From: Deltaproteobacteria bacterium RBG_16_54_11
GTDB lineage: Bacteria; Desulfobacterota; B13-G15; RBG-16-54-18
Reading direction: 5' to 3'
Assembly (NCBI GenBank): GCA_001797905.1
Contig: MGQS01000109.1
Span: forward strand, 821-41,391
Length of the DNA stretch: 40,571 nucleotides
Part shown: piece after piece, positions 1 to 40,571 of the stretch
How the letters are laid out: each line of letters begins with the position of its first letter
Numbering within the stretch: position 1 is the first letter of the stretch
Position numbers and translations under genes: made by a program
The notes under the pieces: generated by a model
Told to the model about the DNA's origin: nothing
Seen by the model: only the letters and a program-made list of their open reading frames with translations
Database searches by the model: none

Positions 1-905
1 GCGAGGAGATAGATGGTGAGCACCGTCTTGGTCTTGGATCCCAAGAGGTAATGGAGCCGATGGTGGAGGTGATCCTTCCCCGTGTATTCCATGAGCTCGC
101 GTACGCTGCCTGCTTCCTTCATGATTATCCTGCGCAGGTTGATGTAGGCCATGTCGTAGATGACCACGGCAAAGATCAACAGCGGGGCGGCGAGGGAGGG
201 CAGGAGCATGTCCTCCGACCACTCGGCCATGACGGCGAGGGAGGCGAGGATAAAGCCCAAAAAATTGCTCCCGGTATCACCCAAAAAGATGGTCGCCCCT
301 CTTGCTTCGCCGCGGAAGTTATAGGGGATAAAACCGATACAGGCGCCGAGGACGAAGAGGCAGATGGGCACGAGGGAGAACGACCCCATCTGGAGGAAGA
401 CGATGGAGAAGAGGCAGGAGAAGATGATGCAGAGACCAGCTGCCAGCCCATCCATCCCGTCGATGAAGTTGACGGCATTGGTGATCCCAACCAGCCAGAG
501 GACCGTGAGGGTATAATTGAGGGTGTAACCCCATGAGGTCTTGGGGAAGATGGTGGCGCTCACCCCGAAGGAGATGAGGATGCAGGCGGCCACGATCTGG
601 GAAACAAGCTTTGTCACGGCAGGCAGCTCATGTGAGTCATCCGCGACCTCCACCACGAAGATGAAGCTTGCGGCGATGAGGAGGCCCAGGATGGTCCCTG
701 CGGGTTTGGTGAACAGCAGCGCCGATAGAATGAAAGCGATGAAGATGGCCCAACCCCCTGTCTTGGGGGTCGGGACCGAGTGGACCCTGCGCTGCTCCGG
801 GATATCCATAAAGCCCCATTTTTTCCCGAGCCATCTCGCCAACGGGGTGAGAACGAGGGAGAGGAACAGGGGTACTATTATGGGCGGAAGGAATTCTCTA
901 AGCAT
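1..905 (-). CDS. Polyprenyl-phosphate N-acetylhexosamine-1-phosphate transferase (WecA/WbpL/MraY family, GT4), 3' end beyond the window edge
   Basis: Not in the ORF track because it runs off the left edge. My reverse-strand translation from ATG 905-903 is open to position 1. It reads MLREFLPPIIVPLFLSLVLTPLARWLGKKWGFMDIPEQRRVHS...ITNAVNFIDGMDGLAAG...FLGDTGSNFLGF...GKDHLHHRL, which carries the classic MraY/WecA motifs. The ATG overlaps the stop of the upstream DegT gene by 8 nt. Confidence 0.85.
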   Translation of the reverse strand, partial: MLREFLPPIIVPLFLSLVLTPLARWLGKKWGFMDIPEQRRVHSVPTPKTGGWAIFIAFILSALLFTKPAGTILGLLIAASFIFVVEVADDSHELPAVTKLVSQIVAACILISFGVSATIFPKTSWGYTLNYTLTVLWLVGITNAVNFIDGMDGLAAGLCIIFSCLFSIVFLQMGSFSLVPICLFVLGACIGFIPYNFRGEARGATIFLGDTGSNFLGFILASLAVMAEWSEDMLLPSLAAPLLIFAVVIYDMAYINLRRIIMKEAGSVRELMEYTGKDHLHHRLHYLLGSKTKTVLTIYLL

Positions 906-1950
906 TCGTATCCTCGACGGCCCTCCTGAGACAGAGGGCAATATTGCGCACCTCATCAGTTTTAATGCGCGGATAGATGGGAAGGGAGAGGGCTTCGGCA
1001 AAGGTCCGCTCGGTCGCCGCAAAGCCATCGAGGCCGAGGTAGCGATGGAGGGGGCGAAAGACTGGGCGTTGGGCCTCTATGCCCTCTCGATGCAATTCTC
1101 CTATGACCCGATCCAGTTTACCGTCCTCCATTCTTACTATATAACGGTAATATATCCCTCCTTGCCGCGGCACCAGCACTCCCTTAAGTTCCTTGAGGTG
1201 TTTGTCATACCATTGAGCCCGCGCCTCCCTTGCCTTGAGAAAGGAGGGTAGTTTTTCCAATTGTATACGCCCCATCCTTGCTTGAAGGTCTGTCATGCAA
1301 AAATTATACCTTACCTTATAATCCTCTTTTTTATCATACTGCCGCAGGTCTCGCACCCTTTCCAGGAGTTCTTCGTTCCGAGAGGCGACCATCCCCCCCT
1401 GGCCGGTGGTGATTACCTTGGTGGCATAAAAGGAGAAGATCGCTGCCTCACCCCAGGTCCCCGTCATTTTCCCGCGGGAGGTTGCGCCGAGTGATTGAGC
1501 GCAGTCCTCTATAATCGGAAGGCCGAGGGCAAGGAAGTCATCCATCGGATCTACAGGGTATCCAAACATGTGCGGGACGATGATGGCGGCGGTTCTCTTG
1601 GTGAGGGAATTGCGGGTTGCTGCCAGGGAGATGTTCATGGTCTCTTCATTGATGTCCACTATCCGGGGGGTTGCCCTACAATGGTGCACGGCGTTGAGCA
1701 GGGCGCTGCAGGTAAAGCTGGGGCAGATTACCTCATCCCCCTCCTTGACACCAGCGGCCAGCAAGCTCAGGTGCAAGGCAGCTGTTCCTGATGCAGTGGC
1801 AACTGCCCCGTTGAGGCCCAGATAAGAGGCCATGCCCTGCTCAAACTGCTCCACCTCCTCACCGGTGGCGATCCTCCCTGAGGCAAGGACCTCTTGGAGG
1901 CCCTTGGCCTCCTCTTCCCCCAGGGTCGGCATAGAATGGGGTATGCTCAT
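898..1950 (-). CDS. DegT/DnrJ/EryC1/StrS-family PLP-dependent sugar aminotransferase
   Basis: 350 aa. It has the ASGTAALHLSL and GDEVICPSFT motifs and FSFYATKVITTGQGGMVAS (PLP-lysine region). It overlaps the upstream gene by ATGA. Confidence 0.9.
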   Translation of the reverse strand: MSIPHSMPTLGEEEAKGLQEVLASGRIATGEEVEQFEQGMASYLGLNGAVATASGTAALHLSLLAAGVKEGDEVICPSFTCSALLNAVHHCRATPRIVDINEETMNISLAATRNSLTKRTAAIIVPHMFGYPVDPMDDFLALGLPIIEDCAQSLGATSRGKMTGTWGEAAIFSFYATKVITTGQGGMVASRNEELLERVRDLRQYDKKEDYKVRYNFCMTDLQARMGRIQLEKLPSFLKAREARAQWYDKHLKELKGVLVPRQGGIYYRYIVRMEDGKLDRVIGELHREGIEAQRPVFRPLHRYLGLDGFAATERTFAEALSLPIYPRIKTDEVRNIALCLRRAVEDTNA

Positions 1951-2567
1951 GGCAAGAAGTAGCGCAGGGGGGCGAATCCTTCGGCCAAGGTTACCCTGGC
2001 CTGCGTTCCCCGGAAGCGGGCCGTCGCGATGGCGATGTCTACGATATTAGAGCCAGGAATATGGGTCTTATGAAATTGGGAGGCGTGGGCCTCCAGACAT
2101 TTGATCTTTTTCTCCAAGGTCTCATCGATGTCCGCGAAGATCAGGGGATTAAAACCGATGGACGTGGGGGTCTCGTAGAAGATGACCTTGGGCGTATACC
2201 TCGTAGCGGCGACGGCAGCGTTGGCAAGGCGGACATGATCCTGATGGGTGTCCTCGGGATAGTTCACCAAGACCAGCGAGGGGTTTACATCCCGCAGGAA
2301 TCCCTCCAGAAGGTCTATCAAGGGCTTGTCGAAGATGATGAGGGTATCTTTATACCCCCCCCAGAGGAGTTCTTTCGCCCCCATTATCTCGGCGGATATC
2401 TCCTGTTCCTTCTGTCTTACCTGAGGGTCTCCACCCATACCCCCATCTGCCACCACCAAGAGGTGGACCTCATTCCCTTTTTTGCTGTATTTCGCAAGAG
2501 TGCCGGCGCACCCAAACTCAATATCGTCAGGGTGGGCGCCGATGGCTAGTAATCTCATGCCTTGCAT
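1947..2567 (-). CDS. PIG-L/LmbE-family N-acetyl-sugar deacetylase
   Basis: 206 aa. The N-terminus reads LLAIGAHPDDIEFGCAGT, and the HQDH metal-site motif is typical of PIG-L. Confidence 0.85.
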   Translation of the reverse strand: MQGMRLLAIGAHPDDIEFGCAGTLAKYSKKGNEVHLLVVADGGMGGDPQVRQKEQEISAEIMGAKELLWGGYKDTLIIFDKPLIDLLEGFLRDVNPSLVLVNYPEDTHQDHVRLANAAVAATRYTPKVIFYETPTSIGFNPLIFADIDETLEKKIKCLEAHASQFHKTHIPGSNIVDIAIATARFRGTQARVTLAEGFAPLRYFLP

Positions 2568-3247
2568 AGCTTACCCTCCAAGATGTTCAGGGAATCCCGG
2601 CCGCAGTTAAAGAGGAGATCGAGGAGCGATAGATTGGGTATAAAGTCCCCATATAACTGCGGATAGACGGGGTGTTTGAACGCCTGGAATATCACGGTGA
2701 TCCCCTTTTTGTTAAAGGGTTCGAGATCAAGGTACGCCCTCCCGCCTGCCCCCGAGAGATAGGTATCGGCACCCAAGGATTCACAGATGGCTGCAAGCCT
2801 CTCAGACGGCTCCTCCGGGAGATGGCCCAACGCGGAGGCGACCACTGTCTCCTTGTGCGCCCCTAATATCCTCAGGAGCATGAGGACGCTCTCTCTATTT
2901 ACCCCGGAGATGAATTCCGAATCTGCGGCATAGAATCGTTCCATCTCGGGGAAGAGCGCATGGAAATAGGGGGCCTTCTGGTAGTTGATCGTCAAGGTCC
3001 TGACATGCTTCTTCCGCCAGTCGGCTCGGTTGTTGATTTTCACCCCATCGATGTGCTCGGGATATTTGTACAATACAGGCACGGTGAGCCAGGTCCATCC
3101 CTGGGCTGTCTTTATCTTGTTTCTGTTCTGGAACTCGTTTTTCTTGAACTGCACGTTATCGAGGAAGACGAAGGTTTCGCTCCTCACTATCTTATCGAAA
3201 TACCCCAACCACGGCATAAATTGGGGTTGATGTACAGCCACGATCAT
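2555..3247 (-). CDS. WbqC-family protein (polysaccharide biosynthesis)
   Basis: The sequence MIVAVHQPQFMPWLGYFDKI...FLDNVQF...YLSGAGG is the typical WbqC family signature. I place the start at ATG 3247 (M40 of the tracked ORF 2555..3364). The family N-terminus begins there, and the longer version would overlap the VanZ gene. Confidence 0.8.
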   Translation of the reverse strand: MIVAVHQPQFMPWLGYFDKIVRSETFVFLDNVQFKKNEFQNRNKIKTAQGWTWLTVPVLYKYPEHIDGVKINNRADWRKKHVRTLTINYQKAPYFHALFPEMERFYAADSEFISGVNRESVLMLLRILGAHKETVVASALGHLPEEPSERLAAICESLGADTYLSGAGGRAYLDLEPFNKKGITVIFQAFKHPVYPQLYGDFIPNLSLLDLLFNCGRDSLNILEGKLCKA

Positions 3248-3270
3248 GCTAAGAAAATTAGCAGAAAAGG

Positions 3271-3630
3271 ATGAAGATATCAAGGACGCTTTATATTCTA
3301 TTTTTTGGATGGATAGTCCTTGTGGCCATCGGTTCCTTCCTTCCCCCCACCTCCTTCCCCTCATGGCTAGATTCGGGGGGGAATAGGGATAAGGTCGCCC
3401 ACTTTGCCGCCTATTTTTTTACCTCACTCTTGTTCTATGTCGCTTTTCGCACCCGTTTCAAGAGGACCGATATCTATGCAATGCTCTTTGCCGCCGGCTA
3501 TGGGGCGCTCATAGAGTTGGCGCAATTGTTGGTGCCGGGCAGGGTCTGTTCTTTCGGTGACTTAGCGGCCAATCTTTCAGGGGTGCTCTTTTTCTTCGTT
3601 CTGTATAGAATATTGTGGGGTAAAATATGA
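3271..3630 (+). CDS. VanZ-like family membrane protein
   Basis: 119 aa with 3-4 hydrophobic segments. It carries the motifs DKVAHFAAYF, ELAQLLVPGR and FGDLAANLSG, which are typical of VanZ-like proteins. Confidence 0.7.
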   Translation: MKISRTLYILFFGWIVLVAIGSFLPPTSFPSWLDSGGNRDKVAHFAAYFFTSLLFYVAFRTRFKRTDIYAMLFAAGYGALIELAQLLVPGRVCSFGDLAANLSGVLFFFVLYRILWGKI

Positions 3631-3683
3631 TTCATTGTCTCATATCTTGGTAGCTGATCTCCATAAACCTATTATAATTAATG

Positions 3684-3722
3684 GTGACAGTTTTGATGCA
3701 ACAAAGTGACAATTAGCGTCAC
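3684..3722 (+). promoter_or_regulatory. Candidate upstream activator/operator site: three GTGAC half-sites
   Basis: GTGAC occurs at 3684-3688 and 3706-3710 (22 bp apart), and GTCAC at 3718-3722. The last two form GTGAC-N7-GTCAC. The site lies about 170-220 bp upstream of the sigma54-like element. Confidence 0.25.
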
Positions 3723-3820
3723 TTTTTATCTCACCCTCGAAGATCTCACACTTTTATCAACCCAGAGTTTCTTGCAAGCAAAGGGTTAGGCCCTCTACCC
3801 CCCTATTTTCGTCTTTTTTA

Positions 3821-3849
3821 CAAAAAGACTGAGTCTTTTATATATCATT
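3821..3849 (+). promoter_or_regulatory. Overlapping inverted repeats (GTCTTTT motif in forward/reverse/forward orientation)
   Basis: GTCTTTTT-TAC-AAAAAGAC spans 3821-3839. The perfect 17-bp palindrome AAAAGACT-G-AGTCTTTT spans 3833-3849. Both lie about 45-70 bp upstream of the -24 element. Confidence 0.3.
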
Positions 3850-3890
3850 ATGCCTGGATGGGGTGATAAAAGCACATTGTTGGCAAATAA

Positions 3891-3906
3891 ATTGCACAAT
3901 AATACT
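3891..3906 (+). promoter_or_regulatory. Sigma54-type -24/-12 promoter candidate for the export operon
   Basis: TGGCAA-ATAAA-TTGCA compares with the consensus TGGCAC-N5-TTGCA: one mismatch and correct spacing. It sits about 105 bp upstream of ATG 4011. An alternative sigma70 reading is TTGGCA (3890-3895)-17 bp-TACTAT (3913-3918). Confidence 0.5.
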
Positions 3907-4010
3907 ATAGAAAGAACCCTCTAGGGGTATGCAGGTTGGCAGAGATAAAATGAGATTGAATTTTATATTATGTTATGTCATCATAAATAGATGAGAGAGG
4001 TAGTTAGTCG

Positions 4011-5750
4011 ATGTTGGAATATGAGAAATACTGGCACTTTATAGACCTCCCGTTCAAGGTCTTTCCTTCCGGGGATACCTACTTCCCCTCGGCGACCCAT
4101 GAGGAAGCCAGGGCGAGGATATTTCAGGCCATACGGACCCGCAAGAGGATCATCCTGATTACGGGCAAGCCGGGCTCAGGGAAGACCACCCTCTGGAAGA
4201 AGATCAAGGGGGATCTGGAGCAACATCATATCCCCTTTGCCATGGGTGTTGCGGAAAACCCCATGGGCAATTTCTCCGAGATCATGAGGGAGATGGGTGA
4301 GAGCATGGGTCTTCCCACCTCCCGTGATAACGGAGAGCTCTTAGGGGCCCTCAGGGACAAGCTCAGGGATAACGTCAAGAGAGGGACAACAAATATATGG
4401 CTGATAGATGAATGCCAGGTGATAAAGGATACGGATATCTGGGAAAGACTCAGGTTGTTGACCAACTGGTCATTGAACGGCTCTCCGGCTCTGACCCTGT
4501 TCCTCCTGGGCCAGCCGGAGGTCATCCCCATCCTCCGTGAAAAGGAGGGCTTCTCCCAGAGGATAGGGGCCTACTATATCCTCGGCGCTCTCAGCTTGCA
4601 GGAGACTGGGGCGTATATCGAGTACCATCTCAAAAAGGTGAACTCTGCAAATTTAAGCATCTTCACCGAAGATTCGGTGCATAGGATATATCAATTGTCA
4701 GGGGGACTCCCGCGCAACATAAACCATATTTGCGACGCTGCCCTTCTGCTCGGTGCGATTCAAGGGAAGGAGTTTGTCGACGCGAGGATGGTGGAATCGG
4801 TTGCTGCGGAACGGGCGTCCATCAGTGGGGAGCAAGAGGTCGTATGGACGCCGATGCGGGAGGGCCTTATGGCAACCGATGCAACGGTAGATGAGCATAA
4901 TAATATATATGAGGAATTAGTTAAGACATTTGACAAATTCTATTACATTAAAAAGGGGGAGAGCCCCATAGATCTGGTGGAGAAGGAGCTCGAGCCGATT
5001 GTCCCTCAATTTATAAGGGCCGTGAAGACGGACAGGGGGCTCATGAAAAAGGCCTTATACGGTGAAGAGCCAGATGTCTATCTCTTGCAACACTGCGTGA
5101 ATGTGGCGGTTCAGGGTGCGAAGATAGGCATGGGAATGGGTTACAGCGAGGATGAATTGAAGCGATTGTCCCTGGCAGCCCTGATTCACGATATAGGGAT
5201 GGGGGATGTTCCTGAGCAGATATGGACCAAGAAGGGATCGCTCTCACCCTCCGAGATCGATGAGATGCGCAGGCACCCTGTGTATGGCTACGAGCGCCTC
5301 AAACCATTGGATGAGATCGCTACCATAGTGCTGCAGGAACATGAAAGGATGGACAGTTCAGGCTATCCTAATGGCGCGTTATGCGAAGATATTCATGAGT
5401 TCTCCTACATCATCGGGATCGCAGATATATATGACAGTCTCCTCCATACCCGTCCCTATCGGGATAAACGGTACTCCTCCTTTGAGGCGATCAAGGAGAT
5501 CGTGACGATGGAGAAGCGGCGATTCCCTGCCAGCGTGCTCAAGTCTTTGGTCGCTTACTTCCTTTTTCCGGTGGGGAGCCAGGTGGAGTTGAACAGCCGG
5601 GAGAAGGCCGAGGTGGTTGAGGAAAACAGGGCCAATCCGATGCGCCCGATAGTGAAGATCACCCACGATCAAGACAATCGGGAATATAAGAAATCCAGGA
5701 TTATAGACCTGGACAGGGATCAAAAATTCTTCATCGCGAGGAGTTTCTGA
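4011..5750 (+). CDS. Fusion protein: ExeA/GspA-like (PEP-CTERM-locus type) AAA+ ATPase N-terminal domain plus HD-GYP domain (putative c-di-GMP phosphodiesterase)
   Basis: 579 aa. The N-terminal half has the P-loop ITGKPGSGKTT and WLIDECQ (DEAQ-like Walker B). The C-terminal half has LIHDIGM, RRHPVYGYERL, QEHERMDSSGYPNG and IADIYDSLLHTRPYR. Confidence 0.85.
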   Translation: MLEYEKYWHFIDLPFKVFPSGDTYFPSATHEEARARIFQAIRTRKRIILITGKPGSGKTTLWKKIKGDLEQHHIPFAMGVAENPMGNFSEIMREMGESMGLPTSRDNGELLGALRDKLRDNVKRGTTNIWLIDECQVIKDTDIWERLRLLTNWSLNGSPALTLFLLGQPEVIPILREKEGFSQRIGAYYILGALSLQETGAYIEYHLKKVNSANLSIFTEDSVHRIYQLSGGLPRNINHICDAALLLGAIQGKEFVDARMVESVAAERASISGEQEVVWTPMREGLMATDATVDEHNNIYEELVKTFDKFYYIKKGESPIDLVEKELEPIVPQFIRAVKTDRGLMKKALYGEEPDVYLLQHCVNVAVQGAKIGMGMGYSEDELKRLSLAALIHDIGMGDVPEQIWTKKGSLSPSEIDEMRRHPVYGYERLKPLDEIATIVLQEHERMDSSGYPNGALCEDIHEFSYIIGIADIYDSLLHTRPYRDKRYSSFEAIKEIVTMEKRRFPASVLKSLVAYFLFPVGSQVELNSREKAEVVEENRANPMRPIVKITHDQDNREYKKSRIIDLDRDQKFFIARSF

Positions 5751-6559
5751 TGACAAGGATAAAAATCGGAGGGATTATATTTTTGTTGTCTTTTCTTTTC
5801 CTCGTTCCTCTCGTCCTTGCTGAAGAACTCTCTCCTAAGGCGGAAGAGCCGGCAGTTAAGGCGGAAGAGCCGGCAGTTAAGGTGGAAGAGCCGGCAGTTA
5901 AGGTGGAAGAGCCGGCTGTTAAGGCGGAAGAACCTGCTGCCAAGATAGCTGCTATAAAAGATGCCCGCGCCGTCTACACCGTGGGGGTGGGGGATGTGCT
6001 GACAATACGGCTCAGGGAGGGTGTCAAGCTGAGTGAGTACGATGCAACGGTCATGTCTACCGGCACGATCGTCATCTCCTTCATAGAGGTGGAGGCAGCA
6101 GGCCATACTATTCCCGAGATCAGGGAACAGGCCCAGAGGGAACTCGGCAAATACATTCGTGATTTCAGCGTGGACCTCATTCCAAGAGAATGGCGAGAAA
6201 AGAAGATCTTTGTCCTGGGCGAGGTAGAAAAGCCGGGGGTGTACAATTTCGCCGCAGGGATGACTGCCATGCAGGTACTCGCCTTGGCAGGGGGATATAA
6301 GGACTCCGCCCTGTTGAAGGATATGAGGATTATCAGAGGAAATCTCGATAATCCCGAGCTCATCCGGGTCAATCTGAAAGCGACGGCCAAGGGTAGAGAT
6401 GCGAAGGATGTTCTGCTTGCCCAGAATGACGTCATCTTCGTGCCCCGGAGCGCCATCGGCGACTGGAACGCCTTTATCAAGCTCTATATCCGTCCGACCG
6501 TTGAGGTTCTTTCCCTCCCTCTCAGTGGAGCGGCCACCATCCAGAGTTTCGGAAAGTGA
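5750..6559 (+). CDS. Polysaccharide export protein (Wza/Poly_export + SLBB type) with a repeat-containing N-terminal linker
   Basis: 269 aa. It has a signal peptide (MTRIKIGGIIFLLSFLFLVPLVLA), YTVGVGDVLTIRL (Poly_export-like) and ILGEVEKPGVYNF...AMQVLALAGG (SLBB-like). Its start overlaps the upstream stop (TGATG). Confidence 0.85.
   Translation: MTRIKIGGIIFLLSFLFLVPLVLAEELSPKAEEPAVKAEEPAVKVEEPAVKVEEPAVKAEEPAAKIAAIKDARAVYTVGVGDVLTIRLREGVKLSEYDATVMSTGTIVISFIEVEAAGHTIPEIREQAQRELGKYIRDFSVDLIPREWREKKIFVLGEVEKPGVYNFAAGMTAMQVLALAGGYKDSALLKDMRIIRGNLDNPELIRVNLKATAKGRDAKDVLLAQNDVIFVPRSAIGDWNAFIKLYIRPTVEVLSLPLSGAATIQSFGK
5840..5944 (+). repeat. In-frame 21-bp tandem repeat, 5 copies (GCGGAAGAGCCGGCAGTTAAG-like)
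   Basis: Read directly from the sequence. It encodes AEEPAVK-AEEPAVK-VEEPAVK-VEEPAVK-AEEPAAK. A degenerate copy (EELSPK) lies at 5822-5839. Confidence 0.95.
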
Positions 6560-6566
6560 GTGTGAG

Positions 6567-8723
6567 ATGGAGAAAAAGAGCTACGATCTTTCCATAAGGG
6601 ATTATCTCTTTATCTTAAAAAAGAGGAAGAAGATCATCGTCTTGGTCCTCCTCCTTACCCTTACGGCCGTCATCTTCGGGACCTATCTTGCCACCCCTTC
6701 CCCACAATATAAGGCTACTGCTTCGGTCAGGGTAGAGCGTATTACCGACGTAACCGGATTTTTGATGGAGGTCATCTCGTATCCCCTCGGGGACGTGCTG
6801 CAAGGGCAGATGGAACTGATCAGGAGCTATGATGTCATGGAGAAGGTGGCGAAGGCCCTGGGTTTGATCCCGCGCGATGCGACTGTCGAGGAGGTAAGTA
6901 CCAACGATACGTACAGGAATACCATCTCTTCCATTAGGGATGCCATCACTGTTGAGCGACAAGGAAGCTCCAATATTATTTCCATCAGTGCAATTGCCAA
7001 CAGTGCTGAAAAGGCCCAACGATTGGCCAATTTGGTGGCGGAGCAGTACCGGGAGGTCAACATCGTCTCTAGAAACAAGAGGGTCTTCGACGCGAAGGAC
7101 TTTGTGGAAAAGCGGCTCAATCAGGTAGAGGAGAAGTTAAAAAGCGCTGAAGATGAGCTTCGCTCCTTTCGTGAGGGGGCAACCCTTGCCCATCTCACCC
7201 AGAAGGAGATGGAGACGGCCAAAAAGCTCGTTGATATAGAGGGGAGGATCGAGGATCTCAGGACGGAAAAAGCGGAGGTGGACTACGCCGTACAGCTGGT
7301 TAAACAAGGGCGCATGATCAGTCCTCGATCGCAATTGACCGTCGAGAGGGATCAGGGCGCCATTGTCACTACCTTAAAGATCTATTCCGACCTCCTGTTG
7401 AAGAGGGAAAATTTACTCCTTACCTATTTCCCTGCCCATCCTGCGGTCAAGGCAGTTGACGGTGAGCTGGAGAACACCAAGATTGAACTGTTGAAGCATC
7501 TTACTGCCCAGAGTACCGGCTATCAAAAGAGGGTTGATCTGCTCGAAGGGGAATTAAGGACCCTTCAGGCAAAGGCGAGACAACTGCCGGCCGAGGCCCT
7601 CTCTTTTGAGCGGCTGAAAAGGGAGGTGGAGATCAATGGCACCCTTTACACCCAACTCAAGACCAAGTATCAGGAGCTCTTGATCAAGGAGGCAGAGAGG
7701 ATTGAGGAGGTATCCATCGTCAATCCTGCGGTCAAACCTTATTCCCCGGTGAATAGGCCCTCCTATCTGCAAAACGGCCTCTTGGGAATCCTCATCGGGC
7801 TCCTCTTGGGGGTGGTTTTTTCCGTTTTCTATGAATCTTATGACACCTCCATCACGACAGTGGAGGAGATCGAGTCCATCTTGGAGGTGCCGGTTCTAGG
7901 GGTGATCCCCTACCTTGGTGAGAAAGAACTGAAGGAAGAGATGTCCAAAAGGGGGCAGGACAAGATCCCTCAAGATCCCGAACTCTTTAAGGCCCTCTTC
8001 ACCTATTTTACCCCTGATCATTTTTTGACGGAGGCCTTCAGGATCCTGCGCACGGCCCTCTTGAAGGTGGAATCGGCGCGGGTCCTTGCAGTAAGCAGCC
8101 CCGCTACCCGCGAAGGGAAGACCTTCGTCATGATGAACCTAGCGATCTCCATTGCGCAGACGGGCAAGAAGGTATTGGTCATTGATGCCGATTTCCAGAT
8201 GAGCATGGTGAACAGACTCTTTGGCATCCCGAGAGAACCGGGGCTTTCCGACGTCATCTTGAGGAATGTTCCCTTCAGCCAGGCGGCCAGGAGTATCGTT
8301 GATCTGATATTGGGGGAGAGGGGTTTCGATTTTGCTCTCTCGGGGACAGGCCTGGAGAATGTACACATCCTCCCGACCGGCGGGAAGTCGCCGAAGGCCA
8401 GGGAGATGTTATCCGTATACATAAAAGACGTGTTAACGGAGGTGAAGGAGATAAAGGAATTCGATTACATCATCATCGACACACCTCCCATTCTCCCCGT
8501 TATGGATGCTGTGGAGCTATCCACCCATGTGGACGGCGTCCTGCTTGTCTATGAGGCGGGCAAGGTCCCCAAGATGGCCCTCCGCAGGGCACGGACCCAT
8601 ATCCTGAACGCAGGGGGGAGGATTATAGGCGCCGTGCTCAACAAGATGAAGGCGGAGGTGAGCCCTGATTACTATAAATATACGTACACGCACTACTACG
8701 GTGGAAAGGAGAAAAGGGCCTAA
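6567..8723 (+). CDS. Wzc/GumC-like polysaccharide co-polymerase fused to a BY-type tyrosine autokinase
   Basis: I place the start at ATG 6567 (MEKKSYDLSIRDYLFILKKRKK + TM, Wzz-like). A long coiled-coil region and a second TM follow. The kinase part has Walker A SSPATREGKTF, A' VLVIDADF, Walker B DYIIIDTPP and the C-terminal Tyr cluster SPDYYKYTYTHYYGG. Confidence 0.9.
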   Translation: MEKKSYDLSIRDYLFILKKRKKIIVLVLLLTLTAVIFGTYLATPSPQYKATASVRVERITDVTGFLMEVISYPLGDVLQGQMELIRSYDVMEKVAKALGLIPRDATVEEVSTNDTYRNTISSIRDAITVERQGSSNIISISAIANSAEKAQRLANLVAEQYREVNIVSRNKRVFDAKDFVEKRLNQVEEKLKSAEDELRSFREGATLAHLTQKEMETAKKLVDIEGRIEDLRTEKAEVDYAVQLVKQGRMISPRSQLTVERDQGAIVTTLKIYSDLLLKRENLLLTYFPAHPAVKAVDGELENTKIELLKHLTAQSTGYQKRVDLLEGELRTLQAKARQLPAEALSFERLKREVEINGTLYTQLKTKYQELLIKEAERIEEVSIVNPAVKPYSPVNRPSYLQNGLLGILIGLLLGVVFSVFYESYDTSITTVEEIESILEVPVLGVIPYLGEKELKEEMSKRGQDKIPQDPELFKALFTYFTPDHFLTEAFRILRTALLKVESARVLAVSSPATREGKTFVMMNLAISIAQTGKKVLVIDADFQMSMVNRLFGIPREPGLSDVILRNVPFSQAARSIVDLILGERGFDFALSGTGLENVHILPTGGKSPKAREMLSVYIKDVLTEVKEIKEFDYIIIDTPPILPVMDAVELSTHVDGVLLVYEAGKVPKMALRRARTHILNAGGRIIGAVLNKMKAEVSPDYYKYTYTHYYGGKEKRA

Positions 8724-10082
8724 TTGAATGTCAGCGTTGATCTATCCTTCCAATCTAGGTTAATCCTAACTTGCCTCTCCCTTGGTGCCGCCCTCCTTAT
8801 CATCTTACTGCCGCCTTCTTTTACCTTGATCGCCTTTTTGGCACTGGTGATTGCCGTCATATGTTTTATTTACCCGCAGGTCGCGCTCTACATTCTTATC
8901 GTTTCCATGCTCTTTTCACCGGAGGTGATGGTCGGGCAGACAGCTGCCAGAGAAGTCACCTTCAGGATGGATGATCTTTTGTTGATAATCATCGCTATTA
9001 CGTGGCTCGTCAGGGCCGCCATATACAAGGAATTGGCGGTCTTTCGCCTCACCCCCCTTCATACCCCTATTGCCCTCTACATGTCGGCTTCTCTCCTTGC
9101 TACCTTGATAGGCATGGTGATGGGAAAAGTGGGCGTTGCGACGGGTCTCTTCTTTAACCTGAAGATCTTTGAGTATTTTATCGTCTTCTTTATGGTGGTC
9201 AATTATGTGAGGGAGGAGAAGGAGATAAAGACCTTCGTTATCCTGATCCTCCTTGTGGCCCTCATGGTAAACCTCTATGCCCTCTATCAAGTCCCCTCGG
9301 GTGCAAGGGTGACTGCCCCCTTTGAGGGGGAGTTCGGCGAGCCCAATACGCTGGGCGGATACCTCATTCTCATCATCTCCGTGGCCCTTGCACTTTTCCT
9401 GCTCAGAGGCTTCGGCCCGCGGACCAATCTCCTGATTCCATTACTCGTTCTTTCGGGCGCCATCTTGATGTTTACCCAATCGAGGGGTTCCTGGATTGGT
9501 TTGATATTAATGAGCGCCCCCTTTATGCTCCTCTCGCCGAAGAGGGTCTTCTTTATCAGTGGGGCCATCTTTCTCATCCTTGCCCTTCCCTATATCGCAC
9601 CTAAGTCCACAAAAGAGAGATTTGCCGGCACCTTTCGTCCCGAACCTTTTTATGAACGCACCGAGAGGTTTATGGGGATGGGACTCGATCCCTCTGCATC
9701 GGAGAGGGTGGCCAGCTACAAGCAAGGATTCGAGAAGTGGAAGAAGCACCCCATTCTAGGGTACGGTGTTACCGGTGCGGGTTTCATTGACGGCCAATTT
9801 CTTCGAGTATTGCTGGAGACGGGAATTATAGGACTTGCCTTGTTTCTCTTTCTCTTGTGGCGCATGGCCCTCTTTTTGTGGAATACCTATTGGTCTGTGG
9901 ATGATCCATTTTTTAAGGCTCTCTACCTTGGGATGTTGGGCGCTTTGGCTGGTCTTATAGGACATTCAATCAGCGCGAGCTCCTTTATCGTAGTGAGGAT
10001 CATGGAGCCGTTTTGGTTCTTGATGGGACTTGCGGCTGCCTATCCCCTGATAAGGGGTGAGCTTACCTCTGCCGAAGAGTAA
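8724..10082 (+). CDS. O-antigen ligase/polymerase-like (Wzy_C domain) membrane protein
   Basis: 452 aa and polytopic (about 10+ hydrophobic segments). It contains MFTQSRGSWIGLIL, typical of the O-antigen ligase domain. It has a TTG start directly after the upstream TAA. Confidence 0.8.
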   Translation: MNVSVDLSFQSRLILTCLSLGAALLIILLPPSFTLIAFLALVIAVICFIYPQVALYILIVSMLFSPEVMVGQTAAREVTFRMDDLLLIIIAITWLVRAAIYKELAVFRLTPLHTPIALYMSASLLATLIGMVMGKVGVATGLFFNLKIFEYFIVFFMVVNYVREEKEIKTFVILILLVALMVNLYALYQVPSGARVTAPFEGEFGEPNTLGGYLILIISVALALFLLRGFGPRTNLLIPLLVLSGAILMFTQSRGSWIGLILMSAPFMLLSPKRVFFISGAIFLILALPYIAPKSTKERFAGTFRPEPFYERTERFMGMGLDPSASERVASYKQGFEKWKKHPILGYGVTGAGFIDGQFLRVLLETGIIGLALFLFLLWRMALFLWNTYWSVDDPFFKALYLGMLGALAGLIGHSISASSFIVVRIMEPFWFLMGLAAAYPLIRGELTSAEE

Positions 10083-10185
10083 ACAAAGATCTTCTAGCCA
10101 AGGAGCCTTGCATCTTCTCCTTCGTATCGCTCCTTGTGAGAATGAACCCAAAAACACGAGAAAAAGTAATAAAGGACAGCATTTC

Positions 10186-11655
10186 GTGAAACCGGAAGCA
10201 TCGCTCTCTCAGCGGGTAACAAGAGCTGGAGCCTGGGTTTTTACTCTTAGAATAATTGAAAAAGGCTTTGGCTTTATCAGGCTTATTATCTTAGCCAGGC
10301 TGTTAGCCCCGAACGATTTTGGTCTCATGGGCATTGCCCTTTTAACGTTGTCTATCTTAGAGACCTTTTCGGAGACGGGATTCCAGACTGCTTTGATTCA
10401 AAAAAAGAAGGACATCAGCGCCTATCTGGATACTGCATGGACGGTATCTATACTGAGAGGTATTGCTTTATGTATCATTATCTTCTTCTCCGCACCTTAT
10501 GTAGGTCTCTTTTTTAAAAGTACCGAAGCGTCCTCTATTATTCAGGTACTTGGACTTTCAATTCTCCTGCGGGGATTTACAAACACCGGCATTATTTATT
10601 TTCAAAAGGAACTCGAATTTAACAAACAATTCATCTATGGATTAATCACGACATCAGCTGATTTCATAGTGGCGATTTTGGCGGCTGTGATACTAAAAAA
10701 TATCTGGGCCCTCGTATTTGGTTATCTTGCAGCGAACTTAGCAGGGCTTGTGGCAAGCTATCTTATTCAACCGTATAGGCCGCGGCTGAGCCTGGATTTA
10801 AAAAGGATCAAAGAGTTATCCGGTTTTGGGAAATGGGTTTTTGGGTATAATATTTTGTATTTTTTTTTAATGCAGGGTGATGACTTTTTTGTCGGCAAAG
10901 TACTCGGGATAGCAGCACTTGGTTTTTATCAGATGGCTTATAAAATCTCAAATATACCGGCAACTGAAATAACTCATGTGATTTCCAAGGTGATATTCCC
11001 AGCCTATTCTAAGATGCAAGACGATCTGCCTCGATTACGGGAATCCTATGTAAGGGTCTTACAATTCATAGCATTTTTCTCTTTCCCGATAGCCGGGTTA
11101 ATTTTTATATTAGCGCCGGAGTTCACTATGATTTTTTTGGGGAATAAATGGATGCCGATGGTTCCAGCCATGCAGGTATTGGTTCTTTGGGGATTGGTGA
11201 GATCCTTGGGCACAACAACCGGAACACTGTTGGTATCCGTAGGTAAACCTGCAATCGTAACCAAATTGCACTTTGCCACATTAATTTTATTGGGCAGTCT
11301 CATTTATCCTCTTTCAGTCACATGGGGAATACTCGGAACATCCTTAGCGGTGCTTTTCGCCATGGTGGTTCCAAATTTAGTGGCCTTTATTGTTATTATT
11401 AAAGTCATAAGGCTAAAAATATACAATCTCACGAAGATGATATTTTTACCTTTGTTAAATACTGGCTTTTTAATCTTACTCATATCCCTCGCAAAGCCAT
11501 ATTGGGTCAATTTCGGGATATTGGGTTTCTCGCTTTTCGTTATCATTGGCTTAACATCTTATTGTTGTATAGCATATTTATTTGATAAATTTTATGACTA
11601 CCGCCTCGTGGATAATATAAAGATGAGTATCTATTCGTTAAAAAATTTACAATGA
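10186..11655 (+). CDS. Wzx-type polysaccharide flippase (MOP superfamily)
   Basis: Polytopic membrane protein, with RLIILARLLAPNDFGLMGIALL typical of polysaccharide biosynthesis/flippase proteins. I favour the GTG start at 10186, with AAGGA 9-10 nt upstream. The tracked ORF starts at 10057, inside the previous gene. Confidence 0.8.
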   Translation: MKPEASLSQRVTRAGAWVFTLRIIEKGFGFIRLIILARLLAPNDFGLMGIALLTLSILETFSETGFQTALIQKKKDISAYLDTAWTVSILRGIALCIIIFFSAPYVGLFFKSTEASSIIQVLGLSILLRGFTNTGIIYFQKELEFNKQFIYGLITTSADFIVAILAAVILKNIWALVFGYLAANLAGLVASYLIQPYRPRLSLDLKRIKELSGFGKWVFGYNILYFFLMQGDDFFVGKVLGIAALGFYQMAYKISNIPATEITHVISKVIFPAYSKMQDDLPRLRESYVRVLQFIAFFSFPIAGLIFILAPEFTMIFLGNKWMPMVPAMQVLVLWGLVRSLGTTTGTLLVSVGKPAIVTKLHFATLILLGSLIYPLSVTWGILGTSLAVLFAMVVPNLVAFIVIIKVIRLKIYNLTKMIFLPLLNTGFLILLISLAKPYWVNFGILGFSLFVIIGLTSYCCIAYLFDKFYDYRLVDNIKMSIYSLKNLQ

Positions 11656-11698
11656 AACTATAAAAGATTTTATTAAAAAAAATCGGGATACGAAGACA

Positions 11699-12418
11699 AT
11701 GAAAGCATACGGCAGAGGTGAGCAAGACTTTAAGGATTATTTTGATTCTATCTATGGGAGATCTGATATCCTCAGCCCCGAAGAATACGAAAATACTTCT
11801 CATCTTTATCATTTTTATTACGGCAATTTTTTACCGAAAGATATAAATGCGCCGATACTTGATATCGGCTGCGGCGCTGGCCATTTTTTATTTTATCTAA
11901 AAAAAATTGGATATAAAAATTTTACGGGCATTGATCTATCGCCGGATAATATAGAGCATTGCAAAGTCAATATCGCACCTAACGTGCAGCTGGCCGATGC
12001 CTTCGCGTATCTGGTTAAAAAAAAGAGTATGTATTGTGTCATATCGGCGAACGATGTGATCGAACATATACCAAAAGAAAGAGTTATAAAATTATTGAGG
12101 CTTATGTATCGTGCCCTGAGACCTGGCGGCATCTTATTATTGAGAATACCCAATATGAGCAATCCTTTTTCCATCCAAATGAGATACAGAGATTTTACTC
12201 ATGAATGCGGCTTCACCGAGAAAAGTATTTATCAGGTGCTGCATCTTGCCGGCTTTCGAGATATTCAGATTAATGCTTCCTGGACCGATAAAAAAGCAAT
12301 TAAATCGTACATAAGAAAAATAGTATTAAGAAAATTGTTTTGGTTTCTGGGAGGATGTAATGCCCCGGAAATATTAAGCTGCCTTCTGATTGTTATAGCC
12401 AAAAAATCGGATGCCTGA
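11699..12418 (+). CDS. Class I SAM-dependent methyltransferase
   Basis: 239 aa with ILDIGCGAGHF (motif I) and LRPGGILLLRIPN (post-I/II). Confidence 0.85.
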   Translation: MKAYGRGEQDFKDYFDSIYGRSDILSPEEYENTSHLYHFYYGNFLPKDINAPILDIGCGAGHFLFYLKKIGYKNFTGIDLSPDNIEHCKVNIAPNVQLADAFAYLVKKKSMYCVISANDVIEHIPKERVIKLLRLMYRALRPGGILLLRIPNMSNPFSIQMRYRDFTHECGFTEKSIYQVLHLAGFRDIQINASWTDKKAIKSYIRKIVLRKLFWFLGGCNAPEILSCLLIVIAKKSDA

Positions 12419-12421
12419 GAT

Positions 12422-14203
12422 ATGGTGAAGAAGATTAATGTGGCTGCATGTCTTTTATTTTATGAGAGATTGGAGCAAACTATTGAATGTATCAATAGTT
12501 TATTACCGTCAGGGGTAGATATCTATGTACTGAATAATGGTTCTTCTTTCTCGTCACGAAAGTCGTTAACGGAATTTTGCGTAAAACACAAACAGATCAA
12601 AGTCTTTGATTCGGATGTTAACTTGGGCCCTAGCGGCGGTAGAAATTATTTGATAAACCATACTACCGTAGAATGGCTTTTATTTATGGATAATGATGTC
12701 GTCATGAAAACTGCTGATTGGTTGGAAAGATTCACTAAACATGCAGAACTAAGCAGCGAGATAGAAGTATTTATCCCCAAAATGTTTATTACTCGCAGCA
12801 AGGAATACCATAGCCATTACTCTTATAGGATAGAAGGAAATACCGCATTTCCCGATAGAATAATTATGGATAACACGACAAATACTTTTCCTGGGGGGGC
12901 ATCATTCATCAACCGCGATCTCTTTATAAGATTGGGTCTTTATGATGATAAACTATTCGGTTTTGAAGAATTTGACCTTAGCCTTAGAGGTATAATTTCT
13001 GGGGAACCTGTAAAGGCAAAGCTGATTTATGATATTGAGCTGGCCCACGATCATCGACCAGCCAAGGGAAAAAAAGATAGAGATGCTGCAATAGTAAGAT
13101 ATGATTTAAATACTATAGATAAATCGTACAAATGGATTGCTGAAAAACATGGGTTAATATTATCAGACTCTGCTAGAATTGGAACTGTCTATAACCTTGA
13201 ATATATGCTTAACAGATATAATATTTTTCAAATTTATTTCTGGAAACAACTCATCCCAAAACCCGTAAAGAGATTTTTAAAAGACCTTTATATTTCAAAA
13301 ATACAGAGACGATCTAAGCCGAAATCGGCGACTCTTTTTTTAACTGAAAGGTGTAATTTTAGCTGTCAAGGATGTCGCCGACAGCATATTGGTCTCAATA
13401 AATCGAAAGATATGACTTTATCAACTGTTCAAAGGCTATTGTCTTTATATCCTGCAATTGAACGTTTTTGTATAGCTGGTCAAGGAGAACCAACGCTTTG
13501 CCCAAACTTTCTTGAAATCACTGACTATTTACTTAAAATTGGGAAAAGTGTGAGCATAGTGACAAATGGTACAAATCCTTTTAAGATTTTTGCTCTGAGT
13601 TATCAGCCTGATAGCATATCGATTAGTCTCTATGGATCTAATAGACAGCAATATATATCCTACACAGGCTCTGATTTTTTTGAAGACGTAGTTGATTCTT
13701 TTAAGAAATTAAGCAGTAGATTCAAGAATGTGGGAATATCATTTATAGTGAACAAGGCTAATTATAGAGAATTAGATGGCATTTTGTCTTTATGTGACGA
13801 GATTAAGCCTGCTTTTGTTGATTTGCACAATTATCTTGCTTATGATCCTGATAATAAAGATGAAACGTCTAAAATAATAACTACTCATGATACTGAAATA
13901 GTTGCTTATATTAATTCTGTTTGCAGTTGCCGCGGTTATCGAATAAATAAACCGATTTTTATAGACCTTGAGAAACAGAAACTTCTCTGTAGATCATATA
14001 GTTACCTCATCAATCTTGATGGATCGGGGAATATCGGCGGCTGCCAAAGGCAAGTAACTCCAAATTCAGAGTGTGGCAATATATTTAATGAGCTTGATCC
14101 TTATAATTCTGTAAATATGACCAAGTTTCGGAAAAAAATGTTTAAAAGCCATTTAATTCATAAAGAGTGTTTTTTTTGCTTTGGAAATTGGCGAAAGGAA
14201 TAA
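12422..14203 (+). CDS. Fusion protein: GT2 glycosyltransferase (N-terminal) plus radical SAM enzyme with a twitch/SPASM-like Cys-rich C-terminus
   Basis: 593 aa. Residues ~1-290 read VAACLLFYERLEQTIECINSLL...YVLNNGS...LLFMDNDV (GT-A fold, DxD). Residues ~300-593 contain LTERCNFSCQGCRR (CX3CX2C), IAGQGEPTL, then CRSYSYLINLDGSGNIGGC (CX12GX4C) and KECFFCF. Confidence 0.8.
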   Translation: MVKKINVAACLLFYERLEQTIECINSLLPSGVDIYVLNNGSSFSSRKSLTEFCVKHKQIKVFDSDVNLGPSGGRNYLINHTTVEWLLFMDNDVVMKTADWLERFTKHAELSSEIEVFIPKMFITRSKEYHSHYSYRIEGNTAFPDRIIMDNTTNTFPGGASFINRDLFIRLGLYDDKLFGFEEFDLSLRGIISGEPVKAKLIYDIELAHDHRPAKGKKDRDAAIVRYDLNTIDKSYKWIAEKHGLILSDSARIGTVYNLEYMLNRYNIFQIYFWKQLIPKPVKRFLKDLYISKIQRRSKPKSATLFLTERCNFSCQGCRRQHIGLNKSKDMTLSTVQRLLSLYPAIERFCIAGQGEPTLCPNFLEITDYLLKIGKSVSIVTNGTNPFKIFALSYQPDSISISLYGSNRQQYISYTGSDFFEDVVDSFKKLSSRFKNVGISFIVNKANYRELDGILSLCDEIKPAFVDLHNYLAYDPDNKDETSKIITTHDTEIVAYINSVCSCRGYRINKPIFIDLEKQKLLCRSYSYLINLDGSGNIGGCQRQVTPNSECGNIFNELDPYNSVNMTKFRKKMFKSHLIHKECFFCFGNWRKE

Positions 14204-14259
14204 AAAAGGCGATTATATAGTTAAAAAATCCAAGCAAATATTTAAGAAAGTTACCAAGT

Positions 14260-14997
14260 ATGAAGAAATTAATCAAACATGCGCTCAAAAAAATACACCT
14301 ATATGATTTTGTGCAATTTTACCTTATTCATATCAGACTTCTTAAAAGAATTGCATGTGGTACTGATAATCGAATTATCAAAAGATACTTAAGTGTAAAC
14401 GGAGTCAAAAAACTTCAGATTGGCTCAGGTGAAAATTTCCTTGAAGGTTGGATTAATTCGGATATTGATCCTTGCTCGGATAATAAGATTTATCTTGATG
14501 CCTCAAAATCATTTCCTTTTGAGGATTCAACTTTTGACTATGTATTTAGTGAACACATGATAGAACACATAACATATCAAGAAGGTTTTAATATGCTATC
14601 AGAATGTTACCGCATCTTGAGCCCCGGCGGGAAAATCCGTGTGGCAACTCCTGACTTGCAATTTTTATTTGAACTGTATAAGTTAAATAAATCAGAATTG
14701 CAAAATGAATATATTAAATGGTCGGTTAAAAAAAGTAATATTCCAGGTGTAACGGCTTTTGCTGATACATTTGTGATTAACAAGTTTTTTAGTGGGTGGG
14801 AGCATAAATTCATTTATGATGAGAAAGCGCTGCGATATACACTTCTAAAAATTGGCTTTACCGGCATTAAAAAATGTCATTTGAATGAAAGCGACGATGA
14901 ACTGCTGCGGGGACTTGAAAATGAAAATCGCATGCCCGCTGGGTTTCTTGAGTTGGAAACCATAGTTTTGGAAGGGACAAAACAAATCAGTGGATGA
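14260..14997 (+). CDS. Class I SAM-dependent methyltransferase (Methyltransf_11-like)
   Basis: 245 aa with KLQIGSGENFLEGWINSDI, FDYVFSEHMIEH and LSPGGKIRVATPD. Confidence 0.8.
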   Translation: MKKLIKHALKKIHLYDFVQFYLIHIRLLKRIACGTDNRIIKRYLSVNGVKKLQIGSGENFLEGWINSDIDPCSDNKIYLDASKSFPFEDSTFDYVFSEHMIEHITYQEGFNMLSECYRILSPGGKIRVATPDLQFLFELYKLNKSELQNEYIKWSVKKSNIPGVTAFADTFVINKFFSGWEHKFIYDEKALRYTLLKIGFTGIKKCHLNESDDELLRGLENENRMPAGFLELETIVLEGTKQISG

Positions 14998-15127
14998 GGA
15001 CTTGAGAAAACTGAACGTTCCTCCAGGCTGTGCATTAGGTGTTTTTTAATGCCACACTATTAAAAAATAAAAATGATGCGGCCTTGATCATATTATTCAT
15101 TATAGACTATATATTTCAAACTCAATA

Positions 15128-16177
15128 ATGTTATCAAAAAGAAAATTTAAGGTTCTTTTTTCATCAAATAAAAATCCTAATTTTGAAACATTTACCGACT
15201 ATATTGAAAAAGCACTTAATGAAGTAGGGTGTGAGACCTTATTTTTTGAAAATAGACATTTTCTTCTTCCAGGAAGAATAAGGGATAAAGTCAGATTATT
15301 AAACAATGGTGATTTATATATATTAAATAGGCGGCTATTGAATAAGGCAATCGAGTTCAAGCCACTTCTTTTTCTTGAAGATGGTGGATGGAATATTTTG
15401 CCGGCCACGCTAAAAGCAATGAATAAGGTTGGAATAGTAACGGCTCTTTGGACTAATGATCCCCCAAGATTTCAAGATCGTCATTTAAATAGTTTAAAAA
15501 AAAATGCATCTTATTATGACCATGTTTTTGTGACTGGATCGGAGGGGGTCGATTTTTTTAAAAATACTGTTAACTGTCTTCATTTGTTGCCGTTTGCATG
15601 TGATCCTGATTATCACAAACCTATGAAGATAACTAACTCCGTAAAAGATAGGTATAGTTATGATGTATGTTTTGTTGGCTCAGGATGGGAGGAACTATAT
15701 CCCTATAGAATAAAGTTACTTGAGGGATTAACGGATTTTAAACTAGGGGTATGGGGACCTGGTTGGGAAACATTATCTTCGATGTCTCCATTAAAAAAAT
15801 TTATCAATGGTGCTCACCTAAAGACAGCAGAATGGGTGAAACTATTCAGTACCTCAAAAATAGTATTCCATTCTCATTTCCAAGATCCTTTGAACTTAAT
15901 GCCTAACTATCAAGTAAATCCAAGAGTTTTTGAGGCGCTAGCATGTGGCTCATTTCTTCTTGTTGATGATCAGAAGGATATTTCGTGCTTTTTTAAAAAT
16001 GGCGAACACCTTGTTATCTATAAAGATATGAATGATTTGAGAGCTAGGGTAGCATATTATCTTAACAATGATGATGAAAGAAAAAGAATAGCAGATTGTG
16101 GAAGAAAAGAAGTTCTAAAGAAGCACACTTACAAACACAGGGTAAAGGATATCATCAACACCGTTACAAAGGGTTAA
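15128..16177 (+). CDS. CgeB-family / Glyco_trans_1_2-type glycosyltransferase
   Basis: 349 aa. The C-terminal sequence NPRVFEALACGSFLLVDD...YYLNNDDERKRIADCGRKEVLKKHTYKHRV is typical of the CgeB-like family. Confidence 0.7.
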   Translation: MLSKRKFKVLFSSNKNPNFETFTDYIEKALNEVGCETLFFENRHFLLPGRIRDKVRLLNNGDLYILNRRLLNKAIEFKPLLFLEDGGWNILPATLKAMNKVGIVTALWTNDPPRFQDRHLNSLKKNASYYDHVFVTGSEGVDFFKNTVNCLHLLPFACDPDYHKPMKITNSVKDRYSYDVCFVGSGWEELYPYRIKLLEGLTDFKLGVWGPGWETLSSMSPLKKFINGAHLKTAEWVKLFSTSKIVFHSHFQDPLNLMPNYQVNPRVFEALACGSFLLVDDQKDISCFFKNGEHLVIYKDMNDLRARVAYYLNNDDERKRIADCGRKEVLKKHTYKHRVKDIINTVTKG

Positions 16178-16178
16178 C

Positions 16179-16814
16179 TTGAAACTACGCGATATTATAA
16201 TCAGCATGATCGGAGAGAAGTCGTATATTCAAATTAAACATATTTTAAAAAGACTCCTTTGTCTTGCGCGGGGGGTCAAGCAAAGCGGCATCAATGTCTA
16301 TATATCACCCCGCGCCGTCATCAAGAGAGGTCGAAAAATCAATTTGGGAGCAAATGTTGTCCTGGAGCGGGGTGCGACGCTCTGGGTTGATACAAATCAA
16401 TCGTACATTTCTATTGGTGATGATTCTTATCTTTCCTCTCAATGTATTTTGAATACCTTTGATGGTTGGATCTCACTAGGGAGCAACTGCACAGTCAACA
16501 GTTATGCAATTCTGTATGGTCATGGGGGCCTTGAGATAGGCAACGATGTGAGGATAGCGCCCCAGGTGATGATAATGCCTATGAACCATATATCTAAAGA
16601 TCCTCATGTACCGATACGGAAGCAGGGTATAAGGGCTCAAGGTATAAAGATAGAGGATGATGTCTGGCTGGGTGCCGGGGCCATCGTTTTGGATGGAGTG
16701 ACCATCGGAAAGGGTTCTGTGATCGGCGCCGGCGCCGTCGTTACAAAGAATATTCCTCCCTACTCTGTGGCAGTCGGTGTTCCTGCCAGGGTGATAAAGA
16801 AAAGAGGTAAATAA
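16179..16814 (+). CDS. Hexapeptide-repeat (LbH) O-acetyltransferase
   Basis: The sequence reads DDVWLGAGAIVLDGVTIGKGSVIGAGAVVTKNIPPYSVAVGVPARVIKKR. The start is TTG 16179 or ATG 16206. Confidence 0.85.
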   Translation: MKLRDIIISMIGEKSYIQIKHILKRLLCLARGVKQSGINVYISPRAVIKRGRKINLGANVVLERGATLWVDTNQSYISIGDDSYLSSQCILNTFDGWISLGSNCTVNSYAILYGHGGLEIGNDVRIAPQVMIMPMNHISKDPHVPIRKQGIRAQGIKIEDDVWLGAGAIVLDGVTIGKGSVIGAGAVVTKNIPPYSVAVGVPARVIKKRGK

Positions 16815-16934
16815 AAAAATATAGAATACTTTAATTTCTGGGACGATCATTTTACGTTTTTCTTGATAACGCATGCTGGCCTTGAGCTTTTCTGTCTCGT
16901 TATGAATTCTATTTAATAAGGGGATATATGTTCG

Positions 16935-18059
16935 ATGTTAGATAAGAGAAAATACAATATCCTCTACACGACCTCTTTTGCTCATATGATGGGGGGAGGG
17001 CAGCGGAGTCTCTATTATCTGATAAAACATCTGAACAAAGAGATCTATCACCCGATTGTTCTGTGTCCCGGTGCAGGCGAGCTTGCAGATAAGATGAGGG
17101 AGGCTGGCTCGGAAGTGGTTTTTCTGGATGTAGGCAGGATCAGATACTTAAACCCATTGGTAGTCAAAAAGTTCGTCTCTCTCGTAAAAGAAAGACAGGT
17201 AGCCCTTATCCACACCGATTCCACTACCGAGACCTTCTATGCCGGCATCGCCGCGAGGATGATGCGGATACCCCTTGTATGGCATATCCGGGTAAGCGAG
17301 CGTGAATGGTTTCTTGATAGGGTTCTCTCACTACTTTCAACGAGGTTGATCCTCGTTGCAAAAGCTATCGGCCGAAGATTTGCATGGCTGAGGGATCATC
17401 AAAAGATGGTCGTCATTTACAATGGTATTGATCTTGAGGAATTTGATCATTTCCCAATTACCTCTTCAATCAGAGAAGAATTTAACATCAGTAAAGAGAC
17501 AGTGTTCCTTGGATGCATAGGACGGATTGAGGAGCGCAAGGGTCAGGAGTATCTTATTTCTGCCATGAGGAATATAAAGAGTGCCAAACTTATCTTGGTG
17601 GGGCGAGGAGATGATGGATACACAGGGAGAATGCAAAGTCTCTGCAATGAGCTTGGCATCTCCGATCGTGTTTTTTTTGCTGGCGCGAGAGATGATATTC
17701 CATCAGTCCTCAAGGAGATTGACATACTTGTCTTCCCGTCGATTGGCGGTGAAGGCTTCCCAAGGGTCCTCCTTGAGGCCATGGCAGCTCGAAGGCCTGT
17801 TATTGCAACGGACGATGCCGGCAATCCCGAGGCTGTTGAGGATGCCCTCACGGGCTACATTGTCCCGACTGCGAATAGTGCAGCTCTAACGGAGAAGATA
17901 AAGGAAATGGTTGCGGACAAGAAAAAGAGGAGGGCAATGGGACAGGCCGGCAGAAAAAGGCTTGAGGAGCTCTTTACGATTCAACAACATGTTAAGAGAA
18001 TTGATGCTCTCTATCAGGGGATCCTTTCGAAAGAGCATAAGCCGGGTAAATTAAGCTAA
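16935..18059 (+). CDS. GT4 (GT-B fold) glycosyltransferase
   Basis: 374 aa with GRIEERKGQEYLI and VFPSIGGEGFPRVLLEAMAARRPVIATDDAGNPEAVED (EX7E region). Confidence 0.9.
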   Translation: MLDKRKYNILYTTSFAHMMGGGQRSLYYLIKHLNKEIYHPIVLCPGAGELADKMREAGSEVVFLDVGRIRYLNPLVVKKFVSLVKERQVALIHTDSTTETFYAGIAARMMRIPLVWHIRVSEREWFLDRVLSLLSTRLILVAKAIGRRFAWLRDHQKMVVIYNGIDLEEFDHFPITSSIREEFNISKETVFLGCIGRIEERKGQEYLISAMRNIKSAKLILVGRGDDGYTGRMQSLCNELGISDRVFFAGARDDIPSVLKEIDILVFPSIGGEGFPRVLLEAMAARRPVIATDDAGNPEAVEDALTGYIVPTANSAALTEKIKEMVADKKKRRAMGQAGRKRLEELFTIQQHVKRIDALYQGILSKEHKPGKLS

Positions 18060-18074
18060 AAATGAGCTACTAGT

Positions 18075-19136
18075 ATGGTGAATAAATTACCCACTGTCGT
18101 CCAGTATGTATGTCTTCGTTGTAAGGGAGTGTTAAGAAAACAAAGGAATAGATTAGTTTGCGGCCAATGCGGCGCCTCCTGGGATGTTAAAGGCTCTGTA
18201 CCCTGTTTTGTAAAAGATGCCCCGTATTGGGGAGAGCTTCCACAGGAGGAGATGAGAACGCTTATAAACGATGCCAAGAAAGGCTACTGGAAGGACGCGC
18301 TAAAAACAATTCCCCAAGAAAAGAGAGAGGAGATCATTTCATGTTGTTCCGATGAGACCAGGGGATGGTGGCGATATCTCCTGCCGGGAAAAGACAAAGG
18401 GAAGGTTCTGGATATCGGGGCTGGTCTGGGAGCAATAACCTTTTCACTGGCGAACGCTGGCTATGAGGTTGTCGCTATAGATTCCGTTATAGAGCGCGCT
18501 ACCTTTCTCGCTATAAGAAGAGACCAAGATCGTATACGTAGTGTTCAGACGGCATGTGCCAGTGCTCTAGAGCTTCCCTTTCCTGAGCAATCATTTGATA
18601 TAGTAATAATGAATGGAGTATTGGAATGGCTGGGGCTTTCGGAAACTTCTATTTCTCCTGATAAGGTTCAGAAAAGAGCGCTCCAAAATATATTTAATGT
18701 ATTAAAACCCGATGGAATTCTCTATATAGCAATAGAAAATAGGATCTCTGCGATATATTTTTTAGGCTTCAAAGACCCACACAGCGGCCTGCGATTTGCT
18801 ACGTTAATGCCGAGAAAAATGGCTGATTGGTACTCTCGTTTGCGACGGAGAGGAGGGTACAAAACATATATCTATTCTAAGTTTGGTTATCAAAAGATGC
18901 TTCAAGAAGCAGGATTCAAAGAGATCACATTCTTTTTACCTCTTCCGAGTTACAGGAATTTTCAGGTAATTGTTCCGATGGGGAGAAGCAAAATAGCGAA
19001 ATATTGTTTCACGCATATTTGGAATATGAAGCGTTTACGGTTTTTAAAGATGATGGTGCATTTCCTGAAATTTCTACCGATAGGATTTTTTTTGGACTAT
19101 TTCGCTCCTGATTACAGTATTCTTGCTAAGAAGTAG
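18075..19136 (+). CDS. Class I SAM-dependent methyltransferase with N-terminal Trm112-like zinc ribbon
   Basis: 353 aa with CLRCKGVL...CGQCG at the N-terminus, then VLDIGAGLGAITFSLANAGYEVVAIDS and LKPDGILYIAIEN. Confidence 0.8.
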   Translation: MVNKLPTVVQYVCLRCKGVLRKQRNRLVCGQCGASWDVKGSVPCFVKDAPYWGELPQEEMRTLINDAKKGYWKDALKTIPQEKREEIISCCSDETRGWWRYLLPGKDKGKVLDIGAGLGAITFSLANAGYEVVAIDSVIERATFLAIRRDQDRIRSVQTACASALELPFPEQSFDIVIMNGVLEWLGLSETSISPDKVQKRALQNIFNVLKPDGILYIAIENRISAIYFLGFKDPHSGLRFATLMPRKMADWYSRLRRRGGYKTYIYSKFGYQKMLQEAGFKEITFFLPLPSYRNFQVIVPMGRSKIAKYCFTHIWNMKRLRFLKMMVHFLKFLPIGFFLDYFAPDYSILAKK

Positions 19137-19153
19137 GAATCAAAGGTTGTTAT

Positions 19154-19996
19154 ATGATTAGATTACTGGAGAGCCATATTCGTGACCATTGGGATGATTT
19201 TAATCTTCCTTTCGTGCTCCCCACAAGATTTTTATTTCTCTTTGTAAAGGGTTTCAGGAAGACGATATTTTTCTTATTTAAGGATAATAATTCTCAACCA
19301 TTTGCGGTTTTAAAGATAAGCGATGATCCTGTAGTTTTTGAGAGGTTAGAGAGCGAATATGAGACCTTGTCTTACTTATTCGCCAAAAAAACGATGACGA
19401 GAAACATACCTGCACCACTCGCATTCTTTGAGATGAGAGGTCACAAATGTGTTTTTGAATCCGCCTTAGGGGGTACCCCTTTAGTTTATTCTATTAAAGG
19501 AATAAGAACCAGGAGGGGATTGATAAGAATGCGGGAGATCTTTACCTGTGTCGTTGATAGTTTAATAGCTTTACACAGCCCCAGCTCGCCACATGAGAAG
19601 GATAAGAAAAAACAGGTTGTTGTTGAGCATGGTGATTTCAACCCATCAAATCTTTACATTTCGAGAAGTGGCATAAAGATTTTTGATTGGGAGTACTCTA
19701 CACTTCATGGGGTGCCGATGAGGGACCTTTTAGACTTTTCGCTCAAGTATGTCCTTTTTGCGCGATATCTGGCGAAAGAGGTCAGACGGGAGCAGCCTGT
19801 TTTAAATGACTTTGAAGAGGCGTTTCTCGCAGGAACTACTCATAGTCAAATAATATGGGAGAATCTTAACAGGTATGGCGATAGAATGGACTTATCAAGA
19901 TCATCTAAGCGAGATATCTTTTCTATCTTCGTCAGAAAGTATCTTGATGAACATGATGCGCGGGCTTGTCGTGAAATGTTAGATATTTTACTGTAG
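19154..19996 (+). CDS. APH/choline-kinase-fold phosphotransferase
   Basis: 280 aa. It carries the Brenner motif VVEHGDFNPSNLYI followed by IFDWEYS. Confidence 0.7.
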   Translation: MIRLLESHIRDHWDDFNLPFVLPTRFLFLFVKGFRKTIFFLFKDNNSQPFAVLKISDDPVVFERLESEYETLSYLFAKKTMTRNIPAPLAFFEMRGHKCVFESALGGTPLVYSIKGIRTRRGLIRMREIFTCVVDSLIALHSPSSPHEKDKKKQVVVEHGDFNPSNLYISRSGIKIFDWEYSTLHGVPMRDLLDFSLKYVLFARYLAKEVRREQPVLNDFEEAFLAGTTHSQIIWENLNRYGDRMDLSRSSKRDIFSIFVRKYLDEHDARACREMLDILL

Positions 19997-20037
19997 TCTT
20001 TATCTTTATATAGGCAATAGGAAATAGCAGGAAGACC

Positions 20038-21180
20038 ATGATGGGTCTAAAATCACTCTTGAAAGATACCTACTTGAGGTCACGAAGAGCTTTATTATGG
20101 CTCTTTGTTTTCTTGAGAAAGACCATAGTCCCCTCTAAAAGTGAGATCAAGAGGCTTTTATTCCTCAGACATGACCGTATCGGTGATATGGTCCTATCGA
20201 CCGCTGCCTTGAAGGCATTGAGGAGGGGCTATCCTCATGCGAAGATCACGGTCCTGGCCTCAGAGCGAAACTTCGATATCTTGAAACATAATCCCAATGT
20301 CGATGAAGTCCTTATCTACAAAGGGATCCCCTGGTTCCTCAGAGAGATACGTCCTCGAGGGTATGATCTGGTGATAGATCCCTTTGTGGCCTACGAGTTA
20401 AAACAGGCTTTGATGACATATCTGTCAGGAGGGAAATACCGAATAGGTTTTGAAGAGGCAGGCAGGGAGGTCTTCTTTAATGTCGGAGGTCCCGCGACTT
20501 CTCCGCCAAAGCGGATGGTCGATCATCTGCTAGACCTGGCGGTGCTGGCAGGGGGAAAGAGAGAGGGTTGCGAGCCGGAGGTCTTTTTGAGCGATACGGA
20601 GATACAATGGGCTAATGATGCCCTTGTTGAAAAAGAGATCCGCGCTCATGATTTAATTATTGCCATTCATCCTGGGGCGCACTATCCAAGTCAGCGGTGG
20701 CCCGCTGAGAGGTTCGGCGAGCTGTCAAGAACGATTCTTGAGCGAGGCGAGGCACAGGTCATCCTCCTGGGCAGCCAAGCTGAAGAGGTCCTTTTGCATG
20801 ACGTCAAAAAGATTGCAGGGGATGGGATCCAGGTCTTTTCCGGCCTCAAACTCAGGGATCTTATGGCCTTAATAAACAGATGTGACCTTCTGGTGTGCAA
20901 CAATTCAGGCCCCCTGCACATCGCATCGGCACTCAAGGTCCCCACTGTTTCTATGGTAGGGCCGACAGTTACCCCTTTATGGCTTCCCTATGGGGAAAAC
21001 AATGTGGTGCTCAACAAGAGGCTTTCCTGCAGTCCGTGTAACAGGGCGCATTGTAAAGACCATGAGTGTATGGAATCGATAACCGTGGATGAGGTATTCG
21101 AGGCGGTGAGATCACAGATCGCTCACATCAGACCGAAAAGAAAGATAAAAGGACGGTCAATAGTAAAAAGACAGAATTGA
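20038..21180 (+). CDS. GT9 (heptosyltransferase-family) glycosyltransferase
   Basis: 380 aa with LRHDRIGDMVLSTAALKALR, RWPAERF, NNSGPLHIASALKVPTVSMVGPT and CSPCNRAHC. Confidence 0.85.
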   Translation: MMGLKSLLKDTYLRSRRALLWLFVFLRKTIVPSKSEIKRLLFLRHDRIGDMVLSTAALKALRRGYPHAKITVLASERNFDILKHNPNVDEVLIYKGIPWFLREIRPRGYDLVIDPFVAYELKQALMTYLSGGKYRIGFEEAGREVFFNVGGPATSPPKRMVDHLLDLAVLAGGKREGCEPEVFLSDTEIQWANDALVEKEIRAHDLIIAIHPGAHYPSQRWPAERFGELSRTILERGEAQVILLGSQAEEVLLHDVKKIAGDGIQVFSGLKLRDLMALINRCDLLVCNNSGPLHIASALKVPTVSMVGPTVTPLWLPYGENNVVLNKRLSCSPCNRAHCKDHECMESITVDEVFEAVRSQIAHIRPKRKIKGRSIVKRQN

Positions 21181-21194
21181 GGTTCCATGCTCGC

Positions 21195-22244
21195 ATGAAA
21201 AAACCGAAAAAAATCATCGTTGTTGATTTTGGAGGCGTCGGTGACCTGGTGCTTTCCATCCCTTTTTTGAGAGGGCTTAAAACAGCCTTTCCGTCAACTG
21301 AGGTATCTGTACTGTGTGCTGACAGGGCGGGGATGATTTTAAAGGAACAATCGTATATTAACAGGCTCTTCTTATCTCCCATAACCCTTCTTGGTCTCTT
21401 CAAGACAGGGCTCCAATTGAGAAAGAAAAGATTCGATATGGCCATCAATCTGATGCCTGAGACATCCTATTTCTCCGCTATCAAGATGTATCTCCTTTTC
21501 CTTTTGATCAATGCCAGGCAGTGGGTGGGAAGGAACACCGAAGGGAGGGGCTTTTTTTACGATATCAAGGTGCCGGAACAGAAAATGCAGATCGAGAATG
21601 AAGTCCTGCTGTACGGCAGGATTCTCAAGACCATATCAAATGAAGATTTTGAGAAGAGATTGGAGTTGCCTTGCTCAGAGGCGAATAAGAAAAGGGCAGG
21701 GGCTCTCTTATCGCGTGAGAGGAAATTGAGAAAATATCCTTTTGTTTTAGTCAACCCGGGCGCTGATTGGCCTGCAAAACGATGGCCTATTGAACGATAT
21801 GCCGAGTTGGTGAAGCGGTTGAAAGAGTCGTTTCCACATTGCGAATTTGGGATCATCGGGACGCAGGCTGAAGGGGAGTTGGCCCATTTCCTCAAAGAGG
21901 CAGTTGGTGATAGGGTTTTTATACTTTCCGGGAAGACCCCGCTGGAGATCCTTCCTGCTGTCATGGAGAAGGCCTGCCTGGCGATAACCAACGACAGCGG
22001 CCCTGCCCACATTGCCCGGGCAGTTGGCACGCCGGTCGTAATCCTTGCGGGACCAAGCGCCCCTGCTTTTTTTACTATTCAAGGCAGGAAGGAAAGCCAC
22101 GTTATATACCATCCCGTATCCTGTGCCCCCTGTCTGAAGGTGTCATGTGATACGATGTCTTGCTGGCAGGCGATATCAGTGCAAGAGGTTGTAGAGGTTG
22201 TATCCAAGATGCTGGAAAGAAAAATCAATGAGATTAATAACTAA
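21195..22244 (+). CDS. GT9 (heptosyltransferase-family) glycosyltransferase, paralog
   Basis: It has VDFGGVGDLVLSIPFLRGLK, RWPIERY, NDSGPAHIARAVGTPVVILAGPS and CAPCLKVSC. I favour the ATG at 21195 (MKKPKKIIVV); the tracked TTG is at 21177. Confidence 0.85.
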   Translation: MKKPKKIIVVDFGGVGDLVLSIPFLRGLKTAFPSTEVSVLCADRAGMILKEQSYINRLFLSPITLLGLFKTGLQLRKKRFDMAINLMPETSYFSAIKMYLLFLLINARQWVGRNTEGRGFFYDIKVPEQKMQIENEVLLYGRILKTISNEDFEKRLELPCSEANKKRAGALLSRERKLRKYPFVLVNPGADWPAKRWPIERYAELVKRLKESFPHCEFGIIGTQAEGELAHFLKEAVGDRVFILSGKTPLEILPAVMEKACLAITNDSGPAHIARAVGTPVVILAGPSAPAFFTIQGRKESHVIYHPVSCAPCLKVSCDTMSCWQAISVQEVVEVVSKMLERKINEINN

Positions 22245-22902
22245 TATTGTCAACAAGTTACGCAATTTAATAGAGAAAAAAGATGAAGTAGAGGAGCCTT
22301 CCGGTGGTTTCTTATCCTACCGGATAAGACAAAAGGCTCTCTCTCTCATGAAGAACGACGGAAAATTGCTCGACATAGGTGCCGGTGAAGGGCTTCTTCT
22401 CAAGGCCTTTGGGTCAGCGGCGACAAAGTGGATTTATTGCATAGACCTGGAGAAGGGGCGGCTGGAGCAGGCTGCGAAACGATGTTCTGACACGAAGAGG
22501 AGCCTCTTTATCGTCGGCGACGGCAGGCATCTCCCCTTCAAGAATGATATTTTCGATGAGGTGACATTGCTGAACCTCTTTATGAATATCCCCGATAGAA
22601 GGGTCGTCGCTTCTTTGCTGAAAGATGCCTTGAGGGTCTGCAAGAATCAAGGGAAAATTATCTTTGATTATAGAAATATCTTGAATCCCTGGATTGTTAC
22701 CTTATACAAGACCGTTAGATTCCATGACCCTGACATTAAACTTCCTCTGCGTGCGTTTACCAGAAGTGAGATGAAAGGTGTGTTACGCTCAGTAGGTATT
22801 CGAAAAGGCGTAGTCCATCATCCGATCCCCTCATGGTGGAGGGTTAATCCCCCTGTCTATCTCGTTGAGGTAAAAAAGGGGATAGAGGGCAAACAGTTAT
22901 GA
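22228..22902 (+). CDS. Class I SAM-dependent methyltransferase
   Basis: It has LLDIGAGEGLLL and FDEVTLLNLFMNIPD. I favour the ATG at 22228 (MRLITNIV); the tracked start 22198 lies deeper inside the previous gene. Confidence 0.8.
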   Translation: MRLITNIVNKLRNLIEKKDEVEEPSGGFLSYRIRQKALSLMKNDGKLLDIGAGEGLLLKAFGSAATKWIYCIDLEKGRLEQAAKRCSDTKRSLFIVGDGRHLPFKNDIFDEVTLLNLFMNIPDRRVVASLLKDALRVCKNQGKIIFDYRNILNPWIVTLYKTVRFHDPDIKLPLRAFTRSEMKGVLRSVGIRKGVVHHPIPSWWRVNPPVYLVEVKKGIEGKQL

Positions 22903-24077
22903 CGATCGCTTCTATCGGGACCCCTGTCGGATTCAAGGATATGCTGCATGGGCTTCTCGCAAAGGGGGCAGTGGAAGGATTTGCGGGGACTATAGCGAAC
23001 CAAACTCAGAGGAAGCATTGTCTCTTGACGAATTCAGGCACGACAGCCTATTTTCTCATCCTGAAGGCGTTGCAAAGGCTTTCAGGGAAAAGAGAGGTTG
23101 TACTCCCCGCCTATACCGCCCCATCCCTCATACTCCCCATCAAAAAGGCGGGGCTTATCCCGCGGCTCTGCGATATCGATCTCAAGAGTTTCAATATGGA
23201 CCTCAAAGCCTTGCCTTCGGTGCTGAGTGATGACACCTTGGCAATCACGATCGTTCATATGTTTGGACTTCCCCAGTGGGTTGGGTCCTCCCCACAGAGG
23301 GAAAGGCTTTATAAAGATGTCTTCCTTATCGAAGACTTCGCTTCAGCCCAAGGTTCGGCGTTATACGGCAAAACAACCGGCTCCTTTGGCGATGTGAGTT
23401 TTACAAGCTTCAACAGGGGGAAAAACTTTGCTACCCTGTCCGGCGGAGCTATAGCGACGGACCGTGAGGATATCTATGGGCTTATAAGGAAAGAAGGGAG
23501 GCGATACCTGCAGGAGCCGGCCTTGATGGCGCGGATCGGCATCGCCTTCAAGGCCATCGCCCTCTCCCTGGCGGTGAGACCGTGGTTCTATACGACATTC
23601 CGGAGCCTTATTGCCCCATTCAAGTATCAAGGGCTCCATCATGCATTTGCCATCCATGCCTATACCAGTTTTCAGGCAGGCATGGGTGCTTCGGCCTTTA
23701 CAGGGGCACGATTCATCTTCGAACGGAGGTTCCAGAACGGTCTCTACCTTCACCGGGCGCTCGCCGGGATTGCCGGGATAACCATACCGGCCATACCCGA
23801 AGGGTCTATCCCCGCCTTTAACCAGTTTCCCCTTCTGATAGACGATCCCCATAAGAAGGATCGCGTCTTAAATGCCCTGGTGAAGAGCGGGATTGAGGCC
23901 ACAACCCTTTATCCTGAGCCCATCCATAGGGTATATGATCTCGGCTATGACCGGCGAAATGATCCCTTTCCCAAGGCAACGTATCTCTCCAGGAGGCTCA
24001 TCCTCATCCCGACCCACCCCTATGTTGCCGAAAGACATCTCAAGAGGGCGGTGGATACCGTCCTGATGTCTTTGTAA
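22899..24077 (+). CDS. DegT/DnrJ/EryC1-family aminotransferase-like protein (divergent)
   Basis: 392 aa with LLTNSGTTAYFLILKAL, VVLPAYTAPSL and SFTSFNRGKNFATLSGGAIAT (Lys region). It overlaps the upstream gene by ATGA. Confidence 0.75.
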   Translation: MTIASIGTPVGFKDMLHGLLAKGAVEGFAGTIANQTQRKHCLLTNSGTTAYFLILKALQRLSGKREVVLPAYTAPSLILPIKKAGLIPRLCDIDLKSFNMDLKALPSVLSDDTLAITIVHMFGLPQWVGSSPQRERLYKDVFLIEDFASAQGSALYGKTTGSFGDVSFTSFNRGKNFATLSGGAIATDREDIYGLIRKEGRRYLQEPALMARIGIAFKAIALSLAVRPWFYTTFRSLIAPFKYQGLHHAFAIHAYTSFQAGMGASAFTGARFIFERRFQNGLYLHRALAGIAGITIPAIPEGSIPAFNQFPLLIDDPHKKDRVLNALVKSGIEATTLYPEPIHRVYDLGYDRRNDPFPKATYLSRRLILIPTHPYVAERHLKRAVDTVLMSL

Positions 24078-24149
24078 AATATTATCCGCGCGATATAGCG
24101 GGGCACAAGTTACCGCATGATAGCCTCAGAATAATAACAGGATTAATCG

Positions 24150-24872
24150 ATGCACGGGAAAAAGGAAATAGTCAGATCTGCGCTGTTAAAGGTTTTCGGC
24201 CCCACCGAGGCAGAGGTAAAGGAGATCCTACAGGGCATCGGAGTGGGTATCGAAATCGCCTATCTCCTTTCCTTCCCTGAGATACACCTCAAGGTGGTTG
24301 TGCGAGGGGCAAACAAAGAGGAGGTTGAGGAGAGGCACAAACGCAGTGAGGCTGAAATTGCTAAGCGCCTGGGGATCTATCTATTCGGCCGAGGGGATGA
24401 GGTTATGGAGGGTGTCGTCGGGAGGCTCTTGAGAGAAAAAAAGGCGACCATTGCCGTGGCGGAGTCGTGCACCGGAGGGCTCATCGCCCACCGCATCACC
24501 GAGATACCGGGGAGCTCCGCTTACTTCCTCCACGGGGTGGTGGCCTATAGCAACCAGGCAAAGGAAGCGCTTCTCGGGGTTCCGCTCGCGATCTTAGAGC
24601 GCTATGGGCCGGTGAGCAAAGAGGTTGCCGAACGAATGGCAACAGGGGTGAGGGAAAGCAGCAAGGCCACGATAGGGCTGGCCACCACCGGCATTGCCGG
24701 ACCGGCAGGCGGGACCCCTGCGACCCCTGTGGGCAGGGTCTTTGTCGCCCTGGCGACGGAGGCACTACGCGAGGTTAAACAATACGATTTATGCGACGAT
24801 CGGCATAGGATAAAGCTTATGGCGTCAGAGCTCGCCCTGGATAGGGTGAGAAGGTATCTTTTAGGCATTTGA
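24150..24872 (+). CDS. cinA: CinA-family protein: KH-like linker plus PncC (nicotinamide-nucleotide amidohydrolase) domain, lacking the N-terminal MoCF domain
   Basis: 240 aa with LLKVFGPTEAEVKEIL...FPEIHLKV, then IAVAESCTGGLIAHRITEIPGSSAYF...TTGIAGPAGGT. Confidence 0.85.
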   Translation: MHGKKEIVRSALLKVFGPTEAEVKEILQGIGVGIEIAYLLSFPEIHLKVVVRGANKEEVEERHKRSEAEIAKRLGIYLFGRGDEVMEGVVGRLLREKKATIAVAESCTGGLIAHRITEIPGSSAYFLHGVVAYSNQAKEALLGVPLAILERYGPVSKEVAERMATGVRESSKATIGLATTGIAGPAGGTPATPVGRVFVALATEALREVKQYDLCDDRHRIKLMASELALDRVRRYLLGI

Positions 24873-24897
24873 CCTTGAAGGCCTCTGCCTCTTAAAC

Positions 24898-25509
24898 CTA
24901 TTCCCTAATAAAACTCACATCGCCTTTCCCTGCCCGCAACACCCGAGGGTAGTCATCGGTAAGATCGACGATACTGGAGTGCGCTGCCACAATAGTTCCT
25001 CCATCGATGACCAGATCGAGGGCCTTCCCGAACATCTGGTCGATCTCCTCAGGGTCGCTATAGAGGCTCTCATCGGGTCTTATAACGCTCGTGGTGATGA
25101 TGGGGTGCTCAAGCTCCCTCACCAGGGCAAGGGAGATATTATTATCAGGGACCCTGATACCGACGGTCTTCTGGTTTGTCAGCATGATCTTGGGGACCAG
25201 CTTGGTGGCCTCTAAGATAAAGGTATAGGGGCCGGCGATGAGTGCTCGCATAATGCGATAGGCGTAATCGGGGACATGGGCATAATTGCTGATGTCCTTG
25301 AGATCTGCGCAGATGATGCTGAGGCGCTTATTCTTGCTGTGTTTCTTGAGGCGATGAACCCGTTCTATCGCATCCTTTTGATACAGATCGCATCCCAGGC
25401 CATAGATGGTATCGGTGGGATAGGCGATAACCCCTCCCTCCTTCAGAACGTCCACCACCTTGCGGATGAGCCTCGGTTGAGGATTTTTCGGATTGATTTT
25501 GATGATCAT
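24898..25509 (-). CDS. tsaC: L-threonylcarbamoyladenylate synthase (YrdC/TsaC family)
   Basis: 203 aa with GGVIAYPTDTIYGLGCDL and a YrdC-domain layout. Confidence 0.9.
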   Translation of the reverse strand: MIIKINPKNPQPRLIRKVVDVLKEGGVIAYPTDTIYGLGCDLYQKDAIERVHRLKKHSKNKRLSIICADLKDISNYAHVPDYAYRIMRALIAGPYTFILEATKLVPKIMLTNQKTVGIRVPDNNISLALVRELEHPIITTSVIRPDESLYSDPEEIDQMFGKALDLVIDGGTIVAAHSSIVDLTDDYPRVLRAGKGDVSFIRE

Positions 25510-25819
25510 GAGCCCTCGCCCCCTTTTAGGTGATCATTGCAACGCTGATTCACCAGTTTTTGCTTATGGTCTCGCGCCTCACCAATAACGATATAATTAT
25601 ATGGATACTCCGTGCAAAGGGCAAGGGAGATCTGCCGCTACAATGGTTACCGTAAAGGCGTTCCCGCCCGGAGCTAAAAACAAAGCCTTTCAAGCCTCAG
25701 TCATACTGATATCCCCGCCCCACGCACTGCGAACATAATGAGGCGCTTCCCCCGCAGCCTATATATAGTGCAGACCTTTAAGTGTGATCTTCTAAATACC
25801 TCAAAAAAGTCAAAATTTC

Positions 25820-25859
25820 ATAACAAAAAACTAACAGAAAAATAATACTAAATTAACAA
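25820..25859 (+). promoter_or_regulatory. Pho-box-like array: four 11-bp-phased direct repeats
   Basis: The array reads ATAACAA-AAAA-CTAACAG-AAAA-ATAATAC-TAAA-TTAACAA. The 16-mer TAACAAAAAACTAACA (25821-25836) is identical to 30602-30617 upstream of pstS. It lies about 60 bp upstream of ATG 25920. Confidence 0.5.
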
Positions 25860-25919
25860 TTAAAACTTATACATATATCAATATATGAGAAAAAATAAGA
25901 AGAAAAGCGAGGTACAGTT

Positions 25920-27806
25920 ATGATACGAGCAGATTTACATGCGCATTCGAAATATTCGGAACATCCTTCCGAGTGGTTCCTTCAGCGCTTAGGCGCCCAG
26001 GAGTCCTATGTCGAACCGGAGTTCATATACAGGACTGCAAAGGCCAGAAACATGGATCTGGTCACCATCACCGACCATAACAGGATAGATGGTTCAATTA
26101 TTCTGCAAGGCTTGCATCCTGAAGACACCTTCACCGGCGTAGAATCCACCGTATATTTCCCTGAGGACGGCTGCAAGGTGCACATCCTCGTCTATGGTTT
26201 AAGCGAGGACCAGTTCAGCTGCATACAAAAGATAAGAACCGATATTTACGAGATGCGGGCTTTTCTCAAGCAAGAGGATCTGGCCCATGCCGTTGCTCAC
26301 GCCACGTATGCTGTGAACGGTAAGATATCTATAGAACATCTGGAGAAACTGATACTGCTTTTTGATGTTTTTGAAGGTATAAACGGAGGCAGAGAAGAGA
26401 TCCATAATACCGTCTGGCTAAAAACGCTATCCTCTCTCACCCCTGAACATATCGCCAGGCTTTATGAAAGGTACAGGATTGAACCCTTCAGCGATACACC
26501 GTGGATAAAAGGATTTACCGGCGGGTCCGACGACCATGCCGGACTTTTTAATGGACAAAGCTATACCACGGCCGAGATCAAAACAGCACACGTAAAGGAT
26601 TTCCTCGATTGCATAAAGAACAAAGCAAGCATGCCGGCAGGAAGACACAACGATTACCAGTCGCTTGTTTTTATGGTCTACAAGGTAGCCTACGACTTTT
26701 CCAAACAGAAGAATGCAGGCAAGATATCGGGCACCATATTAAGCCAGCTGTTCAATCTTATCTTTGAGAAGCAGAAATTGGGGTTGAAAGATAGACTTAA
26801 GATAAAAAGACTGAAATCGATAGCGAAAAAGGACCCCAATTCTGAGATATATCTGCTGCTTTATGAGCTTGTAGATGAATTAAGGCCCGATAAAAAACTT
26901 ACCATCAACGAAAAACTCAATATAGTGCATGATAAGATAGCGAAAATAGCAGATGCGTTTTTGTATAGCTTTTTCAACTCATGTACAAATGATCTTAGAA
27001 CCGGAGACCTCATTGGCATTATAAAGAACATATCTGCGGCAATCCCGGGGATTTTCCTGTCCATTCCGTTTTTCAGCTCGCTGAACCATATGCATGATAA
27101 CCGTGATCTTCTGGAAGAATTGGGCAGGAGGTTTGCTATCGGCAGTTCCAAAAAAACAAAATCGGTGCTCTGGTTTACCGACACCTTGGTAGATCTTAAC
27201 GTTGTATCGACGACGCTCCAGCAGCTGGGGTGGCTCGCTCACAACAAGAACCTTGACCTGAAAATAGTGACCAGCCTCAGAGAAGAGGAAATGCACGCCT
27301 CGTTGTCGCCCAATATCGTAAACCTCCCTCATATATATTGCATCAAGATACCCGACTACGAATCATATGAGCTTAAGATACCGTCCATACTGAAGTCGCT
27401 GGAGATTATATACGATTTGAAGCCAGATGAGATCTATATATCGACACCAGGCCCTATAGGTCTGTTGGCGCTTCTTGCATCGAAACTACTCAAGGTGAAA
27501 TGCACCGGCATATATCATACTGATTTCGCCGCGGAGGTTTCAAAGATAATAGAAGACGAATCTGTCAGCAGACTTTTGGGGAACGTCGTTAAATGGTTCT
27601 ACGACAAGATGGATGAGATAGGAGTCTTCACGGAAGAGTATATCAAGCTACTCGGGGACAGGGGGTTTAATACCCGCAAGATGAGGATATTTAATAAAGG
27701 CATAGATTCGGCCCTGTTCTATCCGCTCAGCACCAAGGGTGTAGAGGTTGCCAAGAAGAAAGAAATACCCGACGGGATAAACCTGCTGTATGCCGGCAGG
27801 GTCTGA
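25920..27806 (+). CDS. PHP-domain phosphoesterase fused to a GT4 glycosyltransferase N-terminal domain; the ORF stops where the GT-B C-terminal domain should begin (probable truncation/pseudogene)
   Basis: 628 aa with IRADLHAHSKYSEHPSEW...VTITDHNRIDG (PHP) and, from about residue 415, KSVLWFTDTLVDLNVVS...KGIDSALFYP...INLLYAGRV-stop. The codons after the TGA still read KDKNIDFLLDVYRELATH, continuing the GT4 GRxSxEK-type motif, then TAA. Confidence 0.75.
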   Translation: MIRADLHAHSKYSEHPSEWFLQRLGAQESYVEPEFIYRTAKARNMDLVTITDHNRIDGSIILQGLHPEDTFTGVESTVYFPEDGCKVHILVYGLSEDQFSCIQKIRTDIYEMRAFLKQEDLAHAVAHATYAVNGKISIEHLEKLILLFDVFEGINGGREEIHNTVWLKTLSSLTPEHIARLYERYRIEPFSDTPWIKGFTGGSDDHAGLFNGQSYTTAEIKTAHVKDFLDCIKNKASMPAGRHNDYQSLVFMVYKVAYDFSKQKNAGKISGTILSQLFNLIFEKQKLGLKDRLKIKRLKSIAKKDPNSEIYLLLYELVDELRPDKKLTINEKLNIVHDKIAKIADAFLYSFFNSCTNDLRTGDLIGIIKNISAAIPGIFLSIPFFSSLNHMHDNRDLLEELGRRFAIGSSKKTKSVLWFTDTLVDLNVVSTTLQQLGWLAHNKNLDLKIVTSLREEEMHASLSPNIVNLPHIYCIKIPDYESYELKIPSILKSLEIIYDLKPDEIYISTPGPIGLLALLASKLLKVKCTGIYHTDFAAEVSKIIEDESVSRLLGNVVKWFYDKMDEIGVFTEEYIKLLGDRGFNTRKMRIFNKGIDSALFYPLSTKGVEVAKKKEIPDGINLLYAGRV

Positions 27807-27986
27807 AAAGACAAGAATATCGATTTCTTGCTTGATGTTTACAGAGAATTAGCCACGCATTAAGATAGTTTTCACTGCTGGTACAAGCACGAGTCTTTGC
27901 CCTTAGGCATTTCTCTATACTAAAAATTTGCAAAAGCTTGATTATCTGTTAGAATAAGAACAAATATTTTTATTACGGAGACCGTC

Positions 27987-28673
27987 ATGCCTGGCGAAAA
28001 GATCCTGGTGGTTGACGACGAGGAAGACATCCGTGAGTTGGTGAGGTATAACCTCGCCCGAGAAGGATATCAGGTAACCACCGTTGGCTCAGGGGAAGAG
28101 GCGCTGAAACAGGCCGGCGCAAAGCTGCCCAACCTCATTGTCTTGGATCTGATGCTGCCGGGGATTGATGGTTTTGATGTCTGCCGACAACTAAAGAGCG
28201 ATCCCCGCACGGCTCATATCCCCATTGTGATGCTCACGGTCAAGGGGGAGGAATCCGACATTGTGGTCGGCCTGGAGCTGGGGGCAGATGACTACATTAC
28301 CAAGCCCTTTAGCCCCAAGGTGCTCCTGGCGAGGTTAAAGGCCGTTCTGCGGCGGAGAGAGAAGGAGCCCATCGGCGAATCCGATGTCATGACTATCGGT
28401 GATTTGACGATCCATCCCGGTCGCCATGAGGTGTTGGTACAGGGGAAACCCGTCAAGCTCACATCCACTGAATTTCGTATTTTGCATCTCATGGCCCGAA
28501 AACCAGGTTGGGTCTTCACCCGTTTTCAGATCGTCGATGCCGCCCGCGGGGAAAATATCGCGGTGACCGATCGATCGGTGGACTTTCACATTACTTCCCT
28601 GCGGCGAAAGCTTGGTCCCTGTAGTGATTATATCGAGACCGTTTGGGGGGTAGGGTACCGCTTTAAGGAATAA
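27987..28673 (+). CDS. phoB: OmpR/PhoB-family response regulator (phosphate regulon type)
   Basis: 228 aa with KILVVDDEEDIREL, LIVLDLMLPGIDG, GADDYITKPFSPKVLLARLKAVLRR and a C-terminal winged helix ending GVGYRF. It is adjacent to a PhoR-like kinase and pstSCAB-phoU. Confidence 0.85.
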   Translation: MPGEKILVVDDEEDIRELVRYNLAREGYQVTTVGSGEEALKQAGAKLPNLIVLDLMLPGIDGFDVCRQLKSDPRTAHIPIVMLTVKGEESDIVVGLELGADDYITKPFSPKVLLARLKAVLRRREKEPIGESDVMTIGDLTIHPGRHEVLVQGKPVKLTSTEFRILHLMARKPGWVFTRFQIVDAARGENIAVTDRSVDFHITSLRRKLGPCSDYIETVWGVGYRFKE

Positions 28674-28677
28674 CCAT

Positions 28678-30453
28678 ATGCGCAGAAAAAGGCTCCTTTG
28701 GAAACTCTATCCGTCTTATGTGGTGATTATCCTGATCTCCATTATTACCGTGGGGATCTATGTCTCAACGGCATTGAAAAATTTTTATCTGCACAAAACA
28801 GCCGATGATCTTGAAGTTAGGGCGCGTCTTATCGAGAGAGAGGCCTCGGCGACCTTCAGCAAAGAGAACAAAAAATCACTCGATGCACTGTGCAAAACAC
28901 TCGGCAAGGCCGCTTCGACCCGCATAACCCTGATCCTTCCTTCCGGTGAGGTCGTGGGTGACTCCGACGAAGACCCACAGGCGATGGAGAACCACGCCGG
29001 CCGCCCGGAGGTAAAAAAAGCCCTTGCAGGACAAACAGGTATCTCCACCCGATATAGCGTAACCCTTCAGAAAGAGATGATGTACGTAGCAATACCTGTC
29101 AAAAAAGAGGGAGGTATTATTGTCGGGACGGTCAGGGTATCTATCCCTATTATTGCAATCGATACGGCCCTGCGCGCTATCTATGGGAAGATCGCCCTCT
29201 TTGGGGTATTTATGATCATCTTGACTGCGGCGCTAAGCCTCTTTATTGCCAGACGTATCAGCCAACCCATAGGAGAGCTAAAACGGGGCGCACAGCGTTT
29301 TGCCCAAGGAGACCTTACGCACAGGCTCTTTGTCGCCGGATCCAGGGAGCTGGGCGAGCTTACTGAGGCGCTGAACAAGATGGCTCTACAGCTTGGTGAA
29401 AAGATCCGCATGATCACCGAGCACCGCAATGAGTTAGAGACCATCCTTTCCGCTATGAGAGAGGGGGTGTTGGCTTGTGATGCCGATGAGCGCATTATCA
29501 CGCTCAATCAAGCCGCCGGATCTCTTCTGGGGATCGATCTCTCAACCGCAAAGGGGCACACGGTTCAAGAGATAGTCAGAAACGCCGATCTCCAACGCTT
29601 CGTCGGCGGGATTCCTTTAGGTCAGGGGGAGGTGGCAGCTGAGATCATCCTCCATGGCCCCGAGAAAAAATTCCTCCAGCTCAGCGGTACGGTGCTGCGT
29701 GATAGCGAAGGGAAGGGTATCGGCGCCCTTGTTGTTCTCAGTGACACAACCAGACTTCGGCATCTCGAGAACATAAGGCGTGAGTTCGTGGCCAACGTCT
29801 CTCATGAGCTCAAGACACCCATCACCTCTATCAAGGGGTATGTCGAGACGTTGCAAGAAGGGGCCATCGACGACAAAGGGAATGCCCGAAAGTTCCTCGA
29901 GATCATTTTCAAGCAAGCAGATCTTTTACATGCGCTCGTCGATGATTTGTTGAGCCTCTCCAAGATTGAACAGGAAGCTGAACGGGAAGAGGCGCACTTG
30001 GCCGAGGAACCGGTGATGCCAGTCATTGAAGCTGCTATTGCCGCATATGAGACAAGGGCCCGTGATCGCCGCATACAGGTGACCTTGCACTGTACCGATG
30101 ATGTCGTTGTTATGGCCAACGCCCAACTGCTTGAGCAGGCAGTGGGGAATCTTCTTGATAATGCCATTAAATACAGTGAGCCTGGAGGTACGGTAGAGAT
30201 TGAAGTAACCAAAAACAAGCACGAAGTTACCATAACAGTCGGCGATTGTGGATCAGGCATAGCCCCGGAGCACCTCCCCCGGCTTTTCGAACGGTTCTAC
30301 CGGGTGGACAAGGGGAGGAGCCGAGAGCTGGGGGGCACCGGGCTGGGCCTCGCCATTGTTAAACATATCATCCAGGCCCATGGTGGCGATGCCACCGTGG
30401 AAAGCACCCCCGGCAAGGGAAGTGCATTTACCCTACACCTGCCAAGGGCCTGA
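28678..30453 (+). CDS. phoR: PhoR-like sensor histidine kinase (2 TM + extracytoplasmic domain, HAMP, PAS, HisKA, HATPase_c)
   Basis: 591 aa with FVANVSHELKTPITSIKGYVETL (H-box), DNAIKYS (N-box) and GGTGLGLAIVKHIIQAHGG (G2-box). Confidence 0.8.
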   Translation: MRRKRLLWKLYPSYVVIILISIITVGIYVSTALKNFYLHKTADDLEVRARLIEREASATFSKENKKSLDALCKTLGKAASTRITLILPSGEVVGDSDEDPQAMENHAGRPEVKKALAGQTGISTRYSVTLQKEMMYVAIPVKKEGGIIVGTVRVSIPIIAIDTALRAIYGKIALFGVFMIILTAALSLFIARRISQPIGELKRGAQRFAQGDLTHRLFVAGSRELGELTEALNKMALQLGEKIRMITEHRNELETILSAMREGVLACDADERIITLNQAAGSLLGIDLSTAKGHTVQEIVRNADLQRFVGGIPLGQGEVAAEIILHGPEKKFLQLSGTVLRDSEGKGIGALVVLSDTTRLRHLENIRREFVANVSHELKTPITSIKGYVETLQEGAIDDKGNARKFLEIIFKQADLLHALVDDLLSLSKIEQEAEREEAHLAEEPVMPVIEAAIAAYETRARDRRIQVTLHCTDDVVVMANAQLLEQAVGNLLDNAIKYSEPGGTVEIEVTKNKHEVTITVGDCGSGIAPEHLPRLFERFYRVDKGRSRELGGTGLGLAIVKHIIQAHGGDATVESTPGKGSAFTLHLPRA

Positions 30454-30589
30454 CTCAAATTTCATATCCCTCTTAATTCACATAAAATTCTCATCCATCC
30501 CTCATACCCTTCTCACATTGGCTGCGTATTGTATACGGCATATGAGTTCATTGGGAAAGGAGGGATGCAGTGGAAATGCCCCTAGAATC

Positions 30590-30618
30590 CTGACACTTTT
30601 CTAACAAAAAACTAACAA
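30590..30618 (+). promoter_or_regulatory. Pho-box-like element upstream of pstS
   Basis: CTGACAC-TTTT-CTAACAA-AAAA-CTAACAA: three 7-bp direct repeats with 4-bp A/T spacers (11-bp phasing). The E. coli Pho box is CTGTCAT-A(A/T)A(A/T)-CTGTCA(C/T). It ends 33 bp before ATG 30651, with RBS AAGGAGG at 30638-30644. Confidence 0.6.
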
Positions 30619-30650
30619 TTATTGTTAAACTTAACTCAAGGAGGAAAAAA

Positions 30651-31685
30651 ATGAAGGTAAAAGGTCTTGCTATGGCTGTTTTTGCTTTGCTCTTGCTTAT
30701 GGCAGGCTCAGTCCAGGTAGGGAATGTGGTCATCACGGGAATGCTGAGCCCTGCCTGGTCTCAGGAGAAGATCATCAAGATAGACGGGTCGAGCACGGTC
30801 TATCCTATTACCGAAGCTGTTGCCGAGGAGTTTCAGAAGGCGAAGAAAGGAACGGTAAAGGTAACCGTCGGCATCTCTGGAACAGGTGGAGGTTTTAAAA
30901 AATTTTCCCGAGGAGAGACTGATATCTCTGATGCATCGAGACCCATTACCCAAAAGGAGATCGAGGCCTGCAAAGAGGCCGGCATCCAGTATATTGAGCT
31001 TCCCGTTGCCTATGACGGCTTGGCCGTGATGGTCAACCCGAAGAACAGCTGGGTGACCTCCATGACGGTAGCACAACTTAAGCGGATTTGGGAACCGGCG
31101 GCAGAGGGAAAAGTGACGAAATGGAGCTACGTAAACTCTGCCTGGCCCGATGTAGCTCTCAAGCTCTACGGTCCAGGGGTTGACTCGGGGACCTTCGACT
31201 ATTTTACCGAGGCCATCGTCGGAAAGTCCAGGGCAAGCAGAGGCGATTTTACCGCCAGCGAAGACGACAATGTACTGGTACAGGGGGTCGCCTCAGACAA
31301 GGGTGGCCTGGGGTTTTTCGGCTATGCCTACTATGCAGAAAACTCCGATAAGCTGAAATTAGTAGCGATTGACGGCGGGAAGGGCCCCGTTCTACCTTCG
31401 GAGAAGACAGTGATGGATGGGACTTACTATCCTCTCTCCAGGCCGATCTTTATCTATGTCAATAAGAAATCCGCCCAGAGGCCTGAGGTAAAAGAGTTCG
31501 TAGACTTTTATCTAAAAAATGCACCGACCTTGGTGAAACAGGTAAAGTACATTCCCCTTCCGGATATGGCCTATAAACTTGCTGCGGAAAGATTCTCAAA
31601 AAGGGTAACGGGCACCGTCTTCGGGGGTGAAGCCAAGGTGGGAGTGAAGATCGAGGATCTCCTTAAATTAGAGAAAAAGAAATAA
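30651..31685 (+). CDS. pstS: Phosphate ABC transporter substrate-binding protein PstS
   Basis: 344 aa with a signal peptide, [30 protein letters not shown] and [11 protein letters not shown]. Confidence 0.9.
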
Positions 31686-31692
31686 GGCACCC

Positions 31693-32583
31693 GTGAAACG
31701 TAAGATATCCACCAAGATTAAAGAGAGGGGCATTGAGGGGCTGCTGCTCCTCAGTGCCCTTTCTTCTATTATGATCACCCTGAGCATCGTCTTTATCCTT
31801 TTCTATGAGGCCCTGGGATTTTTTAAAGACGTATCCGTATGGGAGTTTCTTACCGGAAGACGGTGGACCCCCCTCTTTGCCAACCCCAAATTTGGCATAC
31901 TGCCCCTGGTGACTGGTACTCTCTTGGTCACCGGGATTGCGGTAGCAGTGGCCTTGCCAGTGGGGCTCATTGTTGCCGTCTATCTCAGTGAATACGCCCC
32001 CTTCAAAATCAAGGAGGTGGTCAAGCCTATCCTGGAGCTCCTGGCCGCTGTCCCCACCGTCGTCTACGGTTATTTTGCCCTGCTCTTCCTCACACCCATC
32101 TTACAGCAGTTGATCACGACGCTCTCCGGATTCAATGCCTTAAGCCCTGGGATCATCATGGGCATCATGATCATTCCGTATGTCAGTTCGGTGAGTGAGG
32201 ATGCCATGAAGGCAGTTCCCATGCATATCAGAGAAGGGTCTTATGCAATGGGGGCCACAAAGTTTCAGACTGCTTTCAAAGTGGTCATCCCTGCTGCCTT
32301 TTCCGGGATTGCCGCCGCCTTTATTGTAGGCATATCAAGGGCCATTGGAGAAACGATGGTTGTGGCCATTGCCGCGGGCATGATGCCCAATTTCACGTTT
32401 AATCCCATTGAACCTATCCAGACCTTGACTGCGTATATCGTCGGCGTCAGTTTAGGAGACGTTCCCCATGGTACCATCGAATATAAGACCATCTTTGCTG
32501 CGGGGATTACGCTATTTCTGATGACCCTCGTGCTGAATATTCTTGGGTTCTGGTTCAGGAAAAGGATTAGGGAGGTCTATTAG
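31693..32583 (+). CDS. pstC: Phosphate ABC transporter permease PstC
   Basis: 296 aa with 6 TM-like segments and the EAA-loop region EDAMKAVPMHIREGSYAMGATKFQT. GTG start. Confidence 0.9.
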   Translation: MKRKISTKIKERGIEGLLLLSALSSIMITLSIVFILFYEALGFFKDVSVWEFLTGRRWTPLFANPKFGILPLVTGTLLVTGIAVAVALPVGLIVAVYLSEYAPFKIKEVVKPILELLAAVPTVVYGYFALLFLTPILQQLITTLSGFNALSPGIIMGIMIIPYVSSVSEDAMKAVPMHIREGSYAMGATKFQTAFKVVIPAAFSGIAAAFIVGISRAIGETMVVAIAAGMMPNFTFNPIEPIQTLTAYIVGVSLGDVPHGTIEYKTIFAAGITLFLMTLVLNILGFWFRKRIREVY

Positions 32584-32585
32584 AT

Positions 32586-33518
32586 ATGCAAGCAACTGAG
32601 CAGCCTGAAATCCTCGAAATGAGGAAGAGGATCTCCTCGAACAAGCTTCGGGACCACATCTTTTGGATCGTCGGATTATTCTCAACCCTCATCGGCTTCG
32701 CCCTCCTTTTTACGCTCATCATCGATCTCTTCATTGATGGTTTCCCGAGGCTGAGCTGGCACTTTTTTACCTCCTACCCATCCCGATTTCCGGAACAGGC
32801 AGGGATTCTTTCCGCCTGGGTTGGAACGATACTGGTGATGATGGTGACTGCAGCCGCAGCCGTTCCTTTAGGGATTGCCGCCGGGATATACTTGGAGGAA
32901 TATGGAAAGAAGAATTGGCTAACCCACCTCATTGAGATCAATATGAATAATCTTGCCGGGGTCCCTTCCATCATCTATGGCCTCTTGGCCCTCTGGTTGT
33001 TCGTCTATTTCTTAAAATTTGGAGAGAGTATTCTGACCGGTGGGTTAACGCTGGGTCTCTTGATCCTCCCCATGGTAGTGATTGCCACACGGGAATCCAT
33101 CCGAGCGATCCCCAATTCTATTCGCGAGGCATCCTATGCCCTGGGTGCTTCGAAATGGCAGACCATCAAGGATCACATCATCCCTTATTCCGTTGGCGGA
33201 ATCCTGACAGGCATGATCATTGGGCTGTCCAGGGCCATTGGAGAGACAGCCCCCATTATTACGGTAGGCGCCCTAACCTTCATCGCCTTTCTTCCTTCAT
33301 CACCTGTCACTTCAGGGTTCCCTTTTCTTTCTTTCAAGTGGCTCCTTGACCCCTTTACCGTCATGCCCATCCAGATGTTCAATTGGATATCCAGGCCACA
33401 GACCGCATTCCACCTGAATGCGGCAGCTGCCGGGATCGTCCTCCTGGTGATGACCCTCGTGATGAACGGATTTGCTATCTATGTCAGATACCGGTTCAGA
33501 AAGAGAATAAAGTGGTAA
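32586..33518 (+). CDS. pstA: Phosphate ABC transporter permease PstA
   Basis: 310 aa with [25 protein letters not shown] and [12 protein letters not shown]. Confidence 0.9.
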
Positions 33519-33519
33519 C

Positions 33520-34311
33520 ATGGCAGGATTGGTGCCGGGTATGATCCCTGAAAAACTTAAAGCTGAAGTCAAAGGCCTCAATTTTTATTACAACGATCTT
33601 AAAGCCCTTAAGGACATCCATCTGCCGATAGCCAATAAACTGATTACCGCCTTGATCGGGCCTTCCGGCTGCGGCAAAACAACCTATCTTCGCTGTTTTA
33701 ATCGCATGCACGACCTTTATCCGAACAATCGTTACGAGGGTGAGATCATCTTATACCCTGAGCGAGTTAATATCGTCGACCCGCGGATAGATCCTATCGA
33801 GGTGCGGATGCGGATCAGTATGGTTTTTCAGAAACCCAACCCCTTTCCCAAAACGGTCTTTGAAAATGTTGCCTATGGCCTGAGGGTCAGGGGGGTAAAT
33901 AAAAAATGCCTCTTAGATGAAAAAGTGGAAAAGGCATTGAAACAGGCAGCCCTCTGGGATGAGGTGAAAGACAGGATAGATGACCTCGCTTTCAATCTTT
34001 CCGGGGGGCAGCAGCAACGCCTCTGTATCGCGAGGGCGCTGGCGACCAATCCCGAGATCCTCCTCTTCGATGAACCTACCTCTGCCCTTGATCCTACGGC
34101 TACAGCAAAGATCGAAGAACTGATCCTACAACTCAAAAAAGAAGTGACCATTATTATTGTTACGCACAATATGCAACAAGCAGCACGTGTCTCTGATTAT
34201 ACGGCGTTCATGTATCTGGGAGAGATCATCGAGTTCGATAGAACGGATAAGGTCTTTACTCGACCATCGCAGAAGTTAACCGAGGAATACATAACGGGCC
34301 GCTTCGGCTAA
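33520..34311 (+). CDS. pstB: Phosphate ABC transporter ATP-binding protein PstB
   Basis: 263 aa with [37 protein letters not shown] and a C-terminus ending YITGRFG. Confidence 0.95.
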
Positions 34312-34322
34312 GAGGGAGAGCG

Positions 34323-34997
34323 ATGAAGAGACATCTGGAACGGGAACTCGCAAAGATCAGAAAGAAGATCCTCAGCTTAAGTGCCATGGTAGAGGGGAAT
34401 ATCGAGAAGGCCATACTATCCCTTACGCGGCATGAGATTAAGCTGGCGCAAGAGGTTATCGAGAGCGATCACGAGATCGATCATTTTGAGGTGGAGATAG
34501 AGGAGGATTGTCTCAAGATCCTTGCCCTCTATCAGCCGGCGGCCATCGATTTGCGATATGTGGTGGGGATCTTGAAGATGAATAACGATTTGGAGCGCAT
34601 GGGTGATTTGGCCGTCAACATCGCCGAGCGCTCGGCCTATCTGGCTGACAAGAAGGGGACAAAGCTCTTTCTTGATTTTACGCAGATGGGGGAAAAGACC
34701 ATCGCCATGGTAAAAAAGGCCTTAGACTCTCTCATCAAGATGGATGCCACTATGGCCAGGGAGGTCTGCGCCGCCGACGACGAAGTGGATGAGATGAACA
34801 GAAAGATACTCCTCCTCATTCAGGATTACATCGAAAAAAACCCCCACGAGGTAAAGATTCTCATTCATCTCCTCCTCGTCTCACGCCATTTGGAGCGTAT
34901 TGCCGATCAAGCCACCAATATTGCCGAGGACGTGATCTACATGATTGAGGGTGTCATCATACGCCATCGCGCAGAGGACTATACCCGCCACGATTAA
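34323..34997 (+). CDS. phoU: Phosphate signalling complex protein PhoU
   Basis: 224 aa. It has the duplicated PhoU repeat with NNDLERMGDLAVNIAE and SRHLERIADQATNIAEDVIY. Confidence 0.95.
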   Translation: MKRHLERELAKIRKKILSLSAMVEGNIEKAILSLTRHEIKLAQEVIESDHEIDHFEVEIEEDCLKILALYQPAAIDLRYVVGILKMNNDLERMGDLAVNIAERSAYLADKKGTKLFLDFTQMGEKTIAMVKKALDSLIKMDATMAREVCAADDEVDEMNRKILLLIQDYIEKNPHEVKILIHLLLVSRHLERIADQATNIAEDVIYMIEGVIIRHRAEDYTRHD

Positions 34998-35084
34998 TAT
35001 CACAATAATAGTTGATTTTTCGCTCAAAAACGAATAGTATTGCCTGATCGCCGGTTATGGCGATAAGATATACTATTTTTATTA

Positions 35085-35110
35085 TTTTTGTCCGTTAAAA
35101 AGGACAAAAA
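35085..35110 (+). other. 9-bp perfect inverted repeat just upstream of the DegT RBS
   Basis: TTTTTGTCC-gttaaaaa-GGACAAAAA, ending 12 nt before ATG 35123. It is not followed by a T-tract, so it is not a typical terminator. Confidence 0.3.
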
Positions 35111-35122
35111 GGTCAGGGAGTT

Positions 35123-36265
35123 ATGAAGGTCCAGTTTCTCGATTTAAAGGCCCAATATAGCAAAATCAAAAAGGATATCGACCAGGCCGTTGCAGAGGTC
35201 ATCTCGGAACAGCATTTTATCCTGGGACCCAAGGTGGAGGCCTTGGAAGAGACCATAGCTGCCTATTCCTCTGCCCGTTATGGCATAGGGGTAGCCTCAG
35301 GCAGCGATGCCTTGGCCTTGTCCCTGCTGGCGTTGGGTATAGGATCCGGCGACGAGGTGATTACCACCCCCTTTACCTTTTTCGCCACGGCCGGCTCTGT
35401 TTCTAAGGTAGGGGCGAAGCCCGTGTTCGTCGACATCGATCCCAAGACGTACAATCTGGATCCCGGCCAAATAGAGGAGCGCATAACATCAGCGACCAAG
35501 GCCGTCATGCCTGTACACCTCTTCGGTCAATGTGCGGATATGGAGCCCATTAATGACCTGGCGCGAAGGCATAACCTCTGGATTATTGAGGATGCCGCCC
35601 AGGCCATTGGCTCCGACTACAAAAAGGATTCTGCCCCTTCCCAAAGGGCGGGGAGCATCGGGGATGTGGGGTGTTTCTCCTTCTACCCCTCCAAAAATTT
35701 GGGGGGATTTGGTGATGGGGGGATGGTGACCACCAATGACGATGAGTTGGCGCAGCGCCTCAAACTCCTCAGGGTACATGGCGCTTCGTCCAAATATTAC
35801 TATCAATCCATCGGGGTCAACAGCAGGTTGGATGCCCTGCAAGCCGCCGTCCTCCTGGCGAAATTTCGCTATCTGGAGGAGTGGACGGACAAGAGGCGGG
35901 AAAACGCCGCTTATTACAATCAGCTCTTCGAAGAGTCGGCTCACCAAACCCTCGGCATAGAGCTCCCCTCTGTCCAATACAACAACCGACATATCTATAA
36001 TCAGTATGTCATTAGGGTTCCCCAGAGGGATGAAATCAGGGAGTTCCTCACCCATGAAGGGATCGGCACCGATGTCTATTATCCCCTTCCCCTGCACCTG
36101 CAGGGATGCTACCGGGACCTCGGCTATAAAGAAGGTGATTTTCCCCATGCGGAGAAGGCTGCACAGGATACCCTGGCCCTTCCCATCTATCCCGAGCTCA
36201 CCGGGGAACAACAGGAATATGTGGTCTCCAAGGTAGCGGAGTTTTTCCGCACGTTCATCGTATGA
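35123..36265 (+). CDS. DegT/DnrJ/EryC1/StrS-family sugar aminotransferase
   Basis: 380 aa with FILGPKVEALEE, GVASGSDALALSLLALGIGSGDEVITTPFTFFAT and FSFYPSKNLGGFGDGGMVTT. Confidence 0.9.
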   Translation: MKVQFLDLKAQYSKIKKDIDQAVAEVISEQHFILGPKVEALEETIAAYSSARYGIGVASGSDALALSLLALGIGSGDEVITTPFTFFATAGSVSKVGAKPVFVDIDPKTYNLDPGQIEERITSATKAVMPVHLFGQCADMEPINDLARRHNLWIIEDAAQAIGSDYKKDSAPSQRAGSIGDVGCFSFYPSKNLGGFGDGGMVTTNDDELAQRLKLLRVHGASSKYYYQSIGVNSRLDALQAAVLLAKFRYLEEWTDKRRENAAYYNQLFEESAHQTLGIELPSVQYNNRHIYNQYVIRVPQRDEIREFLTHEGIGTDVYYPLPLHLQGCYRDLGYKEGDFPHAEKAAQDTLALPIYPELTGEQQEYVVSKVAEFFRTFIV

Positions 36266-37800
36266 TTGCCTCACAGGTAAAAAGGCTGGATTACTTTTGG
36301 GCCGCCCTTTCGGGGGCCCTTTTGGTTTTGAGCTTTCCCGTCGTTGCTCTCTGGCCCCTCGCCTGGTTCTTTTTGGTGCCTCTCTTATTGTGCACCCGAG
36401 GTAAACATGGCAAGGACGCCTTTCTTTTGGGAGCCTTTGCCGGCGTGATTGCCTATCTCGGGCTCATCTACTGGGTAGTCGTGGCTGTCCATAGGTACGG
36501 CAATATACCTCTTCCTCTCGCCATCCCTGTCCTTCTCCTGTTGGTCATCTACCTCAGCCTTTATTGGGGTATCTTTGCCTTTTTCGCCTCCTTCTCGAAA
36601 GAAAAAGGGGAGTGGATAGTGCTCTTGGCCTTTCCCGCCCTCTGGGTGGGGTTAGAGTACCTGCGTTCCTTTTTGCTCAGTGGCTTTCCGTGGGCCTTGG
36701 TCGGCTATTCTCAGTACATGAATACCGCTTTCGTACAAATAGCTGATATAACCGGAGTCTATGGGGTCTCTTTTCTGTTGATCTTGATCAATACCCTTCT
36801 TTTTCTTTGGCTTGTCCGTTGGAAAGAGAAGAAGAAGGTGCCTATTCAAGGCGCCATTTTCACCGTGGTCTTGATTGCCCTGACCTTTGCCTATGGCTAT
36901 TGGAAGATTAATCGCCCCGTGAAGGCTGAAACGGGGTTGATGGTTGGGGTCGCACAGGGGAATATCGCGCAGGATGTCAAGTGGGATAGCGCATTTCAAA
37001 AGAAGACAGTGGCGATCTACCGTGCATTATCGCTTCAACTTAAAGAGCAATCGCCGGGGCTCATCGTCTGGCCTGAGACAGCTGTGCCCTCCTATTTCCC
37101 CTCAGGTACAGAGTTGGATGACAGGGTAATGGGTGTCCCTCAGGAAACGGGAACGTACCTCCTCTTCGGAAGTCTTTCTGCGAAAAAAAAGAAAAAGGAG
37201 ATAACGGTCTACAATAGCGCCTATCTTCTCTCTCCTCAGCGACGTATCATCGGACGATACGATAAGATGCACCTGGTCCCCTTTGGCGAATATGTCCCCC
37301 TGTCTTCTCGTTTCCCCATCTTCAATACCCTGGCCGGCATTGGGAACATCGATCCAGGCGAAGAAACAGTACTGTTCCGCCTCCCCCGCGGCAAGTTCGG
37401 TGTCTTGATCTGTTTCGAGGTGATCTTCCCTGAACTGTGCCGGGAGTTTGTCCGTAATGGGGCCGACTTCATGGTGACTATCACCAATGATGCCTGGTTC
37501 GGCAAGACATCCGCGCCCTATCAACACCTTTCCCAGGCGACCTTCAGGGCCATAGAAAACCGCCTGTGGCTGGTCAGGGCTGCCAATACCGGGATAAGCG
37601 CATTCGTTGATCCCTGGGGAAGGATCCAAAAGTCCAGCACTCTCTTTACGCCGGCAATCTTGACGGAGGAGATAAAATTCAAGGCTAACACAATGACCTT
37701 CTATACGAGGTATGGTGACCTCTTTGCTATTGCCTGCTCTCTGCTGGGGATGGGCCTGATAGGCTATATCGTGCTCAAAAAGCAAGTAATCTGGTTTTGA
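36262..37800 (+). CDS. lnt: Apolipoprotein N-acyltransferase
   Basis: 512 aa. It has N-terminal polytopic TM segments, then a CN-hydrolase domain with VWPETAVP, YDKMHLVPFGEY and ICFEVIFPEL (catalytic Cys). It overlaps the upstream DegT by ATGA. Confidence 0.9.
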   Translation: MIASQVKRLDYFWAALSGALLVLSFPVVALWPLAWFFLVPLLLCTRGKHGKDAFLLGAFAGVIAYLGLIYWVVVAVHRYGNIPLPLAIPVLLLLVIYLSLYWGIFAFFASFSKEKGEWIVLLAFPALWVGLEYLRSFLLSGFPWALVGYSQYMNTAFVQIADITGVYGVSFLLILINTLLFLWLVRWKEKKKVPIQGAIFTVVLIALTFAYGYWKINRPVKAETGLMVGVAQGNIAQDVKWDSAFQKKTVAIYRALSLQLKEQSPGLIVWPETAVPSYFPSGTELDDRVMGVPQETGTYLLFGSLSAKKKKKEITVYNSAYLLSPQRRIIGRYDKMHLVPFGEYVPLSSRFPIFNTLAGIGNIDPGEETVLFRLPRGKFGVLICFEVIFPELCREFVRNGADFMVTITNDAWFGKTSAPYQHLSQATFRAIENRLWLVRAANTGISAFVDPWGRIQKSSTLFTPAILTEEIKFKANTMTFYTRYGDLFAIACSLLGMGLIGYIVLKKQVIWF

Positions 37801-37920
37801 CGACGGATAGAACCTATTGGGGTCAAACAGGATAGTATCGGCCCACAAGACAAAGACGGGCCCGCGACCATCAAAGCCAGATCTTCCCTCATTGGAGATG
37901 TTTGGATACTTTTTTTAAGG

Positions 37921-37949
37921 TTGACAAATAAGATTTAATATATTAAATA
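37921..37949 (+). promoter_or_regulatory. Sigma70-like promoter candidate for rplM-rpsI
   Basis: TTGACA lies at 37921-37926, with TAAATA 17 bp downstream at 37944-37949, about 40 bp before the rplM start. Confidence 0.4.
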
Positions 37950-37987
37950 TTATCTTTTACTGTCCAGAAAGAAGGTAAGGAATACGG

Positions 37988-38419
37988 ATGATGAAGACCG
38001 CGCATATGAGGAAAAAGGACGTCGAAAAAACATGGTATCTGATCGATGCCAATGGCAAGGTCTTGGGAAGATTGGCCAGTGAGATTGCAAAGATCTTGAG
38101 AGGCAAAAACAAGGCTATCTTTAGTCCCCACGTGGATACAGGGGACTTCGTGATCGTGGTAAATGCGGAGAAGGTTAGGCTGACAGGCGACAAGCTCCAG
38201 GACAAAGTATATTATCATCACTCCGGTTACCCGGGCGGGCTGAAGGCCATCGTCGCCGAAAAACTGTTATCCAAAAAGCCGGAAGAGTTGCTCAGACGGG
38301 CAGTAAAAGGAATGCTGCCGAAGAACAAGTTGGGAAGCAAGGTCTTCAAAAAATTGAAGGTCTATGCCGGTCCGAAGCATCCACATGAGGCGCAGCAGCC
38401 GGAACAACTCCAGCTTTAA
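37988..38419 (+). CDS. rplM: 50S ribosomal protein L13
   Basis: The sequence reads [50 protein letters not shown]...[12 protein letters not shown]. Confidence 0.97.
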
Positions 38420-38445
38420 ATAAGCGGTCTTGAGGAGACTATATC

Positions 38446-38838
38446 ATGGTTGAAGAGAAGTACTATGCTACGGGTAAGAGGAAGACGACAGTGGCGCGGG
38501 TTTGGCTGAAACCTGGGGCGGGGACAATTGAGGTCAATAAAAGGGCCTTTAATGACTATTTCCCCAGGGAGACGCTGAGGATGACTATCCAGCGGCCCTT
38601 TGAATTGACCAATACCATGGGACAGTTCGATGTCTATGTCAATGTCAATGGGGGGGGGATGTCGGGACAGGCAGGAGCTATTAAACATGGTATCTCCAAG
38701 GCCCTGTTGACCTATAATGAGAAATATAGGGAGGTGTTGAAAAAGGCCGGCTTTATTACCCGTGATCCGAGAGTAAAGGAAAGAAAGAAATACGGACAGC
38801 GCGGAGCCAGAGCTCGATTTCAATACTCGAAGCGATAG
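38446..38838 (+). CDS. rpsI: 30S ribosomal protein S9
   Basis: It has [38 protein letters not shown] and the C-terminal [25 protein letters not shown]. Confidence 0.97.
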
Positions 38839-38849
38839 GTTAGCCAACC

Positions 38850-38881
38850 AGGGGAGGTTAACCTCCCCTTTTTTATTTTTT
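38850..38881 (+). terminator. Rho-independent terminator after rpsI
   Basis: GGGGAGG-TTAA-CCTCCCC (38851-38868) is followed by TTTTTTATTTTTT. Confidence 0.85.
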
Positions 38882-38894
38882 ATAACCGGGGGGA

Positions 38895-39932
38895 ATGGTG
38901 AAGATAGGAATCATCGGTGCCAGTGGTTATACAGGGCAGGAACTGGTGCGGGTCTTGGCGCGGCATCCGAAGGTCGAGATCACCTCGGTGACCTCCGAGC
39001 GATTCGCGGGTGCGGCCATAGCCGACATATTTCCTTCCTTGAAAGGCCTTATCGATCTTCGCCTCAGCGAGCTGTCGGTCCAGCGGATCGCCGGAGAATC
39101 GGACTTTATCTTTGCGGCGTTGCCCCATGGGACGTCGATGGGTGTCGTAAAGGAATGTATCAAAGCGGGGAAGAAGGTTGTAGACCTCAGCGCTGATTTC
39201 AGGCTGAAGGATCCGGATCTCTATGAACGATGGTACGGAAAACACTCCTGCCCTGATCTCCTGCAGGAGGCGATATATGGACTCCCCGAACTATATCGAG
39301 ATGAGATAAAAGGGGGGCAGTTGGTGGCCAATCCCGGGTGCTATCCGACCGGGGCCATCCTTGCCCTAGCCCCCCTGTTGGAACAAGGGATGATATCTCC
39401 TGTGGGTATTATAATCGATGCCAAGTCAGGGGTCAGTGGCGCTGGGAGGAATCCCTCTATGACAAATCTCTTTGGTGAGGTGGCAGAGGGGTTGAAGGCC
39501 TATGGCGTTGCCAAACACCGCCATGCCCCGGAGATGGAGCAGGAACTCAGTTCGCGTGCAGGCAAACAGATCCATATCCTCTTTGTCCCCCACCTGATCC
39601 CCATTAATAGGGGTCTGTTGTCCACCATCTATGCCCGCACGAACGGAGAGCTTTCGACTGAGCAGGCATACGGTGTGTTGCGGCGGCGCTATGGCAAGGA
39701 GCCTTTCGTACGCCTCTGTTCACCAGGGGCATTTCCTGCCACCATGGAGGTACGGGGGTCCAATTATTGTGATCTGGGGGTCATGGTGGATGAACGCTCA
39801 GGGCAACTGATCGTCATCTCCGCCATCGACAACCTGGTAAAGGGCGCCTCCGGGCAGGCCGTCCAAAACATGAATATTATGTGCGGCTTCCCGGAGACCA
39901 TGGGCTTGGAGCAGATCCCTCTCGCCCCGTGA
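38895..39932 (+). CDS. argC: N-acetyl-gamma-glutamyl-phosphate reductase
   Basis: 345 aa with VKIGIIGASGYTGQELVRVLARHP, LVANPGCYPTG (catalytic Cys) and DNLVKGASGQAVQNMN. Confidence 0.95.
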   Translation: MVKIGIIGASGYTGQELVRVLARHPKVEITSVTSERFAGAAIADIFPSLKGLIDLRLSELSVQRIAGESDFIFAALPHGTSMGVVKECIKAGKKVVDLSADFRLKDPDLYERWYGKHSCPDLLQEAIYGLPELYRDEIKGGQLVANPGCYPTGAILALAPLLEQGMISPVGIIIDAKSGVSGAGRNPSMTNLFGEVAEGLKAYGVAKHRHAPEMEQELSSRAGKQIHILFVPHLIPINRGLLSTIYARTNGELSTEQAYGVLRRRYGKEPFVRLCSPGAFPATMEVRGSNYCDLGVMVDERSGQLIVISAIDNLVKGASGQAVQNMNIMCGFPETMGLEQIPLAP

Positions 39933-39940
39933 GGGTTTCC

Positions 39941-40540
39941 TCAGTCTTCTTTCACCTCAGCGGTTGCAGGGAGGAGCGGTTTTATCTTGATGAGAGTCCC
40001 CACGGGCGGGGCGTCTAATTCATCCATCCCATTAAATCGTTTGATGTCATCGGCATATTTGGTCGACTGGTAAAACCTGGCGGAGATTGCTTGAAAAGTA
40101 TCTCCGCTCTTTACCATGTACACCTTCAGCCTATGGAGCGGTATCAGCGCTGCTTGCTGAGAGGAAAGGAGACGGAAGCTGAAGATTACTGCATTAAACA
40201 TTCTTTCCCCCCTGGCAAATTCTTGCAGGTTGGCAATATTGGCCACGATAAATCCCGTCCGCTCCCTGGTTACATAAGCGATACGTAGCCCCAGCACCCC
40301 CCCACTCTGCGATTTGGCCCTGTAATCGACACGATAGGCCCTTTCCCCAGCGATGGTGATCCACGAAGCGCCGTATGGTTGCAAACCTGAATCTTTTTCC
40401 ACCGCGGCGGCTAAATCGCGAGGGGTTAGTTTCTCTTTCAACTCCAAGGGTATGACCTGGGAGAGGTACTGCTGGGAAGGATCCTGCGCCACGACTGAAC
40501 CCCCTGCATCCCCCCTCTGTACCTTCCATCCCGCCGGCAT
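39941..40540 (-). CDS. LysM domain-containing protein (N-terminus may extend beyond the window)
   Basis: It carries a C-terminal LysM: YMVKSGDTFQAISARFYQSTKYADDIKRFNGMD...GTLIKIKPL. The reading frame stays open upstream of ATG 40540 to the window edge. Confidence 0.7.
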   Translation of the reverse strand: MPAGWKVQRGDAGGSVVAQDPSQQYLSQVIPLELKEKLTPRDLAAAVEKDSGLQPYGASWITIAGERAYRVDYRAKSQSGGVLGLRIAYVTRERTGFIVANIANLQEFARGERMFNAVIFSFRLLSSQQAALIPLHRLKVYMVKSGDTFQAISARFYQSTKYADDIKRFNGMDELDAPPVGTLIKIKPLLPATAEVKED

Positions 40541-40571
40541 CTGTATCTGATATCGGAAATGTCTGTTTTTA

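Follow-up and report, generated by a model that had tools for sequence, protein, structure and literature searches.

The open reading frame at 12422–14203 (+) of the window, by which we mean the whole analysed stretch of 40,571 nt, is uninterrupted and complete in the ORF list and encodes a single polypeptide of 593 aa, whose N-terminal half is a GT2 glycosyltransferase and whose C-terminal half is a radical SAM enzyme ending in a twitch-type motif of four cysteines (Cys4). We confirm that this fusion of GT2 and radical SAM domains on one polypeptide is genuine and recurrent. On balance we favour the reading that the protein is a bifunctional enzyme of a Wzx/Wzy-type surface polysaccharide, which transfers a sugar and modifies a sugar of the glycan by radical chemistry. 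The coupling of the glycosyltransferase (GT) and radical SAM activities is the well-supported part of this reading, since fused, reversed, triple, multi-GT and adjacent-gene arrangements recur independently, whereas substrate and chemistry are deduced from context. The fusion gene comprises the following features.

12422–13156 (+): GT-A fold GT2 domain, aa 1–245 (PF00535, PF10111, AF2, Foldseek)
12689–12697 (+): DxD motif D90-N-D92 (within FMDNDV), a metal and NDP-sugar binding signature, invariant in the fused homologues
13157–13321 (+): interdomain linker, aa 246–300, basic and aromatic (charge, sequence, pLDDT)
13322–13966 (+): radical SAM core, a partial TIM barrel, aa 301–515 (PF04055, AF2, Foldseek)
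13352–13375 (+): CX3CX2C motif CNFSCQGC, with C311, C315 and C318 as predicted ligands of the SAM-binding [4Fe-4S] cluster (sequence)
13478–13498 (+): GQGEPTL, aa 353–359, the predicted 'GGE' SAM-binding motif (sequence, conservation)
13967–14200 (+): twitch-type auxiliary-cluster domain, aa 516–593 (Cys4 conservation, predicted topology)
13988–13990, 14042–14044, 14168–14170 and 14177–14179 (+): C523, C541, C583 and C586, the Cys4 residues and putative auxiliary-cluster ligands

An earlier note on this DNA had proposed such a fusion, and this part of its reading holds. PF00535 and PF04055 both match above their Pfam cutoffs, and the motifs it had named (IYVLNNGS, FMDNDV, CNFSCQGC, GQGEPTL, CX12GX4C and CFFC) all lie where it had placed them. 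An identical protein with the same neighbours occurs on at least three independent assemblies, and about 64 diverged full-length fused GT2–radical SAM clusters were retrieved from JGI, ENA, NCBI and Logan; the census also returned permuted, split and multi-GT forms. The GC content is 0.353 in the GT2 half versus 0.340 in the radical SAM half with no compositional break at the junction, and the linker sequence itself is conserved in the consensus of the fused homologues. The idea that two separate genes were mis-joined by an assembly or sequencing error finds nothing in its favour beyond the low predicted-structure confidence of the linker, is refuted by the recurrence in independent assemblies and diverged fused clusters, and has a negligible probability. 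Searches of curated families, structures and the literature (NCBIfam, PDB, published papers) returned no curated or defined-function family, close solved structure or paper for the fusion, in agreement with the earlier view that it is not a characterised class.

In the N-terminal half, PF00535 (Glycos_transf_2) covers aa 14–170 with E=5.4e-16 and 59.4 bits against a Pfam cutoff of 23.3, and PF10111 matches with E=6.5e-8 and 32.8 bits against a cutoff of 27.3. The IYVLNNGS motif lies at aa 35–41, and the DxD motif is invariant both in an alignment of 36 fused homologues with 34–83% identity (36/36) and across the fused clusters (64/64). AF2 models the domain with a pLDDT above 90 over most of its length, Foldseek aligns it with the GT-A transferases AvpGT, WrtF, ppGalNAc-T and 6p61 at E values of about 1e-11, and the best PDB sequence match is GalT1 (5hea, E=0.0074). 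Sequence and fold identify this half as an inverting, DxD/metal-dependent GT-A transferase with predicted transfer activity. The linker that follows has a net charge of +9 at aa 265–300, where the AF2 pLDDT is low, and the standalone radical SAM homologues keep an equivalent basic N-terminal extension in their consensus. The model of the whole protein reaches a pLDDT of 89 but a pTM of only 0.54; with the interdomain geometry at such low confidence, the model gives no ground for claiming a channel or a shared active site.

The radical SAM half is matched by PF04055 at aa 307–457 (E=3.5e-14, 53.8 bits against a Pfam cutoff of 29.5) and is modelled by AF2 as alternating beta and alpha elements at aa 302–470, forming a partial (beta/alpha)6 barrel. 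Residues G355, E356, P357, T358 and L359 reach a conservation of 90% or more in the fused homologues. By sequence and fold, this half is predicted to bind a [4Fe-4S] cluster via C311, C315 and C318 and SAM via the GGE motif. Foldseek assigns it a probability of 1.00 to radical SAM structures, with SkfB, SuiB, BlsE, DesII and MoaA nearest, and its predicted fold places it in the SPASM/twitch clan, which includes the sugar-acting enzymes DesII and BlsE.

The C-terminal cysteines are spaced C523-X12-G536-X4-C541, followed by C583-F-F-C586, and the protein ends seven residues past C586. C523, G536, C541, C583 and C586 are the same in all 36 aligned fused homologues, and the Cys4 motif is kept in 63/64 fused homologues and in 65/65 members of the wider clade described below. 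AF2 predicts a hairpin at 529–539 (strands 529–532 and 537–539) and a helix at 564–574, located between the cysteine pairs. Motif, invariance and predicted topology support the assignment of this site to the twitch subclass (half SPASM) with a putative Fe-S cluster, as the twitch/SPASM-like pattern in the earlier note had suggested. The full SPASM motif is defined as CX9-15GX4C-gap-CX2CX5CX3C-gap-C (PMC6231123), and by this definition the CX5CX3C...C part is missing from the fusion protein. The Pfam SPASM model PF13186 gives no match to the window protein even at E<=1; distant clade members aligned on the same four cysteines match its positions 1–66 of 67 with E values from 3e-7 to 8e-3, and hence the Cys4 region is homologous to SPASM but divergent. 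Among the NCBIfam models, the 'twitch domain-containing radical SAM protein' NF033640 (N_Twi_rSAM) stays below its cutoff (30.9 versus 170 bits), as does the best curated equivalog, the tungsten-cofactor maturase TIGR04317 (67.3 versus 380 bits), and the HxsC, MoaA, TYW1, viperin and MftC models all score far under theirs.

The surroundings of the fusion gene in the window are as follows.

898–1950 (−): DegT-family gene (domain match)
5750–6559 (+): Wza (Pfam Poly_export/SLBB)
6399–8723 (+): Wzc (Pfam Wzz/GNVR/AAA_31)
8724–10082 (+): Wzy (Pfam Wzy_C)
10057–11655 (+): Wzx (Pfam Polysacc_synt_3)
11699–12418 (+): class-I SAM methyltransferase upstream of the fusion (PF13489, E=2e-20), also in the syntenic locus L002
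14260–14997 (+): class-I SAM methyltransferase downstream of the fusion (PF08241, E=5.7e-9), absent from L002
15128–16177 (+): GT-B type glycosyltransferase (PF13524 Glyco_trans_1_2, E=2.1e-35)
16179–16814 (+): hexapeptide O-acetyltransferase (Pfam Hexapep; WbbJ/WcaF-like by NCBIfam, under cutoff)
16935–18059 (+): GT4 glycosyltransferase of the same cassette (Pfam Glycos_transf_1)
22899–24077 (+): DegT-family gene (domain match)
35123–36265 (+): DegT-family gene (domain match)

Judged by its domain matches, the segment 5750–11655 (+) is the export and polymerisation machinery of a Wzx/Wzy-dependent polysaccharide. The fusion gene lies in the part of the window with the lowest GC content (0.335–0.37 versus about 0.52 in the flanks), so that its description as part of the most AT-rich cassette is borne out. 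The two flanking methyltransferases noticed earlier are present, and the stop codon of the upstream one lies 3 nt before the fusion start codon; their pairing is not conserved, as in L002 the downstream one is lacking and a PF13524 glycosyltransferase stands directly 3′ of the fusion. In the loci examined, the context of the homologues is always polysaccharide assembly of the Wzx/Wzy or ABC-transporter type. Clustering of the neighbours at 19 independent loci shows further glycosyltransferases as the recurring neighbours of broadest spread, and the same comparison found no partner enzyme or donor-synthesis gene conserved near the fusion.

The two domains also occur in other arrangements. P0058 has the reversed order rSAM-GT2 (rSAM, radical SAM), the same pair heads multi-GT proteins of 1,400–2,487 aa in Ignavibacteria/Melioribacter, Deferribacteraceae and other MAGs (layout rSAM-GT2-...-GT4-GT2x3), and P0057 is a triple fusion GT2-rSAM-GT4 whose GT4 part is a PF13524 domain. 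GT2 and rSAM are further found as adjacent separate genes, and GT2-GT4 fusions in which a PF13524 domain is joined to GT2 without rSAM exist as well (P0086–P0106, Geobacter-type proteins). The wider radical SAM clade, collected at E<=1e-30, comprises 120 representative clusters at 50% identity and is mostly multidomain. Among 65 multidomain members scanned, 17 gave a GT2 match and 12 a GT1/GT4 match, and in most of the others the N-terminal domain is GT-A-like but divergent and contains a DxD motif; on these matches, the clade is habitually fused to GT2 or GT4 domains. This pattern of fusion, permutation and split genes strengthens radical modification coupled to transfer as the candidate chemistry. 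The carriers, uncultured bacteria, all belong to anaerobe-type lineages, which fits an enzyme that is oxygen-labile. Multi-module assembly proteins are familiar from O-antigen proteins of the ABC pathway of the WbdA/WbdD type, in which several modules (GT2, GT4, methyltransferase, kinase) act on one lipid-linked glycan. The 1,400–2,487-aa relatives resemble these in layout but contain a radical SAM module, whereas the tailoring modules known to us in multi-GT proteins are polar-chemistry enzymes (methyltransferase, kinase); in the literature searched we found no description of a radical SAM module within multi-GT assembly proteins.

According to the reading we favour, the GT2 half would work on the cytoplasmic side of the membrane, adding one sugar from an NDP-sugar to a lipid-linked repeat unit. 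The radical SAM cluster would cleave SAM to yield a 5′-deoxyadenosyl radical, which may abstract a hydrogen from a sugar C–H, either of the acceptor residue or of the residue just added. The Cys4-ligated twitch cluster (C523, C541, C583, C586) would most likely act as an electron relay resolving the substrate radical, as proposed for BtrN and anSME, and the product within the glycan would be an oxidised (keto) sugar, or an epimerised one if the hydrogen comes back on the opposite face. A self-contained epimerisation or oxidation at the glycan level is favoured, since the fusion has no conserved partner enzyme beside it. More speculatively, the basic, aromatic linker might tether the protein to the membrane, close to its lipid-linked substrate. 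An epimerase would need a fifth cysteine as hydrogen-atom donor; the wider-clade alignment has none that is conserved clade-wide, with C360 conserved in the close family only, which speaks against epimerisation. By analogy, HygY, SpeY, NeoN and AviX12 may be regarded as the closest conceptual precedent for radical tailoring at the glycan level. These SPASM/twitch-type radical SAM enzymes are epimerases and dehydrogenases from the biosynthesis of aminoglycosides and orthosomycins that act on sugars already in glycosidic linkage; they occur in aerobic actinomycetes, as separate proteins of antibiotic clusters, and we know of no GT fusion or strict GT adjacency for them.

Radical chemistry could also take place before transfer, with the radical SAM half modifying the NDP-sugar (dehydration, deamination, decarboxylation, oxidation or rearrangement), in the manner of DesII, BlsE, viperin and MoaA with their nucleotide-linked substrates, and the GT2 half directly transferring the unusual, perhaps unstable product. 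Sugar rings are the target of the radical chemistry of both DesII and BlsE (deamination/oxidation and decarboxylation), and the two rank, together with MoaA and viperin-like enzymes, among the best Foldseek matches (BlsE, E=5.8e-12 and TM 0.63; DesII, E=5.8e-12). They differ from the fusion in being stand-alone enzymes of secondary-metabolite pathways, with 14–18% identity, no GT fusion and no surface-polysaccharide loci. Sub-threshold NCBIfam similarity to prokaryotic viperin (3.9e-11) and MoaA (2.6e-12) points in the same direction, a fusion would suit the hand-over of a labile donor, and the lack of a conserved donor-synthesis gene at the 19 loci fits as well. P0062 and P0065 moreover carry, between GT2 and rSAM, a PF08484-like module similar to the C-terminal domain of sugar C-methyltransferases, a domain that contributes to NDP-sugar binding in those enzymes; the presence of this module could mean that the substrate is a nucleotide-sugar and not a glycan. 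However, the structural similarities are clan-level (14–21% identity) and just as strong for enzymes that modify peptides. PF08484 is matched weakly (6.6e-6 and 2e-4), and the module also occurs in P0089 without a radical SAM domain. The Cys4 site has four invariant cysteines, unlike the three-Cys auxiliary cluster of MoaA, which binds its nucleotide via an open iron site (PMC6231123). The position of the radical SAM domain inside giant, polymerase-like multi-GT proteins resembles that of glycan-level tailoring domains, and overall we consider chemistry on the donor unlikely.

The CX3CX2C triad is intact in 54/64 fused homologues and lost in 10/64, an observation that counts against a catalytic role throughout the family and thereby against the glycan-modifying reading. 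The losses represent several independent events; the 10 triad-less proteins keep the DxD motif and the Cys4 site, the twitch-loop motifs GNIGGC, FGN and DP[YF]N are retained, and in P0069 the GGE motif is lost together with the triad. The Cys4 site is, moreover, the sole invariant feature of the 65-member wider clade. Since the SAM-cluster cysteines were lost repeatedly with DxD and Cys4 kept, some lineages can do without radical chemistry, and the C-terminal domain must, judging from these alignments, have a role beyond catalysis. One could go further and assign the radical SAM/twitch half a chiefly structural or regulatory role, as an Fe-S module that serves, for instance, as an acceptor scaffold or as a redox/O2 sensor gating transfer and does not modify sugars. 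We hold this to be improbable: the 54 homologues with an intact triad, among them the window protein, keep CX3CX2C and GGE even at 34% identity, evidently under purifying selection, all catalytic motifs are invariant in the standalone radical SAM homologues, and a loss in a minority can equally be explained by the decay of an optional tailoring step.

Two further possibilities arise from the window and from the structural neighbours. The earlier note had pointed to three DegT-family aminotransferase genes and to the apparent absence of an NDP-sugar 4,6-dehydratase or NAD-dependent oxidoreductase, and had named BtrN as precedent. The genes are indeed there and no window ORF has an SDR-type or 4,6-dehydratase domain, an absence for which a 40-kb window cannot speak for the genome. 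From this, the fusion could be a BtrN-like dehydrogenase that makes keto-sugars for the DegT aminotransferases in place of the missing 4,6-dehydratase/oxidoreductase. BtrN, the 2-deoxy-scyllo-inosamine dehydrogenase of butirosin biosynthesis and prototype of the twitch enzymes, resembles the fusion in that a short twitch domain follows its radical SAM core at the C-terminus. The auxiliary cluster of BtrN is ligated by four cysteines, of which the first precedes a beta-hairpin, the second follows it and the last two come behind the next helix (PMC6231123; PMC10337720), and the fusion has the same order of Cys, beta-hairpin, Cys, helix and CxxC, with ligation predicted. In BtrN, which converts a carbohydrate-like hydroxyl into a ketone, the cluster is essential for catalysis, with a proposed role in electron transfer (PMC10337720; PMC6231123), a precedent that counts in favour of the reading preferred above. 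BtrN differs in being free-standing, about 250 aa long and active on a small aminocyclitol in antibiotic biosynthesis, with no GT fusion or polysaccharide assembly. We rejected it as a homologue: its profile match in the comparison with the PDB has E=0.012 and covers only profile positions 43–100 around CX3CX2C, and it is not in the top 50 Foldseek matches, so that BtrN is a topological analogue only and no useful relative. The DegT genes are spread over 35 kb and lie 9–22 kb away from the fusion, one beside lnt and phoU and another, encoded on the opposite strand, within a WbqC/PIG-L module. Of the other fusion-bearing loci, the syntenic L002 excepted, none lists a DegT gene in its gene table, and no DegT, aminotransferase or dehydratase family is among the recurring neighbour families of the 19 independent loci. 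The supply of keto-sugars to the DegT enzymes by the fusion is thus very improbable.

Similarly slim is the chance that the fusion is a peptide or protein maturase like SkfB, SuiB, PqqE or anSME, giving a glycosylated radical-modified peptide or protein. SkfB is the best structural match to the radical SAM half (Foldseek, TM 0.72, E=6.5e-13), and the substrates of these nearest folds, SkfB and SuiB, are peptides instead of sugars, which counts against the sugar-modifying reading we favour. The four enzymes follow the same modular logic of an N-terminal substrate-recognition domain, a radical SAM core and an auxiliary-cluster domain, but their N-terminal domain is an RRE or peptide-binding domain, whereas the fusion has no such domain and carries a catalytic-type GT2 in this place; identity is 15–19%. 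In SuiB, PqqE and anSME the SPASM motif is complete, with seven cysteines and two auxiliary clusters, in contrast to the fusion with its four cysteines, which ends just past CxxC. The mycofactocin pathway combines both families in the radical SAM/SPASM protein MftC and the GT2 protein MftF, and the two halves match the corresponding NCBIfam models weakly (TIGR03962, 2.4e-10, 40 versus a cutoff of 265 bits; TIGR03965, 2.6e-5, 23 versus 280), as do all maturase models, far under their cutoffs. There, however, the enzymes are encoded by separate genes and act at different stages on a peptide-derived cofactor, and no mftA/B/D/E context exists here. The gene tables of the loci examined contain no annotated precursor peptide, peptidase or RiPP exporter, and the contexts are all GT-rich polysaccharide clusters of the Wzx/Wzy or ABC type.

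Returning to radical modification at the glycan level, it is possible, and we put this forward tentatively, that these proteins constitute a new enzyme class: GT-coupled twitch radical SAM enzymes that install C–H oxidation, epimerisation or another carbon-centred change during lipid-linked glycan assembly, as a portable module combined with GT2 or GT4 in either order and within multi-GT proteins, in at least nine phylum-level anaerobe lineages. To our knowledge, sugar-acting radical SAM enzymes are known almost only from antibiotic pathways and as free-standing proteins. Here, a whole clade of 120 representative clusters is physically wired into the glycosyltransferases of surface polysaccharides, in both orders, as adjacent genes and in giant multi-GT proteins. 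The repeated loss of the SAM-cluster cysteines with Cys4 kept offers a natural experiment on auxiliary clusters without radical chemistry. The substrate is usually the hardest problem in radical SAM enzymology. Should the radical SAM half act catalytically on the glycan or on the donor, the fusion would provide a compact two-domain system in which the fused partner pins down what an orphan radical SAM enzyme acts upon; it would also represent a new type of tailoring for the O-antigens, EPS and capsules of anaerobes, and unusual sugars would be predicted in anammox, sulfate-reducing, Nitrospirota and Ignavibacteria lineages. The fusion suggests that radical chemistry is built into glycan assembly, and if the new class holds true, anaerobes would make, by oxygen-sensitive radical chemistry, surface glycans that are invisible to the prediction of glycan structures from gene clusters.

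The earlier note read one gene of the window as a single-polypeptide fusion of a GT2 glycosyltransferase and a radical SAM enzyme, and its description of the gene and its surroundings is correct. The region forms a single unbroken open reading frame (ORF) of 593 aa with the following features:

Window 12422..14203, + strand: GT2-radical SAM (rSAM) fusion gene
aa 14-170: PF00535 Glycos_transf_2 (Pfam; E=5.4e-16, 59.4 bits, cutoff 23.3)
aa 265-300: interdomain linker
aa 307-457: PF04055 Radical_SAM (Pfam; E=3.5e-14, 53.8 bits, cutoff 29.5)
C311/C315/C318: CX3CX2C triad, ligands of the SAM-binding [4Fe-4S] cluster
C523, C541, C583 and C586: C-terminal four-cysteine (Cys4) site

The motifs IYVLNNGS, FMDNDV (D90xD92), CNFSCQGC (C311/C315/C318) and GQGEPTL all lie where they had been placed, as do C523-X12-G536-X4-C541 and C583-F-F-C586, the C-terminus following seven residues after C586, and every catalytic motif of this protein is intact. 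The radical SAM assignment passes the profile check proposed for it, scoring above the curated cutoff. The objection that two separate genes had been joined by error fails as well. Assemblies of at least three independent samples (JGI 3300037424, Logan SRR12684511 and JGI 3300030613) encode the identical 593-aa protein with the same neighbours, and a database search of JGI, ENA, NCBI and Logan assemblies returned about 70 full-length fused homologues of 34-85% identity, 64 of which are 560-660 aa long and align end to end. The base composition of both halves is alike (GC 0.353 for the GT2 and 0.340 for the rSAM half), and the linker sequence is conserved in the homologue consensus. An assembly mis-join is thereby ruled out, and the chance that the fusion is an artefact is practically nil. 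The carriers among GTDB species genomes are all metagenome-assembled genomes (MAGs) of anaerobe-type lineages, namely Desulfobacterota, Brocadiaceae, Nitrospirota, Falkowbacteria, Acidobacteriota, Ignavibacteria/Melioribacter, Chlorobiaceae, Deferribacteraceae and Bacillota; among named MAGs, the closest fused homologue (76% identity) comes from Candidatus Brocadiaceae and the next (60%) from Deltaproteobacteria RIFOXYD12.

An AlphaFold2 model of the fusion protein, built with 36 homologues, has a mean pLDDT of 89.4 and displays two well-defined domains separated by a low-confidence linker (aa 265-300), whose residues are basic and aromatic with a net charge of +9. With a pTM of only 0.54, the model does not predict how the two domains are oriented to each other. 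No transmembrane helix was found in the protein (maximum KD19 = 0.87). The GT2 half adopts a GT-A fold matching AvpGT, WrtF and ppGalNAc-transferases in Foldseek (E ~1e-11), has no close solved relative by sequence (best E=0.0074) and carries D90, D92, E182, H209 and H211 among its invariant residues. The rSAM half, modelled alone with a pLDDT of 80.8, is nearest to the SPASM/twitch clan in Foldseek (SkfB, TM 0.72, E=6.5e-13), with further matches to SuiB, BlsE, DesII, MoaA, viperin-like enzymes, PqqE and anSME. A close solved structure was not found for this half by sequence, the best matches being SkfB at 3.6e-4 and, with a profile, TYW1 (1.5e-8) and SkfB (9e-7).

SPASM domains follow the pattern CX9-15GX4C-gap-CX2CX5CX3C-gap-C and bind two clusters, and twitch domains are truncated SPASM domains with one auxiliary cluster, by the definitions of the SkfB structure paper (PMC6231123). 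The C-terminal cysteines had been read as the first half of a SPASM motif, as in twitch enzymes, and this reading holds because of the Cys4 layout, its invariance and a match of distant relatives to the SPASM profile PF13186. In BtrN, the auxiliary cluster is held by one cysteine before a beta-hairpin, one after it and two past helix alpha2' (PMC6231123). The fusion protein has the same order, with C523, predicted strands (529-532 and 537-539), C541, a predicted helix (564-574), C583, C586 and the chain end. C523, G536, C541, C583 and C586 do not vary in any of 36 homologues. Of the 64 full-length fused homologues, 63 keep the four cysteines, the remaining sequence being truncated, and the wider clade of radical SAM relatives keeps them in all of 65 members. 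In distant members of this clade the same region matches positions 1-66 of the 67 in PF13186 (E 3e-7 to 8e-3). Full SPASM membership is rejected, as the fusion protein has four cysteines only and does not match PF13186 in Pfam even at E<=1.

The precedent of BtrN invoked in the earlier note stands for the predicted twitch topology and falls for kinship: homology beyond topology is rejected, since the profile match (E 0.012) covers the CX3CX2C region only and BtrN lies outside the first 50 Foldseek matches. The curated equivalogs tungsten-cofactor maturase, HxsC, MoaA, TYW1, viperin, MftC, NirJ and AhbC/D were rejected, all scoring far below their cutoffs; the best NCBIfam match reaches 67 bits against a cutoff of 380. 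That the protein belongs to no characterised enzyme class is borne out, as no curated family, solved structure or paper was found, and full-text searches of a library of open-access papers and bioRxiv preprints yielded nothing relevant on GT/radical SAM fusions or on a part of radical SAM enzymes in making polysaccharides or in undecaprenyl-linked pathways. The pair is nevertheless already visible in databases, since JGI automatic annotation names both parts in homologues ('GT2 family glycosyltransferase / MoaA/NifB/PqqE/SkfB family radical SAM enzyme'). Both domains belong to known superfamilies; new is the uncharacterised, recurrent and apparently functional coupling of these catalytic modules.

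A census of GT2 and Radical_SAM architectures, as had been suggested, revealed that the fusion is recurrent and accompanied by permuted and split forms (P, homologous protein clusters; L, loci around homologues):

GT2-rSAM: the window-type order
rSAM-GT2: reversed two-domain order (P0058, 621 aa)
rSAM-GT2 at the N-terminus of 1,400-2,487-aa proteins, then GT4 and up to three more GT2: L017:7977-15440, L019:4654-12114, L022:7977-15398, L018:7983-14558, L020:8046-12737, L025:7977-12470 and L026:7989-12191
GT2-rSAM-GT4: triple fusion (P0057, 941 aa)
GT2, PF08484-like insert, rSAM: P0062 (insert aa 293-382) and P0065 (insert aa 279-370)
Adjacent separate GT2 and rSAM genes, in either order: L005, L006 and L016

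The giant proteins occur in Ignavibacteria/Melioribacter, Deferribacteraceae and other MAGs, and they resemble single-polypeptide glycan assembly lines. The PF08484-like module is about 100 aa long and, with E from 6.4e-8 to 2e-4, resembles the C-terminal domain of sugar C-methyltransferases; in P0089 (aa 279-379) it follows GT2 without any radical SAM domain. The GT2 half is also found fused straight to GT4/PF13524 without radical SAM, for example in Geobacter sp. M21 (C6E5U6), and a PF13524 glycosyltransferase gene lies just downstream of the fusion in the window and in the syntenic locus L002. At E<=1e-30, a profile of the rSAM half collected 120 representative clusters, a number that rises to 2,811 when the threshold is relaxed to E<=1e-10; most of the best 150 matches measure 530-620 aa and have their radical SAM domain in the C-terminal half. 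Among the 65 multidomain members of the wider clade that were scanned, 59 matched Radical_SAM, 17 GT2 and 12 GT1/GT4, and in the remaining branch of 530-560 aa the N-terminal domain carries a conserved QVDxDM motif and matches GT2 weakly. Judged by these domain counts, this twitch radical SAM clade is habitually joined to glycosyltransferases, and the two opposite fusion orders together with the split forms argue, in the manner of a Rosetta stone, for functional coupling of the two activities. Two multidomain relatives in the alignment of the wider clade bear PF14890 intein splicing domains and single members match LAGLIDADG or HNH, so that inteins appear to have inserted in this clade.

In the fusion protein, an inverting GT-A transferase and a radical SAM core, both competent-looking, are joined with a Cys4 twitch site. 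The protein has its place in the assembly of a lipid-linked polysaccharide and shows evolutionary coupling to glycosyltransferases. In a coupled bifunctional enzyme, the rSAM half would abstract a hydrogen atom from the sugar handled by the adjacent glycosyltransferase and the Cys4 cluster would act as an electron relay, the role proposed for BtrN. The Cys4 auxiliary cluster of BtrN is catalytically essential, a hydroxyl being oxidised to a ketone (PMC10337720), and for BtrN and anSME the auxiliary cluster has been proposed to oxidise the radical intermediate (PMC6231123). We consider this coupled model as a whole somewhat better than an even bet, and place much lower confidence in any specific chemistry. 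A self-contained oxidation or epimerisation of a residue in the growing lipid-linked glycan is favoured, because the fusion has no conserved partner enzyme and the module forms part of assembly-line glycosyltransferase proteins. More speculatively, the basic, aromatic linker could put the enzyme at the membrane interface. The rSAM half might instead modify the NDP-sugar donor before transfer, a reading supported by the PF08484-like insert of some homologues and by resemblance, at clan level, to DesII, BlsE, MoaA and viperin; we regard this as possible but unlikely.

An intact CX3CX2C triad is absent from 10/64 full-length fused homologues (P0022, P0032, P0033, P0034, P0036, P0037, P0048, P0056, P0063 and P0069) at the positions aligned to aa 311-318 (nt 13352-13375). 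It is replaced by C-S-C in P0022 and P0032, by S-H-Y in P0034 and by N-Y-Y in P0056; in P0069 the whole region has degenerated, the GGE motif included. Since these homologues fall on several separate branches of a neighbour-joining tree, the triad was lost repeatedly. The GT2 DxD motif is kept in 64/64 and Cys4 in 63/64 homologues, along with the surrounding GNIGGC, FGN and DP[YF]N motifs, and all ten triad-less proteins retain both sites, which argues that glycosyl transfer and the Cys4 module are more constrained than SAM cleavage. By their motifs, the triad-less domains are apparent radical-SAM-dead pseudoenzymes with a kept 'auxiliary' cluster site. These variants speak for an rSAM half that serves mainly as a structural or redox-sensing Fe-S module, a reading that we nonetheless hold to be quite improbable.

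On the + strand, the gene order of the window is an AAA/HD protein, Wza, Wzc, Wzy, Wzx, a methyltransferase, GT2-rSAM, a methyltransferase, a PF13524 GT, a hexapeptide acetyltransferase, a GT4, a methyltransferase, an APH-like protein, two GT9, a methyltransferase, DegT and CinA. The two flanking class-I methyltransferase genes, the three DegT-family genes and the low-GC placement of the fusion gene (0.335-0.37 against ~0.52 in the flanks, the lowest of the window) were confirmed, and no SDR or 4,6-dehydratase domain was detected in the ORFs of the window, as had been noted. NCBIfam naming of the neighbours gave generic sub-threshold matches only. The locus L002, with a 60% identical fusion, is syntenic with the window and lacks the second methyltransferase (window 14260-14997). 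In both Nitrospirota loci, L001 and L004, a secretin gene and a DUF2304-GT2 gene pair lie upstream and a GT4 gene immediately precedes the fusion; L001 additionally encodes an ABC transporter. When neighbours were clustered over 19 non-redundant loci, other glycosyltransferases were the most widespread, a GT4 family occurring in 13 loci and a second, mostly directly adjacent GT2 family in 7; an ABC-transporter ATPase and a GT9 family came up in 4 loci each, and no aminotransferase, dehydratase or single methyltransferase family recurred. Neither DegT aminotransferases nor the flanking methyltransferases are therefore obligate partners, as their co-occurrence is not conserved. The earlier proposal that the rSAM half makes keto-sugars for the DegT aminotransferases finds no support in this comparative context and is very improbable. 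A peptide maturase is likewise a very faint prospect, an RRE, precursor or RiPP context not having been found.

Further features of the window were observed besides:

898-3364, - strand: DegT (LegC/PseC-like, below cutoff), PIG-L deacetylase and WbqC-like genes, a divergent module upstream of the main operon
4011-5750, + strand: 579-aa protein with N-terminal AAA_22 and C-terminal HD/HD_5 phosphohydrolase domains (L002 1702-3447)
5750-6559 and 6399-8723, + strand: Wza and Wzc, mechanical ORFs overlapping by 160 nt
10000-16500: low-GC island (0.33-0.42 against ~0.52 in the flanks) spanning wzx, methyltransferase, GT2-rSAM, second methyltransferase and PF13524 GT
19154-19996, + strand: conserved 280-aa ORF in the glycan cluster (L002 15853-16698)
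25920-27806, + strand: 628-aa protein matching a GT4 N-terminal domain at aa ~441-597 only, its first ~440 residues without Pfam match
27987-34997, + strand: OmpR-type response regulator, PAS/HAMP histidine kinase, pstSCAB-like phosphate ABC transporter and phoU, past the glycan region
35123-36265: third DegT gene (PseC-like; 276 bits, below cutoff), flanked by phoU and lnt and remote from any glycan genes

The island has the look of a serotype-specific cassette that is exchanged laterally. The AAA_22-HD protein, encoded at the head of the polysaccharide operon and immediately before wza/wzc in both the window and L002, may regulate the cluster in response to a nucleotide signal. For Wzc, the true start codon probably lies further downstream. 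The 280-aa product, which matches APH/phosphotransferase only faintly (E=6e-4) and has no match in NCBIfam, could be a sugar or glycan kinase. PIG-L and WbqC occupy the same position in L002, whose stored sequence stops within PIG-L, short of the DegT position.

The GT2-rSAM fusion offers a well-supported and testable lead towards radical chemistry in the assembly of surface glycans, and the fused glycosyltransferase partner narrows the search for the substrate of the radical SAM half.

Follow-up and report, generated by a model that had tools for sequence, protein, structure and literature searches.

Pho-box-type repeat arrays upstream of pstS and a truncated PHP-glycosyltransferase gene in Deltaproteobacteria bacterium RBG_16_54_11

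A 40,571-bp stretch of the RBG_16_54_11 genome (hereafter, the window) carries three arrays of phased direct repeats, two upstream of pstS and one upstream of a gene that joins a PHP phosphoesterase domain to a GT4 glycosyltransferase (hereafter, PHP-GT). These arrays (25809-25863, 30477-30522 and 30590-30622) are probably Pho boxes, operators to which the PhoB-like regulator encoded at 27987-28673 would bind when phosphorylated. The gene order of the locus is PHP-GT' (truncated), phoB, phoR, pstSCAB and phoU. In this genome the PHP-GT gene is a remnant that has lost the donor-binding half of its glycosyltransferase.

Repeat arrays and candidate promoter elements

An earlier note on this DNA reported a 16-mer, TAACAAAAAACTAACA, shared by the regions upstream of pstS and PHP-GT. 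Both copies were confirmed (25821-25836 and 30602-30617), and no further copy was found on either strand of the whole 2.37-Mb assembly. Each copy lies inside an array of direct repeats in 11-bp phase, and the phased units described in the note were verified at 30590-30622 and 25820-25863. The arrays and the elements around them are as follows.

25809-25863, + strand: putative Pho-box array of PHP-GT, four clear units (25820, 25831, 25842, 25853) and a weak fifth (25809)
25867-25873, + strand: candidate -10 of PHP-GT, TTATACA, 7-8 bp past the last repeat core, predicted from the sequence
30477-30522, + strand: upstream four-unit pstS array (block A), TTCACAT-AAAA / TTCTCAT-CCAT / CCCTCAT-ACCC / TTCTCAC-ATTG
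30551-30566, + strand: conserved block between the two pstS arrays, TTGGGAAAGGAGGGAT, from family-genome footprinting
30590-30622, + strand: promoter-proximal three-unit pstS array (block B), putative Pho box, the site first noticed
30623-30631, + strand: candidate extended -10 of pstS, TGTTAAACT, read from the sequence

The units of block B are CTGACACTTTT, CTAACAAAAAA and CTAACAATTAT. Those of the PHP-GT array (25820-25863) are ATAACAAAAAA, CTAACAGAAAA, ATAATACTAAA and TTAACAATTAA, preceded by the weak unit GTCAAAATTTC at 25809-25819. At pstS, the note had recognized the three-unit array and missed the four-unit array upstream of it. With 3, 4 and 4-5 units spaced by exactly 11 bp, the arrays have the multi-unit form of a Pho box, in which 11-nt direct-repeat units comprise seven conserved and four variable bases (PMC4415409). 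The consensus from 52 unique units is C-T-(C/A)-A-(C/T)-A followed by A/T, and the sites are A/T-rich. The two pstS arrays are located 29-174 bp upstream of pstS, in the promoter region of a core Pho-regulon gene.

The best -10-like hexamers start 7 bp after the last core at PHP-GT and block B, and 10 bp after it at block A (candidate -10 TATTGT, 30527-30532), with no -35 match. This also holds for TGTTAAACT, which resembles the phoB -10 (TGTTAGAAT) and has no -35 match upstream.

Genome-wide scans and conservation of the arrays

One reading of the repeats is that they are phased A-tracts, -35-like hexamers (CTGACA resembling TTGACA) or chance A/T-rich words, without a dedicated regulator. Their A/T-rich spacers and 11-bp phasing would fit it, as would CTGACA-18-AACAAT, which scored as a weak sigma-70 match in a consensus scan. 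Exact dispersed 16-mer repeats are also not rare per se, as the window has three, two of them other duplicates apparently due to chance. This reading is nevertheless highly improbable, because no other such arrays occur in the genome, their cores are more conserved than their spacers, the spacers of block A contain G+C, and orthologous promoters of different phyla share the pattern.

The strict pattern [CAT]T[AG]ACA-N5-[CAT]T[AG]ACA had six matches in the genome, all intergenic and three of them at the PHP-GT and pstS sites. A PWM derived from related genomes scored the three arrays at 30-38 bits (four units), against a best score of 27 in the reversed genome used as control. Only these arrays exceeded the control, which speaks against the common AT-rich word that the note had named as a refutation. 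The genome scan recovered the arrays of the locus and no other site above the control. The four other phosphate-gene families searched for, Pit, PhoD, PhoA and PPK1, are all absent from the 86%-complete assembly, which makes the regulon scan proposed in the note largely uninformative; with no further target, enrichment across a regulon cannot be shown in this genome.

Phylogenetic footprinting across eight family genomes showed the two pstS arrays to be more conserved than any other block of the phoR-pstS spacer, with column identities of 0.905 for block B, the highest, and 0.855 for block A, versus 0.64-0.73 between conserved blocks. Within the arrays, the cores (0.93) were better conserved than the spacers. 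Conservation in orthologous pstS promoters, a check that had been suggested, was therefore found. Of the 12 matches to TAACANAAAACTAACA (at most one mismatch) in 13 family genomes, 9 lay between phoR and pstS or upstream of PHP-GT; the backwards control gave 5 matches. The PHP-GT array is nearly identical in the relatives L081, L082, L085 and L108. Core position 1 is C, not G, throughout the family. In orthologous porin arrays CTAAC is replaced by CTCAC, which places both in one motif class.

Similar arrays occur at orthologous promoters outside the family. In Deferribacterales, phased (C/A/T)TGACA arrays precede PHP-GT, with CTGACAG followed after 7/8 bp by (C)ATATAT, the geometry of the window PHP-GT promoter, and pstS has CTGACAT-N4-TTAACAA-N4-TTTACAT upstream. 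Desulfuromusa kysingii (DSM 7343) has CTAACA-N5-CTAACA immediately 3' of phoR. Seleniivibrio woodruffii and Malonomonas rubra DSM 5091 are further cultured bacteria with this type of design. The family PWM had a median score of 4.7 upstream of 71 PHP-GT orthologs from other phyla, versus -3.8 for 317 neighbouring genes (Mann-Whitney p = 3e-14).

The two pstS arrays may act as separate sites, since their distance varies from 72 to 78 bp among relatives. If block A drives a promoter, block B would lie inside that transcript, and its role could be activating or modulating. Block B might then be bound by PhoB mainly to negative or modulating effect, for example as a roadblock. Besides the variable distance, a TAnnGT hexamer exactly 10 bp after block A in all eight family genomes speaks for such a role. 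We consider it unlikely, as block B is the best-conserved block, is followed by an extended -10 resembling that of phoB, and has the core-to-hexamer geometry of PHP-GT promoters in two phyla. Activation from block B is the reading that we prefer.

The adjacent regulators and the pst operon

The following features lie between the PHP-GT remnant and the end of phoU.

27928-27955, + strand: predicted phoB promoter, TTGCAA-17-TAGAAT and a TGT extended -10, from a consensus scan; contains a reverse CTAACAG and no phased array
27987-28673, + strand: PhoB-like OmpR-family response regulator, best NCBIfam match TIGR02154 (PhoB)
28678-30453, + strand: PhoR-like histidine kinase of the PnpS/WalK/PhoR type, with sCache, HAMP, PAS, HisKA and HATPase domains
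30651-34997, + strand: pstS-pstC-pstA-pstB-phoU operon, from profile matches and comparison with relatives

The regulator scored 252.8 bits against TIGR02154, below the cut-off of 296.2, and the kinase 319.6 against the PhoR model, below its cut-off of 334.2; the PhoB/PhoR models were the best or near-best matches. Adjacency to pstSCAB-phoU supports the assignment of the pair as PhoB/PhoR. The regulator is 94% identical to its ortholog in L082. The note was correct that phoB is not preceded by a phased site: its predicted sigma-70-type promoter is conserved in L081, L082 and L085, and the lone reverse CTAACAG (27946-27952) is part of the extended -10 TGTTAGAAT. PstS matched TIGR02136 at 323 bits (cut-off 206.6). 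Its signal-peptide codons are native; pstCAB and the remainder of pstS derive from a different lineage; promoter and signal-peptide codons were thus retained while foreign genes replaced the rest of the pst operon.

Tandem direct repeats of 11 bp occur throughout the OmpR/PhoB family, the regulator encoded next to the arrays is below the PhoB cut-off, and the genome encodes two more OmpR-type regulators, the only others found (C56:30790-31458 and C66:6177-6716). The arrays could accordingly belong to a different OmpR-family regulator, for example one that responds to envelope or osmotic stress, and have come to lie at pstS and PHP-GT by chance. This is improbable, given that the site is kept exactly within the phoR-pstS spacer across family genera and that pstS of Deferribacterales and Desulfuromusa bears the same motif type. 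The PHP-GT family is also linked to pst, phoU or phoBR in many phyla, with such genes at most 6 kb away at 17 of 80 loci; at one Verrucomicrobiota locus, homologs of pstS, pstC/A and phoU are directly upstream of PHP-GT. Every comparative test run points instead to Pho-box-type operators of the neighbouring regulator and to a place for PHP-GT in the phosphate-starvation response, both as the note had proposed.

Truncation of the PHP-GT gene

The note named PHP-GT as a target; its array is present, and the gene is truncated in this genome, which had gone unremarked.

25920-27806, + strand: truncated PHP phosphoesterase-GT4 gene, 628 codons, from comparison of domains, structure and relatives
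27807-27921, + strand: glycosyltransferase coding remnant (to 27860) and deletion junction (27861-27921), from comparison with L082

In relatives the protein has about 798 residues and both glycosyltransferase halves. The window copy stops after residue 628, at a TGA (27804-27806) where relatives have TCA, and retains the PHP domain, a helical linker and, of the GT-B fold, the N-terminal half. It therefore lacks the complete GT-B domain (Glyco_transf_4 + Glycos_transf_1) of the PHP-GT4 fusion family, and a search of the rest of the assembly did not recover the missing half. In close relatives, a Porin_5 porin gene lies between PHP-GT and phoB and is the third gene of the locus to have a Pho box. 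Relative to L082, the deletion comprises 2456 bp: the C-terminal half of the glycosyltransferase, the porin Pho box, the Porin_5 gene and its terminator. Porin_5 is absent from the 86%-complete assembly. Between the PHP-GT array and phoBR no terminator-like site is left, and transcription from that array may therefore continue into phoBR.

The N-terminal PHP phosphoesterase domain typical of the family, with its His/Asp/Glu metal ligands, is intact. Residues 1-260 were modelled at a pLDDT of 88, and Foldseek matched the model to the PHP domain of RNase AM (7ug9, E = 6.6e-9) and to TM0559 (2anu). H7, H9, D52, H53, E75, H88, H127, D204 and H206 are invariant in 44 sequences including the window copy. 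The PHP-GT family is large. At nine loci its members adjoin OlsB/OlsA-like aminolipid genes.

Comparison with known phosphate-starvation systems

The E. coli Pho box, CTGTCAT-N4-CTGTCAT, is the operator of PhoB (PMC4415409, PMC3333781). The window arrays share its 11-bp direct repeats, 7-bp core and A/T-rich 4-bp spacer, and its position before pstS, putatively substituting for a -35 element; the unit CTGACAC is one base from CTGTCAC, and TTCTCAT of the upstream array shares xTxTCAT with CTGTCAT. They differ in a core that is mostly CTAACA or CTCAT, in having three to five units per site, and in best -10 candidates 7 bp after two arrays. In E. coli pstS, the -10 lies 10 bp beyond the last core. 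The window kinase differs from E. coli PhoR in its extracytoplasmic Cache domain and HAMP domain, neither of which E. coli PhoR is known to have.

In B. subtilis, the PhoP core binding region has four TT(A/T/C)ACA-like units with 11-bp periodicity (Eder et al. 1999, cited in PMC11870197). Unit number and periodicity are shared, the core TTAACA (xTAACA) occurs literally at 25853, and the kinase has the PhoR/WalK/PnpS-type architecture. In contrast, the window units mostly start with C or A rather than T, and the window organism is a Gram-negative-type Thermodesulfobacteriota MAG without teichoic or teichuronic acid targets.

Desulfovibrio vulgaris, of the same phylum-level group, has a PhoB (DVU1083) box defined by DAP-chip as (c/t)GT(n)AC, a 6-bp repeat spaced by 4 bp (PMC3333781). 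There too a target lies upstream of pstSCA, the core GTnAC is one base from the window CTAAC, and the pstS relatives L001 and L003 have TGTAACG-N4-TGTAACA. The window family differs in C rather than G at core position 1 and in more units per site. The note's term 'lineage-specific' was thus an overstatement: the motif recurs in Desulfuromusa and Deferribacterales, its core CT(A/C/G)A(C/T)A is one base from E. coli CTGTCA and D. vulgaris (c/t)GTnAC (PMC3333781), and it matches the four-unit TT(A/T/C)ACA design of B. subtilis (PMC11870197).

Dde_3613 ('Agt') of Desulfovibrio (Oleidesulfovibrio) alaskensis G20 makes glycolipids that replace phospholipids under phosphate starvation, and a transposon insertion in its gene abolishes all glycolipids and impairs growth only when phosphate is limiting (PMC5193443). 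Full-length homologs of the window protein are present in Desulfovibrionaceae, one of them collinear across all 628 residues (32% identity, E = 1e-100). Judged from its architecture and from other Desulfovibrionaceae, Dde_3613 is probably the D. alaskensis member of the PHP-GT family; the window copy differs in lacking the donor-binding half.

The PlcP-Agt operon, which has a Pho box, serves lipid renovation in Sinorhizobium, SAR11 and Phaeobacter (PMC4796936). In these bacteria a phosphoesterase and a GT4 enzyme are co-expressed from a Pho-box promoter, with glycolipids for phospholipids, as two separate proteins rather than the fusion of the window gene. PlcP is a calcineurin-like metallophosphoesterase and is not known to have a PHP fold. 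PHP-GT, with its PHP fold fused to a glycosyltransferase, was not assigned to the PlcP-Agt module, and the likeness is an analogy only.

Proposed regulation of the locus

When phosphate is scarce, the PhoR-like kinase, together with PstSCAB and PhoU, would phosphorylate the regulator, whose dimers would bind head-to-tail on successive 11-bp units, each with a core CT(A/C/G)A(C/T)A and an A/T-rich spacer. The bound regulator would substitute for the missing -35 and recruit RNA polymerase to weak -10s located 7-10 bp downstream, switching on pstSCAB-phoU and the PHP-GT4 gene, while phoBR would be transcribed from its own sigma-70-type promoter. A single 2.4-kb deletion removed the porin with its terminator and that half of the glycosyltransferase which binds the donor. 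The locus thus appears to be an ordinary phosphate-starvation switch in an uncultured sulfate-reducer-type lineage.

Phased repeat arrays upstream of pstS and the PHP-GT gene

The earlier note had reported the 16-mer TAACAAAAAACTAACA upstream of both pstS and a gene for a PHP phosphoesterase-GT4 fusion protein (hereafter, PHP-GT). It was confirmed at 25821-25836 and 30602-30617, both copies sit within arrays of 11-bp units as described there, and no third copy was detected in the 2.37-Mb, 139-contig assembly. The window contains three exact dispersed 16-mers, so one such 16-mer is unremarkable alone and the case rests on other evidence.

Genes (Pfam and NCBIfam annotation) and predicted sites of the phosphate locus, in window coordinates
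25820-25863: PHP-GT array, 11-bp units ATAACAAAAAA / CTAACAGAAAA / ATAATACTAAA / TTAACAATTAA, with a weak additional unit at 25809
25920-27806: PHP-GT4 protein, 628 residues
27987-28673: PhoB-like response regulator
28678-30453: PhoR/PnpS/WalK-like kinase with Cache, HAMP and PAS domains
30477-30522: second (upstream) pstS array, four units, TTCACAT-AAAA / TTCTCAT-CCAT / CCCTCAT-ACCC / TTCTCAC-ATTG
30551-30566: block TTGGGAAAGGAGGGAT between the two pstS arrays, kept in eight family genomes, Shine-Dalgarno-like
30590-30622: pstS array, 11-bp units CTGACACTTTT / CTAACAAAAAA / CTAACAATTAT
30651-34997: pstS, pstC, pstA, pstB and phoU

A strict two-unit pattern had six matches genome-wide, all intergenic and half of them at these sites; those on other contigs (C96, C111 and C132) were rejected, as they lack the A/T spacers and the downstream genes are implausible targets. 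When the genome was scanned with a PWM of seven units, the training sites scored 26-33 bits and the next best match 19.5. No other site in the genome came close to the training sites. A wider PWM, built from family units, put just the three arrays at this locus above the reversed-genome control. Weaker matches (on C71, C75, C132, C8, C82, C52 and others) fell below the control maximum and were dropped; judged by eye, the genes that follow them resemble Fic, AraC/GyrI-like, M23 peptidase and YeeE-like genes. Separately, a tandem repeat at 5836-5901 (21-bp period, about three copies) surfaced as a run of repeated 16-mers.

None of the five families searched for (Pit, PhoD, PhoA, PPK1 and Porin_5) occurs in the 86%-complete assembly, leaving few or no targets here for the enrichment at phosphate-acquisition genes that the earlier note expected. 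The visible regulon, as predicted from sequence, is pstSCAB-phoU plus a remnant of PHP-GT. PhoB and PhoR models were among the best matches of the regulator and kinase, yet the scores were under the curated cut-offs; the genome has only two other OmpR-family regulators.

The pst operon is chimeric (30651-33518), with a junction near 30725. The pstS promoter and roughly the first 25 codons (signal peptide) match family relatives, and the rest of PstS together with PstC/A/B is 81-89% identical to Syntrophaceae and Thermodesulfobacteriota MAGs (loci L001 and L003), versus only 30-56% to the family's own proteins (L082). PhoB (94%) and PhoR (83%) are native.

Conservation of the arrays in the family and across phyla

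The phoR-pstS spacer was aligned from eight family genomes and contains three conserved blocks, the upstream array (mean column identity 0.855), TTGGGAAAGGAGGGAT (0.84) and the array first described (0.905), with 0.64-0.73 between blocks; array cores (0.93) are more conserved than their spacers. Conservation of the latter site at orthologous pstS promoters, a check suggested at the outset, was borne out. The two pstS arrays are 72 to 78 bp apart, depending on the genome, and this variation indicates separate sites. Across 52 unique units from the family, the unit consensus is C-T-(C/A)-A-(C/T)-A, then A/T.

For the TTGGGAAAGGAGGGAT block, inspection by eye of the eight genomes showed no conserved small ORF after it. 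A leader-peptide start was rejected because the frame and length of the small ORFs change from genome to genome, and a sigma-54 promoter because the GG-GC spacing is not constant (both by eye). The Rfam scan of 25400-30800 gave no credible RNA family. Distant pstS leaders from several phyla (L008, L009, L011, L012, L013 and L015) have the element CG(T/C)TG(T/C)CG(A/G)AGCCC(G/A)TG between two phased arrays, readable as a short ORF encoding RCRSPC; the window has no such element.

With at most one mismatch, the pattern TAACANAAAACTAACA had 12 matches in 13 family genomes (about 10 genera), and the backwards control had five. Nine of the 12 fall either between phoR and pstS (in seven genomes) or ahead of PHP-GT (in two). 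Only two of the 13 genomes carry PHP-GT at all. Similar sites were found more widely. PHP-GT promoters of Deferribacterales have (C/A/T)TGACA in four phased units and then (C)ATATAT, their pstS promoters have CTGACAT-N4-TTAACAA-N4-TTTACAT, and in Desulfuromusa kysingii CTAACA-N5-CTAACA lies directly after phoR. After correction for local composition, family PWM scores were higher in front of 71 PHP-GT orthologs from other phyla (median 4.7) than in front of 317 neighbouring genes (median -3.8; p = 3e-14), and several of the top-scoring "controls" were pst, phoB or olsB-like genes. Upstream regions from Desulfovibrionaceae were set aside as a comparison, since PHP-GT follows a zinc-finger-type gene there and has no promoter at that position.

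PHO boxes are built of 11-nt direct repeats in which seven bases are conserved and four vary; the consensus is species-dependent (PMC4415409). The B. subtilis box is described as four TT(A/T/C)ACA-like units with 11-bp periodicity (PMC11870197, citing Eder 1999), and for the PhoB box of Desulfovibrio vulgaris DAP-chip gave (c/t)GT(n)AC and a spacer of 4 bp (PMC3333781). The window unit CTGACAC is one base apart from E. coli CTGTCAC. By this comparison the motif is a variant of a familiar word and not a new one. The proposal that it is lineage-specific did not hold, as the T(G/A)ACA type also occurs in Desulfuromusa and Deferribacterales. We conclude that the predicted Pho-box system is genuine, well conserved and of an ordinary kind, in a lineage for which no such system had been described; the regulatory mechanism itself is textbook.

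The PHP-GT4 family

Residues 1-260 of the window protein were modelled (pLDDT 88) as a PHP fold like RNase AM and TM0559, with invariant metal-binding residues; in a full-length relative (pLDDT 86.5) the C-terminal part is a GT4 GT-B fold like BshA, MshA, sucrose-phosphate synthase and PimA. The family occurs in more than 590 species genomes from many phyla and comprises several hundred or more 50%-identity clusters; the profile search returned 3232 clusters at E <= 1e-30, a count of which plain GT4 proteins may make up part.

Genes for pst, phoU or phoBR lie within 6 kb of PHP-GT in 17 of 80 loci, and in a Verrucomicrobiota locus homologs of pstS, pstC/A and phoU are immediately upstream. An OlsB-like and OlsA-like aminolipid pair was found at nine PHP-GT loci, and a PhoU-kinase fusion with an ATP-grasp gene at eight. 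In the latter (L117:1789-4331 and seven similar loci, from Spirochaetota, FCPU426, Zixibacteria, Ignavibacteria and Nitrospirae), a PhoU domain is fused to an APH/choline-kinase-like domain, and the ATP-grasp gene is RimK-like. At twelve loci, mainly from Desulfuromonadales and Deferribacterales and including L185:8435-9697, a radical SAM gene adjoins PHP-GT, mostly immediately downstream. The ortholog in a Fibrobacteres MAG (L150:6001-6780) has an in-frame stop within the first 260 codons.

In Desulfovibrio alaskensis G20, a mutant of Dde_3613 makes no glycolipids at all under phosphate limitation (PMC5193443). Full-length homologs of the window protein occur in Desulfovibrionaceae, including one in Solidesulfovibrio aerotolerans that aligns end to end (32% identity, E = 1e-100); the link to the G20 protein is made through its PHP-plus-GT annotation and these other homologs. 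This type of enzyme thus probably has a role in phosphate starvation that is already known from genetics.

Truncation of PHP-GT and loss of a porin gene

Two metagenome contigs from relatives (L081 and L082, 83-87% DNA identity to the window) keep every unit of the PHP-GT and pstS arrays. Their layout is yrdC, array, PHP-GT (798 residues), second array, Porin_5 gene, terminator, phoBR promoter and genes, array, and pstS. The Porin_5-family gene (L081:10398-10827, L082:9600-9955) has its own array of four phased units, CTAACT / CTAACA / CTCAAT / CTAATT in L081, with CTCAC instead of CTAAC in L082. It is likely a phosphate-starvation porin, one that is absent from the window genome.

Set against the L082 layout, a stretch of 2456 bp is gone from the window. 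It carries the Glycos_transf_1 half of the glycosyltransferase and the porin gene with its array and terminator, and was not found elsewhere in the assembly. In addition, TCA has become TGA at 27804-27806, which closes the reading frame 18 codons ahead of the junction stop. With the donor-binding half of the fold missing, the window copy cannot bind a sugar donor. The placement of PHP-GT in the phosphate-starvation response was right for the family, but in this genome the gene is a remnant. No terminator-like site is left between PHP-GT and phoB, so read-through into phoBR is possible. A repeated element common to the yrdC/PHP-GT and porin/phoB spacers of relatives was suspected and discarded when BLAST gave no second copy.

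Copies without the C-terminal donor-binding half represent four independent cases (window 27775-27921, L085:1979-2130, L096:5001-6944 and L199:3723-5606). The window and L085 truncations are different deletions that both also took the porin, and their distinct breakpoints indicate independent origins; those in L096 and L199 are at the same domain boundary as the window's. Many 580-645-residue entries in a representative search also stop at that point of the profile; some may be contig-end fragments. The dN/dS against relatives was 0.10-0.16 for every pair, truncated or not, which gives no sign of relaxation, is uninformative on relaxed selection, and is compatible with either a recent deletion or retained PHP function.

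These observations could be joined in a tentative reading, which we consider rather unlikely as a whole. The PHP domain would act like a phospholipase C or a phosphatidate phosphatase and supply the diacylglycerol acceptor, truncated copies would be retained as stand-alone phosphate-releasing phosphoesterases and not as dead genes, and the window deletion, having taken the terminator too, may have placed phoBR under the Pho box of PHP-GT. If true, a single PHP-GT4 polypeptide would carry out lipid renovation on its own, under Pho control, in many anaerobic phyla.

For this uncultured Thermodesulfobacteriota family, the analysis provides a testable predicted operator, CT(A/C/G)A(C/T)A with 11-bp phasing, and the T(G/A)ACA-type box at pstS, also in Desulfuromusa and Deferribacterales, may aid the annotation of Pho regulons in anaerobes. 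It also ties a predicted Pho promoter to the PHP-GT4 family and draws attention to the PHP domain of the enzyme. Together with the genetics of the Desulfovibrio protein, this tie supports taking phosphate-starvation glycolipids as markers of limiting phosphorus in anoxic settings.

Follow-up and report, generated by a model that had tools for sequence, protein, structure and literature searches.

A deletion allele of a PHP phosphoesterase-GT4 gene beside phoBR, apparently retained under purifying selection in an uncultured Thermodesulfobacteriota lineage

The truncated gene that precedes phoB in the stretch of DNA analyzed here (40,571 nucleotides of Deltaproteobacteria bacterium RBG_16_54_11, hereafter the window) is best explained, with a probability of about 0.6, as a deletion allele of a conserved, PhoB-controlled bifunctional gene that has been kept as a membrane-associated phosphoesterase, the intact form being a lipid-remodeling fusion. 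The gene is a genuine deletion allele, fixed in a natural population of an uncultured Thermodesulfobacteriota lineage. Its ancestor encoded approximately 798 residues, comprising a metal-dependent PHP phosphoesterase, a linker that is helical and in part hydrophobic, and a complete retaining GT4 glycosyltransferase with its two Rossmann domains, and was followed by a porin gene and then by phoBR-pstSCAB-phoU. A deletion of at least 2.4 kb, which also took the porin gene and its terminator, is the primary lesion.

The open reading frame (25920..27806, +) consists of 628 codons plus a TGA, its orthologs measuring 795-800 aa, and an ORF check of the window places the 628-aa product in the 100% cluster P0001. 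The protein comprises a PHP phosphoesterase domain (residues 1-245; 25920..26654, +), delimited by alignments and by Foldseek matches to PHP structures, a helical linker (residues 246-410; 26655..27149, +), delimited by AlphaFold secondary structure, and the N-terminal, acceptor-side Rossmann domain of a GT4 enzyme (GT-N; residues 411-628; 27150..27803, +), where Pfam PF13439 matches residues 444-597. This is the arrangement that a first-pass annotation had read from the sequence, and Pfam, the fold search and the predicted helices all bear it out. A Pfam search finds neither the C-terminal PF00534 nor a metallophosphoesterase match, and leaves PF02811 undetected at the N-terminus at E <= 0.1, where the NCBIfam CehA/McbA model scores 2.6e-6, under its own cutoff. 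A fold search was used because a sequence search of the PHP domain and linker against the PDB gave zero matches even at E <= 10. The N-terminus of the predicted model (pLDDT 81.5) matches the PHP domain of RNase AM (7ug9, E 1.6e-6), with further matches to 3e0f, 2yb1 and the PHP domains of Pol III alpha, and the likeness is modest, with a TM of 0.61 on target and 12-16% identity. All family-invariant His, Asp and Glu residues of the PHP domain are present (D5, H7, H9, H15, D52, H53, E75, H88, H127, D204, D205 and H206), and the alignment reveals no window-unique change at its family-wide conserved positions; the substitution G44N also occurs in the intact protein P0002.

Residues 246-405 are predicted to be entirely helical, and the linker includes a hydrophobic, Pro/Gly-kinked segment (residues 364-382; 27009-27065, +; Kyte-Doolittle 1.79 over 19 residues), which is a candidate membrane-association element; P376, G377, F379, P383 and F384 are conserved in the alignment, and the conserved segment PGIFLSxPFF is present in the window protein. 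Within GT-N, H533 and most motifs are still intact, while G428, a Gly that is 95% conserved among long forms, has been changed to Val (codon GTT, 27201-27203, +). A complete GT-B fold is lacking, since PF13439 stands alone and the C-domain that carries the D/E-x7-E motif is deleted.

Full-length homologs of about 800 aa, expected by the first-pass annotation, are abundant: 1769 matches were found, of 785-835 aa with PF00534, the closest having 798-799 aa and 89-90% identity. Orthologs at 79-90% identity encode approximately 798 aa and have a porin gene downstream, with phoBR-pst beyond it, the order in loci L001, L002, L005, L088 and L089 being PHP-GT4 (795-798 aa), Porin_5, (STAS + MBL), phoB, phoR and pst. 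Blastn and sequence comparison with L001 place the deletion junction at 27849..27921: homology to the intact GT gene stops at 27849-27860 and picks up again at 27922, in the region upstream of phoB, with a filler of 61 nt (27861-27921). At least 2456 bp of L001 are replaced, corresponding to the GT C-domain, the Porin_5 gene and its terminator, which lies at L001 11436-11458 and is missing from the window. Beyond the junction stand the conserved phoB promoter region (27922..27986, +), recognized by sequence comparison and containing TTGCAA-16 nt-TAGAAT at 27928-27955 with a TG extension, then phoB (27987-28673, +; Pfam Response_reg and Trans_reg_C) and phoR (28678-30453, +; Pfam HAMP-PAS-HisKA-HATPase), the presumed regulator pair, and further downstream pstS-pstC-pstA-pstB-phoU. 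A single deletion joined the GT4 remnant to the phoB promoter region, and the window contains no terminator between the truncated gene and phoB. The donor-binding domain had been reported as absent ahead of a phoB start at 27987, and indeed neither PF00534 nor any GT sequence is found downstream.

The filler of 61 nt, as well as one of 152 nt in L004, a locus with a natural short form, could not be matched convincingly to the sequence of L001, L005 or L088 that the deletions removed, nor to any other part of the window or the loci; the two share only the 9-nt TAGTTTTCA, to which can be added one 15-nt inverted AT-rich match to L001. Both are probably diverged porin-phoB intergenic DNA, and the breakpoints show no repeats able to mediate deletion. 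The unmatched filler and the metagenome-type assembly from which the window comes could suggest an assembly or binning artefact, already considered in the annotation, in which the contig would be a chimera of mid-gene GT sequence and the DNA upstream of phoB, or the TGA would be a sequencing error. The probability of such an artefact is negligible, however, as the junction, the filler and the 124-nt spacing to phoB are identical in eight contigs (L090-L097) from eight other samples and three data sources (JGI, ENA and Logan), and as L096 and L097 carry the TGA as well. Separately, the split Sua5 gene call in L090 is a gene-caller artefact, the DNA of the window and L090 being identical there, and the split calls in L093 and L096 are probably of the same kind.

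The TGA (27804..27806, +) falls at the Ser codon of the GRVS motif, one change away from the TCA that is read in orthologs L001, L005 and L086 and in the near-identical L090-L095, exactly as had been proposed; TGA alleles are those of the window, L096 and L097. Because six of the eight contigs with the same junction read TCA, the nonsense codon is a later, secondary change, polymorphic among deletion carriers and located within a dispensable 19-codon tail. What follows it (27807..27863, +) derives from the first strand-helix of the GT4 C-domain that was lost, and its 18 in-frame codons (KDKNIDFLLDVYRELATH), previously taken to continue the GT4 sequence, are homologous to the ortholog sequence KDKNIAFLLDVYRELIKH. 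The tail ends with a TAA at 27861-27863 that was made at the deletion junction, and is translated in the 647-aa allele P0121. Selenocysteine insertion or read-through at the TGA was ruled out, homologs having Ser at a position that is TCA/TGA polymorphic; a search for a SECIS-like hairpin after the UGA gave no stable structure (z -0.44) and no Rfam match.

A GT-B enzyme without its donor-binding domain cannot work, the TGA adds a second lesion, G428V strikes a near-invariant Gly, and the window branch shows a small rise of N/S in GT-N; all of this would be expected of a dead pseudogene, recently inactivated by the deletion and the nonsense codon, whose reading frame persists for shortness of time. 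This explanation is nevertheless unlikely in view of the substitutions that have accumulated since. The window and L096 represent sub-lineages that split after the deletion, so that all divergence between them is post-deletion, and their comparison, which comprises 56 substitutions and assumes that the junction is shared by descent, yields Nd 19.5, Sd 36.5 and a dN/dS of 0.14 (binomial p 8e-12 against neutrality), with regional values of 0.17 for PHP, 0.11 for the linker and 0.13 for GT-N. Lineage-specific N/S in the deletion lineage equals that of intact lineages, the nine deletion-bearing contigs present zero frameshifts and zero internal stops, and their operator is intact. In addition, the TGA merely trims a 19-residue tail past the end defined by the deletion, and short forms with the same boundary are a common, conserved architecture. 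On the window branch, the counts of N and S are 8 and 4-9 in GT-N, compared with 2 and 17-18 in PHP, which faintly suggests that constraint has loosened in GT-N only. These patterns indicate that the shortened gene has been under strong purifying selection since the deletion in all three retained regions. Post-deletion selection being as strong as that on intact orthologs, the earlier description of the gene as a recently inactivated remnant needs revision. That recombination had recently carried the junction into a diverged background was also considered and ruled out, since divergence is even across the junction, with no recombination patch.

The shortened architecture is not particular to the window. 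Among 150 representative clusters, 73 are long, 43 end at residues 560-617 of P0003, and only 3 end in 661-739; short forms, taken as complete ORFs of 565-650 aa with PHP-linker-GT-N that end at approximately P0003 residues 560-646, account for roughly one in three representative clusters of the family and stop at the same domain boundary. The window end at residue 628 (647 in the TCA allele) fits the GT-N/C-domain boundary of this class, and the survival of H533 and most GT-N motifs in the window protein would be expected of a young member. The tails of short forms are mutually non-homologous, and the forms are polyphyletic in an NJ tree, whose count of approximately 25 independent losses is inflated by tree error and may include single short representatives that are recent pseudogenes. 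The C-terminal half of the transferase has been lost many times across the family. In the sister lineage L004, the breakpoints differ from those of the window on both sides, and L004 groups with the intact L005 and L087 (99.4% bootstrap) in a clade that leaves the window outside; the long-to-short transition occurred there independently, and probably also in the distant P0042, while one ancestral deletion for the window and L004 is ruled out by the phylogeny and the different breakpoints. The first-pass annotation had allowed that homologs might end at the same point, indicating a genuine shorter architecture; this holds insofar as the short class is real, but full-length homologs exist, and the window gene is demonstrably derived from the long form, converging on a recurrent short architecture.

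The continuing purifying selection on GT-N could also be explained by a split glycosyltransferase, in which the donor domain is supplied in trans, as in Alg13/Alg14, and transferase activity persists. This is very improbable: the window holds no gene for a C-domain alone, the sole tblastn match being a complete GT of an LPS cluster with 27% identity, and no C-domain gene lies beside the short forms of L099 or L100. Furthermore, natural short forms retain 98% of PHP invariant positions and only 34% of G428, in the donor loop, and 37% of H533, and the window already carries G428V.

The association of the family with phosphate regulation was suggested by a Pho-box-like site. The operator (25815..25870, +) is composed of TAACA at 25821, TAACA at 25832, TAATA at 25843 and TAACA at 25854, in 11-bp phase and just upstream of a likely -10 region, and matching repeats in the same phase (30591..30622, +; TGACA, TAACA and TAACA at 30591, 30602 and 30613) precede pstS (30651-31685). 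The window includes 7 matches to TAACA-N6-TAACA with at most one mismatch, against 1.35 expected and with 0/100 shuffles reaching 7, well beyond chance, which confirms the site; five of the seven form two clusters, one before the PHP-GT4 gene and the other before pstS. In the 40.5-kb window, the exact 16-mer TAACAAAAAACTAACA is confined to the PHP-GT4 operator and the pstS promoter, a pairing that is repeated in L001, L004 and L005, and in L088 with one mismatch at the pstS site. The operator block is essentially invariant in eight orthologous loci, some with coding dS above 1, and carries 0-1 mismatches in all deletion-bearing contigs. Elsewhere in the family, pst transporter genes lie within 10 kb in approximately 10 of 80 loci and any pst/phoU-type gene in approximately 17 of 80, in several phyla, in line with the predicted neighborhood of homologs, and the divergent short form P0126 directly precedes a PhoB homolog (48% identity) and a PhoR-like kinase. 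OlsB-like and OlsA-like genes are divergently adjacent at nine loci, eight from Deferribacteres and one from Elusimicrobiales, which amounts to few independent observations because they come mostly from one phylum; PAP2 is also found among family neighborhoods. The repeat block shared with the pstS promoter and the presence of pst/phoU or olsBA nearby in several phyla support membership of the family in the Pho regulon.

Regarding the chemistry of the intact protein, we infer a role in lipid remodeling, which gains indirect support from the shared Pho box, the pst/phoU synteny, the olsBA adjacency and the hydrophobic linker segment. Against such a role, the nearest solved PHP structures (RNase AM, the pAp phosphatase Cv1693 and Pol III PHP) are nucleotide-directed, none being a lipid phosphoesterase, and the nearest structures for the GT half (BshA, MshA, SPS and GlgM) act on soluble acceptors that often carry phosphate. 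In the ortholog model, the GT half matches BshA, MshA, PimA, SPS (sucrose-phosphate synthase) and GlgM; GlcNAc-PG synthase and alpha-monoglucosyl-DAG synthase are among its best NCBIfam equivalogs, each with a score far under the cutoff. These structural matches, the small-molecule and nucleotide phosphatases among PHP neighbors, and the established occurrence of GT-phosphatase fusions in compatible-solute pathways would fit a sucrose-phosphate-synthase/phosphatase logic, where the GT4 half adds a sugar to a soluble acceptor that bears phosphate and the PHP domain then removes that phosphate, leaving a glycoside or compatible solute, with no lipids involved. Such logic appears unlikely to apply here, as repeated loss of the donor domain with retention of the PHP residues would strand a product phosphatase without substrate, as the Pho box and the pst/phoU/olsBA surroundings indicate phosphate economy over osmoadaptation, and as the hydrophobic linker segment is conserved. 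Alternatively, Pi-starved cells could use the PHP domain to recover phosphate from nucleotides or oligonucleotides (pAp, RNA 5' ends, UDP), with a GT half that is functionally separate or merely regulatory; the closest solved structures, RNase AM and the 3',5'-nucleoside bisphosphate phosphatase Cv1693, the JGI label 'phosphoesterase TrpH' given to one allele, and the survival of the PHP module after GT loss point in that direction. This proposal is rather improbable, though, given the modest structural similarity, the olsBA and PAP2 neighborhoods that suggest lipids, and the strict fusion to linker and GT-N even in short forms, which it leaves unexplained together with the hydrophobic segment.

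In the preferred reading, that of a deletion allele of a lipid-remodeling fusion, phospho-PhoB would bind the four 11-bp-phased TAACA repeats under Pi limitation and switch on transcription, which, the terminator having been lost, would probably run on into phoBR. In intact orthologs, the phosphoesterase would most likely yield diacylglycerol from phosphatidate or phospholipids, freeing phosphate, and the GT4 half could then glycosylate the diacylglycerol to a phosphorus-free glycolipid, by analogy with the PlcP-Agt pair, of which the intact fusion would be a fused, non-homologous analogue. The shortened protein, judged from its sequence, would be unable to bind a sugar donor and would have lost transferase activity; it is predicted to act still as a membrane-associated phosphoesterase, with GT-N and linker now possibly serving as a substrate-binding, membrane-binding or scaffold module.

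A bolder possibility, put forward tentatively, is that the family core of PHP, linker and GT-N constitutes a new Pho-regulated membrane-lipid phosphoesterase with a PHP fold, phospholipase-C-like or phosphatidate-phosphatase-like, in which the GT4 donor domain is optional and repeatedly shed and the half-GT has been exapted for lipid or membrane binding. If so, the long form would be a single-protein counterpart of PlcP-Agt, making phosphorus-free glycolipids in many anaerobic and candidate phyla. A major way in which microbes respond to scarce phosphate is to replace phospholipids with lipids that lack phosphorus, and to our knowledge the remodeling enzymes (PlcP, Agt, OlsBA/OlsF) are known mainly from Proteobacteria. 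The family, annotated merely as 'glycosyltransferase', is encoded in at least 589 stretches, the number listed in a species-genome collection, and ranges over Thermodesulfobacteriota, Deferribacteres, Spirochaetes, Cloacimonadota, Fibrobacterota, KSB1, Acidobacteriota and others, with Malonomonas rubra DSM 5091, Desulfuromusa kysingii DSM 7343 and Seleniivibrio woodruffii as cultured carriers; it is a strong candidate for the missing remodeling enzyme of anaerobic and uncultured lineages, the PHP domain doing the job of PlcP. The window locus also offers a natural experiment in domain loss, with breakpoints that have been mapped, a deletion fixed in the population and later purifying selection that can be measured, in which G428V may represent the first decay of the catalytic site, matching older short forms. 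For annotation pipelines, it illustrates that a 3'-truncated gene with a premature stop need not be a pseudogene.

Several known systems may be compared with this family. PlcP-Agt operons with Pho boxes make phosphorus-free glycolipids (PMC4796936), and the pair is present in Sinorhizobium, Agrobacterium, SAR11, Phaeobacter and Pseudomonas (PMC4796936, PMC8528852). Like it, the family pairs a phosphoesterase with a GT4 glycosyltransferase, has a Pho-box-type operator, known here from sequence, and has pst/pho genes, in some phyla also ornithine-lipid genes, as genomic neighbors. Family carriers belong to the same broad phylum as Desulfovibrio alaskensis G20, in which MGDG/GADG synthesis under Pi limitation depends on Agt (Dde_3613; PMC5193443). 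In contrast, the family phosphoesterase has a PHP fold, whereas that of PlcP is calcineurin-like metallophosphoesterase; the two predicted activities are fused by a 160-residue helical linker, whereas PlcP and Agt are separate operon genes; and the window copy has no GT donor domain. In the literature searched, nothing relevant was found on a PHP-GT or PlcP-Agt fusion. With RNase AM/TrpH (7ug9, 9etk), the 3',5'-nucleoside bisphosphate phosphatase Cv1693 (2yb1), BAD_1165 (3e0f) and Pol III alpha, the family shares a PHP fold with a distorted barrel, together with the motifs DxHxH, H, E, H, H, DxH that usually mark a trinuclear metal site, but only here is the PHP domain fused to a helical linker and GT4. 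The long forms share with retaining GT4s (BshA, MshA, PimA, alMGS-type monoglucosyl-DAG synthase, GlcNAc-PG synthase) the GT-B fold of two Rossmann domains, the N-terminal Gly-rich loop, the HTD motif and the D/E-x7-E motif of the C-domain (DTFGMVVLE); NCBIfam equivalog scores far below cutoff place the family in none of the named families, and the window protein and natural short forms are without the entire C-domain. Finally, as with the non-catalytic remnant domains that serve as pseudoenzyme scaffolds, the half-GT is kept under selection while G428 and H533 decay, but in the window the transition has been caught young, with its breakpoints still mappable.

The gene at 25920..27806 of the forward strand, which encodes a PHP phosphoesterase domain, a linker and the N-terminal Rossmann half of a GT4 glycosyltransferase (GT-N) in 628 aa, belongs to an uncharacterised PHP-GT4 family of the Pho regulon, in which it represents a short allele that is young, fixed in its population and maintained by selection; we regard the claims on structure and evolution as well founded, at roughly 90%. 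The gene is real, and of more interest than a dead one. The ORF and the half-GT4 architecture proposed in the first-pass annotation were confirmed: Pfam locates the GT4 N-terminal domain PF13439 at residues 444-597 of the window protein and does not detect in it PF00534, the donor-binding C-domain. The sole NCBIfam match at the N-terminus is a sub-threshold one to CehA/McbA, and residues 1-410, modelled with AlphaFold (pLDDT 81.5), match the PHP domains of RNase AM (7ug9, E 1.6e-6), BAD_1165 (3e0f), Cv1693 (2yb1) and Pol III alpha. The linker (residues 246-405) is all-helical, and its residues 364-382 form a conserved, hydrophobic segment (KD 1.79). The ORF ends with a TGA (27804-27806) at a site where orthologs carry TCA, the Ser position named in that annotation, and the next 18 codons still read as GT4 sequence up to a TAA at 27861-27863. 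The G+C content of the gene and its upstream region (25800-27900) is 38-47%, against 50-62% in flanking genes.

The full-length homologs that had been expected do exist. A search of a large database yielded 1769 relatives, nearly all of 785-835 aa and with PF00534, the closest being 798-799 aa long and 89-90% identical; the nearest genome-derived relative (86% identity) belongs to an uncultured Thermodesulfobacteriota MAG. Among cultured bacteria, Malonomonas rubra DSM 5091, Desulfuromusa kysingii DSM 7343 and Seleniivibrio woodruffii carry a long form. The window and the intact loci L001, L002, L005, L088 and L089 have in common an upstream block of heptosyltransferases, a methyltransferase, DegT, CinA and Sua5 (minus strand), and the downstream order in these intact loci is PHP-GT4, Porin_5, STAS and MBL (in some loci), phoB, phoR and pstS onward. 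CinA has 234-253 aa, with a KH and a PncC-like domain only, in the window (24150-24872), L001 and L005, and 416 aa, including an N-terminal MoCF_biosynth domain, in the more distant L088, so that the loci differ in domain content at a second gene of this syntenic block.

Similarity to L001 (blastn) stops at window position 27860 and restarts at 27922, such that 61 nt stand in for 2456 bp of L001, which comprise the GT C-domain and also the porin gene with its strong terminator (L001 11436-11458). The lost neighbour, which the window lacks, encodes a Porin_5 (PF16930) outer-membrane protein (L001 9944-11383; L005 10816-12222; L088 10728-12005). The phoB promoter, TTGCAA-16-TAGAAT at 27928-27955, is conserved, and a search between it and the truncated gene found no remaining terminator. 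Clustered at 90%, the window protein groups with P0121, an allele of 647 aa (628 + 1 + 18), and P0122, a second member of 628 aa; their eight contigs (L090-L097) stem from eight samples and three data sources, and all eight are identical to the window in the junction, in the filler that replaces the deleted DNA and in the 124-nt spacing to phoB. An assembly artefact, which the first-pass annotation had allowed for, is ruled out by a junction that recurs in this manner. The codon at the nonsense site is TCA in six of these contigs and TGA in L096, L097 and the window, a split which indicates that the nonsense codon is a later polymorphism. By this comparison the main lesion is the deletion, and the TGA is secondary, lying in a 19-codon tail that was already terminal through the deletion. 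The window gene is 4 nt apart from L090 and 58 nt from L096, so that the distribution of the TGA is at odds with overall relatedness and points to recurrence or recombination. Those four sites are the only ones at which the window gene differs from the near-identical L090-L095; at two of them, 33 bp apart (27772 C/T; TGA/TCA), it agrees with the more distant L096 and L097, and the pattern over 27767-27806 suggests either recurrent mutation or gene conversion between sub-lineages over a short tract.

The absence of the C-domain stands, but the accompanying view of the gene as an inactivated remnant does not. Divergence between the window and L096 is even across the junction, whose bin contains 7 differences per 250 bp, equal to the gene average, and differences occur on both sides of the junction and within the filler. 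The shared junction and this even divergence imply that the deletion is older than the window/L096 split, and consequently that all 58 differences are post-deletion. They correspond to Nd 19.5 and Sd 36.5, a dN/dS of 0.14 (p = 8e-12 against neutrality), with regional values of 0.17 for PHP, 0.11 for the linker and 0.13 for GT-N; the value against intact L086, 0.13, matches it. Lineage-specific N/S on truncated branches (0.32-0.58) likewise matches that on intact ones (0.32-0.64), G428V is the sole window-unique change at any family-wide conserved position, and the upstream operator is unchanged in every deletion carrier. These substitution patterns argue that the gene is not decaying and that the short allele is kept by selection. 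On the window branch alone, GT-N has 8 N vs 4-9 S and PHP 2 N vs 17-18 S, small numbers that hint at relaxed constraint on GT-N.

Sequence comparison further indicates that the window allele repeats a domain loss that is recurrent across the family. P0004, the short form at L004 of a sister lineage, has 640 aa and 87% identity, and lacks the C-domain; the porin is gone as well. Its breakpoints are unlike those of the window on both sides (GT codon ~618, 152-nt filler) and L004 clusters (99.4% bootstrap) with L005 and L087, both of them intact, with the window outside that clade, so that the L004 truncation is an independent event. P0042, a distant member (54% identity; L098 3723-5606, NCBI GCA_900174595.1), stops at about residue 603 and continues in frame into an ArsC/LMW-phosphatase-like tail; it may be a chimeric assembly, or else the third deletion to have arisen independently. 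The tail resembles the middle of an ArsC/LMW-phosphatase gene, and in some relatives, L012 for example, such a gene is the immediate 3' neighbour of the family gene. A search of 1.84 billion representatives with PHP and linker alone gave 1422 matches, and lengths among the best 150 of these are bimodal: they include 73 long forms, 43 sequences that stop at residues 560-617 of the reference P0003 and just 3 with an end in 661-739. The C-terminal tails of short forms are non-homologous, so that contig-end fragments are ruled out, and P0126 (L099) is a complete internal short-form gene. Genes for a PhoB homolog with 48% identity and for a kinase resembling PhoR come directly after it. In a rough NJ tree with a long-form root the short forms are polyphyletic, with at least ~25 changes, a count inflated by tree error. 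Short forms retain long-form-invariant PHP positions at 98% (34 of 35 reach at least 90%). Two such residues of the GT4 N-domain are far less conserved: G428, in the Gly-rich loop, survives in just 34% of short forms, and H533, the histidine of the HTD motif, in 37%. Both elements serve catalysis and donor binding in related GT4 enzymes, PimA and MshA among them. Given their decay in short forms, G428V of the window would be a first step of the same process. At the locus of another short form, P0133 (L100), a TonB-dependent receptor lies upstream, and a 511-aa protein of the PAP2 (lipid phosphate phosphatase) family (4238-5773) lies two genes 3' on the opposite strand.

The Pho-box-like site noted upstream of the gene also held up. 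A 55-nt block (25815-25870) is essentially invariant in eight orthologous loci, even at coding dS >1, and contains TAACA, TAACA, TAATA and TAACA repeats in exact 11-bp phase. Direct repeats phased at 11 bp are the architecture of PhoB/PhoP operators, and the block, which has this architecture, is a candidate Pho box. TAACA-N6-TAACA with up to one mismatch has 7 matches vs 1.35 expected (0 of 100 shuffles reach 7), and the exact 16-mer TAACAAAAAACTAACA occurs at only two places, in this block and 35-50 nt upstream of pstS. The same pairing is found in L001, L004 and L005, and in L088 with one mismatch at the pstS site. Among 80 family loci in other phyla, ~10 have pst transporter genes within 10 kb and ~17 have at least one gene of the pst/phoU type, among them a PhoU-domain-kinase fusion that recurs, in keeping with the association that the annotation had proposed to check; for a gene taken at random, an estimate from genome size puts proximity to pst at <1% of cases. 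A single inverted repeat core, CTGTTAG (complement of CTAACAG), at 27946-27952 overlaps the phoB -10 element and could be a PhoB autoregulatory half-site. Window positions 30706-33646 (pstS from about codon 18, pstC, pstA and 5' pstB) share no similarity at DNA level with either L004 or L001, and their proteins are 29-48% identical (PstS 344 aa vs 275-276 aa), with flanks (phoBR, pstS promoter, 3' pstB, phoU) at 80-84% DNA and up to 92-95% protein identity; the high-affinity transporter cassette seems to have been replaced by a xenolog, also present in L090.

A further copy of the 16-mer, at 10522, precedes the porin gene in L005, and L001 carries a weaker form of such a Pho-box-like site at ~9721-9737, which makes Porin_5 probably a phosphate-starvation porin. 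Its independent losses in the window lineage and L004 suggest that porin loss may itself have been selected, e.g. with the porin as a phage receptor, or under Pi-rich conditions; the selected event may have been this loss with the GT domain as collateral, or the reverse. Lacking the porin terminator, phoBR would lie directly 3' of the Pho-box promoter, which could provide added positive feedback.

Recurrent neighbours of the long form include a radical-SAM protein of ~424 aa (PF04055, CxxxCxxC), ~60 nt 3' on the same strand in 13 loci (L020, L025, L034, L036-L038, L042, L052, L066, L067, L071, L074, L085) of Deferribacteres, Desulfuromonadales, FCPU426 and Latescibacterota, and a ~570-aa protein with no Pfam or NCBIfam match directly 3' in 10 loci (L013, L022, L039, L046, L048, L049, L053, L056, L079, L083) of Fibrobacterota, Spirochaetota, Victivallales and Malonomonas. 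In L007, L011, L029, L030, L043 and L051 (Spirochaetia, FCPU426, Ignavibacteria) three genes recur beside the long form; they encode a PhoU-APH/choline-kinase-like fusion of 548 aa, an ATP-grasp protein of the RimK type and a protein of 388 aa that matches no family.

Regarding function, OlsB-like (PF13444; NF052554, 4.7e-37) and OlsA-like (PF01553; NF052553, 4e-40) genes, both below equivalog cutoffs, are divergently adjacent in nine loci, eight of Deferribacteres and one of Elusimicrobiales. The GT half is typical of retaining GT4 enzymes, with weak NCBIfam matches that include GlcNAc-PG synthase and alMGS-type monoglucosyl-DAG synthase. Together with the PlcP-Agt precedent, these features favour lipid remodelling, a tentative proposal to which we give slightly less than even odds. 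The PHP domain of long forms would yield diacylglycerol and free phosphate, and the GT4 half would then glycosylate this product; short forms, the window allele included, would keep the phosphoesterase step alone, with linker and GT-N as a scaffold that binds membrane or substrate. The closest PHP structures belong to nucleotide-directed enzymes, which counts against lipid remodelling, and PHP could instead, with lower probability, act in nucleotide scavenging, or as a product phosphatase as in SPS/SPP; the short forms could also be part of a split GT. The lipid-remodelling proposal draws on PlcP-Agt operons with Pho boxes, which make P-free glycolipids (PMC4796936), and on the Agt homolog required by D. 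alaskensis for MGDG and GADG under Pi limitation (PMC5193443). PlcP-Agt joins a phosphoesterase and a GT under Pho boxes (PMC4796936), and it is to this pair that the long form may be likened.
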